Below, in pieces: positions 1-41,950 of a stretch of DNA of 41,950 nucleotides. The position numbers and the translations under genes were made by a program. This DNA comes from a virus (lineage: Duplodnaviria; Caudoviricetes), in IMG/VR virus record IMGVR_UViG_3300048853_000049, positions 1 to 41,950 of that record; one strand, written 5' to 3'. Position 1 is the stretch's first letter. Each line of letters begins with the position of its first letter. The notes beneath the pieces were generated by a model, which worked only from the letters and a program-made list of their open reading frames with translations, was not told the origin of the DNA and did no database searches.

Positions 1-36
1 CTCGGAAACGAATTTCACGAAGCTCCGCAATCACCC

Positions 37-126
37 GGAAGAGTGGCCGAGCGGTTTAAGGCACCGGTCTTGAAAACCGGCGTGCGTGAAAGCGCACCGT
101 GGGTTCGAATCCCACCTCTTCCGCCA
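37..126 (+). tRNA. tRNA-Ser (anticodon TGA), integration target
   Basis: GGAAGAG/CTCTTCC acceptor stem, anticodon arm CCGGT-CTTGAAA-ACCGG, long variable arm, GTTCGAATC T-loop, encoded CCA end. Confidence 0.97.
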
Positions 127-127
127 T
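113..127 (+). repeat. att core, tRNA-side copy CACCTCTTCCGCCAT
   Basis: Exact match to 41824-41838; corresponds to the tRNA 3' end. Confidence 0.93.
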
Positions 128-209
128 GCCTCTTTGTTTTTATTGCCTTTTTAGGATTGTAAGGGCAGCTATCATAACCGTTTACCTAACGGTACTGAGG
201 CAACCAGCT

Positions 210-398
210 ATGGCAGAGAATCGCTACGATCTGCGTCAGGAAGCAGACGGCACCTGGACGGTGTTCGACATCTTCAGCGGCCTGCCGGCTGAAGTGAATG
301 AGGTCGAGCAAGTCGGGCTGGAGCTCGAGCAGGCCGACGACCTCGTCGACCTTCTGAACCTGCTGTATATCAAAAGGAGATCTGGTTCGGCGCATTGA
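210..398 (+). CDS. Small acidic hypothetical protein (62 aa, MAENRYDLRQ...)
   Basis: GAGG SD upstream of ATG 210; the track's upstream extension runs through the tRNA. Confidence 0.65.
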   Translation: MAENRYDLRQEADGTWTVFDIFSGLPAEVNEVEQVGLELEQADDLVDLLNLLYIKRRSGSAH

Positions 399-569
399 GG
401 CCGACGTCAGTTCTCGCCTCCGCCACCGGCGGCCTTCGCTTCGGCTTCTGCAGAACCAGTCATTTTTCCGGATAAGATTGTGAATTGTGCACCAACGATA
501 TTTCGTCGTTGGTGATCGCCTCCTTTTACCCTTAGATTGCAACAAAACAGTCGATCCGTCGGAGCGAGG

Positions 570-1751
570 ATGGCATTTCAGCGCATAATCAACCTGCTCG
601 GCACAATGCAGACGCGTGTAGACCGGGTCGACAAGTACATCGAACATGTCGACGATTGGGCTGACTTCCCCAAACTCAAAGCTTCACTAGCACGGCTCAG
701 GGACAGGATTGCGACTTACGAATCACGTCCGAGCATACTCAAGACAGATGCTGTTGATCGCATGCGGCAGGATATCCAGTCGGTACGTTCTTTTGCCGCT
801 GATCCGTTTCTCGATCGAAGAATGATCTATTCGGGCGTCGACAGGACGACTTTACGGCAAGCGCTTGAAAGGGACTGTGATGCGCTCTCAAATATCGCCG
901 CGGGCATCCAAATCGGCCTTGGCCAGTTAACCGCCGAGGACGTTGCTCAGCTAATTCCCGGCCAAAAAATCGCGGCTTATCAATTTGAGGTCGAAGTCGA
1001 CAGGATCATAGTGATTGACCAGCCAGTCAGGGCTTCGGATCATGAGACTGCTTTGGCTGAAGCAGCACGAGAGCTGCTACTCGAACAAGGCGAGCGGATT
1101 TTGGCCGATCTGCGCAGCTCGAACTGTCCTCCTCGCCTGATAGAAACATTCGCTCAGGTCCAGACCAGGTTGGCGTGGAACCGCAACATCATACAGGTTG
1201 GGATGGAAGCGCAGACATGCACGCAACTCCTTGCGTCCAGTTCAGAAGAGCTCTCTTCGACACTTTTCGGGCTTGTAAAGGCACACTTGGCAGGTGTCTC
1301 CACCTACCTTGCACAGTTTCCTGATTGGCGTCTCTTTACGGAGAACGCTGCAAAGGCCGAGATTGATCGCGAGAGCGTAAGCGAGCTCGTTGCGACGGCG
1401 CGGACCCTCGCGCGGCACTTTGAAATAAATAGCGATCAAGCCTCACCTTCGGTGCCCGCCGCATTGAACAACGTTGCCGACCATGCCGAAAACATGGAGA
1501 ACCCTGACGGACGCTCCATCCTTGCCCTCGGCCGGACGCTCGAAAACATTTGGTCGCTAATCGCCGCCCAACTGATCGAAGTAAAGAATGAGGTTGTGAA
1601 GGAGGGAAGAAAGGCGATTGCCAGGGCAGTCTTAGGGCTGATCGTTGGGTCGTGCGTGGGATTCGGAGTAGTAATCGCGAAGCTTCCAGGTGCCGAATGG
1701 ATTGAAAGCACCCTCTCCTACTTTATGTCGGTCGGACTTGCTGGCGGGTAA
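570..1751 (+). CDS. Hypothetical helical protein with C-terminal hydrophobic segment (393 aa)
   Basis: Long ORF; GGAGCGAGG before ATG 570; C-terminal AVLGLIVGSCVGFGVVIA. Confidence 0.75.
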   Translation: MAFQRIINLLGTMQTRVDRVDKYIEHVDDWADFPKLKASLARLRDRIATYESRPSILKTDAVDRMRQDIQSVRSFAADPFLDRRMIYSGVDRTTLRQALERDCDALSNIAAGIQIGLGQLTAEDVAQLIPGQKIAAYQFEVEVDRIIVIDQPVRASDHETALAEAARELLLEQGERILADLRSSNCPPRLIETFAQVQTRLAWNRNIIQVGMEAQTCTQLLASSSEELSSTLFGLVKAHLAGVSTYLAQFPDWRLFTENAAKAEIDRESVSELVATARTLARHFEINSDQASPSVPAALNNVADHAENMENPDGRSILALGRTLENIWSLIAAQLIEVKNEVVKEGRKAIARAVLGLIVGSCVGFGVVIAKLPGAEWIESTLSYFMSVGLAGG

Positions 1752-1849
1752 CAGAAGACCCGGTTTAGGCAATTAACCGGCCGGCGCGCTGCTGGTGTTG
1801 GCGCAGGTGGTGGCCGCGCCGGCCACGGGCAACTGAAAATCTAGTCGGG

Positions 1850-2119
1850 CTAAAATTCGTCGCGTCGCCATGACGCATAGCTAAGCCAGTCGCGGGGTCC
1901 GCGCGTATTGTTACAGCGCTTGCATGCCATGGCCAGGTTGGACGGATGGCCCGTGCCGCCATCAGCGCGGCGGTGCAGGTGTTCAAGTGTGGCTGCGTAT
2001 GGCCGCGCAGCGTCGTAGGGCCGGTATGTCAGCACCACGTACTCGCCGCAGTAACAGCAGCGTCCTTGTTGCTGCCAGAACAGCAGCCACCTGAAATACC
2101 TTGCAGCCCGCGTGTCCAT
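1850..2119 (-). CDS. HNH endonuclease
   Basis: CCYCG...TLEHL..RADGG...NLAMACKRCN; GGAGG SD. Confidence 0.85.
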   Translation of the reverse strand: MDTRAARYFRWLLFWQQQGRCCYCGEYVVLTYRPYDAARPYAATLEHLHRRADGGTGHPSNLAMACKRCNNTRGPRDWLSYASWRRDEF

Positions 2120-2144
2120 CGCTGCCTCCAAAGGAGTGGCGCCC

Positions 2145-2612
2145 TCACATGGTAGAGCGGCGTTGGGCCAGTGACGAGAGAAAGAGAGCCACCTCTTCCT
2201 CGGTCCAGTACCAGTATTCGATCAGTTTCAAATACCGCTCTGAGAGCGTGATGAGGTGCGGCCCGCCATCGACAAACAGCAATGTCACGGCACGACCGCC
2301 GTTTGGGCCAGGGGCGAAAAGGTGGCGCTCGAGGACAATGGCTCCGAAGTGACCGCGAGCGGCAAGGTGGAGGTCGACGAGATCGCCGACTTCGAATTGA
2401 TGCGGCGTCGCCACGTTCTTTGCGTGTTCGATTCGAGCCGCATCAGTGTCGAGAACTCTGATACCGTCGACTTCGATTATGTCGACATCGAGCAGCGCGT
2501 CGTTCGCTACCGCTACAGACTGTGTGCGGCAGATCGGTCTTCTTCTTACCAAACTGCGCGGCAAGGCAGTTCTGTTGGGCTTGAATTCCTCAGTACGCAT
2601 GTGGACGGTCAT
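2145..2612 (-). CDS. Hypothetical protein (155 aa)
   Basis: GAGGAG SD; TTGACA upstream; divergent from the XRE gene. Confidence 0.6.
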   Translation of the reverse strand: MTVHMRTEEFKPNRTALPRSLVRRRPICRTQSVAVANDALLDVDIIEVDGIRVLDTDAARIEHAKNVATPHQFEVGDLVDLHLAARGHFGAIVLERHLFAPGPNGGRAVTLLFVDGGPHLITLSERYLKLIEYWYWTEEEVALFLSSLAQRRSTM

Positions 2613-2627
2613 TTGTAGGCTCCTCGT

Positions 2628-2712
2628 TGATTAAAATCGCTCAATGATGTAAAAATCGATCACGATGAACTCTTTGTCAAGCGAAAATAATCACGATGAG
2701 CGAAATTAATCA
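2628..2712. promoter_or_regulatory. Divergent promoter region with four 16-bp operator-like boxes
   Basis: Consensus TGAGCGAWWWTAATCA at 2628-2643(-), 2647-2662(-, degenerate), 2678-2693(+), 2697-2712(+); TTGACA on minus at 2675-2680. Confidence 0.6.
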
Positions 2713-2965
2713 GATAACAGGCAGGCAGCTTGCTGCTGCCCGCGCTTTAGCGGGCTTAGGTCAAGCCGATCTGGCCACACTGGCAAGCATTTCCGCACCA
2801 ACACTCAGGCGGATGGAAGCCAGCGACGGTCCGCTAACGGGCATGGCGAACAACATCGCAGCTGTTGTCCGTGTCCTTTACGATCACGGCGTACTGTTTC
2901 TGGATGGCCCGTATTCAGGAGACGGCGGACCAGGCGTGCGGCTGCGCGGGAGCGAGAAGGAGTAA
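2696..2965 (+). CDS. XRE-family HTH transcriptional regulator
   Basis: ITGRQLAAARALAGLGQADLA..ASISAPTLRRME and C-terminal GPGVRL, typical of the alphaproteobacterial small XRE family. Confidence 0.88.
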   Translation: MSEINQITGRQLAAARALAGLGQADLATLASISAPTLRRMEASDGPLTGMANNIAAVVRVLYDHGVLFLDGPYSGDGGPGVRLRGSEKE

Positions 2966-2968
2966 ACA

Positions 2969-3226
2969 ATGGAAGTCCCAACTCTTCGTGACCCTGGATT
3001 CATCGCGCTAATCGACGAGCATCCAAACGGTAAGTTTGTCCTATGGGATGGCCGCCTGACTGGCGACGAACGCGCCAGTGGGTATAAGTGCCGTTGGGTG
3101 GTCGAGCACTGGGCGTCGGGTGAGAAAAAGATGTATTCGACCAAGGCGGCTGCGCGCATCGACGCGATCAGATGTGCAAAGTCCGTGCATGAACATGACC
3201 AGTGGTGGGTACAGACGGACGAGTAG
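2969..3226 (+). CDS. Hypothetical protein (85 aa)
   Basis: AAGGAG SD; starts 3 nt after the XRE stop. Confidence 0.65.
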   Translation: MEVPTLRDPGFIALIDEHPNGKFVLWDGRLTGDERASGYKCRWVVEHWASGEKKMYSTKAAARIDAIRCAKSVHEHDQWWVQTDE

Positions 3227-3275
3227 GCTCAGCGCACACGATCGCCCTGCCGCGCTCCGCGTGCTATAAAGCCGA

Positions 3276-3539
3276 ATGACCGAATCCGAACAGCAATACG
3301 AGTTCTCAGACTTCTCCGGCGAGTTCGTCGACGATGAAGTATCTTTGTCTCTGCGCATTTACCGCGTTGCGGGCACCAACCACGACTGGACGCTTGAGGT
3401 GGTCGACGAGGATGGGAACACGACGGTTTGGAATGACACCTTTGATACTGATCAAGAAGCGTACGAAGAATTTTTAGCCATCGTACAGCGGGACGGAATT
3501 CGCACTTTTCTAGAAGGCCCTGTGCAAACGTTGCACTGA
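3276..3539 (+). CDS. Small acidic hypothetical protein (87 aa)
   Basis: Protein-like sequence (WTLEVVDEDGNTTVWNDTFDTD). Confidence 0.7.
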   Translation: MTESEQQYEFSDFSGEFVDDEVSLSLRIYRVAGTNHDWTLEVVDEDGNTTVWNDTFDTDQEAYEEFLAIVQRDGIRTFLEGPVQTLH

Positions 3540-3542
3540 CGC

Positions 3543-3571
3543 TTGACCGCAAAATCTCGTGCAAATAGCTT
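3543..3571 (+). promoter_or_regulatory. Putative sigma70 promoter for the Xis-like trio
   Basis: TTGACC-N17-TAGCTT; hairpin at 3634-3659 in the leader. Confidence 0.45.
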
Positions 3572-3688
3572 CCATTTCGCGGCCTCACCAACCGCTAAGG
3601 CGACCCGGCCTCTCACCACAAAAAGGGCGAACCTGCTACCGGAATCTTTTTCGGTGGCAACGTTGAAACGTGAGTGAGAGAGGTGCTT

Positions 3689-3982
3689 ATGCCCCCAACG
3701 ATTCCCCTCGACGCCGTTTACACAACTGACGAAGCAGCCGAACGTTTGCGCGTATCCCGGCGGACGATGATCAAGCTCGGCCGCGATCTGGGGGCGTGCT
3801 CCATGATCGGCCGGGAGTACTTTTTCAGCGAGCGTGATCTGCTCGATATCTGGCAGGCTCAGCGGGCAACGCCGACGAGCTCACGAGGGCGCGCCATTAG
3901 CGTGAAAGGGTTCCTGTCTGATGTGCGGCTTGAGCGATCACTACAGCAGCTCACGCAGAAAATGCGGAAGCGCCGCCAATGA
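3689..3982 (+). CDS. Excisionase-like HTH (HTH_17-type) protein
   Basis: YTTDEAAERLRVSRRT...IGREYFFSERDL; GAGAGG SD. Confidence 0.75.
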   Translation: MPPTIPLDAVYTTDEAAERLRVSRRTMIKLGRDLGACSMIGREYFFSERDLLDIWQAQRATPTSSRGRAISVKGFLSDVRLERSLQQLTQKMRKRRQ

Positions 3983-4278
3983 AGATTGATCTTCTTTCCC
4001 AACTTCCGCTCTTCGCCACCGACAAAGAACTGGCCGTGGCGATCGTCGGCAAGGAACGCGCATCCATGTGGGTGAAAACGGTCATTCCGCAACTCGAAAA
4101 GAAGGGCTTTCCCCGGATTGACCCGCTTCACGACGGCAGACCAGTGCCGCTCGTTCGAAAGTTCTACGAAGGATATTTCGGCATCACCGCCGGCTACGCC
4201 GCGGTAGCGCCCGACGGAAAAGAGAACTTGGGCATGTGGAAGTCTCAACGCCGCGCCAGGAGGGCTGGCGGTGAGTGA
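3979..4278 (+). CDS. Small putative DNA-binding (winged-helix/Xis-like) protein
   Basis: ATGA coupling; LEKKGFPRIDPLHDGRPVPLVRKFY resembles AlpA/Xis wing motifs. Confidence 0.6.
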   Translation: MKIDLLSQLPLFATDKELAVAIVGKERASMWVKTVIPQLEKKGFPRIDPLHDGRPVPLVRKFYEGYFGITAGYAAVAPDGKENLGMWKSQRRARRAGGE

Positions 4279-4531
4279 CTCCGCTCGCCTCATCGGCCGC
4301 AAAGAGGCGGCCGCCTATTGCGGAATCTCGCCCACGTGCTTCTCGATGTGGGTGGCGAGCCACAAGATGCCGCCGGCAATCCCCGGCACGCGGAAGTGGG
4401 ACAAGCGCGCGATCGATGCAAAACTCGACGAGATCAGCGGCCTCGATGTTCGCGAGAAGCAGGCTGAAACTGGCTTGCAAAGATGGCGTCATGAGCGCGA
4501 CTTGCGGCGAGCAGCACGAGAATCGCGTTGA
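4271..4531 (+). CDS. AlpA/Xis-like HTH protein
   Basis: LIGRKEAAAYCGISP.CFS.WV...MPPAIPGTRKWDKRAID; overlaps the upstream stop. Confidence 0.75.
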   Translation: MSDSARLIGRKEAAAYCGISPTCFSMWVASHKMPPAIPGTRKWDKRAIDAKLDEISGLDVREKQAETGLQRWRHERDLRRAARESR

Positions 4532-4631
4532 CCTAACCCACCTGTGGAACAACAACCGATCTCCCCTTCCCCATAGCGCGCAGCCATGCTTAGTTGCGCG
4601 TGGGCTAACTTTCTTCTTTGAGGGGCATTAC

Positions 4632-4964
4632 ATGAAATTCCGTATGATCGTGCTGGCGTCCGCGCTGGCAGTGACTTCCTGCGCAAAGCGTCCTGACGCA
4701 ATCGTGCCGGTCGATATCCCCATGGCGGCTTATAGCAACCAGAGCTGTCAGGGCCTGGCGCAAGAGCTCATGAAGGAGCAGGCCAATCTTGCTGCTGTTT
4801 CGAAGCAGCAGAACCAAGCGGCGACTGGCGACGCGATCGGCGTCTTCTTGGTCGGGGTACCTGCGTCCAGCACCTTTGGCGGAGACAAGGAAGGCCAGGT
4901 CGCCGTGTCGAAGGGCAAGGTGAACGCGATAGAGTCGTCGATTAAGGCGAAGGGATGTAAGTAG
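4632..4964 (+). CDS. Putative lipoprotein (110 aa)
   Basis: Signal MKFRMIVLASALAVTS-C lipobox; GAGGGG SD; additional Cys pair. Confidence 0.75.
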   Translation: MKFRMIVLASALAVTSCAKRPDAIVPVDIPMAAYSNQSCQGLAQELMKEQANLAAVSKQQNQAATGDAIGVFLVGVPASSTFGGDKEGQVAVSKGKVNAIESSIKAKGCK

Positions 4965-4998
4965 CGAGCGCAGTAAAAAGGGTGTGGCGGAAGGTGTC

Positions 4999-5480
4999 AT
5001 GAAGGATTGTGGGGAATCGGAATTCAAGTTGCCAGATGTCATTCTTCGTTTGGTCGAAGCGCATCAAGCGGTAGTTAAACATTACGAGGCAAGTCGGCGC
5101 ACGTTCACGTTGGATGGCAAGCTGATCGGCGACATCGGGGAAGCAGTCGCGTGTGAGCTTTTTGACATCGAGCTGTCGGCCTCTAACGATCACGGCATAG
5201 ACGCCTACGCGAAAGACGGCCGATCGGTGCAGATTAAGGCAACAGCGACGAGCGGCAACCCTATGTTCCGCCCGGTGGAAAAGCGAGCCGACCATCTCAT
5301 TTTCCTTGGCCTCGATCTCAAGTCGGCATCGCAAGAGTTCTTTACAATGGACCGGAGCACCTCGTCCTCCGCGACATGCCCCCGGACTGGTCGGACCAGC
5401 GGCCGGTTAGCAAGCGCTCTCTTCGAAAAGCGAGAGAAGACCAGCCCCCGAAGAGCGAGTTGCCGCGCCGAAAAGTCTGA
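4999..5480 (+). pseudogene. DUF6998-like PD-(D/E)xK nuclease-fold protein, frameshifted near 5325
   Basis: FTLDGKLIGDIGE, GIDA..DGRSVQIKAT; plausible continuation ARVLYNGPEH...WSDQRPVS in the -1 frame ending TGA 5478-5480; +1 nt restores 160 aa. Confidence 0.65.
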
Positions 5481-5509
5481 TCCCATTCCCGCGCTACTTG
5501 GGACACGTC

Positions 5510-5887
5510 ATGAACTCAAAATCGATCCAAGCCGCCGCGCTCGCGTTGACTCTCTCTGCTAGTCCGGCCTCTGCGGAGTTGTCTTTTCGCGGCTTGGTCG
5601 ACTATTTGGAAGCGGGCATGACGAGGGCATGTGAACTTTATCCAGACTGCACGCGCAGAGTAACGAGCTTCATTTGGTTCCTCTGGTCGAACCGCGACAA
5701 GGCGGACATTCAGTACAATACGGTGAAGTGCCTTGGTTACTCCGCGGTACAACGCGGCTACGTCTGGTCACCCATGAAACTCGTGGATGAGTTAACCCCC
5801 ACGACCGCTCAAGAGATCTCAGTCGAGGTCTGCGCTTGTGTCGTGGGCTATTGGGGTAAAGACCAGGTGTGCCCGATAAAGTGGTAA
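5510..5887 (+). CDS. Secreted Cys-containing hypothetical protein
   Basis: Signal peptide MNSKSIQAAALALTLSASPASA; six Cys. Confidence 0.65.
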   Translation: MNSKSIQAAALALTLSASPASAELSFRGLVDYLEAGMTRACELYPDCTRRVTSFIWFLWSNRDKADIQYNTVKCLGYSAVQRGYVWSPMKLVDELTPTTAQEISVEVCACVVGYWGKDQVCPIKW

Positions 5888-5917
5888 GTTCATCGTTACA
5901 ACTGGAGGTGATAAGTC

Positions 5918-5977
5918 TCAGCCATCATCCTCCCGCTCCCTGATCTCGTTGAACGAAGCATGCCGCGGGTTTCCGTG
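5918..5977 (-). pseudogene. Remnant 3' end of a second LigD-type ligase gene
   Basis: Translates HGNPRHASFNEIREREDDG*, versus DGKLRHASFKGIREKADDE in the ligase at 6355. Confidence 0.65.
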
Positions 5978-6161
5978 TCTTTCCAAGGAGCGTCACGTTC
6001 AACGAAGTTGGGGCAGCGACTATCGCGGGATGCCACGGCACAAACCCAGTCGTATTGCGCTAGAGCAGTACCCACTTTGGGCGGCGCCTCTAATCCTTGA
6101 CTGCGACCCGCGTTGTGAGACCCTAAATCCTCTTGGTTGTACTGCGTTAGGGAGGTCGAAG

Positions 6162-6344
6162 ATGACCTTTGACAATGACGTTGAGCTGGCGCTCGCTACC
6201 GCCTGCAAAGAGCTTGAGATGACGCGACAAGAGATGATCCGCCTGATCATGCGCGAATGGCTGGAGCAGTATGGTTTTCTGCCGTTCCGAGAGTTGGACG
6301 AGGGCAGCGAGACGAGGGGGAATGCGTTGCCCCACGGGCACTAG
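6162..6344 (+). CDS. Ribbon-helix-helix (CopG-like) small protein
   Basis: GGGAGG SD; ALATACKELEMTRQEMIRLIMREWL. Confidence 0.65.
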   Translation: MTFDNDVELALATACKELEMTRQEMIRLIMREWLEQYGFLPFRELDEGSETRGNALPHGH

Positions 6345-6354
6345 GCCATTCGCG

Positions 6355-7332
6355 TCACGTTATTAGAAACACCCCTTCATCATCCGCCTTCTCCCTGATC
6401 CCCTTGAACGAGGCGTGCCGAAGCTTCCCGTCATCCGTCCAGGCGCGATACTCGACCTCGGCGACCAGCACAGGCTCGACAAAGACGGCGCCTTTCCTCC
6501 TCAGGACCACTGCCGGCGTTTTCGTCGCCATCCCTTCGAGCAACTGCCGCAGCTCGCGCGAAAGCTGGTTTGACCAGCCAGTGCCGCAGCCGCCGACATA
6601 GACGAGTTCGTCCCCCTTCCGTGCCGCCAATAGCAGCCGACCGAGATGACCAGGCATGGTTGACGGCTCGTATCCGACGATCACGAAGCTATCGCGCCGC
6701 TTGCAGGTGATCTTCTGCCACCATTCCCCTCGGCCCGAGCGATATGGCTTCTCGACGTGCTTGGCGATGATGCCTTCGAGGCCGTGCGCGCAGGCAACGC
6801 GGAGGAATTCCGCCCCGTCCGCATCGACCTCTTCGGATAACCGAACCGCGCCCTCGCGGCCGGCGACCAGCGGTTCCAGAAGCCGTCTGCGCTCGCGCAG
6901 CGGCAGGCGGCGAAGATCGCGGCCGTCGAGATAGAGAAGATCGAAGGAGAGGAAAACGATCGCCCCGGCCTCGATTGCGGACGGCAGGCGGCCGAGCGCC
7001 CGCTGCAACATGCCGAAATCAGATCGGCCATGCTCATCGAGAACGACTGCCTCGCCATCGAGGATAGCGGTCTGCACGGCGAGTCGCCGCGCGTCATCGA
7101 CGATCGACGGGAAGCGCTCGGTCCAGTCGTAGCCGCCGCGCGTGAGGACCCTCACCCGGCCAGGCTCGATATGCACGGCCAGCCGGTACCCGTCCCATTT
7201 CACCTCGTAGGCCCAATCCTGCCCCTTCGGGGGCTTGTCGACGAGCGTGGCGAGACAAGGATCGATGCGCGCTGGCATCGGGTCCAGCGGTGGAAGGTCA
7301 GGAGGCTTCTTCTTCGATGTTCTTCTTGCCAC
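6355..7332 (-). CDS. ligD: ATP-dependent DNA ligase (LigD/LigC ligase domain, NHEJ type)
   Basis: Motif I EVKWDGYR, ILDGE, FDLLYLDG, EGIIAK, YRSGR, OB-fold ending LRHASFKG; GTG 7332 (alternative coupled ATG 7404). Confidence 0.92.
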   Translation of the reverse strand: MARRTSKKKPPDLPPLDPMPARIDPCLATLVDKPPKGQDWAYEVKWDGYRLAVHIEPGRVRVLTRGGYDWTERFPSIVDDARRLAVQTAILDGEAVVLDEHGRSDFGMLQRALGRLPSAIEAGAIVFLSFDLLYLDGRDLRRLPLRERRRLLEPLVAGREGAVRLSEEVDADGAEFLRVACAHGLEGIIAKHVEKPYRSGRGEWWQKITCKRRDSFVIVGYEPSTMPGHLGRLLLAARKGDELVYVGGCGTGWSNQLSRELRQLLEGMATKTPAVVLRRKGAVFVEPVLVAEVEYRAWTDDGKLRHASFKGIREKADDEGVFLIT

Positions 7333-7400
7333 GACTAGGCGATAGTAGTGCTGCGAGCACATCGGCAATAGCTGCACAAACGGGCTAGCACGCCGGAGTA

Positions 7401-7667
7401 TCATGCAGCCCCTCGCCGCGTATCGCCCTCCGAAGGCGGCATGAACACGACGGCCACCCTTCTCGATCCACAGCGAGGGCAGCGGAGGCGGCTGGCGAGC
7501 AGCGCCAGCGGGAAGTCCCTGCCCCGCGTTGCGACGAGCGTCAGCATGTCGAGATCATAGGACCACGTGCATTGCCGAACGGACTTCATCCCTTCGCGGT
7601 TGCCGAACGCGCATCGCGCTTTGAGTTGCCATCCGAGGCTGAAAGCTTCGCCAATTGTCTCGACCAT
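7401..7667 (-). CDS. Small Zn-ribbon protein
   Basis: Two N-terminal Cys plus RLRCPRCGSR; directly upstream of the ligase. Confidence 0.75.
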   Translation of the reverse strand: MVETIGEAFSLGWQLKARCAFGNREGMKSVRQCTWSYDLDMLTLVATRGRDFPLALLASRLRCPRCGSRRVAVVFMPPSEGDTRRGAA

Positions 7668-7685
7668 GCCGATGAGATAATGTAA

Positions 7686-7700
7686 GAACAAAAGAAGAAC
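7686..7700 (-). promoter_or_regulatory. Alphaproteobacterial LexA (SOS) box overlapping the promoter
   Basis: Exact GAAC-N7-GAAC; minus strand TTGTTC-N17-TATCTC ends 6 nt before ATG 7667 (leaderless-like). Confidence 0.8.
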
Positions 7701-7770
7701 AATCAATCGGTGGTCGAACTCCCCTGAATTGGGACGATGGTCGGCATGAATCTACGCGTGCAAGCCTCGG

Positions 7771-8748
7771 CTAGAGCAGGCGTGCACGACGCCGGCCAAT
7801 GCTGCATTCGATGAAAGTGCCAAAGCGACCTTGTTTGCTCTGGTACTCCGCAGCGAAAGCCTGGTCTTTTGATGCCAGATACCTAGCCATGCCGTGCGAC
7901 CGGCCCATGGACGCCTCCGACAAATAGAGGCACATTCTATTTGAGGGAGGCCGCCGGCTTGGGCCGGTAAACGTCATCGAGTAATCGATCAATGTCGCGC
8001 CGAAATCATCTGTATATAGCTGGTCTGCCTCGAGGCTGGATTTTGTAACATTGGCGTAACCCAGTAGATCCAACATGTTGAACATACAAGGTGAGTCTGT
8101 GCCGCCGCGAGTCTCACCGGGTTGGGTTACCCAATGGAGAAAACTCATGCCACCTGCCGAACGATGTCTTGCGGAGGCACCGGCCGAAACCAACTTCTTG
8201 ACGATCGACCGAACCGCTAGATCATCAATTATACAGAACCGCATTAATTGAACCAATACAGGCATGTCTCGCCAATCTCTATTGTTGGCACCGATTGCAT
8301 TTGGGTCAAGGCCGCCCGCTATGAGCGTGTCGAATATGTTTATCGCGGGAGCCACATTCCGGTGTTGCGTAGCATATATGTTCAGTATCATCACTGACAG
8401 TGGAACGGAGTCCGAGTCCCGTCTAACGTTTGGATCGCCCCCCTCCCTGACGAGCACTTCAAAAGCGTCACGGAAGTCGGCGGTCGCTGCACAGCCAAAG
8501 TAAGTGTACCCGCCGCAATAGTGCGTTTTTCGATTTGGGTTAGCCTGAGGAAGGGCAAGATAACGCTCTAGTGTCCTCAGTTGGTGGTTGCCAATTGCTT
8601 TCGCGATCTGGCAATCGGTTTGTTGTTCGAGGTCGACTATTGGGCAAGTCGCGGGGACAATCGGCAAATCGGCGGCTTGTGAGAATGCAACTGTTACTGC
8701 CCCGCTAGTAAACATTATCGCGATCAGTTTCCCCAGGATCCGCAACAT
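7771..8748 (-). CDS. Exported ankyrin-repeat-like protein
   Basis: N-terminal signal peptide; repeated LV.EGGDPN, LIAGGLDPN, LVSAGAS..G.SFLHW; visibly AT-richer than the phage core. Confidence 0.65.
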   Translation of the reverse strand: MLRILGKLIAIMFTSGAVTVAFSQAADLPIVPATCPIVDLEQQTDCQIAKAIGNHQLRTLERYLALPQANPNRKTHYCGGYTYFGCAATADFRDAFEVLVREGGDPNVRRDSDSVPLSVMILNIYATQHRNVAPAINIFDTLIAGGLDPNAIGANNRDWRDMPVLVQLMRFCIIDDLAVRSIVKKLVSAGASARHRSAGGMSFLHWVTQPGETRGGTDSPCMFNMLDLLGYANVTKSSLEADQLYTDDFGATLIDYSMTFTGPSRRPPSNRMCLYLSEASMGRSHGMARYLASKDQAFAAEYQSKQGRFGTFIECSIGRRRARLL

Positions 8749-8881
8749 ACAATTGCCCCTCTATTTGGTTGATCGCTAATTTAGGTCCCACAAAGAGTGT
8801 TTGTAAAGTCGCTGTTCGGCACAAGGCCCCTGCGTGATCAAGGCAACGTCGAGTGTCAGATAGTTGACTGAGTTCTTAATT

Positions 8882-8990
8882 TTGCCTGGTTCTCAACAAT
8901 GCGATCGACGCGTAGCGCCATGTTGTCGACGACGTCCTTTACTCCGCCGATCGCCGCCATAACCTGCTCGGTGGTCTCGCGCAGGGCCGT
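8882..8990 (-). pseudogene. Remnant 3' half of a homologue of the last lysis-cassette gene
   Basis: Translates TALRETTEQVMAAIGGVKDVVDNMALRVDRIVENQA, aligning with KAGMQEQTAQIMRAIEGVGNRIDAFGERLDRVFEQR of 10700-10984. Confidence 0.55.
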
Positions 8991-9106
8991 GCGCGTGGCG
9001 CAGGCGATTGGCGCGGTGAATTTCGACTACCTTGCGAGGCTCGAAGTGAGCGGGCAACTGCCAGTCGTCTGTTGACGACTGCACGTCCGAAACACGTAAA
9101 TGATTG

Positions 9107-9565
9107 CTACTTGAAAGAAACCTCTGAGGTCCAGTAAAGCTGACCGTCGGGCGCTTCAAACTCCCAGAAGCCTATCGTGTCGTCTGGTGAGTCACTCAAT
9201 TGGATGAGTCGTTTTTGGCCAGTGAGCCGGACCTTCATCCCCGGCGTGACCCATTTGCATTTGTATGGATCCATCAGTCGTTCGCTTTCAGCGGCATCAC
9301 CTCCGCTAAGTGCACGAAACGACGCCCCTATGATATCGGGATCGGCGCAAACACGCACCTTCGCTGCAATGGTGCCAGTCGTATCCGGCGTCAGATTGGA
9401 ACTCTCCCCCGCGAGTTCAGCGTACGAGTCGACGGCGTTTGGAGAGGCGCTTTCGACGGATGCGTTTGCGCGGGGACTCTCAGCGTCTGGTCCTGAGGTA
9501 AAGTACCAATATGCGCCGACCAACAACAGCGCCCCGAATACGACTTTGTAGTCCTGCCCAGCCAC
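9107..9565 (-). CDS. Membrane-anchored hypothetical protein
   Basis: GAGGGAGG SD before GTG 9565; N-terminal TM VVFGALLLVGAYWYF; Ser/Ala linker and Cys pair. Confidence 0.7.
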   Translation of the reverse strand: MAGQDYKVVFGALLLVGAYWYFTSGPDAESPRANASVESASPNAVDSYAELAGESSNLTPDTTGTIAAKVRVCADPDIIGASFRALSGGDAAESERLMDPYKCKWVTPGMKVRLTGQKRLIQLSDSPDDTIGFWEFEAPDGQLYWTSEVSFK

Positions 9566-9681
9566 CGATGATCCTCCCTCAAAATGCAACAACTAGATAG
9601 CGAAAAGCTGTCGCCACCGCCAGTGGGCCAGTCGTCGTAAGGCTGCTTCCATTTGCGCGGCGGCCGAGTGCAGCAGAAAAC

Positions 9682-9716
9682 AAAAAAGGCCCGCCACCGA
9701 TTAAGGTAGCGGGCCT
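9682..9716 (-). terminator. Intrinsic terminator
   Basis: AGGCCCGC...GCGGGCCT stem followed by T6 on the minus strand. Confidence 0.7.
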
Positions 9717-9890
9717 AATGGGCGCGACACCGCAGCATTGGCCGCGCTGGTGGTTTGTTTTTATGATCTTGTGGAACGGCCTGCGGCGGCTGGGCCTGTC
9801 TTTTTCTGAGATGGATGGGGAGTAGCGCGTTTGCACCTTGCAAGTGGCGAGATCGGCGTTTTACATTCTGTGCGTATTAGGGGACCAGCC

Positions 9891-10067
9891 ATGTCGAAGC
9901 CAGACAACAAAACGATCAAGCCAACCGACACGCGCCTGCCGCAGATCAATGAGGAAAGAATCGAGAAGTCGCTCACCACGAGCTATCTCGACAATAAACT
10001 ATCTGGTGCTGGCGCGCCCAAACCGGGTTCTGGCGGATCTGGTGGGAAAGACAAGAGTTCAGGCTGA
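9891..10067 (+). CDS. Small protein (58 aa) with G/S/K/P-rich tail
   Basis: AGGGGA SD; TTGCAA-N18-TACATT upstream; next gene starts 2 nt after the stop. Confidence 0.55.
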   Translation: MSKPDNKTIKPTDTRLPQINEERIEKSLTTSYLDNKLSGAGAPKPGSGGSGGKDKSSG

Positions 10068-10069
10068 TC

Positions 10070-10561
10070 GTGGCCGATTCTGCGTGGACCTGGGCGGGTG
10101 TGCTGGGTATTGCCGCGGACTTAGCTACCATTGCGGCACTGGCGTACGCAGGGTATCAGGTACGCCGAGCAAGAATTACAGCATCTTCATCTGCCGCCGT
10201 AACCGTCTTCTCAAACATCAAACGTGAGATTGATAAAGTAGCAGAGACAGATGAAGACGGCCTGTATACCGCCACCTGCGGCCTTTTAAATGAAATCGAA
10301 GTCTCATGCGCGATTTATCTTGACGGTCAATTCGGTGGCAACACCGGTAAAATCGCAACAAGATTCATGATGGATATTCTCGCATCGATCGAGAACAACG
10401 ATAGGCTCCTAGCCTGTGCGGCCCGAGCAATTCACAGCGATGACACGTTCGACTGCATACGACAATTTTGCACGAAACATAAGCACGACTGGAAGGCGCT
10501 CACGGCGCCTTCCGTCGAACGCGAACGCCCCACATTGATAGATCACGCGCAAAACTGTTGA
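10070..10561 (+). CDS. Single-pass membrane hypothetical protein (163 aa)
   Basis: N-terminal TM ending AYAGYQVRR, then a helical domain. Confidence 0.7.
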   Translation: MADSAWTWAGVLGIAADLATIAALAYAGYQVRRARITASSSAAVTVFSNIKREIDKVAETDEDGLYTATCGLLNEIEVSCAIYLDGQFGGNTGKIATRFMMDILASIENNDRLLACAARAIHSDDTFDCIRQFCTKHKHDWKALTAPSVERERPTLIDHAQNC

Positions 10562-10699
10562 TCGTCGCGTCAAAGGAAACTGCTCGTCCTGAACACGGCG
10601 GTTGGCGGGGAACAATCGGGACCGCCCCAGGCGGGCGCTGGAAGCGCAGTTGTCCACATCGGATTGTCCTTTCGAGTCGATCTAGTGGAAGCACCGATT

Positions 10700-10984
10700 C
10701 TACCCTGCCCGCCTACCCGACGTGCGCTGCTCGAAAACCCTGTCTAGTCGCTCCCCGAAAGCGTCGATTCGATTGCCGACACCCTCGATCGCGCGCATAA
10801 TTTGCGCGGTCTGCTCCTGCATTCCCGCCTTCGTGACGTAGGATTCGGCAACATGCAAACGATGAGCAGATAGCTCATCGCGTACCGCTCCTATTTTTCC
10901 GTCGACAAACTTCCACACGCCGAAGATCGCGCCGAACACACCGACGAAGAAACCGACGGCATACATAATCTCGGCGCCGGTCAC
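10700..10984 (-). CDS. Lysis-cassette membrane protein (one TM plus coiled coil)
   Basis: GTGA coupling to the o-spanin; TM AVGFFVGVFGAIFGVW. Confidence 0.7.
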   Translation of the reverse strand: MTGAEIMYAVGFFVGVFGAIFGVWKFVDGKIGAVRDELSAHRLHVAESYVTKAGMQEQTAQIMRAIEGVGNRIDAFGERLDRVFEQRTSGRRAG

Positions 10985-11172
10985 GGCTTCACCCCGCAAA
11001 GCTTCTCCAGCTTGGAGTTCTCCGCCAGGATCTGGCGCTTGGTTCCTTCCGTCATCTTGTCTTCGACGGACGGCCGAACGGCGCGCGCAATGTCGCAGTA
11101 GTTACCCTGCGTCACGCAGCCACTTAGAGATAGCGCGATCAACGTCGCCATCCCCCATGTTTTGAACTTCAT
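10981..11172 (-). CDS. o-spanin (Rz1-like lipoprotein)
   Basis: Lipobox LSG-C; overlaps the i-spanin 3' end in another frame. Confidence 0.75.
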   Translation of the reverse strand: MKFKTWGMATLIALSLSGCVTQGNYCDIARAVRPSVEDKMTEGTKRQILAENSKLEKLCGVKP

Positions 11173-11350
11173 CTTCGACGCCCCTCGCCTGTTTTATAGC
11201 TTTTGCGTTTGCCTTAGCCTGCTCCGCCTTGGCATCAGCCTTGCCGCTGGAGCGTCCGTAAAAGAAAGCGCCCGCGACGATCGCGAGCGCAACGCTGGCA
11301 GTTGTTAGCCAGCCAGAAAAACGGGACCAGATTGCCGCCAATAAGATCAC
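11102..11350 (-). CDS. i-spanin (Rz-like)
   Basis: GTG coupled to the holin stop; N-terminal TM then an Ala/Lys-rich helix. Confidence 0.7.
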   Translation of the reverse strand: MILLAAIWSRFSGWLTTASVALAIVAGAFFYGRSSGKADAKAEQAKANAKAIKQARGVEDEVQNMGDGDVDRAISKWLRDAG

Positions 11351-11547
11351 GTCGGCCGCCCCATCTTCTTGGCCCACTGCCACCACGCGACGGGAACGGC
11401 GCCGATAGCTGCAACAATGCCCGCCTCGATAGAGGCTGCGATGGCCGGATCGTCGGTGATGAGCGACTTTACCTCTTCGCCGATGTAGCCGGAGCCGTAA
11501 AGCCACCCCGCGACCATGTAGAGCGCAATGCGAATCCAGACGGTCAT
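11347..11547 (-). CDS. Putative holin (2 TM)
   Basis: 66 aa, two hydrophobic segments, basic C-terminus; lies between endolysin and spanins. Confidence 0.7.
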   Translation of the reverse strand: MTVWIRIALYMVAGWLYGSGYIGEEVKSLITDDPAIAASIEAGIVAAIGAVPVAWWQWAKKMGRPT

Positions 11548-12183
11548 TTCTTGCCCCCCTTGATGAGCGCTAGCAGGAAGCGGCCGAGTGCAGCCCAGAA
11601 GCCGCCGGAGGCCGGAACAACGGCGCGCGTGCCGTAGTCGCCCGCCTTCAGCGCCGCCTCGAACACGGCGGCGTGTCCGGCGATCGTCTTGGCCTTATCC
11701 GTGCCGTTGATGATCCTGCGCGCCGACGTAATCGGCCTTGTCGCCGACGATGTAATCAGCAAGCCGTTTGCCGGTGAACCATCCTGCGGCCATGCCTTCA
11801 AACATGATTTTGGCCGCGATGTCCTGCCGCATGGCGAGATTGAAATTGCGCAGCAGCGCGCCTTTCAGGCCAAGCTCCTTATCTGCGCGCTCGTAGTTCG
11901 AGTCCCACGTCAGCTGGACATAGCCGCGCCCGTAGGGAACCTGCCCGTACTTACCTTTGACGCCGTACTTGCGGCCAGCGCCCTTGCCGTACTCGGCGAT
12001 CGGCTGCATCGTTCTGGCCGTCTCGAGAAAGGCGGTTGCAAGCATATAGGCCAGGTGCTTCAGAGGGGTGCCGCGGCGCTCTGCCTCGTCAAGAATTGCG
12101 TCGATGCCCCTCACCTGTGCGTCGGACATCTTTCCGGCGAACAGGGGTGAGCGCACCGACGCGAAGAATTTCGCGCGGTCCAT
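11544..12183 (-). pseudogene. GH19-like endolysin, frameshifted at the (GC)3 run 11718-11723
   Basis: LAYMLATAFLET, YGRGYVQLTW..NY in one frame; RRIINGTD...FEAAL in another; +2 nt gives 213 aa. Confidence 0.85.
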
Positions 12184-12379
12184 AGTGTCTCCTGCGATGT
12201 GGTGGTGGTTAGTGGCGCGGGTGGCCACGCATAAAGGCGCGCCCACGTTCTGAGGTGGCTTTCACTGTCATGATGTCCTCGCAGGGACCGCAGCGGCGCG
12301 CGTGCGGGCAACTACTGGTGCGGCTCGACTTTCGGTTGAGAGTCTGATTCACTCATCAATGGGAAACGGAGAGATTCGG

Positions 12380-12751
12380 ATGAGTGATATTGAGAACGCC
12401 CTTGCGAGCGCATTGAAAAGAATAGAGGCGCTCGAAGCGCACGTGCAGCGCCTAGAAGAGGCGCGCAAACGCGAGCAAGTCGGCTTTTGGCACCTAGCGC
12501 TCATGCGCTTGGCAAACCAGGACATGATCAGAGGCGTCTTCCACACCGAGATACTGCGTTCAGCGGGACTACTGGCGAATGCGCCATTTGGCGACATCGA
12601 AGCCAAGGCCAAAGCTCGCTTCGTCGATGCCCCTGGTTACAATCTAGAACCGCGGCTTGCCGACCTGAACTTGCAGGCTGTGGTGAGTGAAATGCACGGC
12701 GATTATAAATCCCCAGATGATTTCAATCCCAAGCTCAGGGACCAAGATTAA
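12380..12751 (+). CDS. Antisense moron, hypothetical protein with N-terminal coiled coil
   Basis: GGAGAG SD; LKRIEALEAHVQRLEE. Confidence 0.6.
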   Translation: MSDIENALASALKRIEALEAHVQRLEEARKREQVGFWHLALMRLANQDMIRGVFHTEILRSAGLLANAPFGDIEAKAKARFVDAPGYNLEPRLADLNLQAVVSEMHGDYKSPDDFNPKLRDQD

Positions 12752-12944
12752 GCGGGATTCCGCGCCGCGTTGCCTCGTTCATGGCGATGGGAAACCACTT
12801 GTCGTGAAGCCGTCGCGGAGCATCTGACCGGAAGCTCGCGATCTCCGTCGCGACTTCCTCATCGGTCCATGCGGCGATAGCTACTGCAATTTCTTTGCAT
12901 TTGCGGCCATTCAAGGCACGCGGTGACGTGGTCGTGATGGTCAT
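12735..12944 (-). CDS. Small hypothetical protein (69 aa, MTITTTSPR...)
   Basis: AAGGA SD immediately after the terminator. Confidence 0.4.
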   Translation of the reverse strand: MTITTTSPRALNGRKCKEIAVAIAAWTDEEVATEIASFRSDAPRRLHDKWFPIAMNEATRRGIPLNLGP

Positions 12945-12957
12945 TTGGATTCCTTGG

Positions 12958-12984
12958 AAAAGAAAACCCCGCCGAAGCGGGGCT
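12958..12984 (-). terminator. Intrinsic terminator after the RTX-like gene
   Basis: CCCCGC-TTCG-GCGGGG then TTTTCTTTT. Confidence 0.8.
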
Positions 12985-13005
12985 ATAGGAGTAGTCGCCA
13001 GTCCG

Positions 13006-13818
13006 TCAGAGGACAAAGAAGCCCTTATCGAGCGTCATCACACTGTCGAGGTAAATCGACATGTCGGCAACTTTGTCGCCATTGATGTCGGCATAGATCT
13101 CGGTTCCATACCCAGTCTTCTCATAGCGAAGCTGCCCAGGCCGGCCTGTGAAGTCCAACTCGCCAATGAAGTCGAATGTGTTGTTTGTTCTCGTCGTGTT
13201 GTTGGAGTCTATCGCGGACAGATCGATCTTATCCCCAGCGGTGAAGCCATAGAAAACATCGCGCTCGTAGTCGTTTGCACGGGATTCCTTCACCGAATGA
13301 TAGATGAATGTATCGGTGCCAGAACCACCCGTTAGGAAGTCTTGGTCGCGTCCCCCGTGCAGAATGTCGTTTCCCCGCCCACCGATGAGTGTGTCCCTTC
13401 CAAAATTGCCCTTCAACACATCATTGCCGGCTTGTCCGTTGAAGGTGTCGGAGCCACTGCCGCCACTGAAGGTGTCATGCCCAGTGAGGGCTCGGGCGAT
13501 CAAGGCGGCGTCGTCGTCGATGCTGTAGGTTTCTGCTACCGCAACGATCGATGCTGCTGCGATTGACAATCCCGTGATACTCACCTCGACTCTTCCGTCG
13601 TAGGAGAGCGAATAGCTGGTCACCGTACCGGCGTTAGGAACCCCATCGCCGTCATAGCGAAACCCGCTGCCGCGGAACTCTTCCACCTCGCCCGTATCGT
13701 AACTCGCACGGAAAACCGATGAGTTGCGATAATACGATTCGGCGTAGTAGATGGTGCTAAAATCTGGATAACCGGAGTTGAAATTGTAGATGGAGTTAAT
13801 CGTTATGTTGGCGCCCAT
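13006..13818 (-). CDS. RTX/hemolysin-type calcium-binding protein with serralysin-like C-terminal domain
   Basis: Six tandem GGxGxD-type nonapeptides; GDKIDLSAID, FDFIG..DFTG..GQLRY, DINGDKVAD; no HExxH; GAGAGGG SD. Confidence 0.85.
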   Translation of the reverse strand: MGANITINSIYNFNSGYPDFSTIYYAESYYRNSSVFRASYDTGEVEEFRGSGFRYDGDGVPNAGTVTSYSLSYDGRVEVSITGLSIAAASIVAVAETYSIDDDAALIARALTGHDTFSGGSGSDTFNGQAGNDVLKGNFGRDTLIGGRGNDILHGGRDQDFLTGGSGTDTFIYHSVKESRANDYERDVFYGFTAGDKIDLSAIDSNNTTRTNNTFDFIGELDFTGRPGQLRYEKTGYGTEIYADINGDKVADMSIYLDSVMTLDKGFFVL

Positions 13819-14046
13819 AATACCCTCTCTTGTGGCCGCCACACCGATAACTCATTCTAGGGTTGTCTTCAATCCTGCACCTCATTTCCCCACGTGGAAT
13901 GGCTTCAACACGTCGATGCGGGAATTTCCAGTGTAGCGATTCTACAACTTCCCATCGGTGTAATTAAGCGGACACCAATTCAGGGGTAGCGTCAACGCTC
14001 CATTCGAGATAGGAGGCGAGCCGCGAAAATTCAGAGGTTTCCCACG

Positions 14047-14184
14047 ATGGATATTGAACGCGAGCACCGCGATGACGAGCCAAAGCAAAGCCCTTCAGAA
14101 AGATCAGAGCACGAACGTTTCGACCCATGGGAAGATCAGTTTCGGCGCGACTATCGACCGTCGGACAGAGAATTTGAGTTCTGA
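14047..14184 (+). CDS. Small charged ORF (45 aa, MDIEREHRDD...), not in the track
   Basis: Read manually; AGAGG upstream. Confidence 0.3.
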   Translation: MDIEREHRDDEPKQSPSERSEHERFDPWEDQFRRDYRPSDREFEF

Positions 14185-14206
14185 GCGAACTGAGCAAACA
14201 ACGAGG

Positions 14207-14446
14207 ATGGATTTTAATCCCTCGACTCTTTCATGGGATGAGAACGGAGCTCTTCGTCGCTATTTTCTAGAGGTCGACGGACCTCGCTCAGATAAATACC
14301 TCATAGATCTAGCAACGGTTGACCTTCTCACAACCGAATTCCGCATAGAAGGCATCAACCCCAGGGAATTCCTCGGCCTCCATCACTCCCTACTGCAACT
14401 AAGCGATTCTGCACCGGAAGCAGCTGACCTCTTGCCGCGTGCCTAA
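14207..14446 (+). CDS. Hypothetical protein (79 aa)
   Basis: Internal ATG of track ORF 14054-14446; start uncertain. Confidence 0.4.
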   Translation: MDFNPSTLSWDENGALRRYFLEVDGPRSDKYLIDLATVDLLTTEFRIEGINPREFLGLHHSLLQLSDSAPEAADLLPRA

Positions 14447-14518
14447 ATGAGCTGGGTCCGAAACCTCTGAGAGGCGCAGGAAAAGGGCGTGAGCGCGACC
14501 GAAGCCGCGCCCGTCGCG

Positions 14519-17452
14519 CTAAATGCGGACTGCTAGCATCCCTGTCGATGTCCGATAGATTTCCCCGACTGCCAGTCCTCCCGCTGTCGCTGCGGCGTTG
14601 TCCGCATACGCCGTCAACGTCGGCAGCACGGGGAAGCTGGGCCTGCCAGTGTACCGAAGGATCATTGCCTCGAGGAGGGCTTCGTTGGTTGTCGTCGAGC
14701 TATCGCCAACCAAAAAGGCAATATCCACCTCTTTGTCATCGGCAGACCCCTGCTTGGAGACGATGGCAGCGCCGCGACGGCTTGACCCAAGACGAGACCA
14801 TTCGATCGCCACGCCGTAGGTACCGGCCCCCGGCGTGCCTCTGGCGTTGTTAAGGAAGAGCCCGGAGGGTGCCTGGCTTGCAGATGAGAACAGAGCGCCG
14901 ATGATTTCCCGCGTAGCAGTGAACCGTGCGCCTGTCGCCCGACCTTCCACCGTCTTGTTCTGCCATTGCAGATCAATGGTGAAATTGTCACTGCTTGGCG
15001 GCGTGACGAATGCGGGAGCGACTGAGCCGGCAACCGTGCCGCTTACGCTGAAAGGACCAATCAGGGCGCCGGCGTTCCATCGGAGGAAATTGACCGCGAA
15101 GCCGTGATGGTTGTCACAATGGATGCTGACGCGGTTCAGGTTGAAAGTTGTGTCGACGCCAATGCTGTCGTTGCCACTTGTCTGGCCCGTCAGGCTCAAA
15201 ACGTGGAAATCAACAATATCGCCGCCGAACGTACCCGCATCAATGTCGCTGGTCCCGTCAATGATGATTGAGCCAGAGGCCGAATTATCGCCTCCGACGG
15301 ACTCAATGGTTACGTCGTTGATGTCATTCACACGCACGAGGCTTTGCGCCGTCGTTGTGAAATCAGACCTGAACGCATACGACGGCCCGATCTTCCACCC
15401 AAAGGCATGCGTCAAACGAATGAGTTCTTCGTTGCCTTCTGGCGATCCCTCGCCCACATCGACGCCGAAGACGCCCGCCACGGTGCAATCATATGCCTTT
15501 TCCGTAACGCCTGGTTCGATCTGCATAGTCGGATTGCACTTCAAGACGCAACCGCCAGATCGGATGCCGAAGATGCGGCCGATCTTCAGGCGTCTCGTCC
15601 TTGCGAGATAGGGCGTGCGAGTGCTGCCCAATTCGACATTGACGCCCCAGACATCGGACGCGCCGGTATCGGCAGTGCTGCTACCGCTCCCAGTTACGGG
15701 TATGGTCCCAAATGTCACTGCGCCGGCCGTGGTGGTGATGGTGCCCGAAGCTCGGTACCATCCATCGCCGATATCCGTCATCACAACGTTTGACCAGCCC
15801 GCCTGAACAGAGCCTATGGCCCCGGTCTGGGCGTTGACCCAAAATGATGCGTTCGAGCTGCTGCAGCGCATTCGAATCCAGCCAGACCCCGAAATGTGCT
15901 TCAGATAGGCGGAGAACGTGTGGGCGGCTGCCGTAACCGTAACGCTGTTGTTAGGGCTGTCAGATGCGACGCCGGCCTTTGTGACCCTGTCTGCCGTCAT
16001 TGTGCCGTCAGGCGCGAGCGACGCGTCAGAGGTAATCGTCGCTGACGTTATTGTGCTCCAGCCTGCGACGTTTTCCGGGTTCGGGAAGAGATTGGCCGGC
16101 GATGGATCCTCGGAAGCGCCTACGCGCCCGACGTGCTCGCCAGTGTCTTCCGCCCAAACGTCGCCAATTTCCAAATCGGGGCAGCCGACAATAAGAAAGG
16201 CATTGTGCCCAGGAGACTTACTCGCATTTGGGCTCCTGGTCGTGGCGCGTATGCCGCCGACAACTCCAGATACGAACGTTCCCCTGAAAGCGCGCACATA
16301 GCTGTCGCACTCGAGAAAGCCGATATGATTCCCGGTCTTCACGAAGTCGACATTGGTGTTCCACAAGTGAACAGGCCGATCAATATTGACCGTCTTCACA
16401 TAGCCGATGTGGACGTGGTCTCCTTCGGAGACGATACCGCCGCCGCCGCGCTGTGTGTCGGCAGAGACCTCCAGATAATCTATACGAACGCGGTCGCCGA
16501 TGCGCAGAATGTCGGAGTTTGTCTCCGTGCCTGGCGAGCTAATGACCAGCTCGTCAAAAACGCAATCATTGCCGATGGTGACGTCGATGTTGGAGCCGGT
16601 CAGGGAGCCAGCTACTCTGACGACGGCCCCCTTGGCCCGGAACGTTACCCCTGCCGGAATGGCGACCTGCGTAACGTTGTACGTCTTGCCTGCTGTAAGG
16701 CAGACCTGTCCGTCTCCGGCGATCGCGGCATTGCACGCCGCAACAATGGCTGCAGCCGCGTTGCTCGCGTTCCAACTCGGGAAGAGTTCGGGGTAGTGCT
16801 GGCCTGCCCCCGCCAGAGCGGCTGCGGCTTCAGCGCGATCTGCTGCGTCTTCTGCGGCGGCGACAATCGCCGCGCTCGCCTGATCACTCACCAGTCGGAA
16901 AGTGCTGCCAGAGACAATGCCCATGACGATCATGCCGGCGGCCAGTCCGCCAGCAGTGACGTTGTTGCCGCTGTTCGTCTTGATCGTCAGCGCGGACCCG
17001 CCGTTGAAGGAGACCGTGACGGGCGATGAGGTGTTTGCCTCGAAAACGTTCATCCAGATCAGCGCAGACGCGCTGACTGGTATCGAAGTCGTCGCCTGGA
17101 TGGCATTCGGCGTGCCTGCGCCGGCATCGCTCGCGATGATGAAGCTGAACGGGAGATCCGCAACGCGAGTCCACGAGCCAACCCCAGACGCGCCGATCTT
17201 CCGGTAAATGCCGTTGTTGGCGACGGTCGCATCGCCGATAACCCACGCCGAAGAGTTGGCGCCGTGGGCCAAGTCGGCGTCCATAGCCGCCTTGCTGGAA
17301 TAGATCAGGCCGCCGTTCGACAGAAAGGCGTTAATGGTGGACTCGTATTCGCCCAGCAGTTGCCGAACGTCAGACTTCTTGACTTTGTGGCTGCCGGAGG
17401 CCGGTACGCCATCAGTTTCATAATCGCGAAACACGGTTGCTGCGGTCGCCAT
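14519..17452 (-). CDS. Tailspike / receptor-binding protein (977 aa)
   Basis: Follows the tail-tip gene; virion-anchor N-terminus, AEDAADRAEAAA linker, beta-helix-like body, terminal YADNAAATAGGLAVG.IYR motif. Confidence 0.85.
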   Translation of the reverse strand: MATAATVFRDYETDGVPASGSHKVKKSDVRQLLGEYESTINAFLSNGGLIYSSKAAMDADLAHGANSSAWVIGDATVANNGIYRKIGASGVGSWTRVADLPFSFIIASDAGAGTPNAIQATTSIPVSASALIWMNVFEANTSSPVTVSFNGGSALTIKTNSGNNVTAGGLAAGMIVMGIVSGSTFRLVSDQASAAIVAAAEDAADRAEAAAALAGAGQHYPELFPSWNASNAAAAIVAACNAAIAGDGQVCLTAGKTYNVTQVAIPAGVTFRAKGAVVRVAGSLTGSNIDVTIGNDCVFDELVISSPGTETNSDILRIGDRVRIDYLEVSADTQRGGGGIVSEGDHVHIGYVKTVNIDRPVHLWNTNVDFVKTGNHIGFLECDSYVRAFRGTFVSGVVGGIRATTRSPNASKSPGHNAFLIVGCPDLEIGDVWAEDTGEHVGRVGASEDPSPANLFPNPENVAGWSTITSATITSDASLAPDGTMTADRVTKAGVASDSPNNSVTVTAAAHTFSAYLKHISGSGWIRMRCSSSNASFWVNAQTGAIGSVQAGWSNVVMTDIGDGWYRASGTITTTAGAVTFGTIPVTGSGSSTADTGASDVWGVNVELGSTRTPYLARTRRLKIGRIFGIRSGGCVLKCNPTMQIEPGVTEKAYDCTVAGVFGVDVGEGSPEGNEELIRLTHAFGWKIGPSYAFRSDFTTTAQSLVRVNDINDVTIESVGGDNSASGSIIIDGTSDIDAGTFGGDIVDFHVLSLTGQTSGNDSIGVDTTFNLNRVSIHCDNHHGFAVNFLRWNAGALIGPFSVSGTVAGSVAPAFVTPPSSDNFTIDLQWQNKTVEGRATGARFTATREIIGALFSSASQAPSGLFLNNARGTPGAGTYGVAIEWSRLGSSRRGAAIVSKQGSADDKEVDIAFLVGDSSTTTNEALLEAMILRYTGRPSFPVLPTLTAYADNAAATAGGLAVGEIYRTSTGMLAVRI

Positions 17453-17463
17453 GTCTTCTCCAT

Positions 17464-17494
17464 AAAAAGAAAAGCCCTGGCGCTAGCCAGGGCT
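17464..17494 (-). terminator. Intrinsic terminator between tail-tip and tailspike genes
   Basis: AGCCCTGGC-TAGC-GCCAGGGCT then TTTCTTTTT. Confidence 0.75.
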
Positions 17495-17539
17495 GAAAAC
17501 TCAATTGTTGTTGGTATTTCAGGCCGTTACGTCAGGCCG

Positions 17540-19651
17540 CTACGTCACAACGAAGCTGCCCGTCGCGACCGCCGTACCCGGCACGCCAGACGGATTGATC
17601 GACCGCAGCCAGCCGTAGTAGGTGCCGGCCGCTAGTGACGTGACGACGCGAAGGTCTGTCGCACTCGGCGGCCCGTATTCGGTCGCTGCGAGCGTCGCTG
17701 TTCCCAAGTCGTTCGTCGTGTTGATGTAGATGCGGCAGGCGTAATAGTTGGCGCTGTTCGGCGCGGTCCATTGGAAGGCCGCCTCGGCTGGCGTCGACAC
17801 ATCCACGCTGACAGCGCTTACCGGATCAGGCGCAACCGGATCGGCCGTAGCCGTCAGGAAGATGTAAGCCGTCCACTCTGACTTGGAGCCGCCGCCCCAT
17901 GCCCTTAGGCGCACTTTGTATTCTTCGCCGTCGACGAGATAGCCGGAGCGAACCTGCGTGGTGCCCGCCTCTGAGAATACCGACTGCACGCCCGTCGAGC
18001 CGCTGGTGCGGTCGTATTCGAGTTCGTAAGTCAGCGTGTCGTCGACGAAGTCCCACGTTGCGTTAATGAATGCCGCCGTGGCTCCACCAGAAACGACTTC
18101 CGTCTGGATTGTTGCAGCGAAGTCGACGGGAACCGGCACGCCCTCATCGGGCAAGGGCTCGACGGATTCGCCTGGCTCGCCTTCTTCCGTGGCAGCGTTG
18201 AAACTGTACAGGCTCGAGTCCACCAGAATGCCCGAGAACGAAATGCGCATGTTGCGCAGGTCGATCGTCACGCTGGATGTGATTTCCACAACAGCCTCGG
18301 CCAGCCCCCGCGATGGATAGTGCAACGTCACAAAGCGTCGATACGGAATGTCTCGCGCGCCGTCAGCCGTGTAATCCGCCACCACCGACACCCGCCTTGC
18401 ATTGGCGCGAACGAAGGTCAGTTTCTGCTTGCGCTGGCAGTGGTTGTGGCTCTGGATCGCCGCATTCTCGAAAGTCCGCGTGCGCTCCGTGTTGTCGTCG
18501 ACCACGGCATAAGGGTCGCCGTAGATCGCGGCGTCTTCCGTGATGTAGTCCTTGGCCGTGTTGACGTACCGACCGCGCACGCCAAGCACCGTGTTTGCGC
18601 GGCGCTTGTTCTTATCAACGCGGATGCTGTAGACGTTCTCAGCGGTCAACCGCACGTCAGGCGTCACGAACTCGCCGGCATGAACGCCGATCTTCCCGTC
18701 TGCCCGCTCGTAGACGACGAGCTCGGCGGCCTCGTCCATGATGCGCCCGACTTCGATCGGATCGTTACTGGCGCGAAACCAGAAGCCGCCGTGATAGCGC
18801 TTCTCAGTTCCGCCAGTGCGGTTCGTCACGTTCTGGTCGCAGACGTTCGCCGCATTCACCCAATCGGGCAGATACATGTTTTCGTAGGCCATCTTGCCGC
18901 CGACGGGGTGGCAGAGGTGCCATAGGCGCATCAGCGCCAGGTTCGTCGAGAACTCCCATGTGTTCGGGTTGTTCGTGCGGTGCGAGCCGGAGCCCCCCTG
19001 CGTGCTGTCCTTGCGCGGGTCATAGAGAAGCGCGCCGTCGCCTACCGCGGAATGCTCCGGCATCTGGTTAGGATAGACATCGAGAAAGTCTTTTTGATCC
19101 ACCGTGCGGCACGTCATGTAGACGGACGCGAGCCCATCACCGCGGCAGTTGTTGTTCCAGATTGTCGGGAATGCCGTGACGACATCGGAATAGGCCGTCT
19201 CAGCGTTCAGGCCGAGCTTCGTCTTTATGTGGACAAAGCTGGTTCCATCCTTGTCGTAGTGGCCGGGTTCGGTAACGCCTCCATCGACATTCAAAGTAGC
19301 TTTGTCGTCGTGCAGGTAGTGCTGCACAAATCCTTGTATGCGGTGTCCAGCCCACACCATGATATGGTGCGCCTTGCCGCCCTTCTCCTCTAGGAAGACG
19401 TAGTCGCTGCCCTTCTTGGTCCTGCCGAGCACATACGCGAGAGACGGCACGCTTTGCTTCAGGTTATAGCTGCCGTCGTCTGGCTTCGGCACTTCCGGCT
19501 TGGATGCGAAGGCGCCTTGGATGAAACCAGCCCCGAGCGTTAGGCCCGCCGTAATTGCCGCGTACGTGCCGAGATAAAGGGCGTTCGCGGCGAAGGTCGT
19601 GGTCGCCAAAGACGACACGATCAGCGCAATGCTGTCGATAATGCCAGGCAA
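17540..19651 (-). CDS. Tail tip / host-specificity protein (J-like) with C-terminal FN3-like domains
   Basis: LYDPR, WEFSTNLAL, YKVRLRAW; position in the tail operon; AGGGGG SD before TTG. Confidence 0.85.
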   Translation of the reverse strand: MPGIIDSIALIVSSLATTTFAANALYLGTYAAITAGLTLGAGFIQGAFASKPEVPKPDDGSYNLKQSVPSLAYVLGRTKKGSDYVFLEEKGGKAHHIMVWAGHRIQGFVQHYLHDDKATLNVDGGVTEPGHYDKDGTSFVHIKTKLGLNAETAYSDVVTAFPTIWNNNCRGDGLASVYMTCRTVDQKDFLDVYPNQMPEHSAVGDGALLYDPRKDSTQGGSGSHRTNNPNTWEFSTNLALMRLWHLCHPVGGKMAYENMYLPDWVNAANVCDQNVTNRTGGTEKRYHGGFWFRASNDPIEVGRIMDEAAELVVYERADGKIGVHAGEFVTPDVRLTAENVYSIRVDKNKRRANTVLGVRGRYVNTAKDYITEDAAIYGDPYAVVDDNTERTRTFENAAIQSHNHCQRKQKLTFVRANARRVSVVADYTADGARDIPYRRFVTLHYPSRGLAEAVVEITSSVTIDLRNMRISFSGILVDSSLYSFNAATEEGEPGESVEPLPDEGVPVPVDFAATIQTEVVSGGATAAFINATWDFVDDTLTYELEYDRTSGSTGVQSVFSEAGTTQVRSGYLVDGEEYKVRLRAWGGGSKSEWTAYIFLTATADPVAPDPVSAVSVDVSTPAEAAFQWTAPNSANYYACRIYINTTNDLGTATLAATEYGPPSATDLRVVTSLAAGTYYGWLRSINPSGVPGTAVATGSFVVT

Positions 19652-19664
19652 GCTCGCCCCCTTG

Positions 19665-20105
19665 TCAGATTTCCCAGGCCGCTAGAGTTTTCGCGGTCAT
19701 GCGGCCGAAGCCGCTGTGCATGCGCACAAGCCAGCCTTCGCCGTCATGGATTGCGCCGAATTGGCGATGGATGTTGGATGGGCTGCCGATGACGCCGATG
19801 GCGCCACGTGCGGGCCGCCGGACGCGTTTGCCGTTGATGTTGGCAACACAGGCCGCCACGAGCGGAACAGCGCCCTCGTGGGCCGCTATGATGGCGCGGA
19901 AGCCGTTGTCGCTGTCGTACGTGCCACGCAGGTGCGCCGCTGGATCCGCGTGGCCAAGCCAGATCGCCCAGTCTGCGAGAACCATGCAGCAGTCAACGTG
20001 ACCGGGCTGCCAGTGGCGAGCGTTGTTGTTGGCGAGGAAGTCGGCGAGTTGACACGACTTATGGTGGTCGCCATGCTGAAGTGCATGCAAGTTGGAGAGG
20101 GACAT
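19665..20105 (-). CDS. NlpC/P60-like tail assembly protein (DUF6950-like)
   Basis: WQPGHVDCC..ADW...DPAAHLRGTY; start uncertain, no SD. Confidence 0.75.
   Translation of the reverse strand: MSLSNLHALQHGDHHKSCQLADFLANNNARHWQPGHVDCCMVLADWAIWLGHADPAAHLRGTYDSDNGFRAIIAAHEGAVPLVAACVANINGKRVRRPARGAIGVIGSPSNIHRQFGAIHDGEGWLVRMHSGFGRMTAKTLAAWEI
20049..20077 (+). promoter_or_regulatory. sigma70 promoter of the antisense moron
   Basis: TTGACA-N17-CATGCT. Confidence 0.6.
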
Positions 20106-20310
20106 GGAAATTAAGGAACTTCAGCAGAGGGTCGAGGCGCTTGAGCTAGTGCTCAAGAAAACGATCGACGTAATAATCGGCACCAACCCTCAATTGCGCA
20201 GCGCGCTTAGCCCCGCGTTGCGCGACGTAGCCAGCGGACAACCGGACGGACCCACCAAGGATATGATTGAACGACTTCTTTCTCTTCCCGAACGGCAGAG
20301 TCAGCAATAA
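20104..20310 (+). CDS. Antisense moron, small helical protein (68 aa)
   Basis: GGAGAGG SD plus own promoter; ELQQRVEALE. Confidence 0.6.
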   Translation: MEIKELQQRVEALELVLKKTIDVIIGTNPQLRSALSPALRDVASGQPDGPTKDMIERLLSLPERQSQQ

Positions 20311-20407
20311 TCTCTGCCAGCCAAAGCGGTATCGGCCATTCAGGCGGCGTCGAATTGAGCGGGGCTTTACCCAAGCCCCACTCCTCAAATGTCTTTTCTT
20401 CTGCCAT
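20207..20407 (-). CDS. Small Trp-rich hypothetical protein (66 aa)
   Basis: AGGAGA SD right after the upstream stop; overlaps the + strand moron. Confidence 0.4.
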   Translation of the reverse strand: MAEEKTFEEWGLGKAPLNSTPPEWPIPLWLAEIIADSAVREEKEVVQSYPWWVRPVVRWLRRATRG

Positions 20408-20416
20408 TTCGGTCTC

Positions 20417-20989
20417 CTACCAGTTGGGCCATTTTATTGTCATGTCTCGCATCAGCGGCACGCGCTTGCAGAACTCGTCGTCTGCCGCAGATGGATTCAA
20501 GATGGCGGAGCGCGCCCGTTGGTCGACGTCGGAAAGAACGGCGCCGTTCGTCACAGTGCGCAGCGTGAAGCGGTTGGTGATTTCGATATTCACCATCGAG
20601 CGAATGCCGTCGGCACTGGATTCGTCAACAACGTCGAGGTTGTCGATTTCGCCGGTAAACACGACAATCGGATCGCCGTCGGGCTGCTCGTCCTCGTCGA
20701 GGATTTGCAGTTTCACCACGAATGGCGATCCTTGCACCGAGCTCGTCTCGTCGTAATCCCAGATGCTATCGGCCGCCGATTGGCTGATCGAGATGAGCGA
20801 CAGCGCCAGCGTGAACGCCTCGCCGTTTATCGCCGCCTCGATCGACTGCAGCGCGTCCTCTGTGAACTGCGCCGGCCGATAGATATTACCCTCGCCGTCT
20901 ACGAACCTGCCGCCCGAGCCATCCCACACGCGAATGGTCTCTTCCGGCAACTCCGCATCGCAGAGGATGCGCAGCGATTTAATTGGCAT
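20417..20989 (-). CDS. Tail tip/hub protein (gpL-like position)
   Basis: RVWDGSG N-terminus; SDVDQRARS..DDEFC..V C-terminus; position. Confidence 0.75.
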   Translation of the reverse strand: MPIKSLRILCDAELPEETIRVWDGSGGRFVDGEGNIYRPAQFTEDALQSIEAAINGEAFTLALSLISISQSAADSIWDYDETSSVQGSPFVVKLQILDEDEQPDGDPIVVFTGEIDNLDVVDESSADGIRSMVNIEITNRFTLRTVTNGAVLSDVDQRARSAILNPSAADDEFCKRVPLMRDMTIKWPNW

Positions 20990-21155
20990 TGTCGCCTGCC
21001 CGCCAGCCGTCCGCCTGCTTGCGGAAAATCAGTCGCCAACTGTAGGTGGCGCGCCGAATGACTTGGAACGGCTCGTAACCGTTGGCTTCCCACTCGTTCA
21101 GGGTGCTCTCTACGGTCGTGCGCTCGTCTTCAATAAGATCAACAACCTTGTACAT
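20979..21155 (-). CDS. DUF4177-like small protein
   Basis: YKVV...ESTLNEWEANGYE...LIFRK; GGGGAGGG SD. Confidence 0.6.
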   Translation of the reverse strand: MYKVVDLIEDERTTVESTLNEWEANGYEPFQVIRRATYSWRLIFRKQADGWRAGDNAN

Positions 21156-21166
21156 GCAGCCCTCCC

Positions 21167-21874
21167 CTAGAGGTTCGACCAATAATCAACCGCCTCGACG
21201 AAGCTCACCGACGGCAACGAGAATTTCCCGACAGCGTTTTGATCGATGTCCATGCCGCGGTCCTCCGCCAGGTGGCAGAGGCACGTCGGCTGATCGAATT
21301 CGAGATCGGCGCCGGCAGGAATAAGCTCGCGCACCGACGGTGAAATCGGCACGGTCCAGATGTCGCCGCTTATGCTGGTGACGGGTCCGGTTTCGTAGAG
21401 CGCGTGGTTGTAGCTGAATTTCACGCCAACAAGGTTGGCATCGGCGTTGATGATGCGCAGGCGGATAGACGTTGCGCCTACCGGTGTCACACCGTCGGTG
21501 ACGACCGAAATGGCACCCTGCGTGTACGGCGTGTCGTCGTCAAACGGTGAGTCGTCGCTATGGTCGGTCTCGATGACGGGCTCGAACTTGCCGGAGACAT
21601 ACGGCGCCGAAAGGCTAGAACGGACGCGAACCGCGATAAGGCCGGAGCGGCCGCCGAGTTTTTGTCTGATTGCCTGCCAAGTCTGCCAAGCCTGCCGCGA
21701 GCGGTTCTGCATCACAATGCCGGAGTACGTTATGCTCCAATAACCGAGGTCCGTCCTCGTGCTGGGCTCAATGCCACCTAGCGTTCTGCCGCCCGAACGG
21801 GTGAAGGGCACGAGATCAGCAGAAGCGCTCTGCGGCGTTAGCACGCAGAGCGGCCATTGCAGAATCGAACTCAT
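21167..21874 (-). CDS. Distal tail protein
   Basis: TGATG coupling to the tape measure gene; ends SVSFVEA. Confidence 0.75.
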   Translation of the reverse strand: MSSILQWPLCVLTPQSASADLVPFTRSGGRTLGGIEPSTRTDLGYWSITYSGIVMQNRSRQAWQTWQAIRQKLGGRSGLIAVRVRSSLSAPYVSGKFEPVIETDHSDDSPFDDDTPYTQGAISVVTDGVTPVGATSIRLRIINADANLVGVKFSYNHALYETGPVTSISGDIWTVPISPSVRELIPAGADLEFDQPTCLCHLAEDRGMDIDQNAVGKFSLPSVSFVEAVDYWSNL

Positions 21875-24138
21875 CAGCGCCACTCCGCTCCTGCTTTATT
21901 TTTCTGGTGAGCCGCCATCGTCGGAACGACGTTCTGGTTTGCCGCGGAAACGATCTTAGGCGCCGCAGTAGCGACTTCCTTCTGCGAGACGGACTGGACA
22001 AACGGCAAAAGATTTCCGTTGTTGTCTGCAGACACGCCAACCGTCACATGAACCTGCTGCTGGCCTGCGCTGTTGCGCTTCGGAATCGACGGCGTCTGAA
22101 ATTTCACCGGAATGCTGCGTCCATCAGGAAGCGGAACTGCCGCCTCTGGCCCAGCCTCCCCGAAGATAGCTGCCGACTTCGAAACGCCGCCCCGTGCAAA
22201 TTTCTTCAGCGGCTGCGGCCTTCCGTGGGCGGCAATGCCGCCTTTAGCGAACGGGAAGATCGCCCCAAGCAACCCGCCAAGGAGCCCTCCGCCCCCGCCT
22301 CCGCCCGGTGCGCCGAACGGCCCCTTGCCGAGAATTGCGGCCTGCGCCACAGCCTCAATGAGGGTGTTCAGGAACTTGTCGAGGGCCTTGTTGCCAGTCT
22401 CGATCTTGGGGATGAGTTCGGAGAACGCGTCGTAAAACGCATCACCGAAGAACTCGGCCTGCTCACGTACCTTGTCCTGCGTGGCCGCCAGCTTCTCAGC
22501 CGCTGACGAGGCATTGGCGTAGCCAGTTGCGAGGGTGTCGATCTGCGCAGCAAGTTCTGGCGTAATCTCTTTGCCGGCGCTCGTTGCTGCATTCAGCAGA
22601 TCTTGCTTCGATGCGGCGAATTCAACGGCATAACCGAAATCATTTAGAAGCGGGTTTAGCCCAGCTTGCGCGGCGGTTTCTGCCTGGATGGCTGCGGTGC
22701 GCTCCCGAATCTGCTCGATTTCTCGCTGCAGATCGTCGCTACTCCCGCCGCCACCTCCGCCCCCGCCTCGGCCGCGACCACCTCCTCCGCCTCCACCACG
22801 ACTCGGTGGTGGCTTGAAGTCAGGTAGGGAGACTGGGTTGACGACGGCTTTCTTTCGCTTGCCGCCTCTCGTCCTTGGCCCACCCAGAGAAGTCGATCCC
22901 GACTCTGGCACGGCCTCGATGCCGTTCTCACCAAGCTTATACCCCGACACAGTGTCGGGGATGGCTGCCGCTGCGGCCCTGACTTCGGCGAGCTTGCCGA
23001 GCACTTCATTCAGGCGAGCCACCGCTTCGGTGTTATCGAAGCCTAGATTCGTATTCTTTTCGATTGTCGCCTGAAGCAGCTCGACTTCCCGCTCGAGCGC
23101 CTTTACCGCATCCTCGGCAGGCTCCTTATCAACGTTAATGACGTTGCCTGCGGCGTCCGTCACACCGGAGATACGATTAAGGGTATCGAGAACAGAATTC
23201 AGGGTCTCGTTGTTGGCGAGGAAGTTCTTGAATGCAGCGTCTGCGTCCTGAATTTTCTTGATCAGACCAGAGACATCGAAATTATCAATGGCGCCGGCCG
23301 CATTGTTAATGCCCTGAGCAAACCGCTCGCTCGCGCCAGTCGATTGATTAAACTCGCGAACGACATTTGTTAGGGACGTCCAGAGATTGTTAGTGGCCTG
23401 CGCAATTGTGAACGTCGCGCTGGCAGCCTTCTGCTCGAGGGTGACGGATCCCGCTTCGAATGCGCGGAAGAAGGCCTCTGAGGAAATTCGGCCATCCACA
23501 ATCAGCTGCTTGAGCTGAGATACAGACCCGCCCGCCTCTTTTAAGCCAGCCGCTGCTGCCTGGGCGATCGTCGGCGCGCCTTCAAGGATAGAGTTGAATT
23601 CCTCGGCCTGCACCTTGCCGCTGCCGAGCGCCTGGCCCAATTGCAAGAGGGCACCGCTAGCGGCCTGTGCGTCTGTACCAGCCACGCGGAGAGCCAAGGC
23701 AACGTTGTTGGTAAAGTTGAGCAGTTCGCCGCTGGTGACGCCAAGTTCCTTCTGTGCCTGCGCCGCTTTGCTGTACAGCGAAGCAAGCGTCTCGATGGGC
23801 GCGCCATTGGCTATCGCCGCCTTTGACAATCCTTCGTAAACGCGCTCCAGTTCGGCGCCGGAGAGTCCAGCCACCTTCAGCGAGTTATCAATACGCGTCG
23901 CCGCCTCAGAGAGGCTACCAAGACCGCGGATAACGTCAGTGAAGACAAAGGCTCCAGCGATGGCGGCGCCGGCCTGCACCAGAGAGGCAGTCATGGCCTT
24001 GCCGGTAGACGCGGCCTGCTTCTGGATTTGCCCCATCTGGCGATTGGTAATGCCTCGCGCCTTGCTTAGTGAATTCTGGTATCCCTTGAGGTCGGCACTC
24101 AACTGGACGACGAGGCGTTCGAGATCGGTTGCAGCCAT
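21874..24138 (-). CDS. Tail tape measure protein (754 aa)
   Basis: LERLVVQLSAD start; ALLQLGQALGSGKVQAEEFNSILE; FGEAGPEA. Confidence 0.93.
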   Translation of the reverse strand: MAATDLERLVVQLSADLKGYQNSLSKARGITNRQMGQIQKQAASTGKAMTASLVQAGAAIAGAFVFTDVIRGLGSLSEAATRIDNSLKVAGLSGAELERVYEGLSKAAIANGAPIETLASLYSKAAQAQKELGVTSGELLNFTNNVALALRVAGTDAQAASGALLQLGQALGSGKVQAEEFNSILEGAPTIAQAAAAGLKEAGGSVSQLKQLIVDGRISSEAFFRAFEAGSVTLEQKAASATFTIAQATNNLWTSLTNVVREFNQSTGASERFAQGINNAAGAIDNFDVSGLIKKIQDADAAFKNFLANNETLNSVLDTLNRISGVTDAAGNVINVDKEPAEDAVKALEREVELLQATIEKNTNLGFDNTEAVARLNEVLGKLAEVRAAAAAIPDTVSGYKLGENGIEAVPESGSTSLGGPRTRGGKRKKAVVNPVSLPDFKPPPSRGGGGGGGRGRGGGGGGGGSSDDLQREIEQIRERTAAIQAETAAQAGLNPLLNDFGYAVEFAASKQDLLNAATSAGKEITPELAAQIDTLATGYANASSAAEKLAATQDKVREQAEFFGDAFYDAFSELIPKIETGNKALDKFLNTLIEAVAQAAILGKGPFGAPGGGGGGGLLGGLLGAIFPFAKGGIAAHGRPQPLKKFARGGVSKSAAIFGEAGPEAAVPLPDGRSIPVKFQTPSIPKRNSAGQQQVHVTVGVSADNNGNLLPFVQSVSQKEVATAAPKIVSAANQNVVPTMAAHQKNKAGAEWR

Positions 24139-24157
24139 TCGCTTTGCGCCTTATAAT
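24129..24157 (+). promoter_or_regulatory. sigma70 promoter of the moron, overlapping the tape measure start codon
   Basis: TTGCAG-N17-TATAAT. Confidence 0.65.
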
Positions 24158-24184
24158 TGATCCACGCACGACCCTGGGGGCGGC

Positions 24185-24475
24185 ATGAAGAAGACTGTTC
24201 TGGCCGCAGTCGCGGCGATATTGCCGGCTGGCGCTTCAGCCAACGAGATTGAAGACGCGATGAAGCGAATTGGCCCCGCTTACATGTGTGGGCCGACGCA
24301 TGAGTACCGCGAGGCTCTGGATGAACTGAAGCAGGCACTCTTGGGTGCCGGAGTCCCAGAGATGTTGGCCGGATATGCGGTTGAAGGCATATCCGACTTC
24401 GTCACCAAGGAGCATGCTGCGAAGCGCGAAACGATATCGGCGAAGGAATGCGCCGAGGTATACGGCAGGGCCTAA
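24185..24475 (+). CDS. Antisense moron, secreted small protein
   Basis: Signal peptide MKKTVLAAVAAILPAGASA; one Cys pair; own promoter. Confidence 0.75.
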   Translation: MKKTVLAAVAAILPAGASANEIEDAMKRIGPAYMCGPTHEYREALDELKQALLGAGVPEMLAGYAVEGISDFVTKEHAAKRETISAKECAEVYGRA

Positions 24476-24693
24476 ATCCCGCTGTCGGCATCGTCCTTCG
24501 ACTGCATCCACTTCCACAGATCGTCTGCTTCTGCGCTCGACATCTTGTCTTCACCGCCGCCATTCGCCCTGACGTGCCCATCAAACGCAGCCATGAACTG
24601 CCACATTGACATCTCGTTTACTTGCTGCGGCGTGAATCCCATTGCGGCGCCAACTCCGTAAATAGAAGCAAAGCGCCACTTGCCGTTAGGCAA
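24472..24693 (-). CDS. Tail assembly chaperone, frameshift-extension part (gpT-like)
   Basis: MGFTPQQVNEMSMWQF; open in the -1 frame from the GGGGGAG site. Confidence 0.7.
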   Translation of the reverse strand: MPNGKWRFASIYGVGAAMGFTPQQVNEMSMWQFMAAFDGHVRANGGGEDKMSSAEADDLWKWMQSKDDADSGI

Positions 24694-24698
24694 GTCAT

Positions 24699-25055
24699 CT
24701 ACGCTGCTTCTGGAATTGGCGCCTCCGGCTCCCCCACCGGCTCCTCAGGCGCTCCAAGGAGGCCGGCAGACAGAACGGCAATCGCATAGGGGTGGTTCTC
24801 GAGTGGTGGCCTCGCCTCGACGTAGGCGCGCACCTTTCTGAGCGCGGCGGCCGGCTCCATGCCGCCGCCGATTAGCCCTAGGCGGATAACGTTCGAGATA
24901 TCTTCAACGCGCCACTGGTGCGAATGCAGGCGATGCAGGACCACGTATGGCCCCGCATCTGTCTTTTCTTGGAGCTCTGCGAGTTGCCCCCAGCGGAGCG
25001 CAAAGCGGTATGTGCCGTCCGCCCAGTCTAGGTCAATCGCGGCGTCGCGGCCCAT
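24699..25055 (-). CDS. Tail assembly chaperone (gpG/GTA-gp10-like)
   Basis: WADG.YRFAL..GQLAELQE; IRLGLIGGGM; follows the tail tube gene. Confidence 0.8.
   Translation of the reverse strand: MGRDAAIDLDWADGTYRFALRWGQLAELQEKTDAGPYVVLHRLHSHQWRVEDISNVIRLGLIGGGMEPAAALRKVRAYVEARPPLENHPYAIAVLSAGLLGAPEEPVGEPEAPIPEAA
24729..24735 (-). other. Candidate -1 programmed frameshift site G-GGG-GAG
   Basis: A -1 shift continues GAGGANSRSSVDDLPNGKW into 24472-24693 with no stop. Confidence 0.6.
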
Positions 25056-25492
25056 TAGAACGTATCCGTGCGAACCAGCGCGCCGTCGGACTGCATCGAC
25101 ACATTGAGAGTGACGCGACCGCCCTGCTCCGCGCCGATTTCGAGCGATTCAACGTGCATGGAGCCAGTCCAAGTAACCGTTCCCGTCGAAAACTCGATTT
25201 CCACCTTGACGGCAACCGAATTGACGCTTTCGTAGGCGTCAAGCCAGGTCTCGACAGCGGATGCAGCGAGAACACCCTCGCCGGAGACCGACGCCGAAAT
25301 GCTCTCAACGTCTCGGCCGAGCGTGATCGGCGCATCAGGGTCATCGCAATCGGGGAGCGCAACTTCGGAAAGCGACTTCGAAAGCGTCAGCGACTTAGAG
25401 GTGAACCCGCAAGGCGCGGTGTAGGTGCCGGTGCCTGCAAGGTCGAGCAGCACGCGGAATTTGCCAAAGCGAGCCGTTACAGGCTGAGCCAT
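25055..25492 (-). CDS. Major tail tube protein
   Basis: APCGFTSKSL, PDCDDPD, SVSGEGV, QSDG; position. Confidence 0.85.
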   Translation of the reverse strand: MAQPVTARFGKFRVLLDLAGTGTYTAPCGFTSKSLTLSKSLSEVALPDCDDPDAPITLGRDVESISASVSGEGVLAASAVETWLDAYESVNSVAVKVEIEFSTGTVTWTGSMHVESLEIGAEQGGRVTLNVSMQSDGALVRTDTF

Positions 25493-25532
25493 GTCGTAAT
25501 CTCCAAATTGTAATGGTGGGTGCGGCGTGCCG

Positions 25533-25949
25533 CTAGTTGACTTCGAGAAGCGCCGTAACGCTGATTATCGCGCGATTGGTCACACCGTCGCTTTCGCGCT
25601 GGTATCGCGTGATGCGGTGGCGAATGCTCGCCAGCGCATTGGTAGGAAGAGAAATTTCAGCCTCGTGCAGCGAGGCACGGACGGCGCCGGAAAGTTTGCG
25701 GACCTGGGCATCGCTGAACGCCTCTCTGCTCCCCCACGACCAGCAATCAATCTGCATGGTCACCTCTAGGCCGTCTATGCAGTCTGCGTCGTCCGTCAGA
25801 GCGTCAGACGGACCCATCGAGATATATGGCGGCGTCAGGGCACCGTCTGGAGGCCGGTTATAGACGCGAGAGCCGACGAATGACGCAACCGTCGGGTCAG
25901 CCTTCAAGCGCGATATTACTGCGGCCGTTAGTTCATAAGTCGGATCCAC
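25533..25949 (-). CDS. Tail terminator (DUF3168-like)
   Basis: RVYNRPP..PYISMG..QIDCWS..VRASLH. Confidence 0.85.
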   Translation of the reverse strand: MDPTYELTAAVISRLKADPTVASFVGSRVYNRPPDGALTPPYISMGPSDALTDDADCIDGLEVTMQIDCWSWGSREAFSDAQVRKLSGAVRASLHEAEISLPTNALASIRHRITRYQRESDGVTNRAIISVTALLEVN

Positions 25950-26431
25950 TAGCCGCCTCCTGCTGCCACTTCTTTAGCGGATTTGTTGACGGCGCGAGTG
26001 ATGCGACTTTTGACGCGCTTGCGGTTGGCCCTGAAACTCACAAAGAAGAATGGCGATGCCGCGATTGCTGGTATCGTTGCACCAGCGAACATGCCGCCAG
26101 CAGTGTGCGCTGCCGTGCCGAATTCCACGAAGCGCGCGTAATAAGCGTCAGCGTTGCCGGCATAGATCGTGATCGTGTTCTCGCTGCCTGTATTGCGCAT
26201 GCCTTGGCCACGCACAGTAGCTATCGTCAGCGCGCCTTTGGGGGCGGTGCCCCAAGTCCAGTCAATGCTGTTTTTTAGGTCGCCGCTATCTGTCGGGACT
26301 AGCGCCCTCATCATGGCGACTATTTCGTCGGCACCTTGCTGCATCGCCTCGCGTATCCGCCTGCGCGCCGCTATCGGCAGAAGCGCAAGCTTCCTGTTGA
26401 GTCGATCGAGCCCAATAACCTTCGAACTCAT
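25949..26431 (-). CDS. HK97 gp10-family tail component
   Basis: VPTDSGDLKNSI; YARFVEFGT. Confidence 0.88.
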   Translation of the reverse strand: MSSKVIGLDRLNRKLALLPIAARRRIREAMQQGADEIVAMMRALVPTDSGDLKNSIDWTWGTAPKGALTIATVRGQGMRNTGSENTITIYAGNADAYYARFVEFGTAAHTAGGMFAGATIPAIAASPFFFVSFRANRKRVKSRITRAVNKSAKEVAAGGG

Positions 26432-26778
26432 GCCGCCGCCTGCGTGCCGATCGTCGCCATCACCTCGATGTAACGATTTTTCTGATCGGTATTCACTGGC
26501 GGAGAAGTAATGGCGTATTCGGCGCCAGATCGCGCGTCAACTGCGCGCCAGGCGGAGTCCACGGCGCGCGTGGCGACATGAGACCTCACGCGAATCGTAA
26601 CCGGTTGCAAGCCGTGCAAACGAGCGCCCATGACAGCCTCTGAGCCCATGCGCGGGATGATCTCGGCTGGATCTGTGAAGACGGTCGCGAAGTCTCCCAC
26701 AACCTCATTGCCGTATCCGTCATCACCGACGGTGCGCCGCTGAAAGTGCAGCAACGCGCGAAGCTTGCCTGCGGTCAT
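26428..26778 (-). CDS. Head closure / head-tail adaptor
   Basis: AGKLR...DDGYGN...GSEAV..ARL.G.QP..IRVR. Confidence 0.85.
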   Translation of the reverse strand: MTAGKLRALLHFQRRTVGDDGYGNEVVGDFATVFTDPAEIIPRMGSEAVMGARLHGLQPVTIRVRSHVATRAVDSAWRAVDARSGAEYAITSPPVNTDQKNRYIEVMATIGTQAAA

Positions 26779-26932
26779 TTGTCGGCCTTTCCGTGGGTTC
26801 AGCCCTGCCAGCCGCAATAGCTGCGGCCGCGCAAGCGCGCGTGACGTTCCGCACGACGCCCGCCTTGAAGGCGAGCGTAACAGGTGGCTTTGGCTTGAAG
26901 TCAAAGTCCGCCAAAAAGCGGACCCAAGCCAT
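26723..26932 (-). CDS. Small phage structural-region protein (MAWVRFLADFDF...)
   Basis: TAATG coupling to the upstream gene. Confidence 0.6.
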   Translation of the reverse strand: MAWVRFLADFDFKPKPPVTLAFKAGVVRNVTRACAAAAIAAGRAEPTERPTNDRRQASRVAALSAAHRR

Positions 26933-27336
26933 TAGAGCGCGACGTTCGGGAACTGTATGTCGACGGCGAGAACGCTCGTCGACTTCGCAAGGCCGATGAG
27001 GCAGACGTACTCTCCAGCGCCGACATCCGCTAGCGGCGCCAAGCCACCCGGCGTGTCGCTGAGATATACGGCCTGTCCAGCAGTTAGGACCGCGCCGACG
27101 GTCAGGTCTCCGCTCTTGTGAATCGTGATCGGCTGTCCGTCGCTCGCACCGTTCAGAGCGACACCGCCAGCCTGGCGAGCGGCTGCGGTTGCCGAATTCG
27201 AATCTGCCAACATCCACTTTTTCGTGGATTGATACACGGCCTTGCCGGCCACGATTGTCTCACCCGCTGTGCCGTGCACCTGCGCGGAATTGCTGCCCGC
27301 GAGGATCGCGCTCGGTGTGACTACTATATCCGCCAT
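26932..27336 (-). CDS. Putative head decoration/cement protein
   Basis: Gly/Ala-rich beta pattern AGETIVAGKAVY...GVALNGA..GQ...VYLS..PG. Confidence 0.6.
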   Translation of the reverse strand: MADIVVTPSAILAGSNSAQVHGTAGETIVAGKAVYQSTKKWMLADSNSATAAARQAGGVALNGASDGQPITIHKSGDLTVGAVLTAGQAVYLSDTPGGLAPLADVGAGEYVCLIGLAKSTSVLAVDIQFPNVAL

Positions 27337-27353
27337 ATGAATCCCTCTGCGGC

Positions 27354-27899
27354 CTACGCGCCGCGTCTATAATTTGTCAGCAGCGCGTCAAACGCCGTCC
27401 AATCGTCAATTTTTGCGTTCTCGCGAACCTCGTAGGCGTCAGCGATAAACAGCAGGATCGCGTGCTTCACGGCCGCAGGCGCATCTGCGTAACCGACAAC
27501 CGCAGTCACGGTGATGCGCGAGCCAGGCTGGATCGCTGGCCACTGCTGGCCGTATTTGGTGACGATCGCCGCCTCTAGGTCGTCGTTCCGCAGTTCGTAA
27601 ACGCTGGTCGCTAGCGTCTGCGTAGCGCCGTCGGCGTCGACATACGAGATGGACGTGACCGACGAAATTGGCGCCTCCGGCAACCGCTCGAGATCGCAGA
27701 AACCGTCGCACTTCATTTCAACGGTTTGTGTCGCGAAACGCGTGTTGCAGTATTTCTCAGCGTGATCCCGCGCCGATTCGATCATCAAGTCGATGTCGGC
27801 GTCGTCGTCACTAAAATCTATGCGCAGACGACGCTTTGCGTCTGCGGTCGTGACCGGCTCACTTGTCGCCGGAGTCGTTACCCGAGTTGGATACCACAT
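27354..27899 (-). CDS. Head-tail connector (gp6-like)
   Basis: EPVT..DAKRRLRID..DDD; PAAVKHAILLFIAD.YE.RE. Confidence 0.9.
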   Translation of the reverse strand: MWYPTRVTTPATSEPVTTADAKRRLRIDFSDDDADIDLMIESARDHAEKYCNTRFATQTVEMKCDGFCDLERLPEAPISSVTSISYVDADGATQTLATSVYELRNDDLEAAIVTKYGQQWPAIQPGSRITVTAVVGYADAPAAVKHAILLFIADAYEVRENAKIDDWTAFDALLTNYRRGA

Positions 27900-28092
27900 C
27901 AGCCTTGCCCTTCTTGCCGCGGCGTTCGAGTGCCGGCTCTGCGACAGCGCGCTCTGCCGCCTTTTCGGCAACAGGCACTGCGTAACCAGCGTCGATCAGC
28001 CGAATTGCTTCTTTGTCGGGAAACTCGCGCTCGTCACCGGGGCCGATCGAGTATTCGCTGCCAGCCAAGCCGACCAACATTCTGATTTTCAT
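27859..28092 (-). CDS. Small post-capsid protein
   Basis: GGAAGAG SD; EAIRLIDAGYAVPV. Confidence 0.7.
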   Translation of the reverse strand: MKIRMLVGLAGSEYSIGPGDEREFPDKEAIRLIDAGYAVPVAEKAAERAVAEPALERRGKKGKADVVSNSGNDSGDK

Positions 28093-28112
28093 ATTCTCTT
28101 CCTTGAAGAGGA

Positions 28113-28130
28113 GGCGGGCCGAAGCCCGCC
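28113..28130 (-). terminator. Hairpin after the major capsid gene
   Basis: GGCGGGC-TTCG-GCCCGCC; weak U tract. Confidence 0.55.
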
Positions 28131-28138
28131 GTCCAATG

Positions 28139-29404
28139 TTAGGCAGCAGCCGTGATGAGGTGCTTGATGGCGCCGGACTGGCCGATCTCGCCATCGAAGC
28201 GGATCAAACCAGCGATACCCATGTCTGGCCAAAAGCGCTCGCGCATCACACCAACGACAGGGGCGCCGACCTTGCGGACGTAAAACTTGCCAAGGTCGCC
28301 GAAGAGCATGACCTTCTTTGCGGCGGCAAGGGAGTCCATCGCTTGGTTGATGTGATAGCGACGGCCGTTGAACGAAGCCGGGATGCCCGCCTGCACGTTG
28401 CCCTGTTGCCAGAGATAATTCCCATCTCCGTCTTTCAATTTTCTGACGGCCTTCAGGGTGCCGTCATTGAACATGTAGCCCGCCTTCGGCGACTGGCGAT
28501 AGGCCGGGTCCACGGAGTGCTCGAGATCAATGATTTCATCCCAGGTGATTGCAGTCGTTGCCGCGGCAGTAACGCCAAGGGACGATCCGGTAACAATGCC
28601 GTTCGGTGCGCTTGAACCGGTGCCGGTCGTAAGCTGCAGGTTGGCAATGCGGGCCAGACGCTCGCCCAGCAGGTCGCCCAACAGGGCTTCCATGCTGAAG
28701 ATCGAGTCCATGTCGAGCTCCCACGACCACTTCACGAATTCCGTGTCGAAGGAATACGCGTCCAGAGACTTCTGCCCGAACGTGACATCCTTGCCGCCGT
28801 CATCGGTCAGTGCGGTGCCTTCGGTGTGAGCCCCGGCAGTGACGGCCGTGTCGTCAACGGTAGGCAGTTTGAGCGGATTGCCACTGCCCGTCGTGATGAC
28901 AGTGCACACGTCCGAGTTATACATCGGGCCCCAGGCCGCCATTGCCCGATCGATCTGGTTCATCAGTTCCGTCGGAACCGTGTAACCGCCGGCGCTGGCT
29001 GTGCCTGCAGTTTGAGCACGCGACTCAAATTTCGTCATGCCAGCCTTCAGGACCGCGCGCTCTTCGGCCTCGAGATCTGACGGATTGACACCACATACGA
29101 CCTTCGCGAAGACGTGGCGATATTCGAGCTTTCCACCCTCGTCGTCCTGGCCGCGGGCTTCGCCGTCGCCGCCGTTCGGGCGGTTACGTGCGCGCTCTTC
29201 GGCGGTACGACGCTCAATTTCGGCAAGTTTCTGCTCGCGTTCGATCAGCTTTTCGAGCTTGTCAAACTCAGCCATGATCGTGTCGTGGCGAGCATCGAGC
29301 TCGCCGGCGCGGGCCTCGTCTGTGTTGGCCTTGATCGCGTCGAGCGCTTCGCGGGCGTCGTGTACGAGCTTGCCGCGCTTTTCATTCAGTTCCTTGAGGG
29401 ACAT
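28139..29404 (-). CDS. HK97-family major capsid protein
   Basis: Coiled-coil delta domain; GGYTVP; LKDGDGNYLW; LFGDL; RFDG. Confidence 0.96.
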   Translation of the reverse strand: MSLKELNEKRGKLVHDAREALDAIKANTDEARAGELDARHDTIMAEFDKLEKLIEREQKLAEIERRTAEERARNRPNGGDGEARGQDDEGGKLEYRHVFAKVVCGVNPSDLEAEERAVLKAGMTKFESRAQTAGTASAGGYTVPTELMNQIDRAMAAWGPMYNSDVCTVITTGSGNPLKLPTVDDTAVTAGAHTEGTALTDDGGKDVTFGQKSLDAYSFDTEFVKWSWELDMDSIFSMEALLGDLLGERLARIANLQLTTGTGSSAPNGIVTGSSLGVTAAATTAITWDEIIDLEHSVDPAYRQSPKAGYMFNDGTLKAVRKLKDGDGNYLWQQGNVQAGIPASFNGRRYHINQAMDSLAAAKKVMLFGDLGKFYVRKVGAPVVGVMRERFWPDMGIAGLIRFDGEIGQSGAIKHLITAAA

Positions 29405-29419
29405 TCATTTCTCCATATG

Positions 29420-29442
29420 AAAAAGGCCCGCGAATGCGAGCC
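29420..29442 (-). terminator. Terminator-like hairpin upstream of the capsid gene
   Basis: GGCTCGC-ATTC-GCGGGCC then TTTTT. Confidence 0.5.
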
Positions 29443-29493
29443 GTTTGGATAAAAATGGCAGGATGGCCCTGCCCTCCGGCTACGCCGGGTGGA

Positions 29494-30102
29494 CTACGAA
29501 GCCGCCTGCCGGATGCCCCGAATTCGCTGTTCCATAGCCGCTCGCTTCTCGGCTACACGCCTGCTCGCGGCTGCTGCGTTGTGGGCGGCACCGCCTTCCG
29601 CCCTCGCCGCCTCAAGCGAGCGAAGGCCGATAGTGGTGTCTTCGTATGCAGGCCACGCCACCGCCGACACTTCGTGCAGTTCAAGTTTTTCGATGGTGCG
29701 GACAGGCGTCGCGCCGCTTTCATCCCAAGTTTCCTTGGTGACCCTAAAACCGAAACTCATCCCAGAAATGTCCTGTCTGGACACCAACTCCCACAGGTCG
29801 TTGCCATCACTTGTGTTCGGGACATCGATTTCCGCGAGCAGTCCGACCTCATCTTCCTGAAGGCGGAGCGTGCCGCTCTTCGTACGGCCAATCACGCGGC
29901 CGGGATCGTGATCGACCAGAGCTCGAATGTCGCCTTTGATGGCGTCCGCAAAAGCACCTGGGGCGATCTTCTCATCGAAGTAGCCGCCGATGCTCGCCAC
30001 ACGATCGAACTTTGCGGCATAACCGACCAGAGTTCGCTTTGCGCTATCCGCGCGAACCTCGACACCAAGGCCGCATGCGCGCTTTTCAATGTTGGTGGTC
30101 AT
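29494..30102 (-). CDS. HK97-family prohead protease
   Basis: GYAAKF, LVDHD, GMSFGF, LHEVSAV.WPAY. Confidence 0.95.
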   Translation of the reverse strand: MTTNIEKRACGLGVEVRADSAKRTLVGYAAKFDRVASIGGYFDEKIAPGAFADAIKGDIRALVDHDPGRVIGRTKSGTLRLQEDEVGLLAEIDVPNTSDGNDLWELVSRQDISGMSFGFRVTKETWDESGATPVRTIEKLELHEVSAVAWPAYEDTTIGLRSLEAARAEGGAAHNAAAASRRVAEKRAAMEQRIRGIRQAAS

Positions 30103-31367
30103 GCGGCGTCGGCCTCATCATCGGATTTGTTATCGTTGGCTGGCGGCTCTGGCGCTCCAGCCTTGTTCTGCTGCCCGTAAGTCGCCGTTCCGAGCGGCGC
30201 GGTTGCGCCCTGGAGGAACAGATCATCGCCATGCGGCTTTGCTTCCCTGTTTTCCAGAGCTCTGGCCTCATTGGGGGTCAGCAGCGCGTTCTGTACTGCC
30301 TTCGCCAGGCCATCCATGCGCGAAAGGAAATCGCCGCGCATCAATCCATCGAGAACGTGCGCAATGTAACGGTTGCCGCCGCTTCGGCCGAAGAACTTGA
30401 GATTTAGCTCATCTTCCAGAGCCTTTGCCCACTGGCCGATGAGATGCTGAACCAGCATGAGATTTTGCTGTTCGGTATTCGCCATCGTGCCATGCGTCAG
30501 ATCCTGCAGAAAAACAGGCGGCAACTGGTAGGATCTTGCGATTTCTTCCACTTGGAATCGGCGCGCTTCAACCATTTGCCCCTTGGCGGGATCCATGCCG
30601 ACGGGCTTCAGCTCGTTGCCGGGAGGGATGGGAAAAATCTGGCTGCTGCTGGATTTGGCCGCGCCTATCGCGCGTTTGATGTCCTCGTGCGCTCGCTTCA
30701 GCGCATCAGCCCCCTGCGGCAACGGACCAACCAGAGCGAGCGGAGGAACTCCTCCGCCTGAGAAAAAGTTGGAGCCGTAATCATTCATGGCAAGGGCAAG
30801 CTGTATAGCCTTCGAAGCCATGTTGATTGGGCCATAGTGCCTCAGACCGCAACTGCGGCGCATAAAGGGGACGTCGATGACATCGGCGGCATCGTATGTC
30901 TTGCCCTCAAACTCGTATGTGACCGTCAGGCCAACGCGTTTTATCGTGGTCTTGGCCGGGTCCATCGGCCAAAGCGAGTCGATACCCTGGGGAGTTCGCT
31001 CGATGTAAGCGAGGCCGCGGCCGCCAGTGAACACCTGCTGCCAAAACCATTGCCAAAACGCAAACGAGCCGAGCGCATCGTTAGGAGCGGCATTCACAAC
31101 CGTCTCGAGCTTGCCTCCGATGCGTTTTGCGCCACCCTTGCCGTCTCGGTAGGCGTGGCGCGGGAGGGCGGCAAGCGTTCGCGACAGGAAAGCAACCGCA
31201 GCCCAAACTGCTGGGACGCTCAGCGCACTGTCGATCGTGACAGCCGGCAGATTTGCAGATTGAATGCCGAAGTATGCGAGAAAGTTTTCAGCGCTGACTG
31301 GTATCGTCGGATTTTCGACATTTGAGCGCAATACAGGCGCATTCCTTCGTGTAAATGGCCATCGCAT
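30099..31367 (-). CDS. HK97-family portal protein
   Basis: PAVWAAV..LSRTLAALP; EEIAR.Y.LPP; LLTPNEAR..EN. Confidence 0.95.
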   Translation of the reverse strand: MRWPFTRRNAPVLRSNVENPTIPVSAENFLAYFGIQSANLPAVTIDSALSVPAVWAAVAFLSRTLAALPRHAYRDGKGGAKRIGGKLETVVNAAPNDALGSFAFWQWFWQQVFTGGRGLAYIERTPQGIDSLWPMDPAKTTIKRVGLTVTYEFEGKTYDAADVIDVPFMRRSCGLRHYGPINMASKAIQLALAMNDYGSNFFSGGGVPPLALVGPLPQGADALKRAHEDIKRAIGAAKSSSSQIFPIPPGNELKPVGMDPAKGQMVEARRFQVEEIARSYQLPPVFLQDLTHGTMANTEQQNLMLVQHLIGQWAKALEDELNLKFFGRSGGNRYIAHVLDGLMRGDFLSRMDGLAKAVQNALLTPNEARALENREAKPHGDDLFLQGATAPLGTATYGQQNKAGAPEPPANDNKSDDEADAA

Positions 31368-33239
31368 TCAGAATGCTCCCAAATCCGCTAGTGAAAATGA
31401 TGGATCGTCCCACGCCGACGTAGCCTGCGGGATCGCACCCGGGAGGCCATCTGCCGCGGCGCATGTCGCCATAGCGATCGTTACGAGCCCGTCGATGCGA
31501 CCACGAGAACGCTTCTTGTCAAAAGCGCGATTCCCCTGGCCGTCGGCATCGACGAGCGCGTTTCCGGCGCACATATACGTGACAGGCGAGGAGTCGATCG
31601 TGATCGACCGTTCCAAGATGCGATCCTCAAGGCGCTCAATCGCTCGCGGCATACAAAGCGCGCGGTCTTCGAACGAGACTCGTTTGCCTTGACCATGAGC
31701 CACAAGCTTGAGGCCCTGCCCTTCAGGTTTATCCGGGCCCTCGTACTTCCAGACGGGAAATCCGATTTGCTCGCATGCGCCGATAAAGTCAGCCATGCCT
31801 GCCGGGTCGAACGCGAGAAACTCAACGTCGTGCTCCGAGCAAAGCTCCTTGACCTCAGCGGCCACGAAAGTCTTGTCGATAACGGCACCAGGCACAGCGG
31901 TTAGATCCACTTCCGGATCCTCGGACCACTCGACATATTTTGCATTGTCGGAAAGAGATCGTTCAGCCAGGCCCTGCTTCGTGGTCCAGTACCAGGTCTT
32001 CGCGTAAAGGTGGCCGCGCTCGTCCGCCCATACTGCCGTGAGGGCAGTAAGGTCGTTCTTGTCGCTGAGATCGAGAGACAACCAGCATTTCCGGCCACGC
32101 TGCCTCTCGGAATCAACCCGCCCCTGAACGGCAGACCATGCATCTTCTGCGATCCAGAAATCGGCGGCCCCGATTGGGATACCGAAATAAAGGCGCTTGA
32201 CCGAAAAGGCCGTAGAGAGGAGCACGCGAGCCGTGTTGACTTCGCCGCGGATGTTCTCAACCGGAAAGGTCACGCCAAGAGCCGGCAGTGATTTCTTCCA
32301 AACGGCCTCATTGTCAAAGACCGTATCGCGATCAGCCTTGTCGACACGGCAAATAAAGGCGAACGCTTCGTCGTCGTGAACCTCGCCTGTCGCAACCTTC
32401 TGGTAGAATTCCGAATAGTCCGTGCCGACGATCTGGGTGGCCGCTGGCGTGTTGGTGCCCAACAGCATCAGGCCGTCGCCAGGCATTTTCGCAATTGCAC
32501 GCTTCCATGTCTCGATAGAGTCGTTGGTGCGGAATTCGTGAATTTCGTCCGCCGCGACCATTATCGGGCGCGGGCCGGAAATGGCCTGACCGTTTGCGAG
32601 GGACTGAAACTTGCCGCCGATCTCGGGGAACTCGATCTTCCAGGCGTTGTCGCCCTCGCCGCGGATGATCACATCGCCGCGTGATACGAGCGAATCCTCA
32701 TCGTCCTCTTCGCCGCCCGGGATGGGCGCCCGACACATTGCAACGGCGTCCTTGAAGAGGACGTTGGCCGTAGCTCGGTCTTGGCCGATCGAATACACCT
32801 CGGCGCGCTTCACGCCATACCAGCCACCCATGTATAGCCCGGTGGCGGCCATCCAAGGCGATTTCGCCTGGCCCTTACCAGTCTCCACCCAGGCTGAGCG
32901 GAAACGCATCCGACCACTATCCTTGCGCCAGCCGAACAGGCTTCCTGTGCAGAAAACCTGCCACGGCAGAAGGTTGAATGGCTTGCCTTCAGCAGCGCCG
33001 GCCGTGACCGAGAGAACGGCAGGCGGGAATTCGATCGCTCGAGCAGCGTCTTTCGGGCTCCAGTGGAGGCCGCGCTTCTGGCCCTCCCGCAGATCCTTCA
33101 AGTGCCGCTCTGCGGCCGCCATTTGGTGCTCGCCGGCAATGATCTTGCCAGCCAAAACATTCTGAGCGTACTGCGTGGTGGGGTCAGTCAGTTGCGGGCT
33201 TGAGGTACGCGTCGGCCGCGCGAGATTTCTTTTTGCCAC
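31368..33239 (-). CDS. terL: Terminase large subunit
   Basis: LLPWQ.F; Walker A GKGQAKS; Walker B VAADEIHE; LDLS..DLTA; RIDG.V. Confidence 0.95.
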   Translation of the reverse strand: MAKRNLARPTRTSSPQLTDPTTQYAQNVLAGKIIAGEHQMAAAERHLKDLREGQKRGLHWSPKDAARAIEFPPAVLSVTAGAAEGKPFNLLPWQVFCTGSLFGWRKDSGRMRFRSAWVETGKGQAKSPWMAATGLYMGGWYGVKRAEVYSIGQDRATANVLFKDAVAMCRAPIPGGEEDDEDSLVSRGDVIIRGEGDNAWKIEFPEIGGKFQSLANGQAISGPRPIMVAADEIHEFRTNDSIETWKRAIAKMPGDGLMLLGTNTPAATQIVGTDYSEFYQKVATGEVHDDEAFAFICRVDKADRDTVFDNEAVWKKSLPALGVTFPVENIRGEVNTARVLLSTAFSVKRLYFGIPIGAADFWIAEDAWSAVQGRVDSERQRGRKCWLSLDLSDKNDLTALTAVWADERGHLYAKTWYWTTKQGLAERSLSDNAKYVEWSEDPEVDLTAVPGAVIDKTFVAAEVKELCSEHDVEFLAFDPAGMADFIGACEQIGFPVWKYEGPDKPEGQGLKLVAHGQGKRVSFEDRALCMPRAIERLEDRILERSITIDSSPVTYMCAGNALVDADGQGNRAFDKKRSRGRIDGLVTIAMATCAAADGLPGAIPQATSAWDDPSFSLADLGAF

Positions 33240-33603
33240 GAGCCACCTTCGTTGCCTTGCCGCGGCTCAGCGGGTCTAGACCAAGCTTAGCCTCGAGAAC
33301 GACTATCCGAGCGTCGGCGTGCTGCATTGCAGACCAATACGGATTCCACTGCCCGATCTTGGCGCGCTTGTTGCCCGCCAGAATTGCGCCGTGCTCGGCG
33401 ACGTGCTTGGCGGCCTTCCAGTACTGCACCCTAAATTCAACGAGGCGCCGAACAGTGTGCCCGTTCGCGTCAGCGATAGTGCCGGCTGCGTGCAGATCTG
33501 CCATCACTGCAGTCCACTGCCGGCCTGCCTCCTCAGCATCACCGTGCTCAGGATACAGCCCGAACCAGTCTGGCTCGTCCAAATAAACATCCGACATGCT
33601 CAT
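33184..33603 (-). CDS. terS: Terminase small subunit (P27-like)
   Basis: EPDW; NPYW..M; LGLDPLSR; upstream of terL. Confidence 0.88.
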   Translation of the reverse strand: MSMSDVYLDEPDWFGLYPEHGDAEEAGRQWTAVMADLHAAGTIADANGHTVRRLVEFRVQYWKAAKHVAEHGAILAGNKRAKIGQWNPYWSAMQHADARIVVLEAKLGLDPLSRGKATKVARGKKKSRAADAYLKPATD

Positions 33604-33720
33604 CCCCTACGGGGATGGCGAACATCCCCCCTCTTCAAATTTGCTCGCAGTGCGTACGGAGGTGGGGCGCGGGTGCGGCGGCTGAACCGCCAGAGCTCGT
33701 CACCCACCCCCTCCGGCCCT
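33604..33720. other. Likely cos region (exact cut site not determinable)
   Basis: HNH-terS junction, where HK97-like phages carry cos; G-tracts present. Confidence 0.3.
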
Positions 33721-34032
33721 GTTCCATGGGTGTGCAGGGTCGATCGGTCGGCCGTCGATGTCGCAGCCGATGACATGACCACGCTTCTCCTCGCGCTGGA
33801 TAAGACCATCGTGGTGCGGCTGGCACACGCTCTCATGATTGTCGGGATCGATGAACAGTTCCCAATTTCCTCGATGAGGAGTGCGATGGTTCACGACCGT
33901 TGCTTCTGTGACGATCTCCGAGTGGAGACAGCGTTCACAAAGTGGTTGCCTCGATAGCTGCACGTGCCGCGCGTCTTGCCAGACCTTGAGGCCGTACCAG
34001 CGGTGGTAGGCCGATGGGGGCAGGTTCCACAC
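33700..34032 (-). CDS. Packaging-associated HNH endonuclease (HK97 gp74-like)
   Basis: QPLCERC..ATVVNH..PHRGN..LF..DN.ESVC..HH; start uncertain. Confidence 0.85.
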   Translation of the reverse strand: MWNLPPSAYHRWYGLKVWQDARHVQLSRQPLCERCLHSEIVTEATVVNHRTPHRGNWELFIDPDNHESVCQPHHDGLIQREEKRGHVIGCDIDGRPIDPAHPWNRAGGGG

Positions 34033-34055
34033 CGCAGCTACGCGATCTCTATACC

Positions 34056-34463
34056 TCAAGGTTGGACAGATGCTGTTCCGGGTCGAAGATTTACCCGCCT
34101 CAGACAGTTCACATCCTGAATGTGGAAGCCGCAACGGCGCGCACTCCTTTTTCGAACGTGCTCGACGAGAAAGTATGGATCACCGCGCCGTGAGCACTGC
34201 CTCGCTGCCCAACTATTCACGCGATAGCAGTCGACGAACTCCTGATGTTCATAGCCGGGGGTGTTGTCACATTCGAGTTGATGCTCCAATTCCCCCTCGC
34301 ATATCCTCCACGTGGTCGAAACAAAATAGCCGAACGGTATCTCAGTCACCCTAGTTGATCGAGCGACGGTAAGATTGTCCGAAGCAGCCCTTTGCTCCGG
34401 AGCGGGGCTGCAGGAAGCCACCAAGACAACTGTCAGAAATGCACCGAAGACACTGTTCCGCAC
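34056..34463 (-). CDS. Cys-rich putative lipoprotein moron
   Basis: GGGAGG SD before GTG 34463; lipobox VAS-C. Confidence 0.6.
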   Translation of the reverse strand: MRNSVFGAFLTVVLVASCSPAPEQRAASDNLTVARSTRVTEIPFGYFVSTTWRICEGELEHQLECDNTPGYEHQEFVDCYRVNSWAARQCSRRGDPYFLVEHVRKRSARRCGFHIQDVNCLRRVNLRPGTASVQP

Positions 34464-34958
34464 GATTTCCTCCCGCCCCAGCCAACTAAAACGGTTGAAA
34501 TATAGCACACCACACGCGAGCAGAAACGACACCACTTTGGGTTAATTGGCTGAGTTCAAAACGACCAGATTCAGAAGCGGCCAGCTCAACCCATTACAGG
34601 GAGCCGGCCGCGCGATCGCCTCGTCGCGAGAGGAGGAGCGCGCCGAAGCAATAGTGATTGGGGCAGTCCCGGCGATCCTCGCGAGGTTGAACGTCCGCGG
34701 TTCGGCAGCGCCCCAAATGGGGTAAGGCCGCTCCGTGGCGGCCTTTTGAAAGCTGTATGATTGTTACCGGATGAAACAGATAATTGCTGCGCACCAGATG
34801 CGCGGTTGCCATCCGTGGCGCAGCTCGCAAGCTTCTACAGTGCTGAAGCTGCGAAACACAATATGTAGGGAGAACGTTAGAAGAACTAACGCCATATATT
34901 GCGATAATACCGATTCTATGACTTAATGTCGCCGTCCAACGTTTGACGGGATACGGCA

Positions 34959-35300
34959 ATGAAGGAAGAAGTTCGCAGATCGATTGCGCATGCTGCTGTT
35001 GCGCGCAGTGGTGGTCGGCCGAATGGCAACATTTATAGCTACGAGGCTGCCCGTAATACGGCTTTCTCTAGCAATGGCGCTGGCGGCGGATATGACTATG
35101 ACGCCGACGCTCACGTGTCAGCCGATGGAGGTGGATTTTATCACTACGGCGTGGGTGCTCGTGTCCAGCTCAGCATCAGCGGTCGAAATTTTAACGGCTA
35201 CGATTATGATAGTGGAAATCACTTCACGGGCAGTGTGAACGGCAACAGTGTCCAGATCTACGACTATGGTGAAGGCCGTTACTTCAACTACACCGTTTAA
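34959..35300 (+). CDS. Gly/Tyr/Asn-rich beta-repeat hypothetical protein
   Basis: Repeated YSY/YDY/YHY/YDY/YDY units; hairpin right after the stop. Confidence 0.75.
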   Translation: MKEEVRRSIAHAAVARSGGRPNGNIYSYEAARNTAFSSNGAGGGYDYDADAHVSADGGGFYHYGVGARVQLSISGRNFNGYDYDSGNHFTGSVNGNSVQIYDYGEGRYFNYTV

Positions 35301-35336
35301 AAGAAAGCCCTCCTGTCCGAAAACAAGAGGGCTTTC
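35297..35336. terminator. Terminator between convergent genes
   Basis: GAAAGCCCTC...GAGGGCTTTC stem; T-run follows on the minus strand. Confidence 0.75.
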
Positions 35337-35339
35337 GCA

Positions 35340-35450
35340 TCACAGTCCGCGAAGAAACGCGAAAATTGAAGCCATGCTGATCTTAAGATCAAACTTCAAT
35401 CGAAACGACTTCGTCGACTGACTGGCTTCGAGAAGCAAAGAAGCGTTCAT
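35340..35450 (-). CDS. 36-aa peptide MNASLLLEASQSTKSFRLKFDLKISMASIFAFLRGL, not in the track
   Basis: TAGGAG SD 6 nt before ATG; stop immediately followed by the terminator. Confidence 0.6.
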   Translation of the reverse strand: MNASLLLEASQSTKSFRLKFDLKISMASIFAFLRGL

Positions 35451-35586
35451 ACGCAACTCCTATTCTCTGCGTGGAAGCCCTTGTGGAGCCGCGACCCACG
35501 CGCCAGACTTTGATTGAGGGAATTTCCTGTTTAATAACAGCCCTGGAGGCCCCCCTCAAGCACGCGGCTGTTCCGAGCTGACACTA

Positions 35587-35615
35587 CACATAGTTGTCCG
35601 GCTTCCATCGCGCAA
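35587..35615 (-). promoter_or_regulatory. Candidate late promoter
   Basis: TTGCGC-N17-TATGTG just downstream of the putative late regulator. Confidence 0.35.
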
Positions 35616-35631
35616 GAGCTGCCGAATTCCT

Positions 35632-36465
35632 TTACGCGACGAGATCCTTGACGTCGTCGTAGGTGATCGGACCTGCGCGATCACGGATCACCGACAAGGC
35701 TAAATGGACAACCGACCGGCCAACTGCCATAGCCGATCGTGAACTGGTTGCTTTGGCCAACATTCCCACCCGCTCTAGTGTAGCGCCATGTAGAGCCGCT
35801 GCCTCGAACGGCTCGACTAGCGGTCCTAGCAGTGCCCGGAGCTCCTGTAGCAGTGGGACAGCGTCGATCTTCGCAATCACGTGACCGTCCCCGCCCCACC
35901 TGGTCGGTACGGCCGATGGCAAGGGCTTCGTGCGGCACCACTTCAACGGATCGCTAGCCTTCGCGCTCCACGGCAGCGCATCCTTCTTCTTCGTGCCCTT
36001 GGCGCCTTTCCGCATCGCCTTGCCTGTTTTCTCGTCGATCCACAAGTCCTGCTCGACTTGCAGCGGCTCCAAGCCCACCGCATTACCGACAAGCTGGGCT
36101 TCACTGCTGACTGCGGCCTCTAGTCGGCGGTAGAGCAGCAGAGCGGGCAACAAATCGTGGTTCCCATCAGCTAGAAGTGCCTTGATGATCGGTAGCGACG
36201 GATTGTCGTTGTCTGCCTTGCCGTCCCAGTCTTTGCCGATCTTCATCCTTATCGCCAGTCTCGCCCGCTCCTTATGTATCGCTAGTTTCTCGGCCTTCCG
36301 CTTCGCCTCAACTTCATCCTTGTCGAGCCTAGCTTGTGACGACTCCGGCCAGAATGTGTCTCCAACCCACTCCCCGCGAAATGCCATGCGCGGTTTATTG
36401 TCGTTGGCTGCTGTTCTGCTCAAGACACGGTTCTCCTTCTCCTCGATAAGGTCATTTGCTTTCAT
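35632..36465 (-). CDS. Putative late-gene regulator (Q/sigma-R4-like position)
   Basis: Last early gene; C-terminal helical HTH-like segment; ATGA coupling; function inferred from position. Confidence 0.6.
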   Translation of the reverse strand: MKANDLIEEKENRVLSRTAANDNKPRMAFRGEWVGDTFWPESSQARLDKDEVEAKRKAEKLAIHKERARLAIRMKIGKDWDGKADNDNPSLPIIKALLADGNHDLLPALLLYRRLEAAVSSEAQLVGNAVGLEPLQVEQDLWIDEKTGKAMRKGAKGTKKKDALPWSAKASDPLKWCRTKPLPSAVPTRWGGDGHVIAKIDAVPLLQELRALLGPLVEPFEAAALHGATLERVGMLAKATSSRSAMAVGRSVVHLALSVIRDRAGPITYDDVKDLVA

Positions 36466-36815
36466 GCTGCCGTCCACTTCGGCTTCGGGTCGGGAATGGC
36501 GCGGATATCTTCTGACGCTTGATTGGGCACGCCTGCTGGGAATTCCATCAGGAGCGCGGCTTTCTCGCGAGCAAGGCAGAAGGAGGCCAGGCGAGCCTCC
36601 TCAGCCACGGTTCGCGTCACGCACAGCGACAAGGCGTATTCCTTTTCGCAGTGTGCCTTGTCGCAGGCGGCCTCCAGTTCTTTGATTTTCCCCTGCAGTA
36701 TCTCGATGGTTCGGTGCGCATCGACGAGCAGTCGACGATAGTGTTCCCCGCGGCGTCGGTGGTCTCGCGGCGCGATCATGTCGGCCGTTTGGATTGATGA
36801 AGTTGCCGAGAGCAA
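36462..36815 (-). CDS. Coiled-coil hypothetical protein
   Basis: AAGGAGG SD before TTG 36815. Confidence 0.65.
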   Translation of the reverse strand: MLSATSSIQTADMIAPRDHRRRGEHYRRLLVDAHRTIEILQGKIKELEAACDKAHCEKEYALSLCVTRTVAEEARLASFCLAREKAALLMEFPAGVPNQASEDIRAIPDPKPKWTAA

Positions 36816-36843
36816 GTTGGTCCTCCTTTTCCTGCGTGATGTG

Positions 36844-37133
36844 TCGTGCGGTCGTGCGCCCTATGGGAATATGTCCGCACGCACGATGATGGGGACTGAT
36901 GTCCCCCCATCGTTCGGGTGTGTTTTTGATCGAGAAATCGTGCGCCCGCACGCCTTTGTTTTTGCTACCTAATCTTCTGTTTTTTCACAGATCGTGCGGG
37001 GCATTCGTGCGCTTGCACGATTACCGCACGACGGCGTCAATCTTCATCGTCGTCGTGCGCGCGCGAAACTTGCTTGCGCACGATCCTGGCGGCCGATTGT
37101 GCGGCCTGCGTTTCGCGGTGGCGCTCCGCACGA
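36844..37133. repeat. TCGTGCG iteron cluster, putative replication origin
   Basis: 10 exact copies in both orientations around a T-rich tract (36955-36990), at the helicase 3' end. Confidence 0.75.
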
Positions 37134-38221
37134 ATGTCCGTGAGAGCGTCGAAACCAGCCGGAGTTATTATCCAGCGGCGCCCCTCATATTTCAGCAACT
37201 TCGATGTCTTCAATTTGTCCGTGGCGCGCCGCGCCCGGTCTTTATGAACGCCGCCGTCTTCACGTCGCCAGCCCAATGCCTCGGCGATGTCGGAGAGTGA
37301 CTGGCCGGCATTGCGTTCAATCTGCAGCAGCACGCCGTCTTCATCCCGACGCTGCGCCGCGGCCCGTGACCGGGCTTCCCCGCTGGAAAGAGCCTGTGCC
37401 ATGACGGTCGGAATTGGCCGACCTTTGCTGTCGACCAAGGCGGGCGCTGTGATCGTCTTCAGTTCGATGATGAGCGGGTCGAAGTCGGGGCCACGATGCT
37501 TTCCTTGCCAGTGGAGCTTGATAGTGCCGTCCGACTTCGCCAGGGTTAAATTTCCATCCACCTCCGCAATGAAGGCGCCGCCGCCTCGCGGAAGTAGATT
37601 GTCGGATCCTGCGTTTTTCGTGGGATGGCATGCAACCATCACGCACGGGCGGCCCGGTAGCGTAGTGAGCATCCGCAGGTCGCGCGCGTGCTTGCCAAGC
37701 TCGGTGTTCCCATTTTCGTCTGTGCCATGGAAGTAGGCAGCCGACGTGTCCACGACGACGAGATCGGCACCTCCCAGTGCTTCGACCTGAGTTCGGATGG
37801 CCGCCAAGGCATCGGGAACGCTGAAGCGATCTTTGATGAAATGCACATCAATATCGTCGAGACTGAAGCCGGTTTCATGGGCCATGCCAATCCACCGCAT
37901 GGTCACGTCGTCTGGGTTCTCGCCTGCAAAGTACACGACGCGACCTTTGGCAACCTCTCTGTCCGACATGAATCCGCCCTGAGCCGTCAAGGAGGAAATC
38001 AGCAGGAGAACGGCCGTCTTTCCGGTGCCGGTCGCAGCCGTCATCGAGTAGATGAAGCCCTTCTGCGCAACGCCGTCGACGTGGTAGTCGGGCGGAACAA
38101 AGCCGCGAACGAGCTCGGCGCTCGAGATGATTTTGATCAGTCTATTGTCATTTGCGGCGTCAAGCTTGCGCAGTGGGCCGCCTGGCTCGCTCTTCTTTTC
38201 GATCTTCGGGATAGCCGCCAT
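37037..38221 (-). CDS. AAA_25/RepA-family replicative helicase with C-terminal winged helix
   Basis: Walker A AATGTGKT; YFAGEN; Walker B LVVVDT; HPTK..PRGGGA; SLSDIAEALGW. Confidence 0.88.
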   Translation of the reverse strand: MAAIPKIEKKSEPGGPLRKLDAANDNRLIKIISSAELVRGFVPPDYHVDGVAQKGFIYSMTAATGTGKTAVLLLISSLTAQGGFMSDREVAKGRVVYFAGENPDDVTMRWIGMAHETGFSLDDIDVHFIKDRFSVPDALAAIRTQVEALGGADLVVVDTSAAYFHGTDENGNTELGKHARDLRMLTTLPGRPCVMVACHPTKNAGSDNLLPRGGGAFIAEVDGNLTLAKSDGTIKLHWQGKHRGPDFDPLIIELKTITAPALVDSKGRPIPTVMAQALSSGEARSRAAAQRRDEDGVLLQIERNAGQSLSDIAEALGWRREDGGVHKDRARRATDKLKTSKLLKYEGRRWIITPAGFDALTDIRAERHRETQAAQSAARIVRKQVSRAHDDDED

Positions 38222-39039
38222 TATGCAGCCTCCACGTAGTCGGCAAAATCCTTACCGGGCTCTGCAGGCATGGTCAGAGTGACCTCACGCCCTGCCGCAT
38301 GCCACCGTTCACCGACGGCATTCGCAGCGTCGATTCCAGCTCGATCGTGGTCAGCAAACACGGTCAGGGACTGCACGCCATCGATAATGGGGAAACCCTT
38401 CATAATTGACGAAGACAGGCAGGCCCAGATTGGCGCACGGTGTGTCGCCAACGCTGTTTCGATCCCTTCTGCGATAGCAAGATCGGTGAGCGACTCGCTG
38501 TCGTGCAGGCGCACGCATCCGCCCGATGCTCGCCCATGCATGAGGCGTCCCGCCTTCCGGCCCTCGGCGTCAAGTAGGGTTTCGTGATAGCCGCACGGTT
38601 CGCCGCTAACCGCGTCCGTAATGATGGCGATGAGCGCACGGCTCGCTGGTCGATAGCGCCAGCCGTCGCCGCTGTATGAAAGGCCACGAGATGCGAGGTA
38701 GCGCTCTCCCAAAGTGCCGGCAATCGGGACGCAGGAGTCCCACAGGCGCTTCAGCATTCGGATGCGTGCGACCGTGCTGCCGGAAGAAACCGCAACCGCT
38801 GCCGGCGCAATTATTCGTTGCGGGCTGTCGTCATGGAGTCCAAGGCGAGTTTTGACATGGTCCCGGCAATCGCGGAAGTCATCCCCAGCGAAGCTATTCG
38901 TGAGGAAAGAGCCATCCGGAAGAAAGGTGACGCTTAGCGACCTGTCGCGCTTGCTGTGACCTGGGCCGGGACAAATGATCTTGTTGCCGCGAGCTTCTCC
39001 GCCGAGGAGGCGTGCGGCAGTTTTAATGTCGATGTTCAT
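38221..39039 (-). CDS. Toprim-domain primase (Zn-binding N-terminus)
   Basis: CPGPGHS.RDRSLSV; YLASRGL; AEGIETAL; FADHD.AG; DFAD. Confidence 0.88.
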   Translation of the reverse strand: MNIDIKTAARLLGGEARGNKIICPGPGHSKRDRSLSVTFLPDGSFLTNSFAGDDFRDCRDHVKTRLGLHDDSPQRIIAPAAVAVSSGSTVARIRMLKRLWDSCVPIAGTLGERYLASRGLSYSGDGWRYRPASRALIAIITDAVSGEPCGYHETLLDAEGRKAGRLMHGRASGGCVRLHDSESLTDLAIAEGIETALATHRAPIWACLSSSIMKGFPIIDGVQSLTVFADHDRAGIDAANAVGERWHAAGREVTLTMPAEPGKDFADYVEAA

Positions 39040-39286
39040 TGGCAGTCAGGCCCCCCAACGCGGCCGTCGCTGCGGCCGTTATCTTTTCTGCTGTTTCCGG
39101 ATGGAACGTCGCGACGTGTCGCCCTGCTGCGTTCGGAGCAATCGTTCTCCGCCGTCCGTCAGCGAACTCGCGAAGCAGAAGGCCGAATAATCGAACGTGA
39201 CCGAGCTCGACATCAAAGTGAGCAACGGTTCTGCGACCGACGCCCAGTGGCGCCGGTCGTATGGAGAGGATGATCGGCTCCATCAC
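39023..39286 (-). CDS. Small hypothetical protein, possibly SpoVG-like nucleic-acid binding
   Basis: AHFDVELG.VRLFGL.L beta pattern; coupled to both neighbours. Confidence 0.6.
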   Translation of the reverse strand: MMEPIILSIRPAPLGVGRRTVAHFDVELGHVRLFGLLLREFADGRRRTIAPNAAGRHVATFHPETAEKITAAATAALGGLTANEHRH

Positions 39287-39639
39287 TGGCCGTTTGCCTG
39301 CCGTTCAATTTTTTCGATGACGGCTTGCCACACGAACTCCGCCGTTCGATGGTCCGCGAAGAACGCGTCGCCGACGTATCGAAGGAGGCCGGACTTGGGC
39401 GGCGTCCCTTCCGCCCAGTATTCAACGAACCCAAAGCGGCGCCGGTCGCCTTTCGCGCCCTCCGTCAGGACCGCCTTTTCAGGAAACAGTGCGGGCGAGT
39501 GGTCAAGCAGGCGAGCGTCGTGGGGATAGCCGTCGAGCGTATCTATGGCCAAGCCGAATCCGCGGACCCGGCTGGGGGCCGCCGCTTCGCGTTCTCGGAT
39601 CAATCGAAACGCGCGGGGTTCGTGGGTGAATGTGCGCAA
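39283..39639 (-). CDS. Hypothetical protein
   Basis: GAGGAGG SD before TTG 39639. Confidence 0.6.
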   Translation of the reverse strand: MRTFTHEPRAFRLIREREAAAPSRVRGFGLAIDTLDGYPHDARLLDHSPALFPEKAVLTEGAKGDRRRFGFVEYWAEGTPPKSGLLRYVGDAFFADHRTAEFVWQAVIEKIERQANGQ

Positions 39640-39732
39640 GAATCCTCCTCTCGCCGGCGCATGGGCCGGTCGGCTCTGTTGTCTGTGTGGTGGTGTTTTA
39701 GATAACCGGCGAACGCCGGCTGGCGACAAGGG

Positions 39733-39936
39733 TCAGGCAGCGCGAGCGGCAATTCTGCCGCCGATCCAGTCGTGCACTTCGGAGCGCACGAAAGCGATCC
39801 GCTTCTCGCCCAGGGCTACGGCGGCGGGAAAGCGTCCTTCGGCGCGTAGACGGTGGATCATTGTCTTTGACATACTCGTGAGTTGGCACGTGTCCCTGAG
39901 TGAAATCAGGGCGTAGTTGTCATTCGCTGGGTCCAT
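39733..39936 (-). CDS. alpA: AlpA-family regulator / recombination directionality factor
   Basis: LTSMSKTMIHRL...GRFP..V.LG..RIAFVRSEV.DWI; GAGGAG SD. Confidence 0.92.
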   Translation of the reverse strand: MDPANDNYALISLRDTCQLTSMSKTMIHRLRAEGRFPAAVALGEKRIAFVRSEVHDWIGGRIAARAA

Positions 39937-39976
39937 TTCGGCTCCTCTATTTGGTTGTTGCAGTCCATATGATTTC

Positions 39977-40005
39977 TGTGTAATCTATTTTAACAAATTT
40001 GTCAA
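39977..40005 (-). promoter_or_regulatory. Early promoter with an overlapping palindromic operator
   Basis: TTGACA-N17-TACACA; imperfect palindrome TTAACAAATTTGTCAA at 39990-40005. Confidence 0.55.
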
Positions 40006-40021
40006 GATAGGTTGCTGTAAA

Positions 40022-40534
40022 ATGAAAGAAAAGCGGACGCGACTGGCGCAGATGGTGGTGAATGAGCACAATAGGAGCGGATTGACCGAACGCGAGCTCG
40101 CGTCCAAGTACGGCTTTAGCCAGCAGGCGCTTCAGACATGGAAGAAGGGTGCTGTACCCCGGCCAGTAATGTACCCTGCCCTCGCTGCCTACCTGGGGAT
40201 ATCCGTCGACCAAATTGCTGAACTTGCTGAAGAAGCAAAGATCAGCACTGGCACGACGAAGTTACCGAACCTCGGCGCACCTGTGATGGGATCCGGCACC
40301 AATAACGCCATCAGGATAGACCAATTCGCTAGCGGATATGCGCTTCCGGCAGTTGGTGGGACCTATGCCGTCCGGGTCGACGGAAAGACGATGTGGGTGA
40401 ACCCGCGCCTCGCCCCGCGCGGGGGCAACACGGTGCTTGTCCGAAGTGAAGGGTCTGCGCGCCTTGCGACTTGGCCGTGCAAATTAGCTGACGGCGAGGA
40501 AGTTCACGTTGTCTCCTTGGCGGAGTTGGTCTGA
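40022..40534 (+). CDS. XRE/CI-like repressor with degenerate S24-like C-terminus
   Basis: GLTERELASKYGFSQQALQTWKKG.VPR..LAAYLGIS; divergent from alpA; no SD. Confidence 0.8.
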   Translation: MKEKRTRLAQMVVNEHNRSGLTERELASKYGFSQQALQTWKKGAVPRPVMYPALAAYLGISVDQIAELAEEAKISTGTTKLPNLGAPVMGSGTNNAIRIDQFASGYALPAVGGTYAVRVDGKTMWVNPRLAPRGGNTVLVRSEGSARLATWPCKLADGEEVHVVSLAELV

Positions 40535-41697
40535 GCAGCATCGCGACCAATGTACTTGGCCCAATCATTCATGAGCGATCGGCGCTTCTCCAGCGCAGAT
40601 CCGCGTCGATAAGCTTGCTCAACCTCGTTTCCGACCGCGTGAGCAAGCGCCGCTTCGGCAACCTCCCGCGGATACTCTGTGCAATCTCCTGCCCAGTCAC
40701 GAAACATGCTTCGCAGGCCGTGGAGAGTCGCGGCCTTGTCAGGCGAAGCCAGTCGCAGAGCCTTCGTCATCGCAGTACTGGAAACCGGTTTCCCCCCGCC
40801 AAACATATAAGGGCCGGTCGCCTGCTGGCGCATAATTTCCACGATTGCAAGGGCACGGTCGCAAAGCGGGACAATATGCTCCTTCCCAGCCTTCATGCGC
40901 TCCGCCGGCACCGTCCAGATCTTCGCCTCAAGGTCGACCTCAGAAAATAGCGCTTCCCTGCCCTCGCGCGTACGGGTGGCGGTAAGTGTTAAAAACTCAA
41001 CAGCGCGGGCGGCTGTACCGGACGACTCCTTCAGCTTGGCGATCATCTGAGGCGCCTGCACGTAGGCGAGCGCGGCGTGGTGCCCTCGCTGGAGTTTCTG
41101 TCGGCGAGGCATCACCTTGTCGAGCAACCCTTTCCAGCGGGCTGGGTTACCCGCTGTGCGCCACTCGTGAGCGATTGCGTAATCAATCACAGCCTGGATC
41201 CGCGACCGCAGCCTATCGGCCGTCTCTGGCCTCTCGTGCCAATGCGGCAGAAGGCAGTCCTTGACGTCGCCCATGACGATATCCGCCACAGGCATATCGT
41301 GCAGCGGCTTTGCGTACTCCCGCAGAGTCATCCTCCACTGGTCGGCGTGTTTATCGTTCGTCCATTCGGATTCCTTCGTTTCGATTAAGGCGTCCATGCA
41401 ATCCTTGAACGTCTTCGGCTTGATTGAAATGCGATCAGCGCGCGGATCATCGCCACGAGCGAGCTGCTGCCGAATCACCTCCGCCTTCTCTCGGGCGAGA
41501 GCCACGGACACAGGAGCCGTACCCTGACCATACCCGCCAAGGCCGATTTCGTTTCGCTTCTCGCCGCGGCGGTATATAAAAACCCAATTCTTGCTGCCGC
41601 CCTTCTGGACCCGCAGATAAAGGCCCTCCCCGTCACCGTAGATGCCAGGCTTTGTGAGCGCCTTTATCCTTGTTTCTGACAGCTTGTTGCGCGCCAT
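40504..41697 (-). CDS. int: P4-family tyrosine integrase
   Basis: GDGEGLYL..WVFIY..GLG arm-binding domain; TATRTRE, RMKAG.EH.VPL, HGLRSMFRDW, LAH, AY.R; GGAGA SD before ATG 41697. Confidence 0.96.
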   Translation of the reverse strand: MARNKLSETRIKALTKPGIYGDGEGLYLRVQKGGSKNWVFIYRRGEKRNEIGLGGYGQGTAPVSVALAREKAEVIRQQLARGDDPRADRISIKPKTFKDCMDALIETKESEWTNDKHADQWRMTLREYAKPLHDMPVADIVMGDVKDCLLPHWHERPETADRLRSRIQAVIDYAIAHEWRTAGNPARWKGLLDKVMPRRQKLQRGHHAALAYVQAPQMIAKLKESSGTAARAVEFLTLTATRTREGREALFSEVDLEAKIWTVPAERMKAGKEHIVPLCDRALAIVEIMRQQATGPYMFGGGKPVSSTAMTKALRLASPDKAATLHGLRSMFRDWAGDCTEYPREVAEAALAHAVGNEVEQAYRRGSALEKRRSLMNDWAKYIGRDAAQTNSAKETT

Positions 41698-41823
41698 GAA
41701 AGTCTCCGCCGAACCTGCATTTTTGTAACGCTTATCATAACGTCCAAACGGAACATATGGAATTTGTGAGAAACAACAGCTAGATGCGGACCGAATGTTC
41801 CAAGAAAACGGCGGAGGAGCGGA

Positions 41824-41838
41824 CACCTCTTCCGCCAT
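41824..41838 (+). repeat. att core, integrase-side copy CACCTCTTCCGCCAT
   Basis: Exact match to 113-127. Confidence 0.93.
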
Positions 41839-41950
41839 TTCGGAACCCCTCTGGGCACGCCAAGAGCCGCCGACTGCCGCACTTGGCCAGCGATAAGCGT
41901 CCTAAGCAGCTCTTGCATCGTCCCCGACCTCGACGCGCTGCGCCAGGGCG

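Follow-up and report, generated by a model that had tools for sequence, protein, structure and literature searches.

Unrelated proteins of a temperate rhizobial phage carry ANDN, which begins host tmRNA tags and is a putative handle for the adaptor SspB

Why do unrelated proteins of one phage carry the first residues of the tag that bacteria add by trans-translation? The question was raised by a stretch of phage DNA of 41,950 nucleotides (the window), in which four unrelated proteins, AlpA, a helicase, a putative late regulator and the portal protein, contain ANDN in frame, all on the minus strand. A tyrosine integrase indicates that the window comprises an entire temperate phage, and because this gene sits at the opposite end, the tRNA-Ser(TGA) gene probably marks the attachment site. 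A six-frame scan of the window detected ANDN nowhere beyond these four proteins. The initial annotation had listed the four sites and an additional ADNDN in the regulator, with varying codons (GCG/GCA/GCC, AAT/AAC, GAC/GAT); position, strand, frame and codon variation were reproduced for all of them (Table 1). It had also described the motifs as terminal and unstructured. The second description agreed with AlphaFold2 models of the regulator and helicase, in which pLDDT fell below 50 around the motifs, and the first failed for the second regulator site, which is internal to the 277-residue protein.

Table 1. Features of the window that bear on the ANDN motif
Feature	Position	Strand	Remark
tRNA-Ser(TGA)	37..126	+	context; probable prophage attachment site
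HK97-type portal protein, 422 aa	30099..31367	-	PF04860, E 1.2e-77
Portal C-terminal tag mimic	30099..30143	-	P-ANDN-KSDDEAD-AA-stop
ANDN codons of portal	30129..30140	-	in-frame
Putative late transcription regulator, 277 aa from ATG 36465	35632..36477	-	sigma-4-like C-terminal domain
Regulator second motif ADNDN, NDN at residues 86-88	36202..36216	-	internal
Regulator first motif ANDN, residues 20-23	36397..36408	-	in-frame
AAA_25 helicase, 394 aa	37037..38221	-	PF13481
ANDN codons of helicase, residues 23-26, N-terminal linker	38144..38155	-	in-frame
AlpA-family excisionase/regulator, 67 aa	39733..39936	-	PF05930, E 6.7e-13
ANDN codons of AlpA, residues 4-7	39916..39927	-	in-frame
Tyrosine integrase	40504..41838	-	phrog_1, PF00589; context: window is a whole temperate phage

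The number of sites exceeded chance. Within-protein shuffling of 48 hand-picked window proteins (11,347 aa) gave a mean of 0.11 ANDN against the four observed, and four or more were obtained in none of 3000 shuffles. Eight of the same 48 proteins end in Ala-Ala (AA), with 0.72 expected, and the residue preceding ANDN is A or P in all four carriers. The proposed enrichment also held in related rhizobial prophages, where ANDN stood strongly above both the null and host DNA: it was the most over-represented tetrapeptide (201 versus 2.2 expected) and again ranked first in a second set (86 versus 1.35 expected), the counts being phylogenetically non-independent and the two sets overlapping. The motif occurred in 27 protein families, among them excisionases, HNH nucleases, methylases, primase-helicases, portal and tape measure proteins. 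Phage 16-3 of Sinorhizobium meliloti has 18 ANDN-coding sites in 60 kb. Judged from sequence conservation, the core of the motif is NDN, a point that the first reading of the window had missed. A or P precedes ANDN in 219 of 253 contexts. The following residue is mostly K, N or Q, where most tags of rhizobia and Caulobacter have Y or F, and the affinity for SspB may therefore be low.

Is the peptide or the DNA conserved? The motif could be an element of DNA or RNA, for instance a small repeat or a captured piece of tmRNA sequence, or could have arisen in linkers by an accident of composition. Codon usage shows a mild skew, but it lies near the context-matched background (GAC 84% versus 73%, GCC 53% versus 47%), and 28 of the 32 possible codon combinations for ANDN are used; GCA, the codon in four of five host tags, appears in 51 of 253 contexts. 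Permutations of the motif were found 3-24 times, ANDN itself 278 times. Among 377 six-frame matches, 339 lay inside called genes, and most of the remaining 38 are visibly in frame in genes overlooked by the caller. The DNA preceding the resume codon of host tmRNA encodes V in four of five genes and S in one, and the first alanine of the finished tag is supplied by the charged tmRNA (PMC4131195, in part); A or P before ANDN, unlike the flank in tmRNA DNA, thus agrees with the finished tag. Conservation at the level of the peptide, as the initial annotation had argued from codon variation, is what these counts indicate, and on sequence evidence the motif copies the tag peptide rather than tmRNA DNA. 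tmRNA genes do occur on viral contigs; in the window ARAGORN and Rfam found tRNA-Ser alone and no tmRNA, and ARAGORN made a single doubtful tmRNA call among 119 phage loci. By these comparisons the nucleic-acid or compositional reading appears largely refuted and is very improbable.

The resemblance to the host tag was as claimed: in the hosts of related prophages, five of five tmRNA tags begin with ANDN. An SspB gene was present in the same five hosts and in 81 of 81 Rhizobiales genomes. No SspB gene was matched by tblastn in the window, and no SspB homologue was found in the 119 phage loci. We rejected two explanations: tagging by trans-translation, as the motifs lie in phage reading frames with stop codons and the window has no tmRNA, and a phage-encoded SspB or tmRNA, neither of which was found in the window.

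Proteins with ANDN near the C-terminus resemble the tag further. Of 103 cases with ANDN at most 20 residues from the end, 78 have AA after it, compared with AA ends in 163 of 1583 proteins without ANDN and 47 of 126 proteins with non-terminal ANDN. The spacing from ANDN to AA peaks at 12-13, as in host tags. Against a turnover role, families with C-terminal ANDN are mostly AA-ending in only nine of 17 cases; one such family has AA in 6 of 25 members. None of 66 distinct AA-ending mimic tails ends in LAA, versus five of five host tags, and the tails are therefore probably weak, adaptor-dependent degrons.

Among the four carriers in the window, the portal protein alone combines the tag head with AA at tag spacing. 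Its ANDN-x7-AA end is a full tag mimic, with 13 residues from ANDN to the end (11-13 in host tags); this complete mimic, including AA, had gone unnoticed in the first reading. Of 116 portal relatives, 96 have ANDN, and 90 of the 96 also end in AA. The portal tree is a quick version built from 83 distinct rows of loci of at least 15 kb, with the last 45 residues removed. A complex model of the portal tail on SspB scored 0.65, versus 0.03 for the best of three controls; of 157 solved complexes, 116 attained the mark for this score, as did 2 of 215 mismatched pairs. Runs shared at least 55% of contacts, with a partner pLDDT of at least 54. The contacts with the lowest error joined P-A-N-D to SspB residues 64-67 and 86-88, mostly invariant columns. 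The tail alignment behind the model consisted solely of ANDN-bearing tails, and the score could reflect memory of the solved SspB-alpha structures 2qas, 2qaz and 2nys. Docking on SspB, proposed earlier for all carriers, is a prediction from modelling for the portal tail.

The identities assigned earlier to AlpA, helicase and portal were supported by Pfam. The label of the fourth carrier as a late regulator with a sigma region 4-like domain is plausible but unproven, because the resemblance lies at Z 5-6: the best C-terminal fold matches were 8x6g_H (Z 6.2, rmsd 4.4, 82 aligned) and 3vep_D (Z 5.8, rmsd 3.4, 67 aligned), none of the fold matches reached Z 8, a Foldseek search returned nothing at E <= 0.001, and neither Pfam nor PHROG had a match. 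Both of its motifs are inside segments with pLDDT below 50 (residues 15-28 and 78-88). The second site reads AANDN or ADNDN in relatives, and an alignment of 35 sequences shows N86, D87 and N88 retained in at least 90% of them. The protein ends in LVA; in its family (n=36), NDN was found in 34 members, two or more copies in 23, and an AA end in 31. In AlpA, the residues ANDNYA are the six with which the Rhizobium/Mesorhizobium tag ANDNYAEARLAA begins. The protein ends in ARAA, but 64 residues separate the head from AA, versus 11-13 in host tags. All 15 homologues with a recovered N-terminus have NDN, and 13 of 17 end in AA.

Tag-head residues thus lie mostly in regions predicted to be floppy, and SspB docking is therefore likely. 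We favour, with somewhat better than even confidence, a putative role of ANDN as an SspB handle for ClpXP turnover of its carriers. The gene-encoded head, (A/P)-A-N-D-N, would bind the host adaptor, and docking together with AA or a similar small-residue C-terminus would tether the carrier to ClpXP for adaptor-dependent turnover. In E. coli the terminal Ala-Ala is necessary, not sufficient (PMC10862746, in part), and weak tails are rescued by SspB (PMC9382460, in part). The phage tails by themselves might likewise be weak ClpX degrons that need SspB, as in the engineered DAS+4 tag. Turnover could clear residual excisionase, late regulator, nucleases and methylases as well as unassembled portal, and would thereby steady lysogeny or maintain stoichiometry.

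The helicase does not follow this pattern. It ends in the acidic HDDDED, and its model has pLDDT below 50 at residues 19-25, most of the motif. Of its 120 homologues, 105 have NDN but just 6 end in AA, with acidic tails frequent; therefore, SspB docking may not always create a degron. ANDN was found in 10 of 34 tape-measure relatives, with AA ends in 0 of 30. A pure turnover model, as far as the sequences tell, does not explain the AA-less helicase family, which the initial annotation had also overlooked. Under the turnover reading, the helicase and tape-measure class would dock on SspB without a C-terminal degron and be engaged elsewhere or escape degradation. SspB might also be bound with an effect other than destruction, the carriers acting as an adaptor sink, being shielded from other proteases, or recruiting ClpX as a remodeller, for which the oligomeric carriers, a hexameric helicase and a dodecameric portal, are invoked. 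SspB blocks recognition of the tag by ClpAP. Besides the helicase linkers, the mimic tails without LAA and the multiple copies in the regulator family fit this reading, as does the scarcity of SspB in E. coli, put at 176 dimers per cell by one estimate and at 356 by another (PMC9382460, in part). A sink, however, would be best placed in the most abundant proteins, yet ANDN occurred in 0 of 92 major capsid proteins, 0 of 91 prohead proteases and 0 of 25 major tail proteins, and a decoy would not need the ANDN-to-AA spacing that reproduces the whole tag. We regard this alternative to turnover as possible but unlikely.

A broader and equally tentative proposal, to which we assign low confidence, is that the phage lineage made the ribosome-rescue adaptor a proteome-wide hub through one short motif acquired by dozens of unrelated proteins. 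AA-ending proteins would be weak SspB-gated degrons, and the helicase and tape measure would act as a non-degrading SspB/ClpX handle or sink. Carriers building up at induction might saturate SspB and so stabilise each other, and this proteolytic queue would act as the switch from lysogeny to lysis or back. In other alphaproteobacterial phage lineages a separate version of the motif, AND-x, would have arisen.

How widely is the motif spread? General co-variation with host tags, suggested by the initial annotation, was not observed: ANDE and ANDD were not enriched, and ANDN was patchy in alphaproteobacterial phages. None of ANDE, ANDD and ANDN exceeded expectation in 80 HK97-like or 80 D3-like loci, a narrow gammaproteobacterial test because the sets are near-identical (portal identity 96-100% and 70-100%, respectively). 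In scans for a motif followed by AA-stop, among the matches listed, those ending open frames of at least 50 codons numbered 23 of 120 for ANDE and 58 of 123 for ANDN, against 6 of 120 for the control motif ADNN; 37 of the listed ANDE loci were tmRNA genes, and a few ANDE matches look like true mimics by sequence. A pan-alphaproteobacterial trait was rejected, with no ANDN in the best 20 portal regions of 106 matching genomes (301 searched), some of which may be gene transfer agents. So was a trait of all temperate rhizobial phages: PBC5, phiM5, RR1-B, Lo5R7ANS, POA1180 and RcapNL had no ANDN match and PPF1 had one, all seven being presumably temperate. Most named rhizobial phages tested had ANDN at background. 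The motif is absent from many phages whose hosts share the tag; it is therefore dispensable for temperate life, and the trait, from its distribution in sequences, is confined to certain phage lineages. The DUF1376 protein of G391 had no match in 401 alphaproteobacterial genomes.

This patchiness, though SspB is present in all Rhizobiales sampled, would fit recognition of NDN by something else, for example a different host adaptor or protease, a defence sensor or a factor of the phage, with the match to the tag being secondary. The core also varies by lineage: it is xNDN in rhizobial AlpA and AND-x in a probably Caulobacterales phage family, which has ANDN in 0 of 38 tails despite ANDN in the Caulobacter tag AANDNFAEEFAVAA (PMC9393093, in part). 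However, the carriers agree with the tag in spacing, in the AA end and in A/P at -1, the complex model places the portal motif on SspB, and the phage loci and window have no SspB homologue. Another reader is improbable, more so than a non-degradative use of SspB.

If SspB is the reader, these phages would provide dozens of natural clients of an adaptor with very few known besides tagged nascent chains; the part of a review's client table that we consulted gives ssrA-tagged proteins and RseA. Evolution would have defined a minimal SspB-alpha motif, an NDN core preceded by A/P, and a virus would have linked a large share of its regulatory and DNA-handling proteins to a single scarce adaptor of the host. 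The reading is directly testable because phage 16-3, a classical model, has many sites. The motif may also serve to flag this phage group and to build tunable degrons for rhizobia. Our literature search found no paper on this motif in phages.

The closest known system is the alphaproteobacterial tmRNA tag with SspB-alpha and ClpXP, which shares the head, AA end and 12-13 spacing with the terminal class of mimics, and whose adaptor is likewise present in the hosts of related prophages. The tag is added by trans-translation, whereas the phage motif is encoded in phage genes, is internal or N-terminal in 150 of 253 copies, lacks LAA and has a variable, often acidic middle. RseA(1-108) of E. coli and DAS+4 similarly pair an SspB element with a weak ClpX signal that lies separately at the C-terminus (PMC8138137 and PMC9382460, both in part). 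Unlike the phage carriers, RseA has no copy of the tag head in the account of PMC8138137 that we drew on, and requires cleavage; DAS+4 is synthetic, whereas the tag head recurs in 27 protein families of a natural virus. Lambda O and MuA are phage replication and recombination proteins also turned over by host ClpXP (PMC8138137, in part). In the portions of that literature consulted, they are degrons of single proteins that ClpX reads directly, as are the ssrA-like C-terminal motifs of native ClpXP substrates, and we found no shared adaptor motif described across a phage proteome. Pseudomonas phage pf16 gp18 (SspB) and phage-encoded tmRNA likewise interfere with the tmRNA/SspB pathway (PMC5587285 and PMC4131195, both in part). 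Unlike pf16, the phage described here, with neither an SspB nor a tmRNA gene, would provide the ligand and not the machinery.

Every ANDN site claimed for the window in the initial annotation was found, in frame, in AlpA, the AAA_25 helicase, the putative late regulator and the portal. Shuffling of 48 hand-picked window proteins gave a mean of 0.11 sites, and none of the 3000 shuffles reached the four observed. The motifs of the regulator and the helicase were modelled in low-confidence, probably disordered stretches, in agreement with the unstructured segments described there. The annotation had overlooked that the portal C-terminus is ANDN-KSDDEAD-AA-stop, a mimic of tag length. AA C-termini were found in 8 of the 48 proteins against 0.72 expected; six further AA-ending proteins without NDN, primase and major capsid protein among them, are listed in the table. 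Such ends are a common feature here: 14-16% of the phage group's proteins have one, against 2-8% in control sets, and 55 of 96 large terminase relatives carried one.

The window, a complete viral record of 41,950 bases, has a G+C content of 58.6% and HK97-type head genes. Named portal relatives were found in Rhizobium, Mesorhizobium, Shinella, Agrobacterium and related genera, and the nearest isolated phages by portal comparison were RHph_Y3_1 (81%) and 16-3 (73%). From these relatives we infer that the host is a rhizobium.

Features of the window and of compared loci (L, loci; G391, a compared genome)
Location	Strand	Feature	Remark
Window, left end		tRNA-Ser
Window, right end		Integrase
4984-5562	+	DUF6998 ORF	Apparent frame shift past about residue 120
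6355-7706	-	ATP-dependent DNA ligase (PF01068, PF04679)	Prophage accessory region; small Cys-containing ORF upstream
11695-12246 and 12302-12751	- (first)	Endolysin ORF	Stops abruptly at 183 aa, may be frameshifted; PHROG endolysin match, none in Pfam
13006-13842	-	278-aa protein, RTX calcium-binding repeats and serralysin-type C-terminal domain	Between tail fibre and lysis genes; no match to a protease domain
37037-39039	-	Primase and helicase	Two separate genes
7401-7706		AA end without NDN
24699-25055		AA end without NDN
26428-26904		AA end without NDN
28139-29404		AA end without NDN
36462-36815		AA end without NDN
38221-39039		AA end without NDN
L289:1-1548		ANDE-x(4-10)-AA end
L838:8693-9040		ANDE-x(4-10)-AA end
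L839:14587-14835		ANDE-x(4-10)-AA end
L274:1009-1539		ANDE-x(4-10)-AA end
L834/L835 (G391:C1:1-40000)		Provirus	Found through ANDE scan
L141:1497-3506		Internal [AP]ANDN	Small replicon
L142:510-2561		Internal [AP]ANDN	Small replicon
L142:3162-6488		Internal [AP]ANDN	Small replicon
L777		Internal [AP]ANDN	Small replicon
L782		Internal [AP]ANDN	Small replicon
L127:1557-2213		Host ECF-sigma-like protein	AAANDN in apparent interdomain linker

Enrichment was analyzed in six frames of 80 portal-centred viral loci and the window (1.47 Mb). ANDN was counted 278 times, against 3-24 for each of its 11 permutations. Since the portal motif was overlapped by one of the six seeds that fetched the loci, portal counts can be too high, but not those of other families. 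The annotation had proposed counting ANDN in rhizobial prophages against a null, and ANDN was enriched: with identical 12-residue contexts collapsed it was the first-ranked tetrapeptide (201 vs 2.2 expected), and 37 prophage loci of named genomes, a partly overlapping set, gave 86 vs 1.35. The 290 ANDN proteins formed 27 BLAST families, represented by primase-helicases, excisionases, HNH nucleases, DNA methylases, a replication initiator, tape measure and portal. ANDN was absent from major capsid (0/92), protease (0/91), large terminase (0/96) and major tail (0/25). When viral contigs were scanned without seeds for ANDN...AA-stop, 107 of the 123 matches listed were in frame and 58 closed open frames of at least 50 codons, vs 27 and 6 of the 120 listed for the permuted control ADNN; both scans are samples of matches, not rates. 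ARAGORN found tmRNA genes in 33 of 123 (L144-L266) and 37 of 120 (L267-L386) of the viral-contig loci listed; several had 33-45% G+C, and the genes may belong to phages or to host flanks.

A nucleotide-level origin of the motif is extremely unlikely. ANDN was written with 28 of 32 codon combinations in 253 distinct contexts, with codon choice close to the context-matched background, which bears out the selection on the peptide that had been claimed. The host tags were ANDNYAEARLAA (three genomes), ANDNNAKEYALAA and ANDNEALALAA, and host tmRNA DNA ahead of the resume codon encodes Val or Ser. Ala or Pro, however, preceded the phage ANDN in 219 of 253 contexts. In genuine tags it is the charged tmRNA that supplies the first Ala (PMC4131195, in excerpt), so what the phage imitates is a finished tagged protein. 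Within one scan, the matches listed had A/P before ANDN in 37 of 55 long-ORF vs 5 of 52 short-frame cases; many short-frame matches were tmRNA genes. We conclude that the motif is a genuine, strong signal and that selection acts on the peptide.

Wherever the N-terminus of an AlpA homologue was recovered, NDN was present (15 of 15), only 4 times as ANDN, and the second regulator site alternates between AANDN and ADNDN among relatives, indicating that NDN is the core. The occurrences fell into three classes. Class i, terminal mimics, comprised 103 contexts lying no more than 20 residues from the end, with ANDN-to-end spacing peaking at 12-13; 78 of them end AA (baseline 163/1583), a coupling that was looser by family (9/17). 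L at -3 was seen in 0 of 66 AA-ending mimic tails, and the middle of portal tails was 40% acidic. In class ii, split signals, NDN is N-terminal or internal and the AA end lies far from it; examples are AlpA (AA end in 13 of 17 homologues) and the regulator family (NDN in 34 of 36, AA end in 31). Class iii, docking only, comprises helicase and tape measure, the latter likewise with the motif and no AA end. Of 2006 helicase homologues the best 120 were compared: 105 had NDN, kept within an otherwise variable linker ahead of the ATPase domain, 6 ended AA, and many had acidic C-termini. Many helicase homologues are 550-690 aa long and probably primase-helicase fusions; ANDN directly precedes the ATPase domain in separate and probably fused forms alike.

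SspB was found in 81 of 81 Rhizobiales genomes and in all five hosts checked, about 3 kb or less from ssrA in four. A Pararhizobium SspB dimer modelled in complex with the 32 C-terminal residues of the portal gave a score of 0.65 (best of three controls 0.03); 116 of 157 solved complexes reach the mark for this score, as do 2 of 215 mismatched pairs. We supplied our own alignments, that of the tail containing ANDN tails only. At least 55% of contacts were shared between runs, with partner pLDDT of at least 54, and they centred on P-A-N-D and SspB residues 64-72 and 86-90, many invariant. The modelled tail thus resembles an SspB ligand, and docking is predicted. Solved SspB-alpha structures exist, one of them with the tag peptide, and the score may reflect them. 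SspB is probably the partner of the motif, and a different reader is quite improbable.

NDN would dock the protein on host SspB and, in classes i and ii, lead to SspB-gated degradation by ClpXP, a reading that we consider reasonably probable. The benefit would presumably be fast clearance of excisionase, regulators, nucleases and surplus portal. In E. coli, a terminal AA is not sufficient by itself (PMC10862746, in excerpt) and weak tails become degradable with SspB (PMC9382460, in excerpt); the phage tails resemble this weak-tail design in natural form. Class iii, which has NDN but no AA end, is the main fact against pure turnover and favours a role as handle, shield or sink on SspB; a table in PMC9382460 puts E. 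coli SspB as scarce enough for saturation. We regard this role as rather unlikely.

A quick portal tree, midpoint-rooted for drawing only, showed one large motif-bearing group with scattered single losses, and no motif in a 9-row sister group including Sphingobium, Paracoccus and Pseudaminobacter prophages. ANDN occurred elsewhere in 74 of 78 loci with portal ANDN vs 11 of 19 without, the loci not being independent. Among 24 named phages, 16-3 had 18 matches in 60 kb, Bradyrhizobium phage BDU-MI-1 five, RHph_Y3_1 and phiLM21 two each, and Atu_ph07 three in 490 kb (control 5); seven had one and twelve none. Single ANDN in long tape-measure-like ORFs (identity by inspection) was seen in Azospirillum phage Cd, a Sphingobium genome and phiLM21 (L725, L778, L720), the first two non-rhizobial. 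Twenty other alphaproteobacterial portal regions gave no ANDN signal. Co-variation with the tag in gammaproteobacterial phages, as the annotation had predicted, failed to appear in two phage sets. The G391 provirus probably has a Caulobacterales host, a weak assignment that follows from its best phage match and two named homologues; it had 14 AND in 40 kb vs 3-6 for permutations. The motif there is AND-x, the fourth position being free, and some ten early proteins carry it, several of which end AA. In its DUF1376 family (proteins P0157, P0161-P0279), 38 of 120 tails had AND-x (34 ending AA, vs 48 of 82 without it) and none had ANDN. ANDE-x(4-10)-AA ends on a portal, two Cro-like proteins and an uncharacterised protein from other phages possibly mimic ANDE-type tags.

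A single 5.9-Mb host genome had 29 ANDN-coding matches, 5 of them in its 21-kb prophage locus and 1 in the tmRNA gene, which leaves 23 outside both. Of the 22 of these 23 inspected, nine lay in long ORFs plausible by inspection, three of the nine on small replicons. Five genomes gave 61 [AP]ANDN matches vs 15 for [AP]ADNN, and 17 of 22 in Agrobacterium pusense lay in one 54-kb stretch containing a prophage. Small-replicon carriers from two host genomes were ParB-like and large helicase/methylase-like proteins (names by inspection), and the motif may reach plasmid or ICE proteins too. The host ECF-sigma-like protein is a candidate native SspB client.

Most likely, the motif represents a phage-lineage strategy plugging many proteins into host SspB. 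Full-text literature searches gave no description of it in phages, a provisional negative, and none was found in excerpts of the tmRNA website papers PMC4131195 and PMC4383926. The phage motif would do the work of the part of an ssrA tag that binds SspB, without being such a tag. Earlier examples of a related kind include RseA, DAS+4, lambda O and MuA (PMC8138137, in excerpt) and a phage-encoded SspB (PMC5587285, in excerpt).
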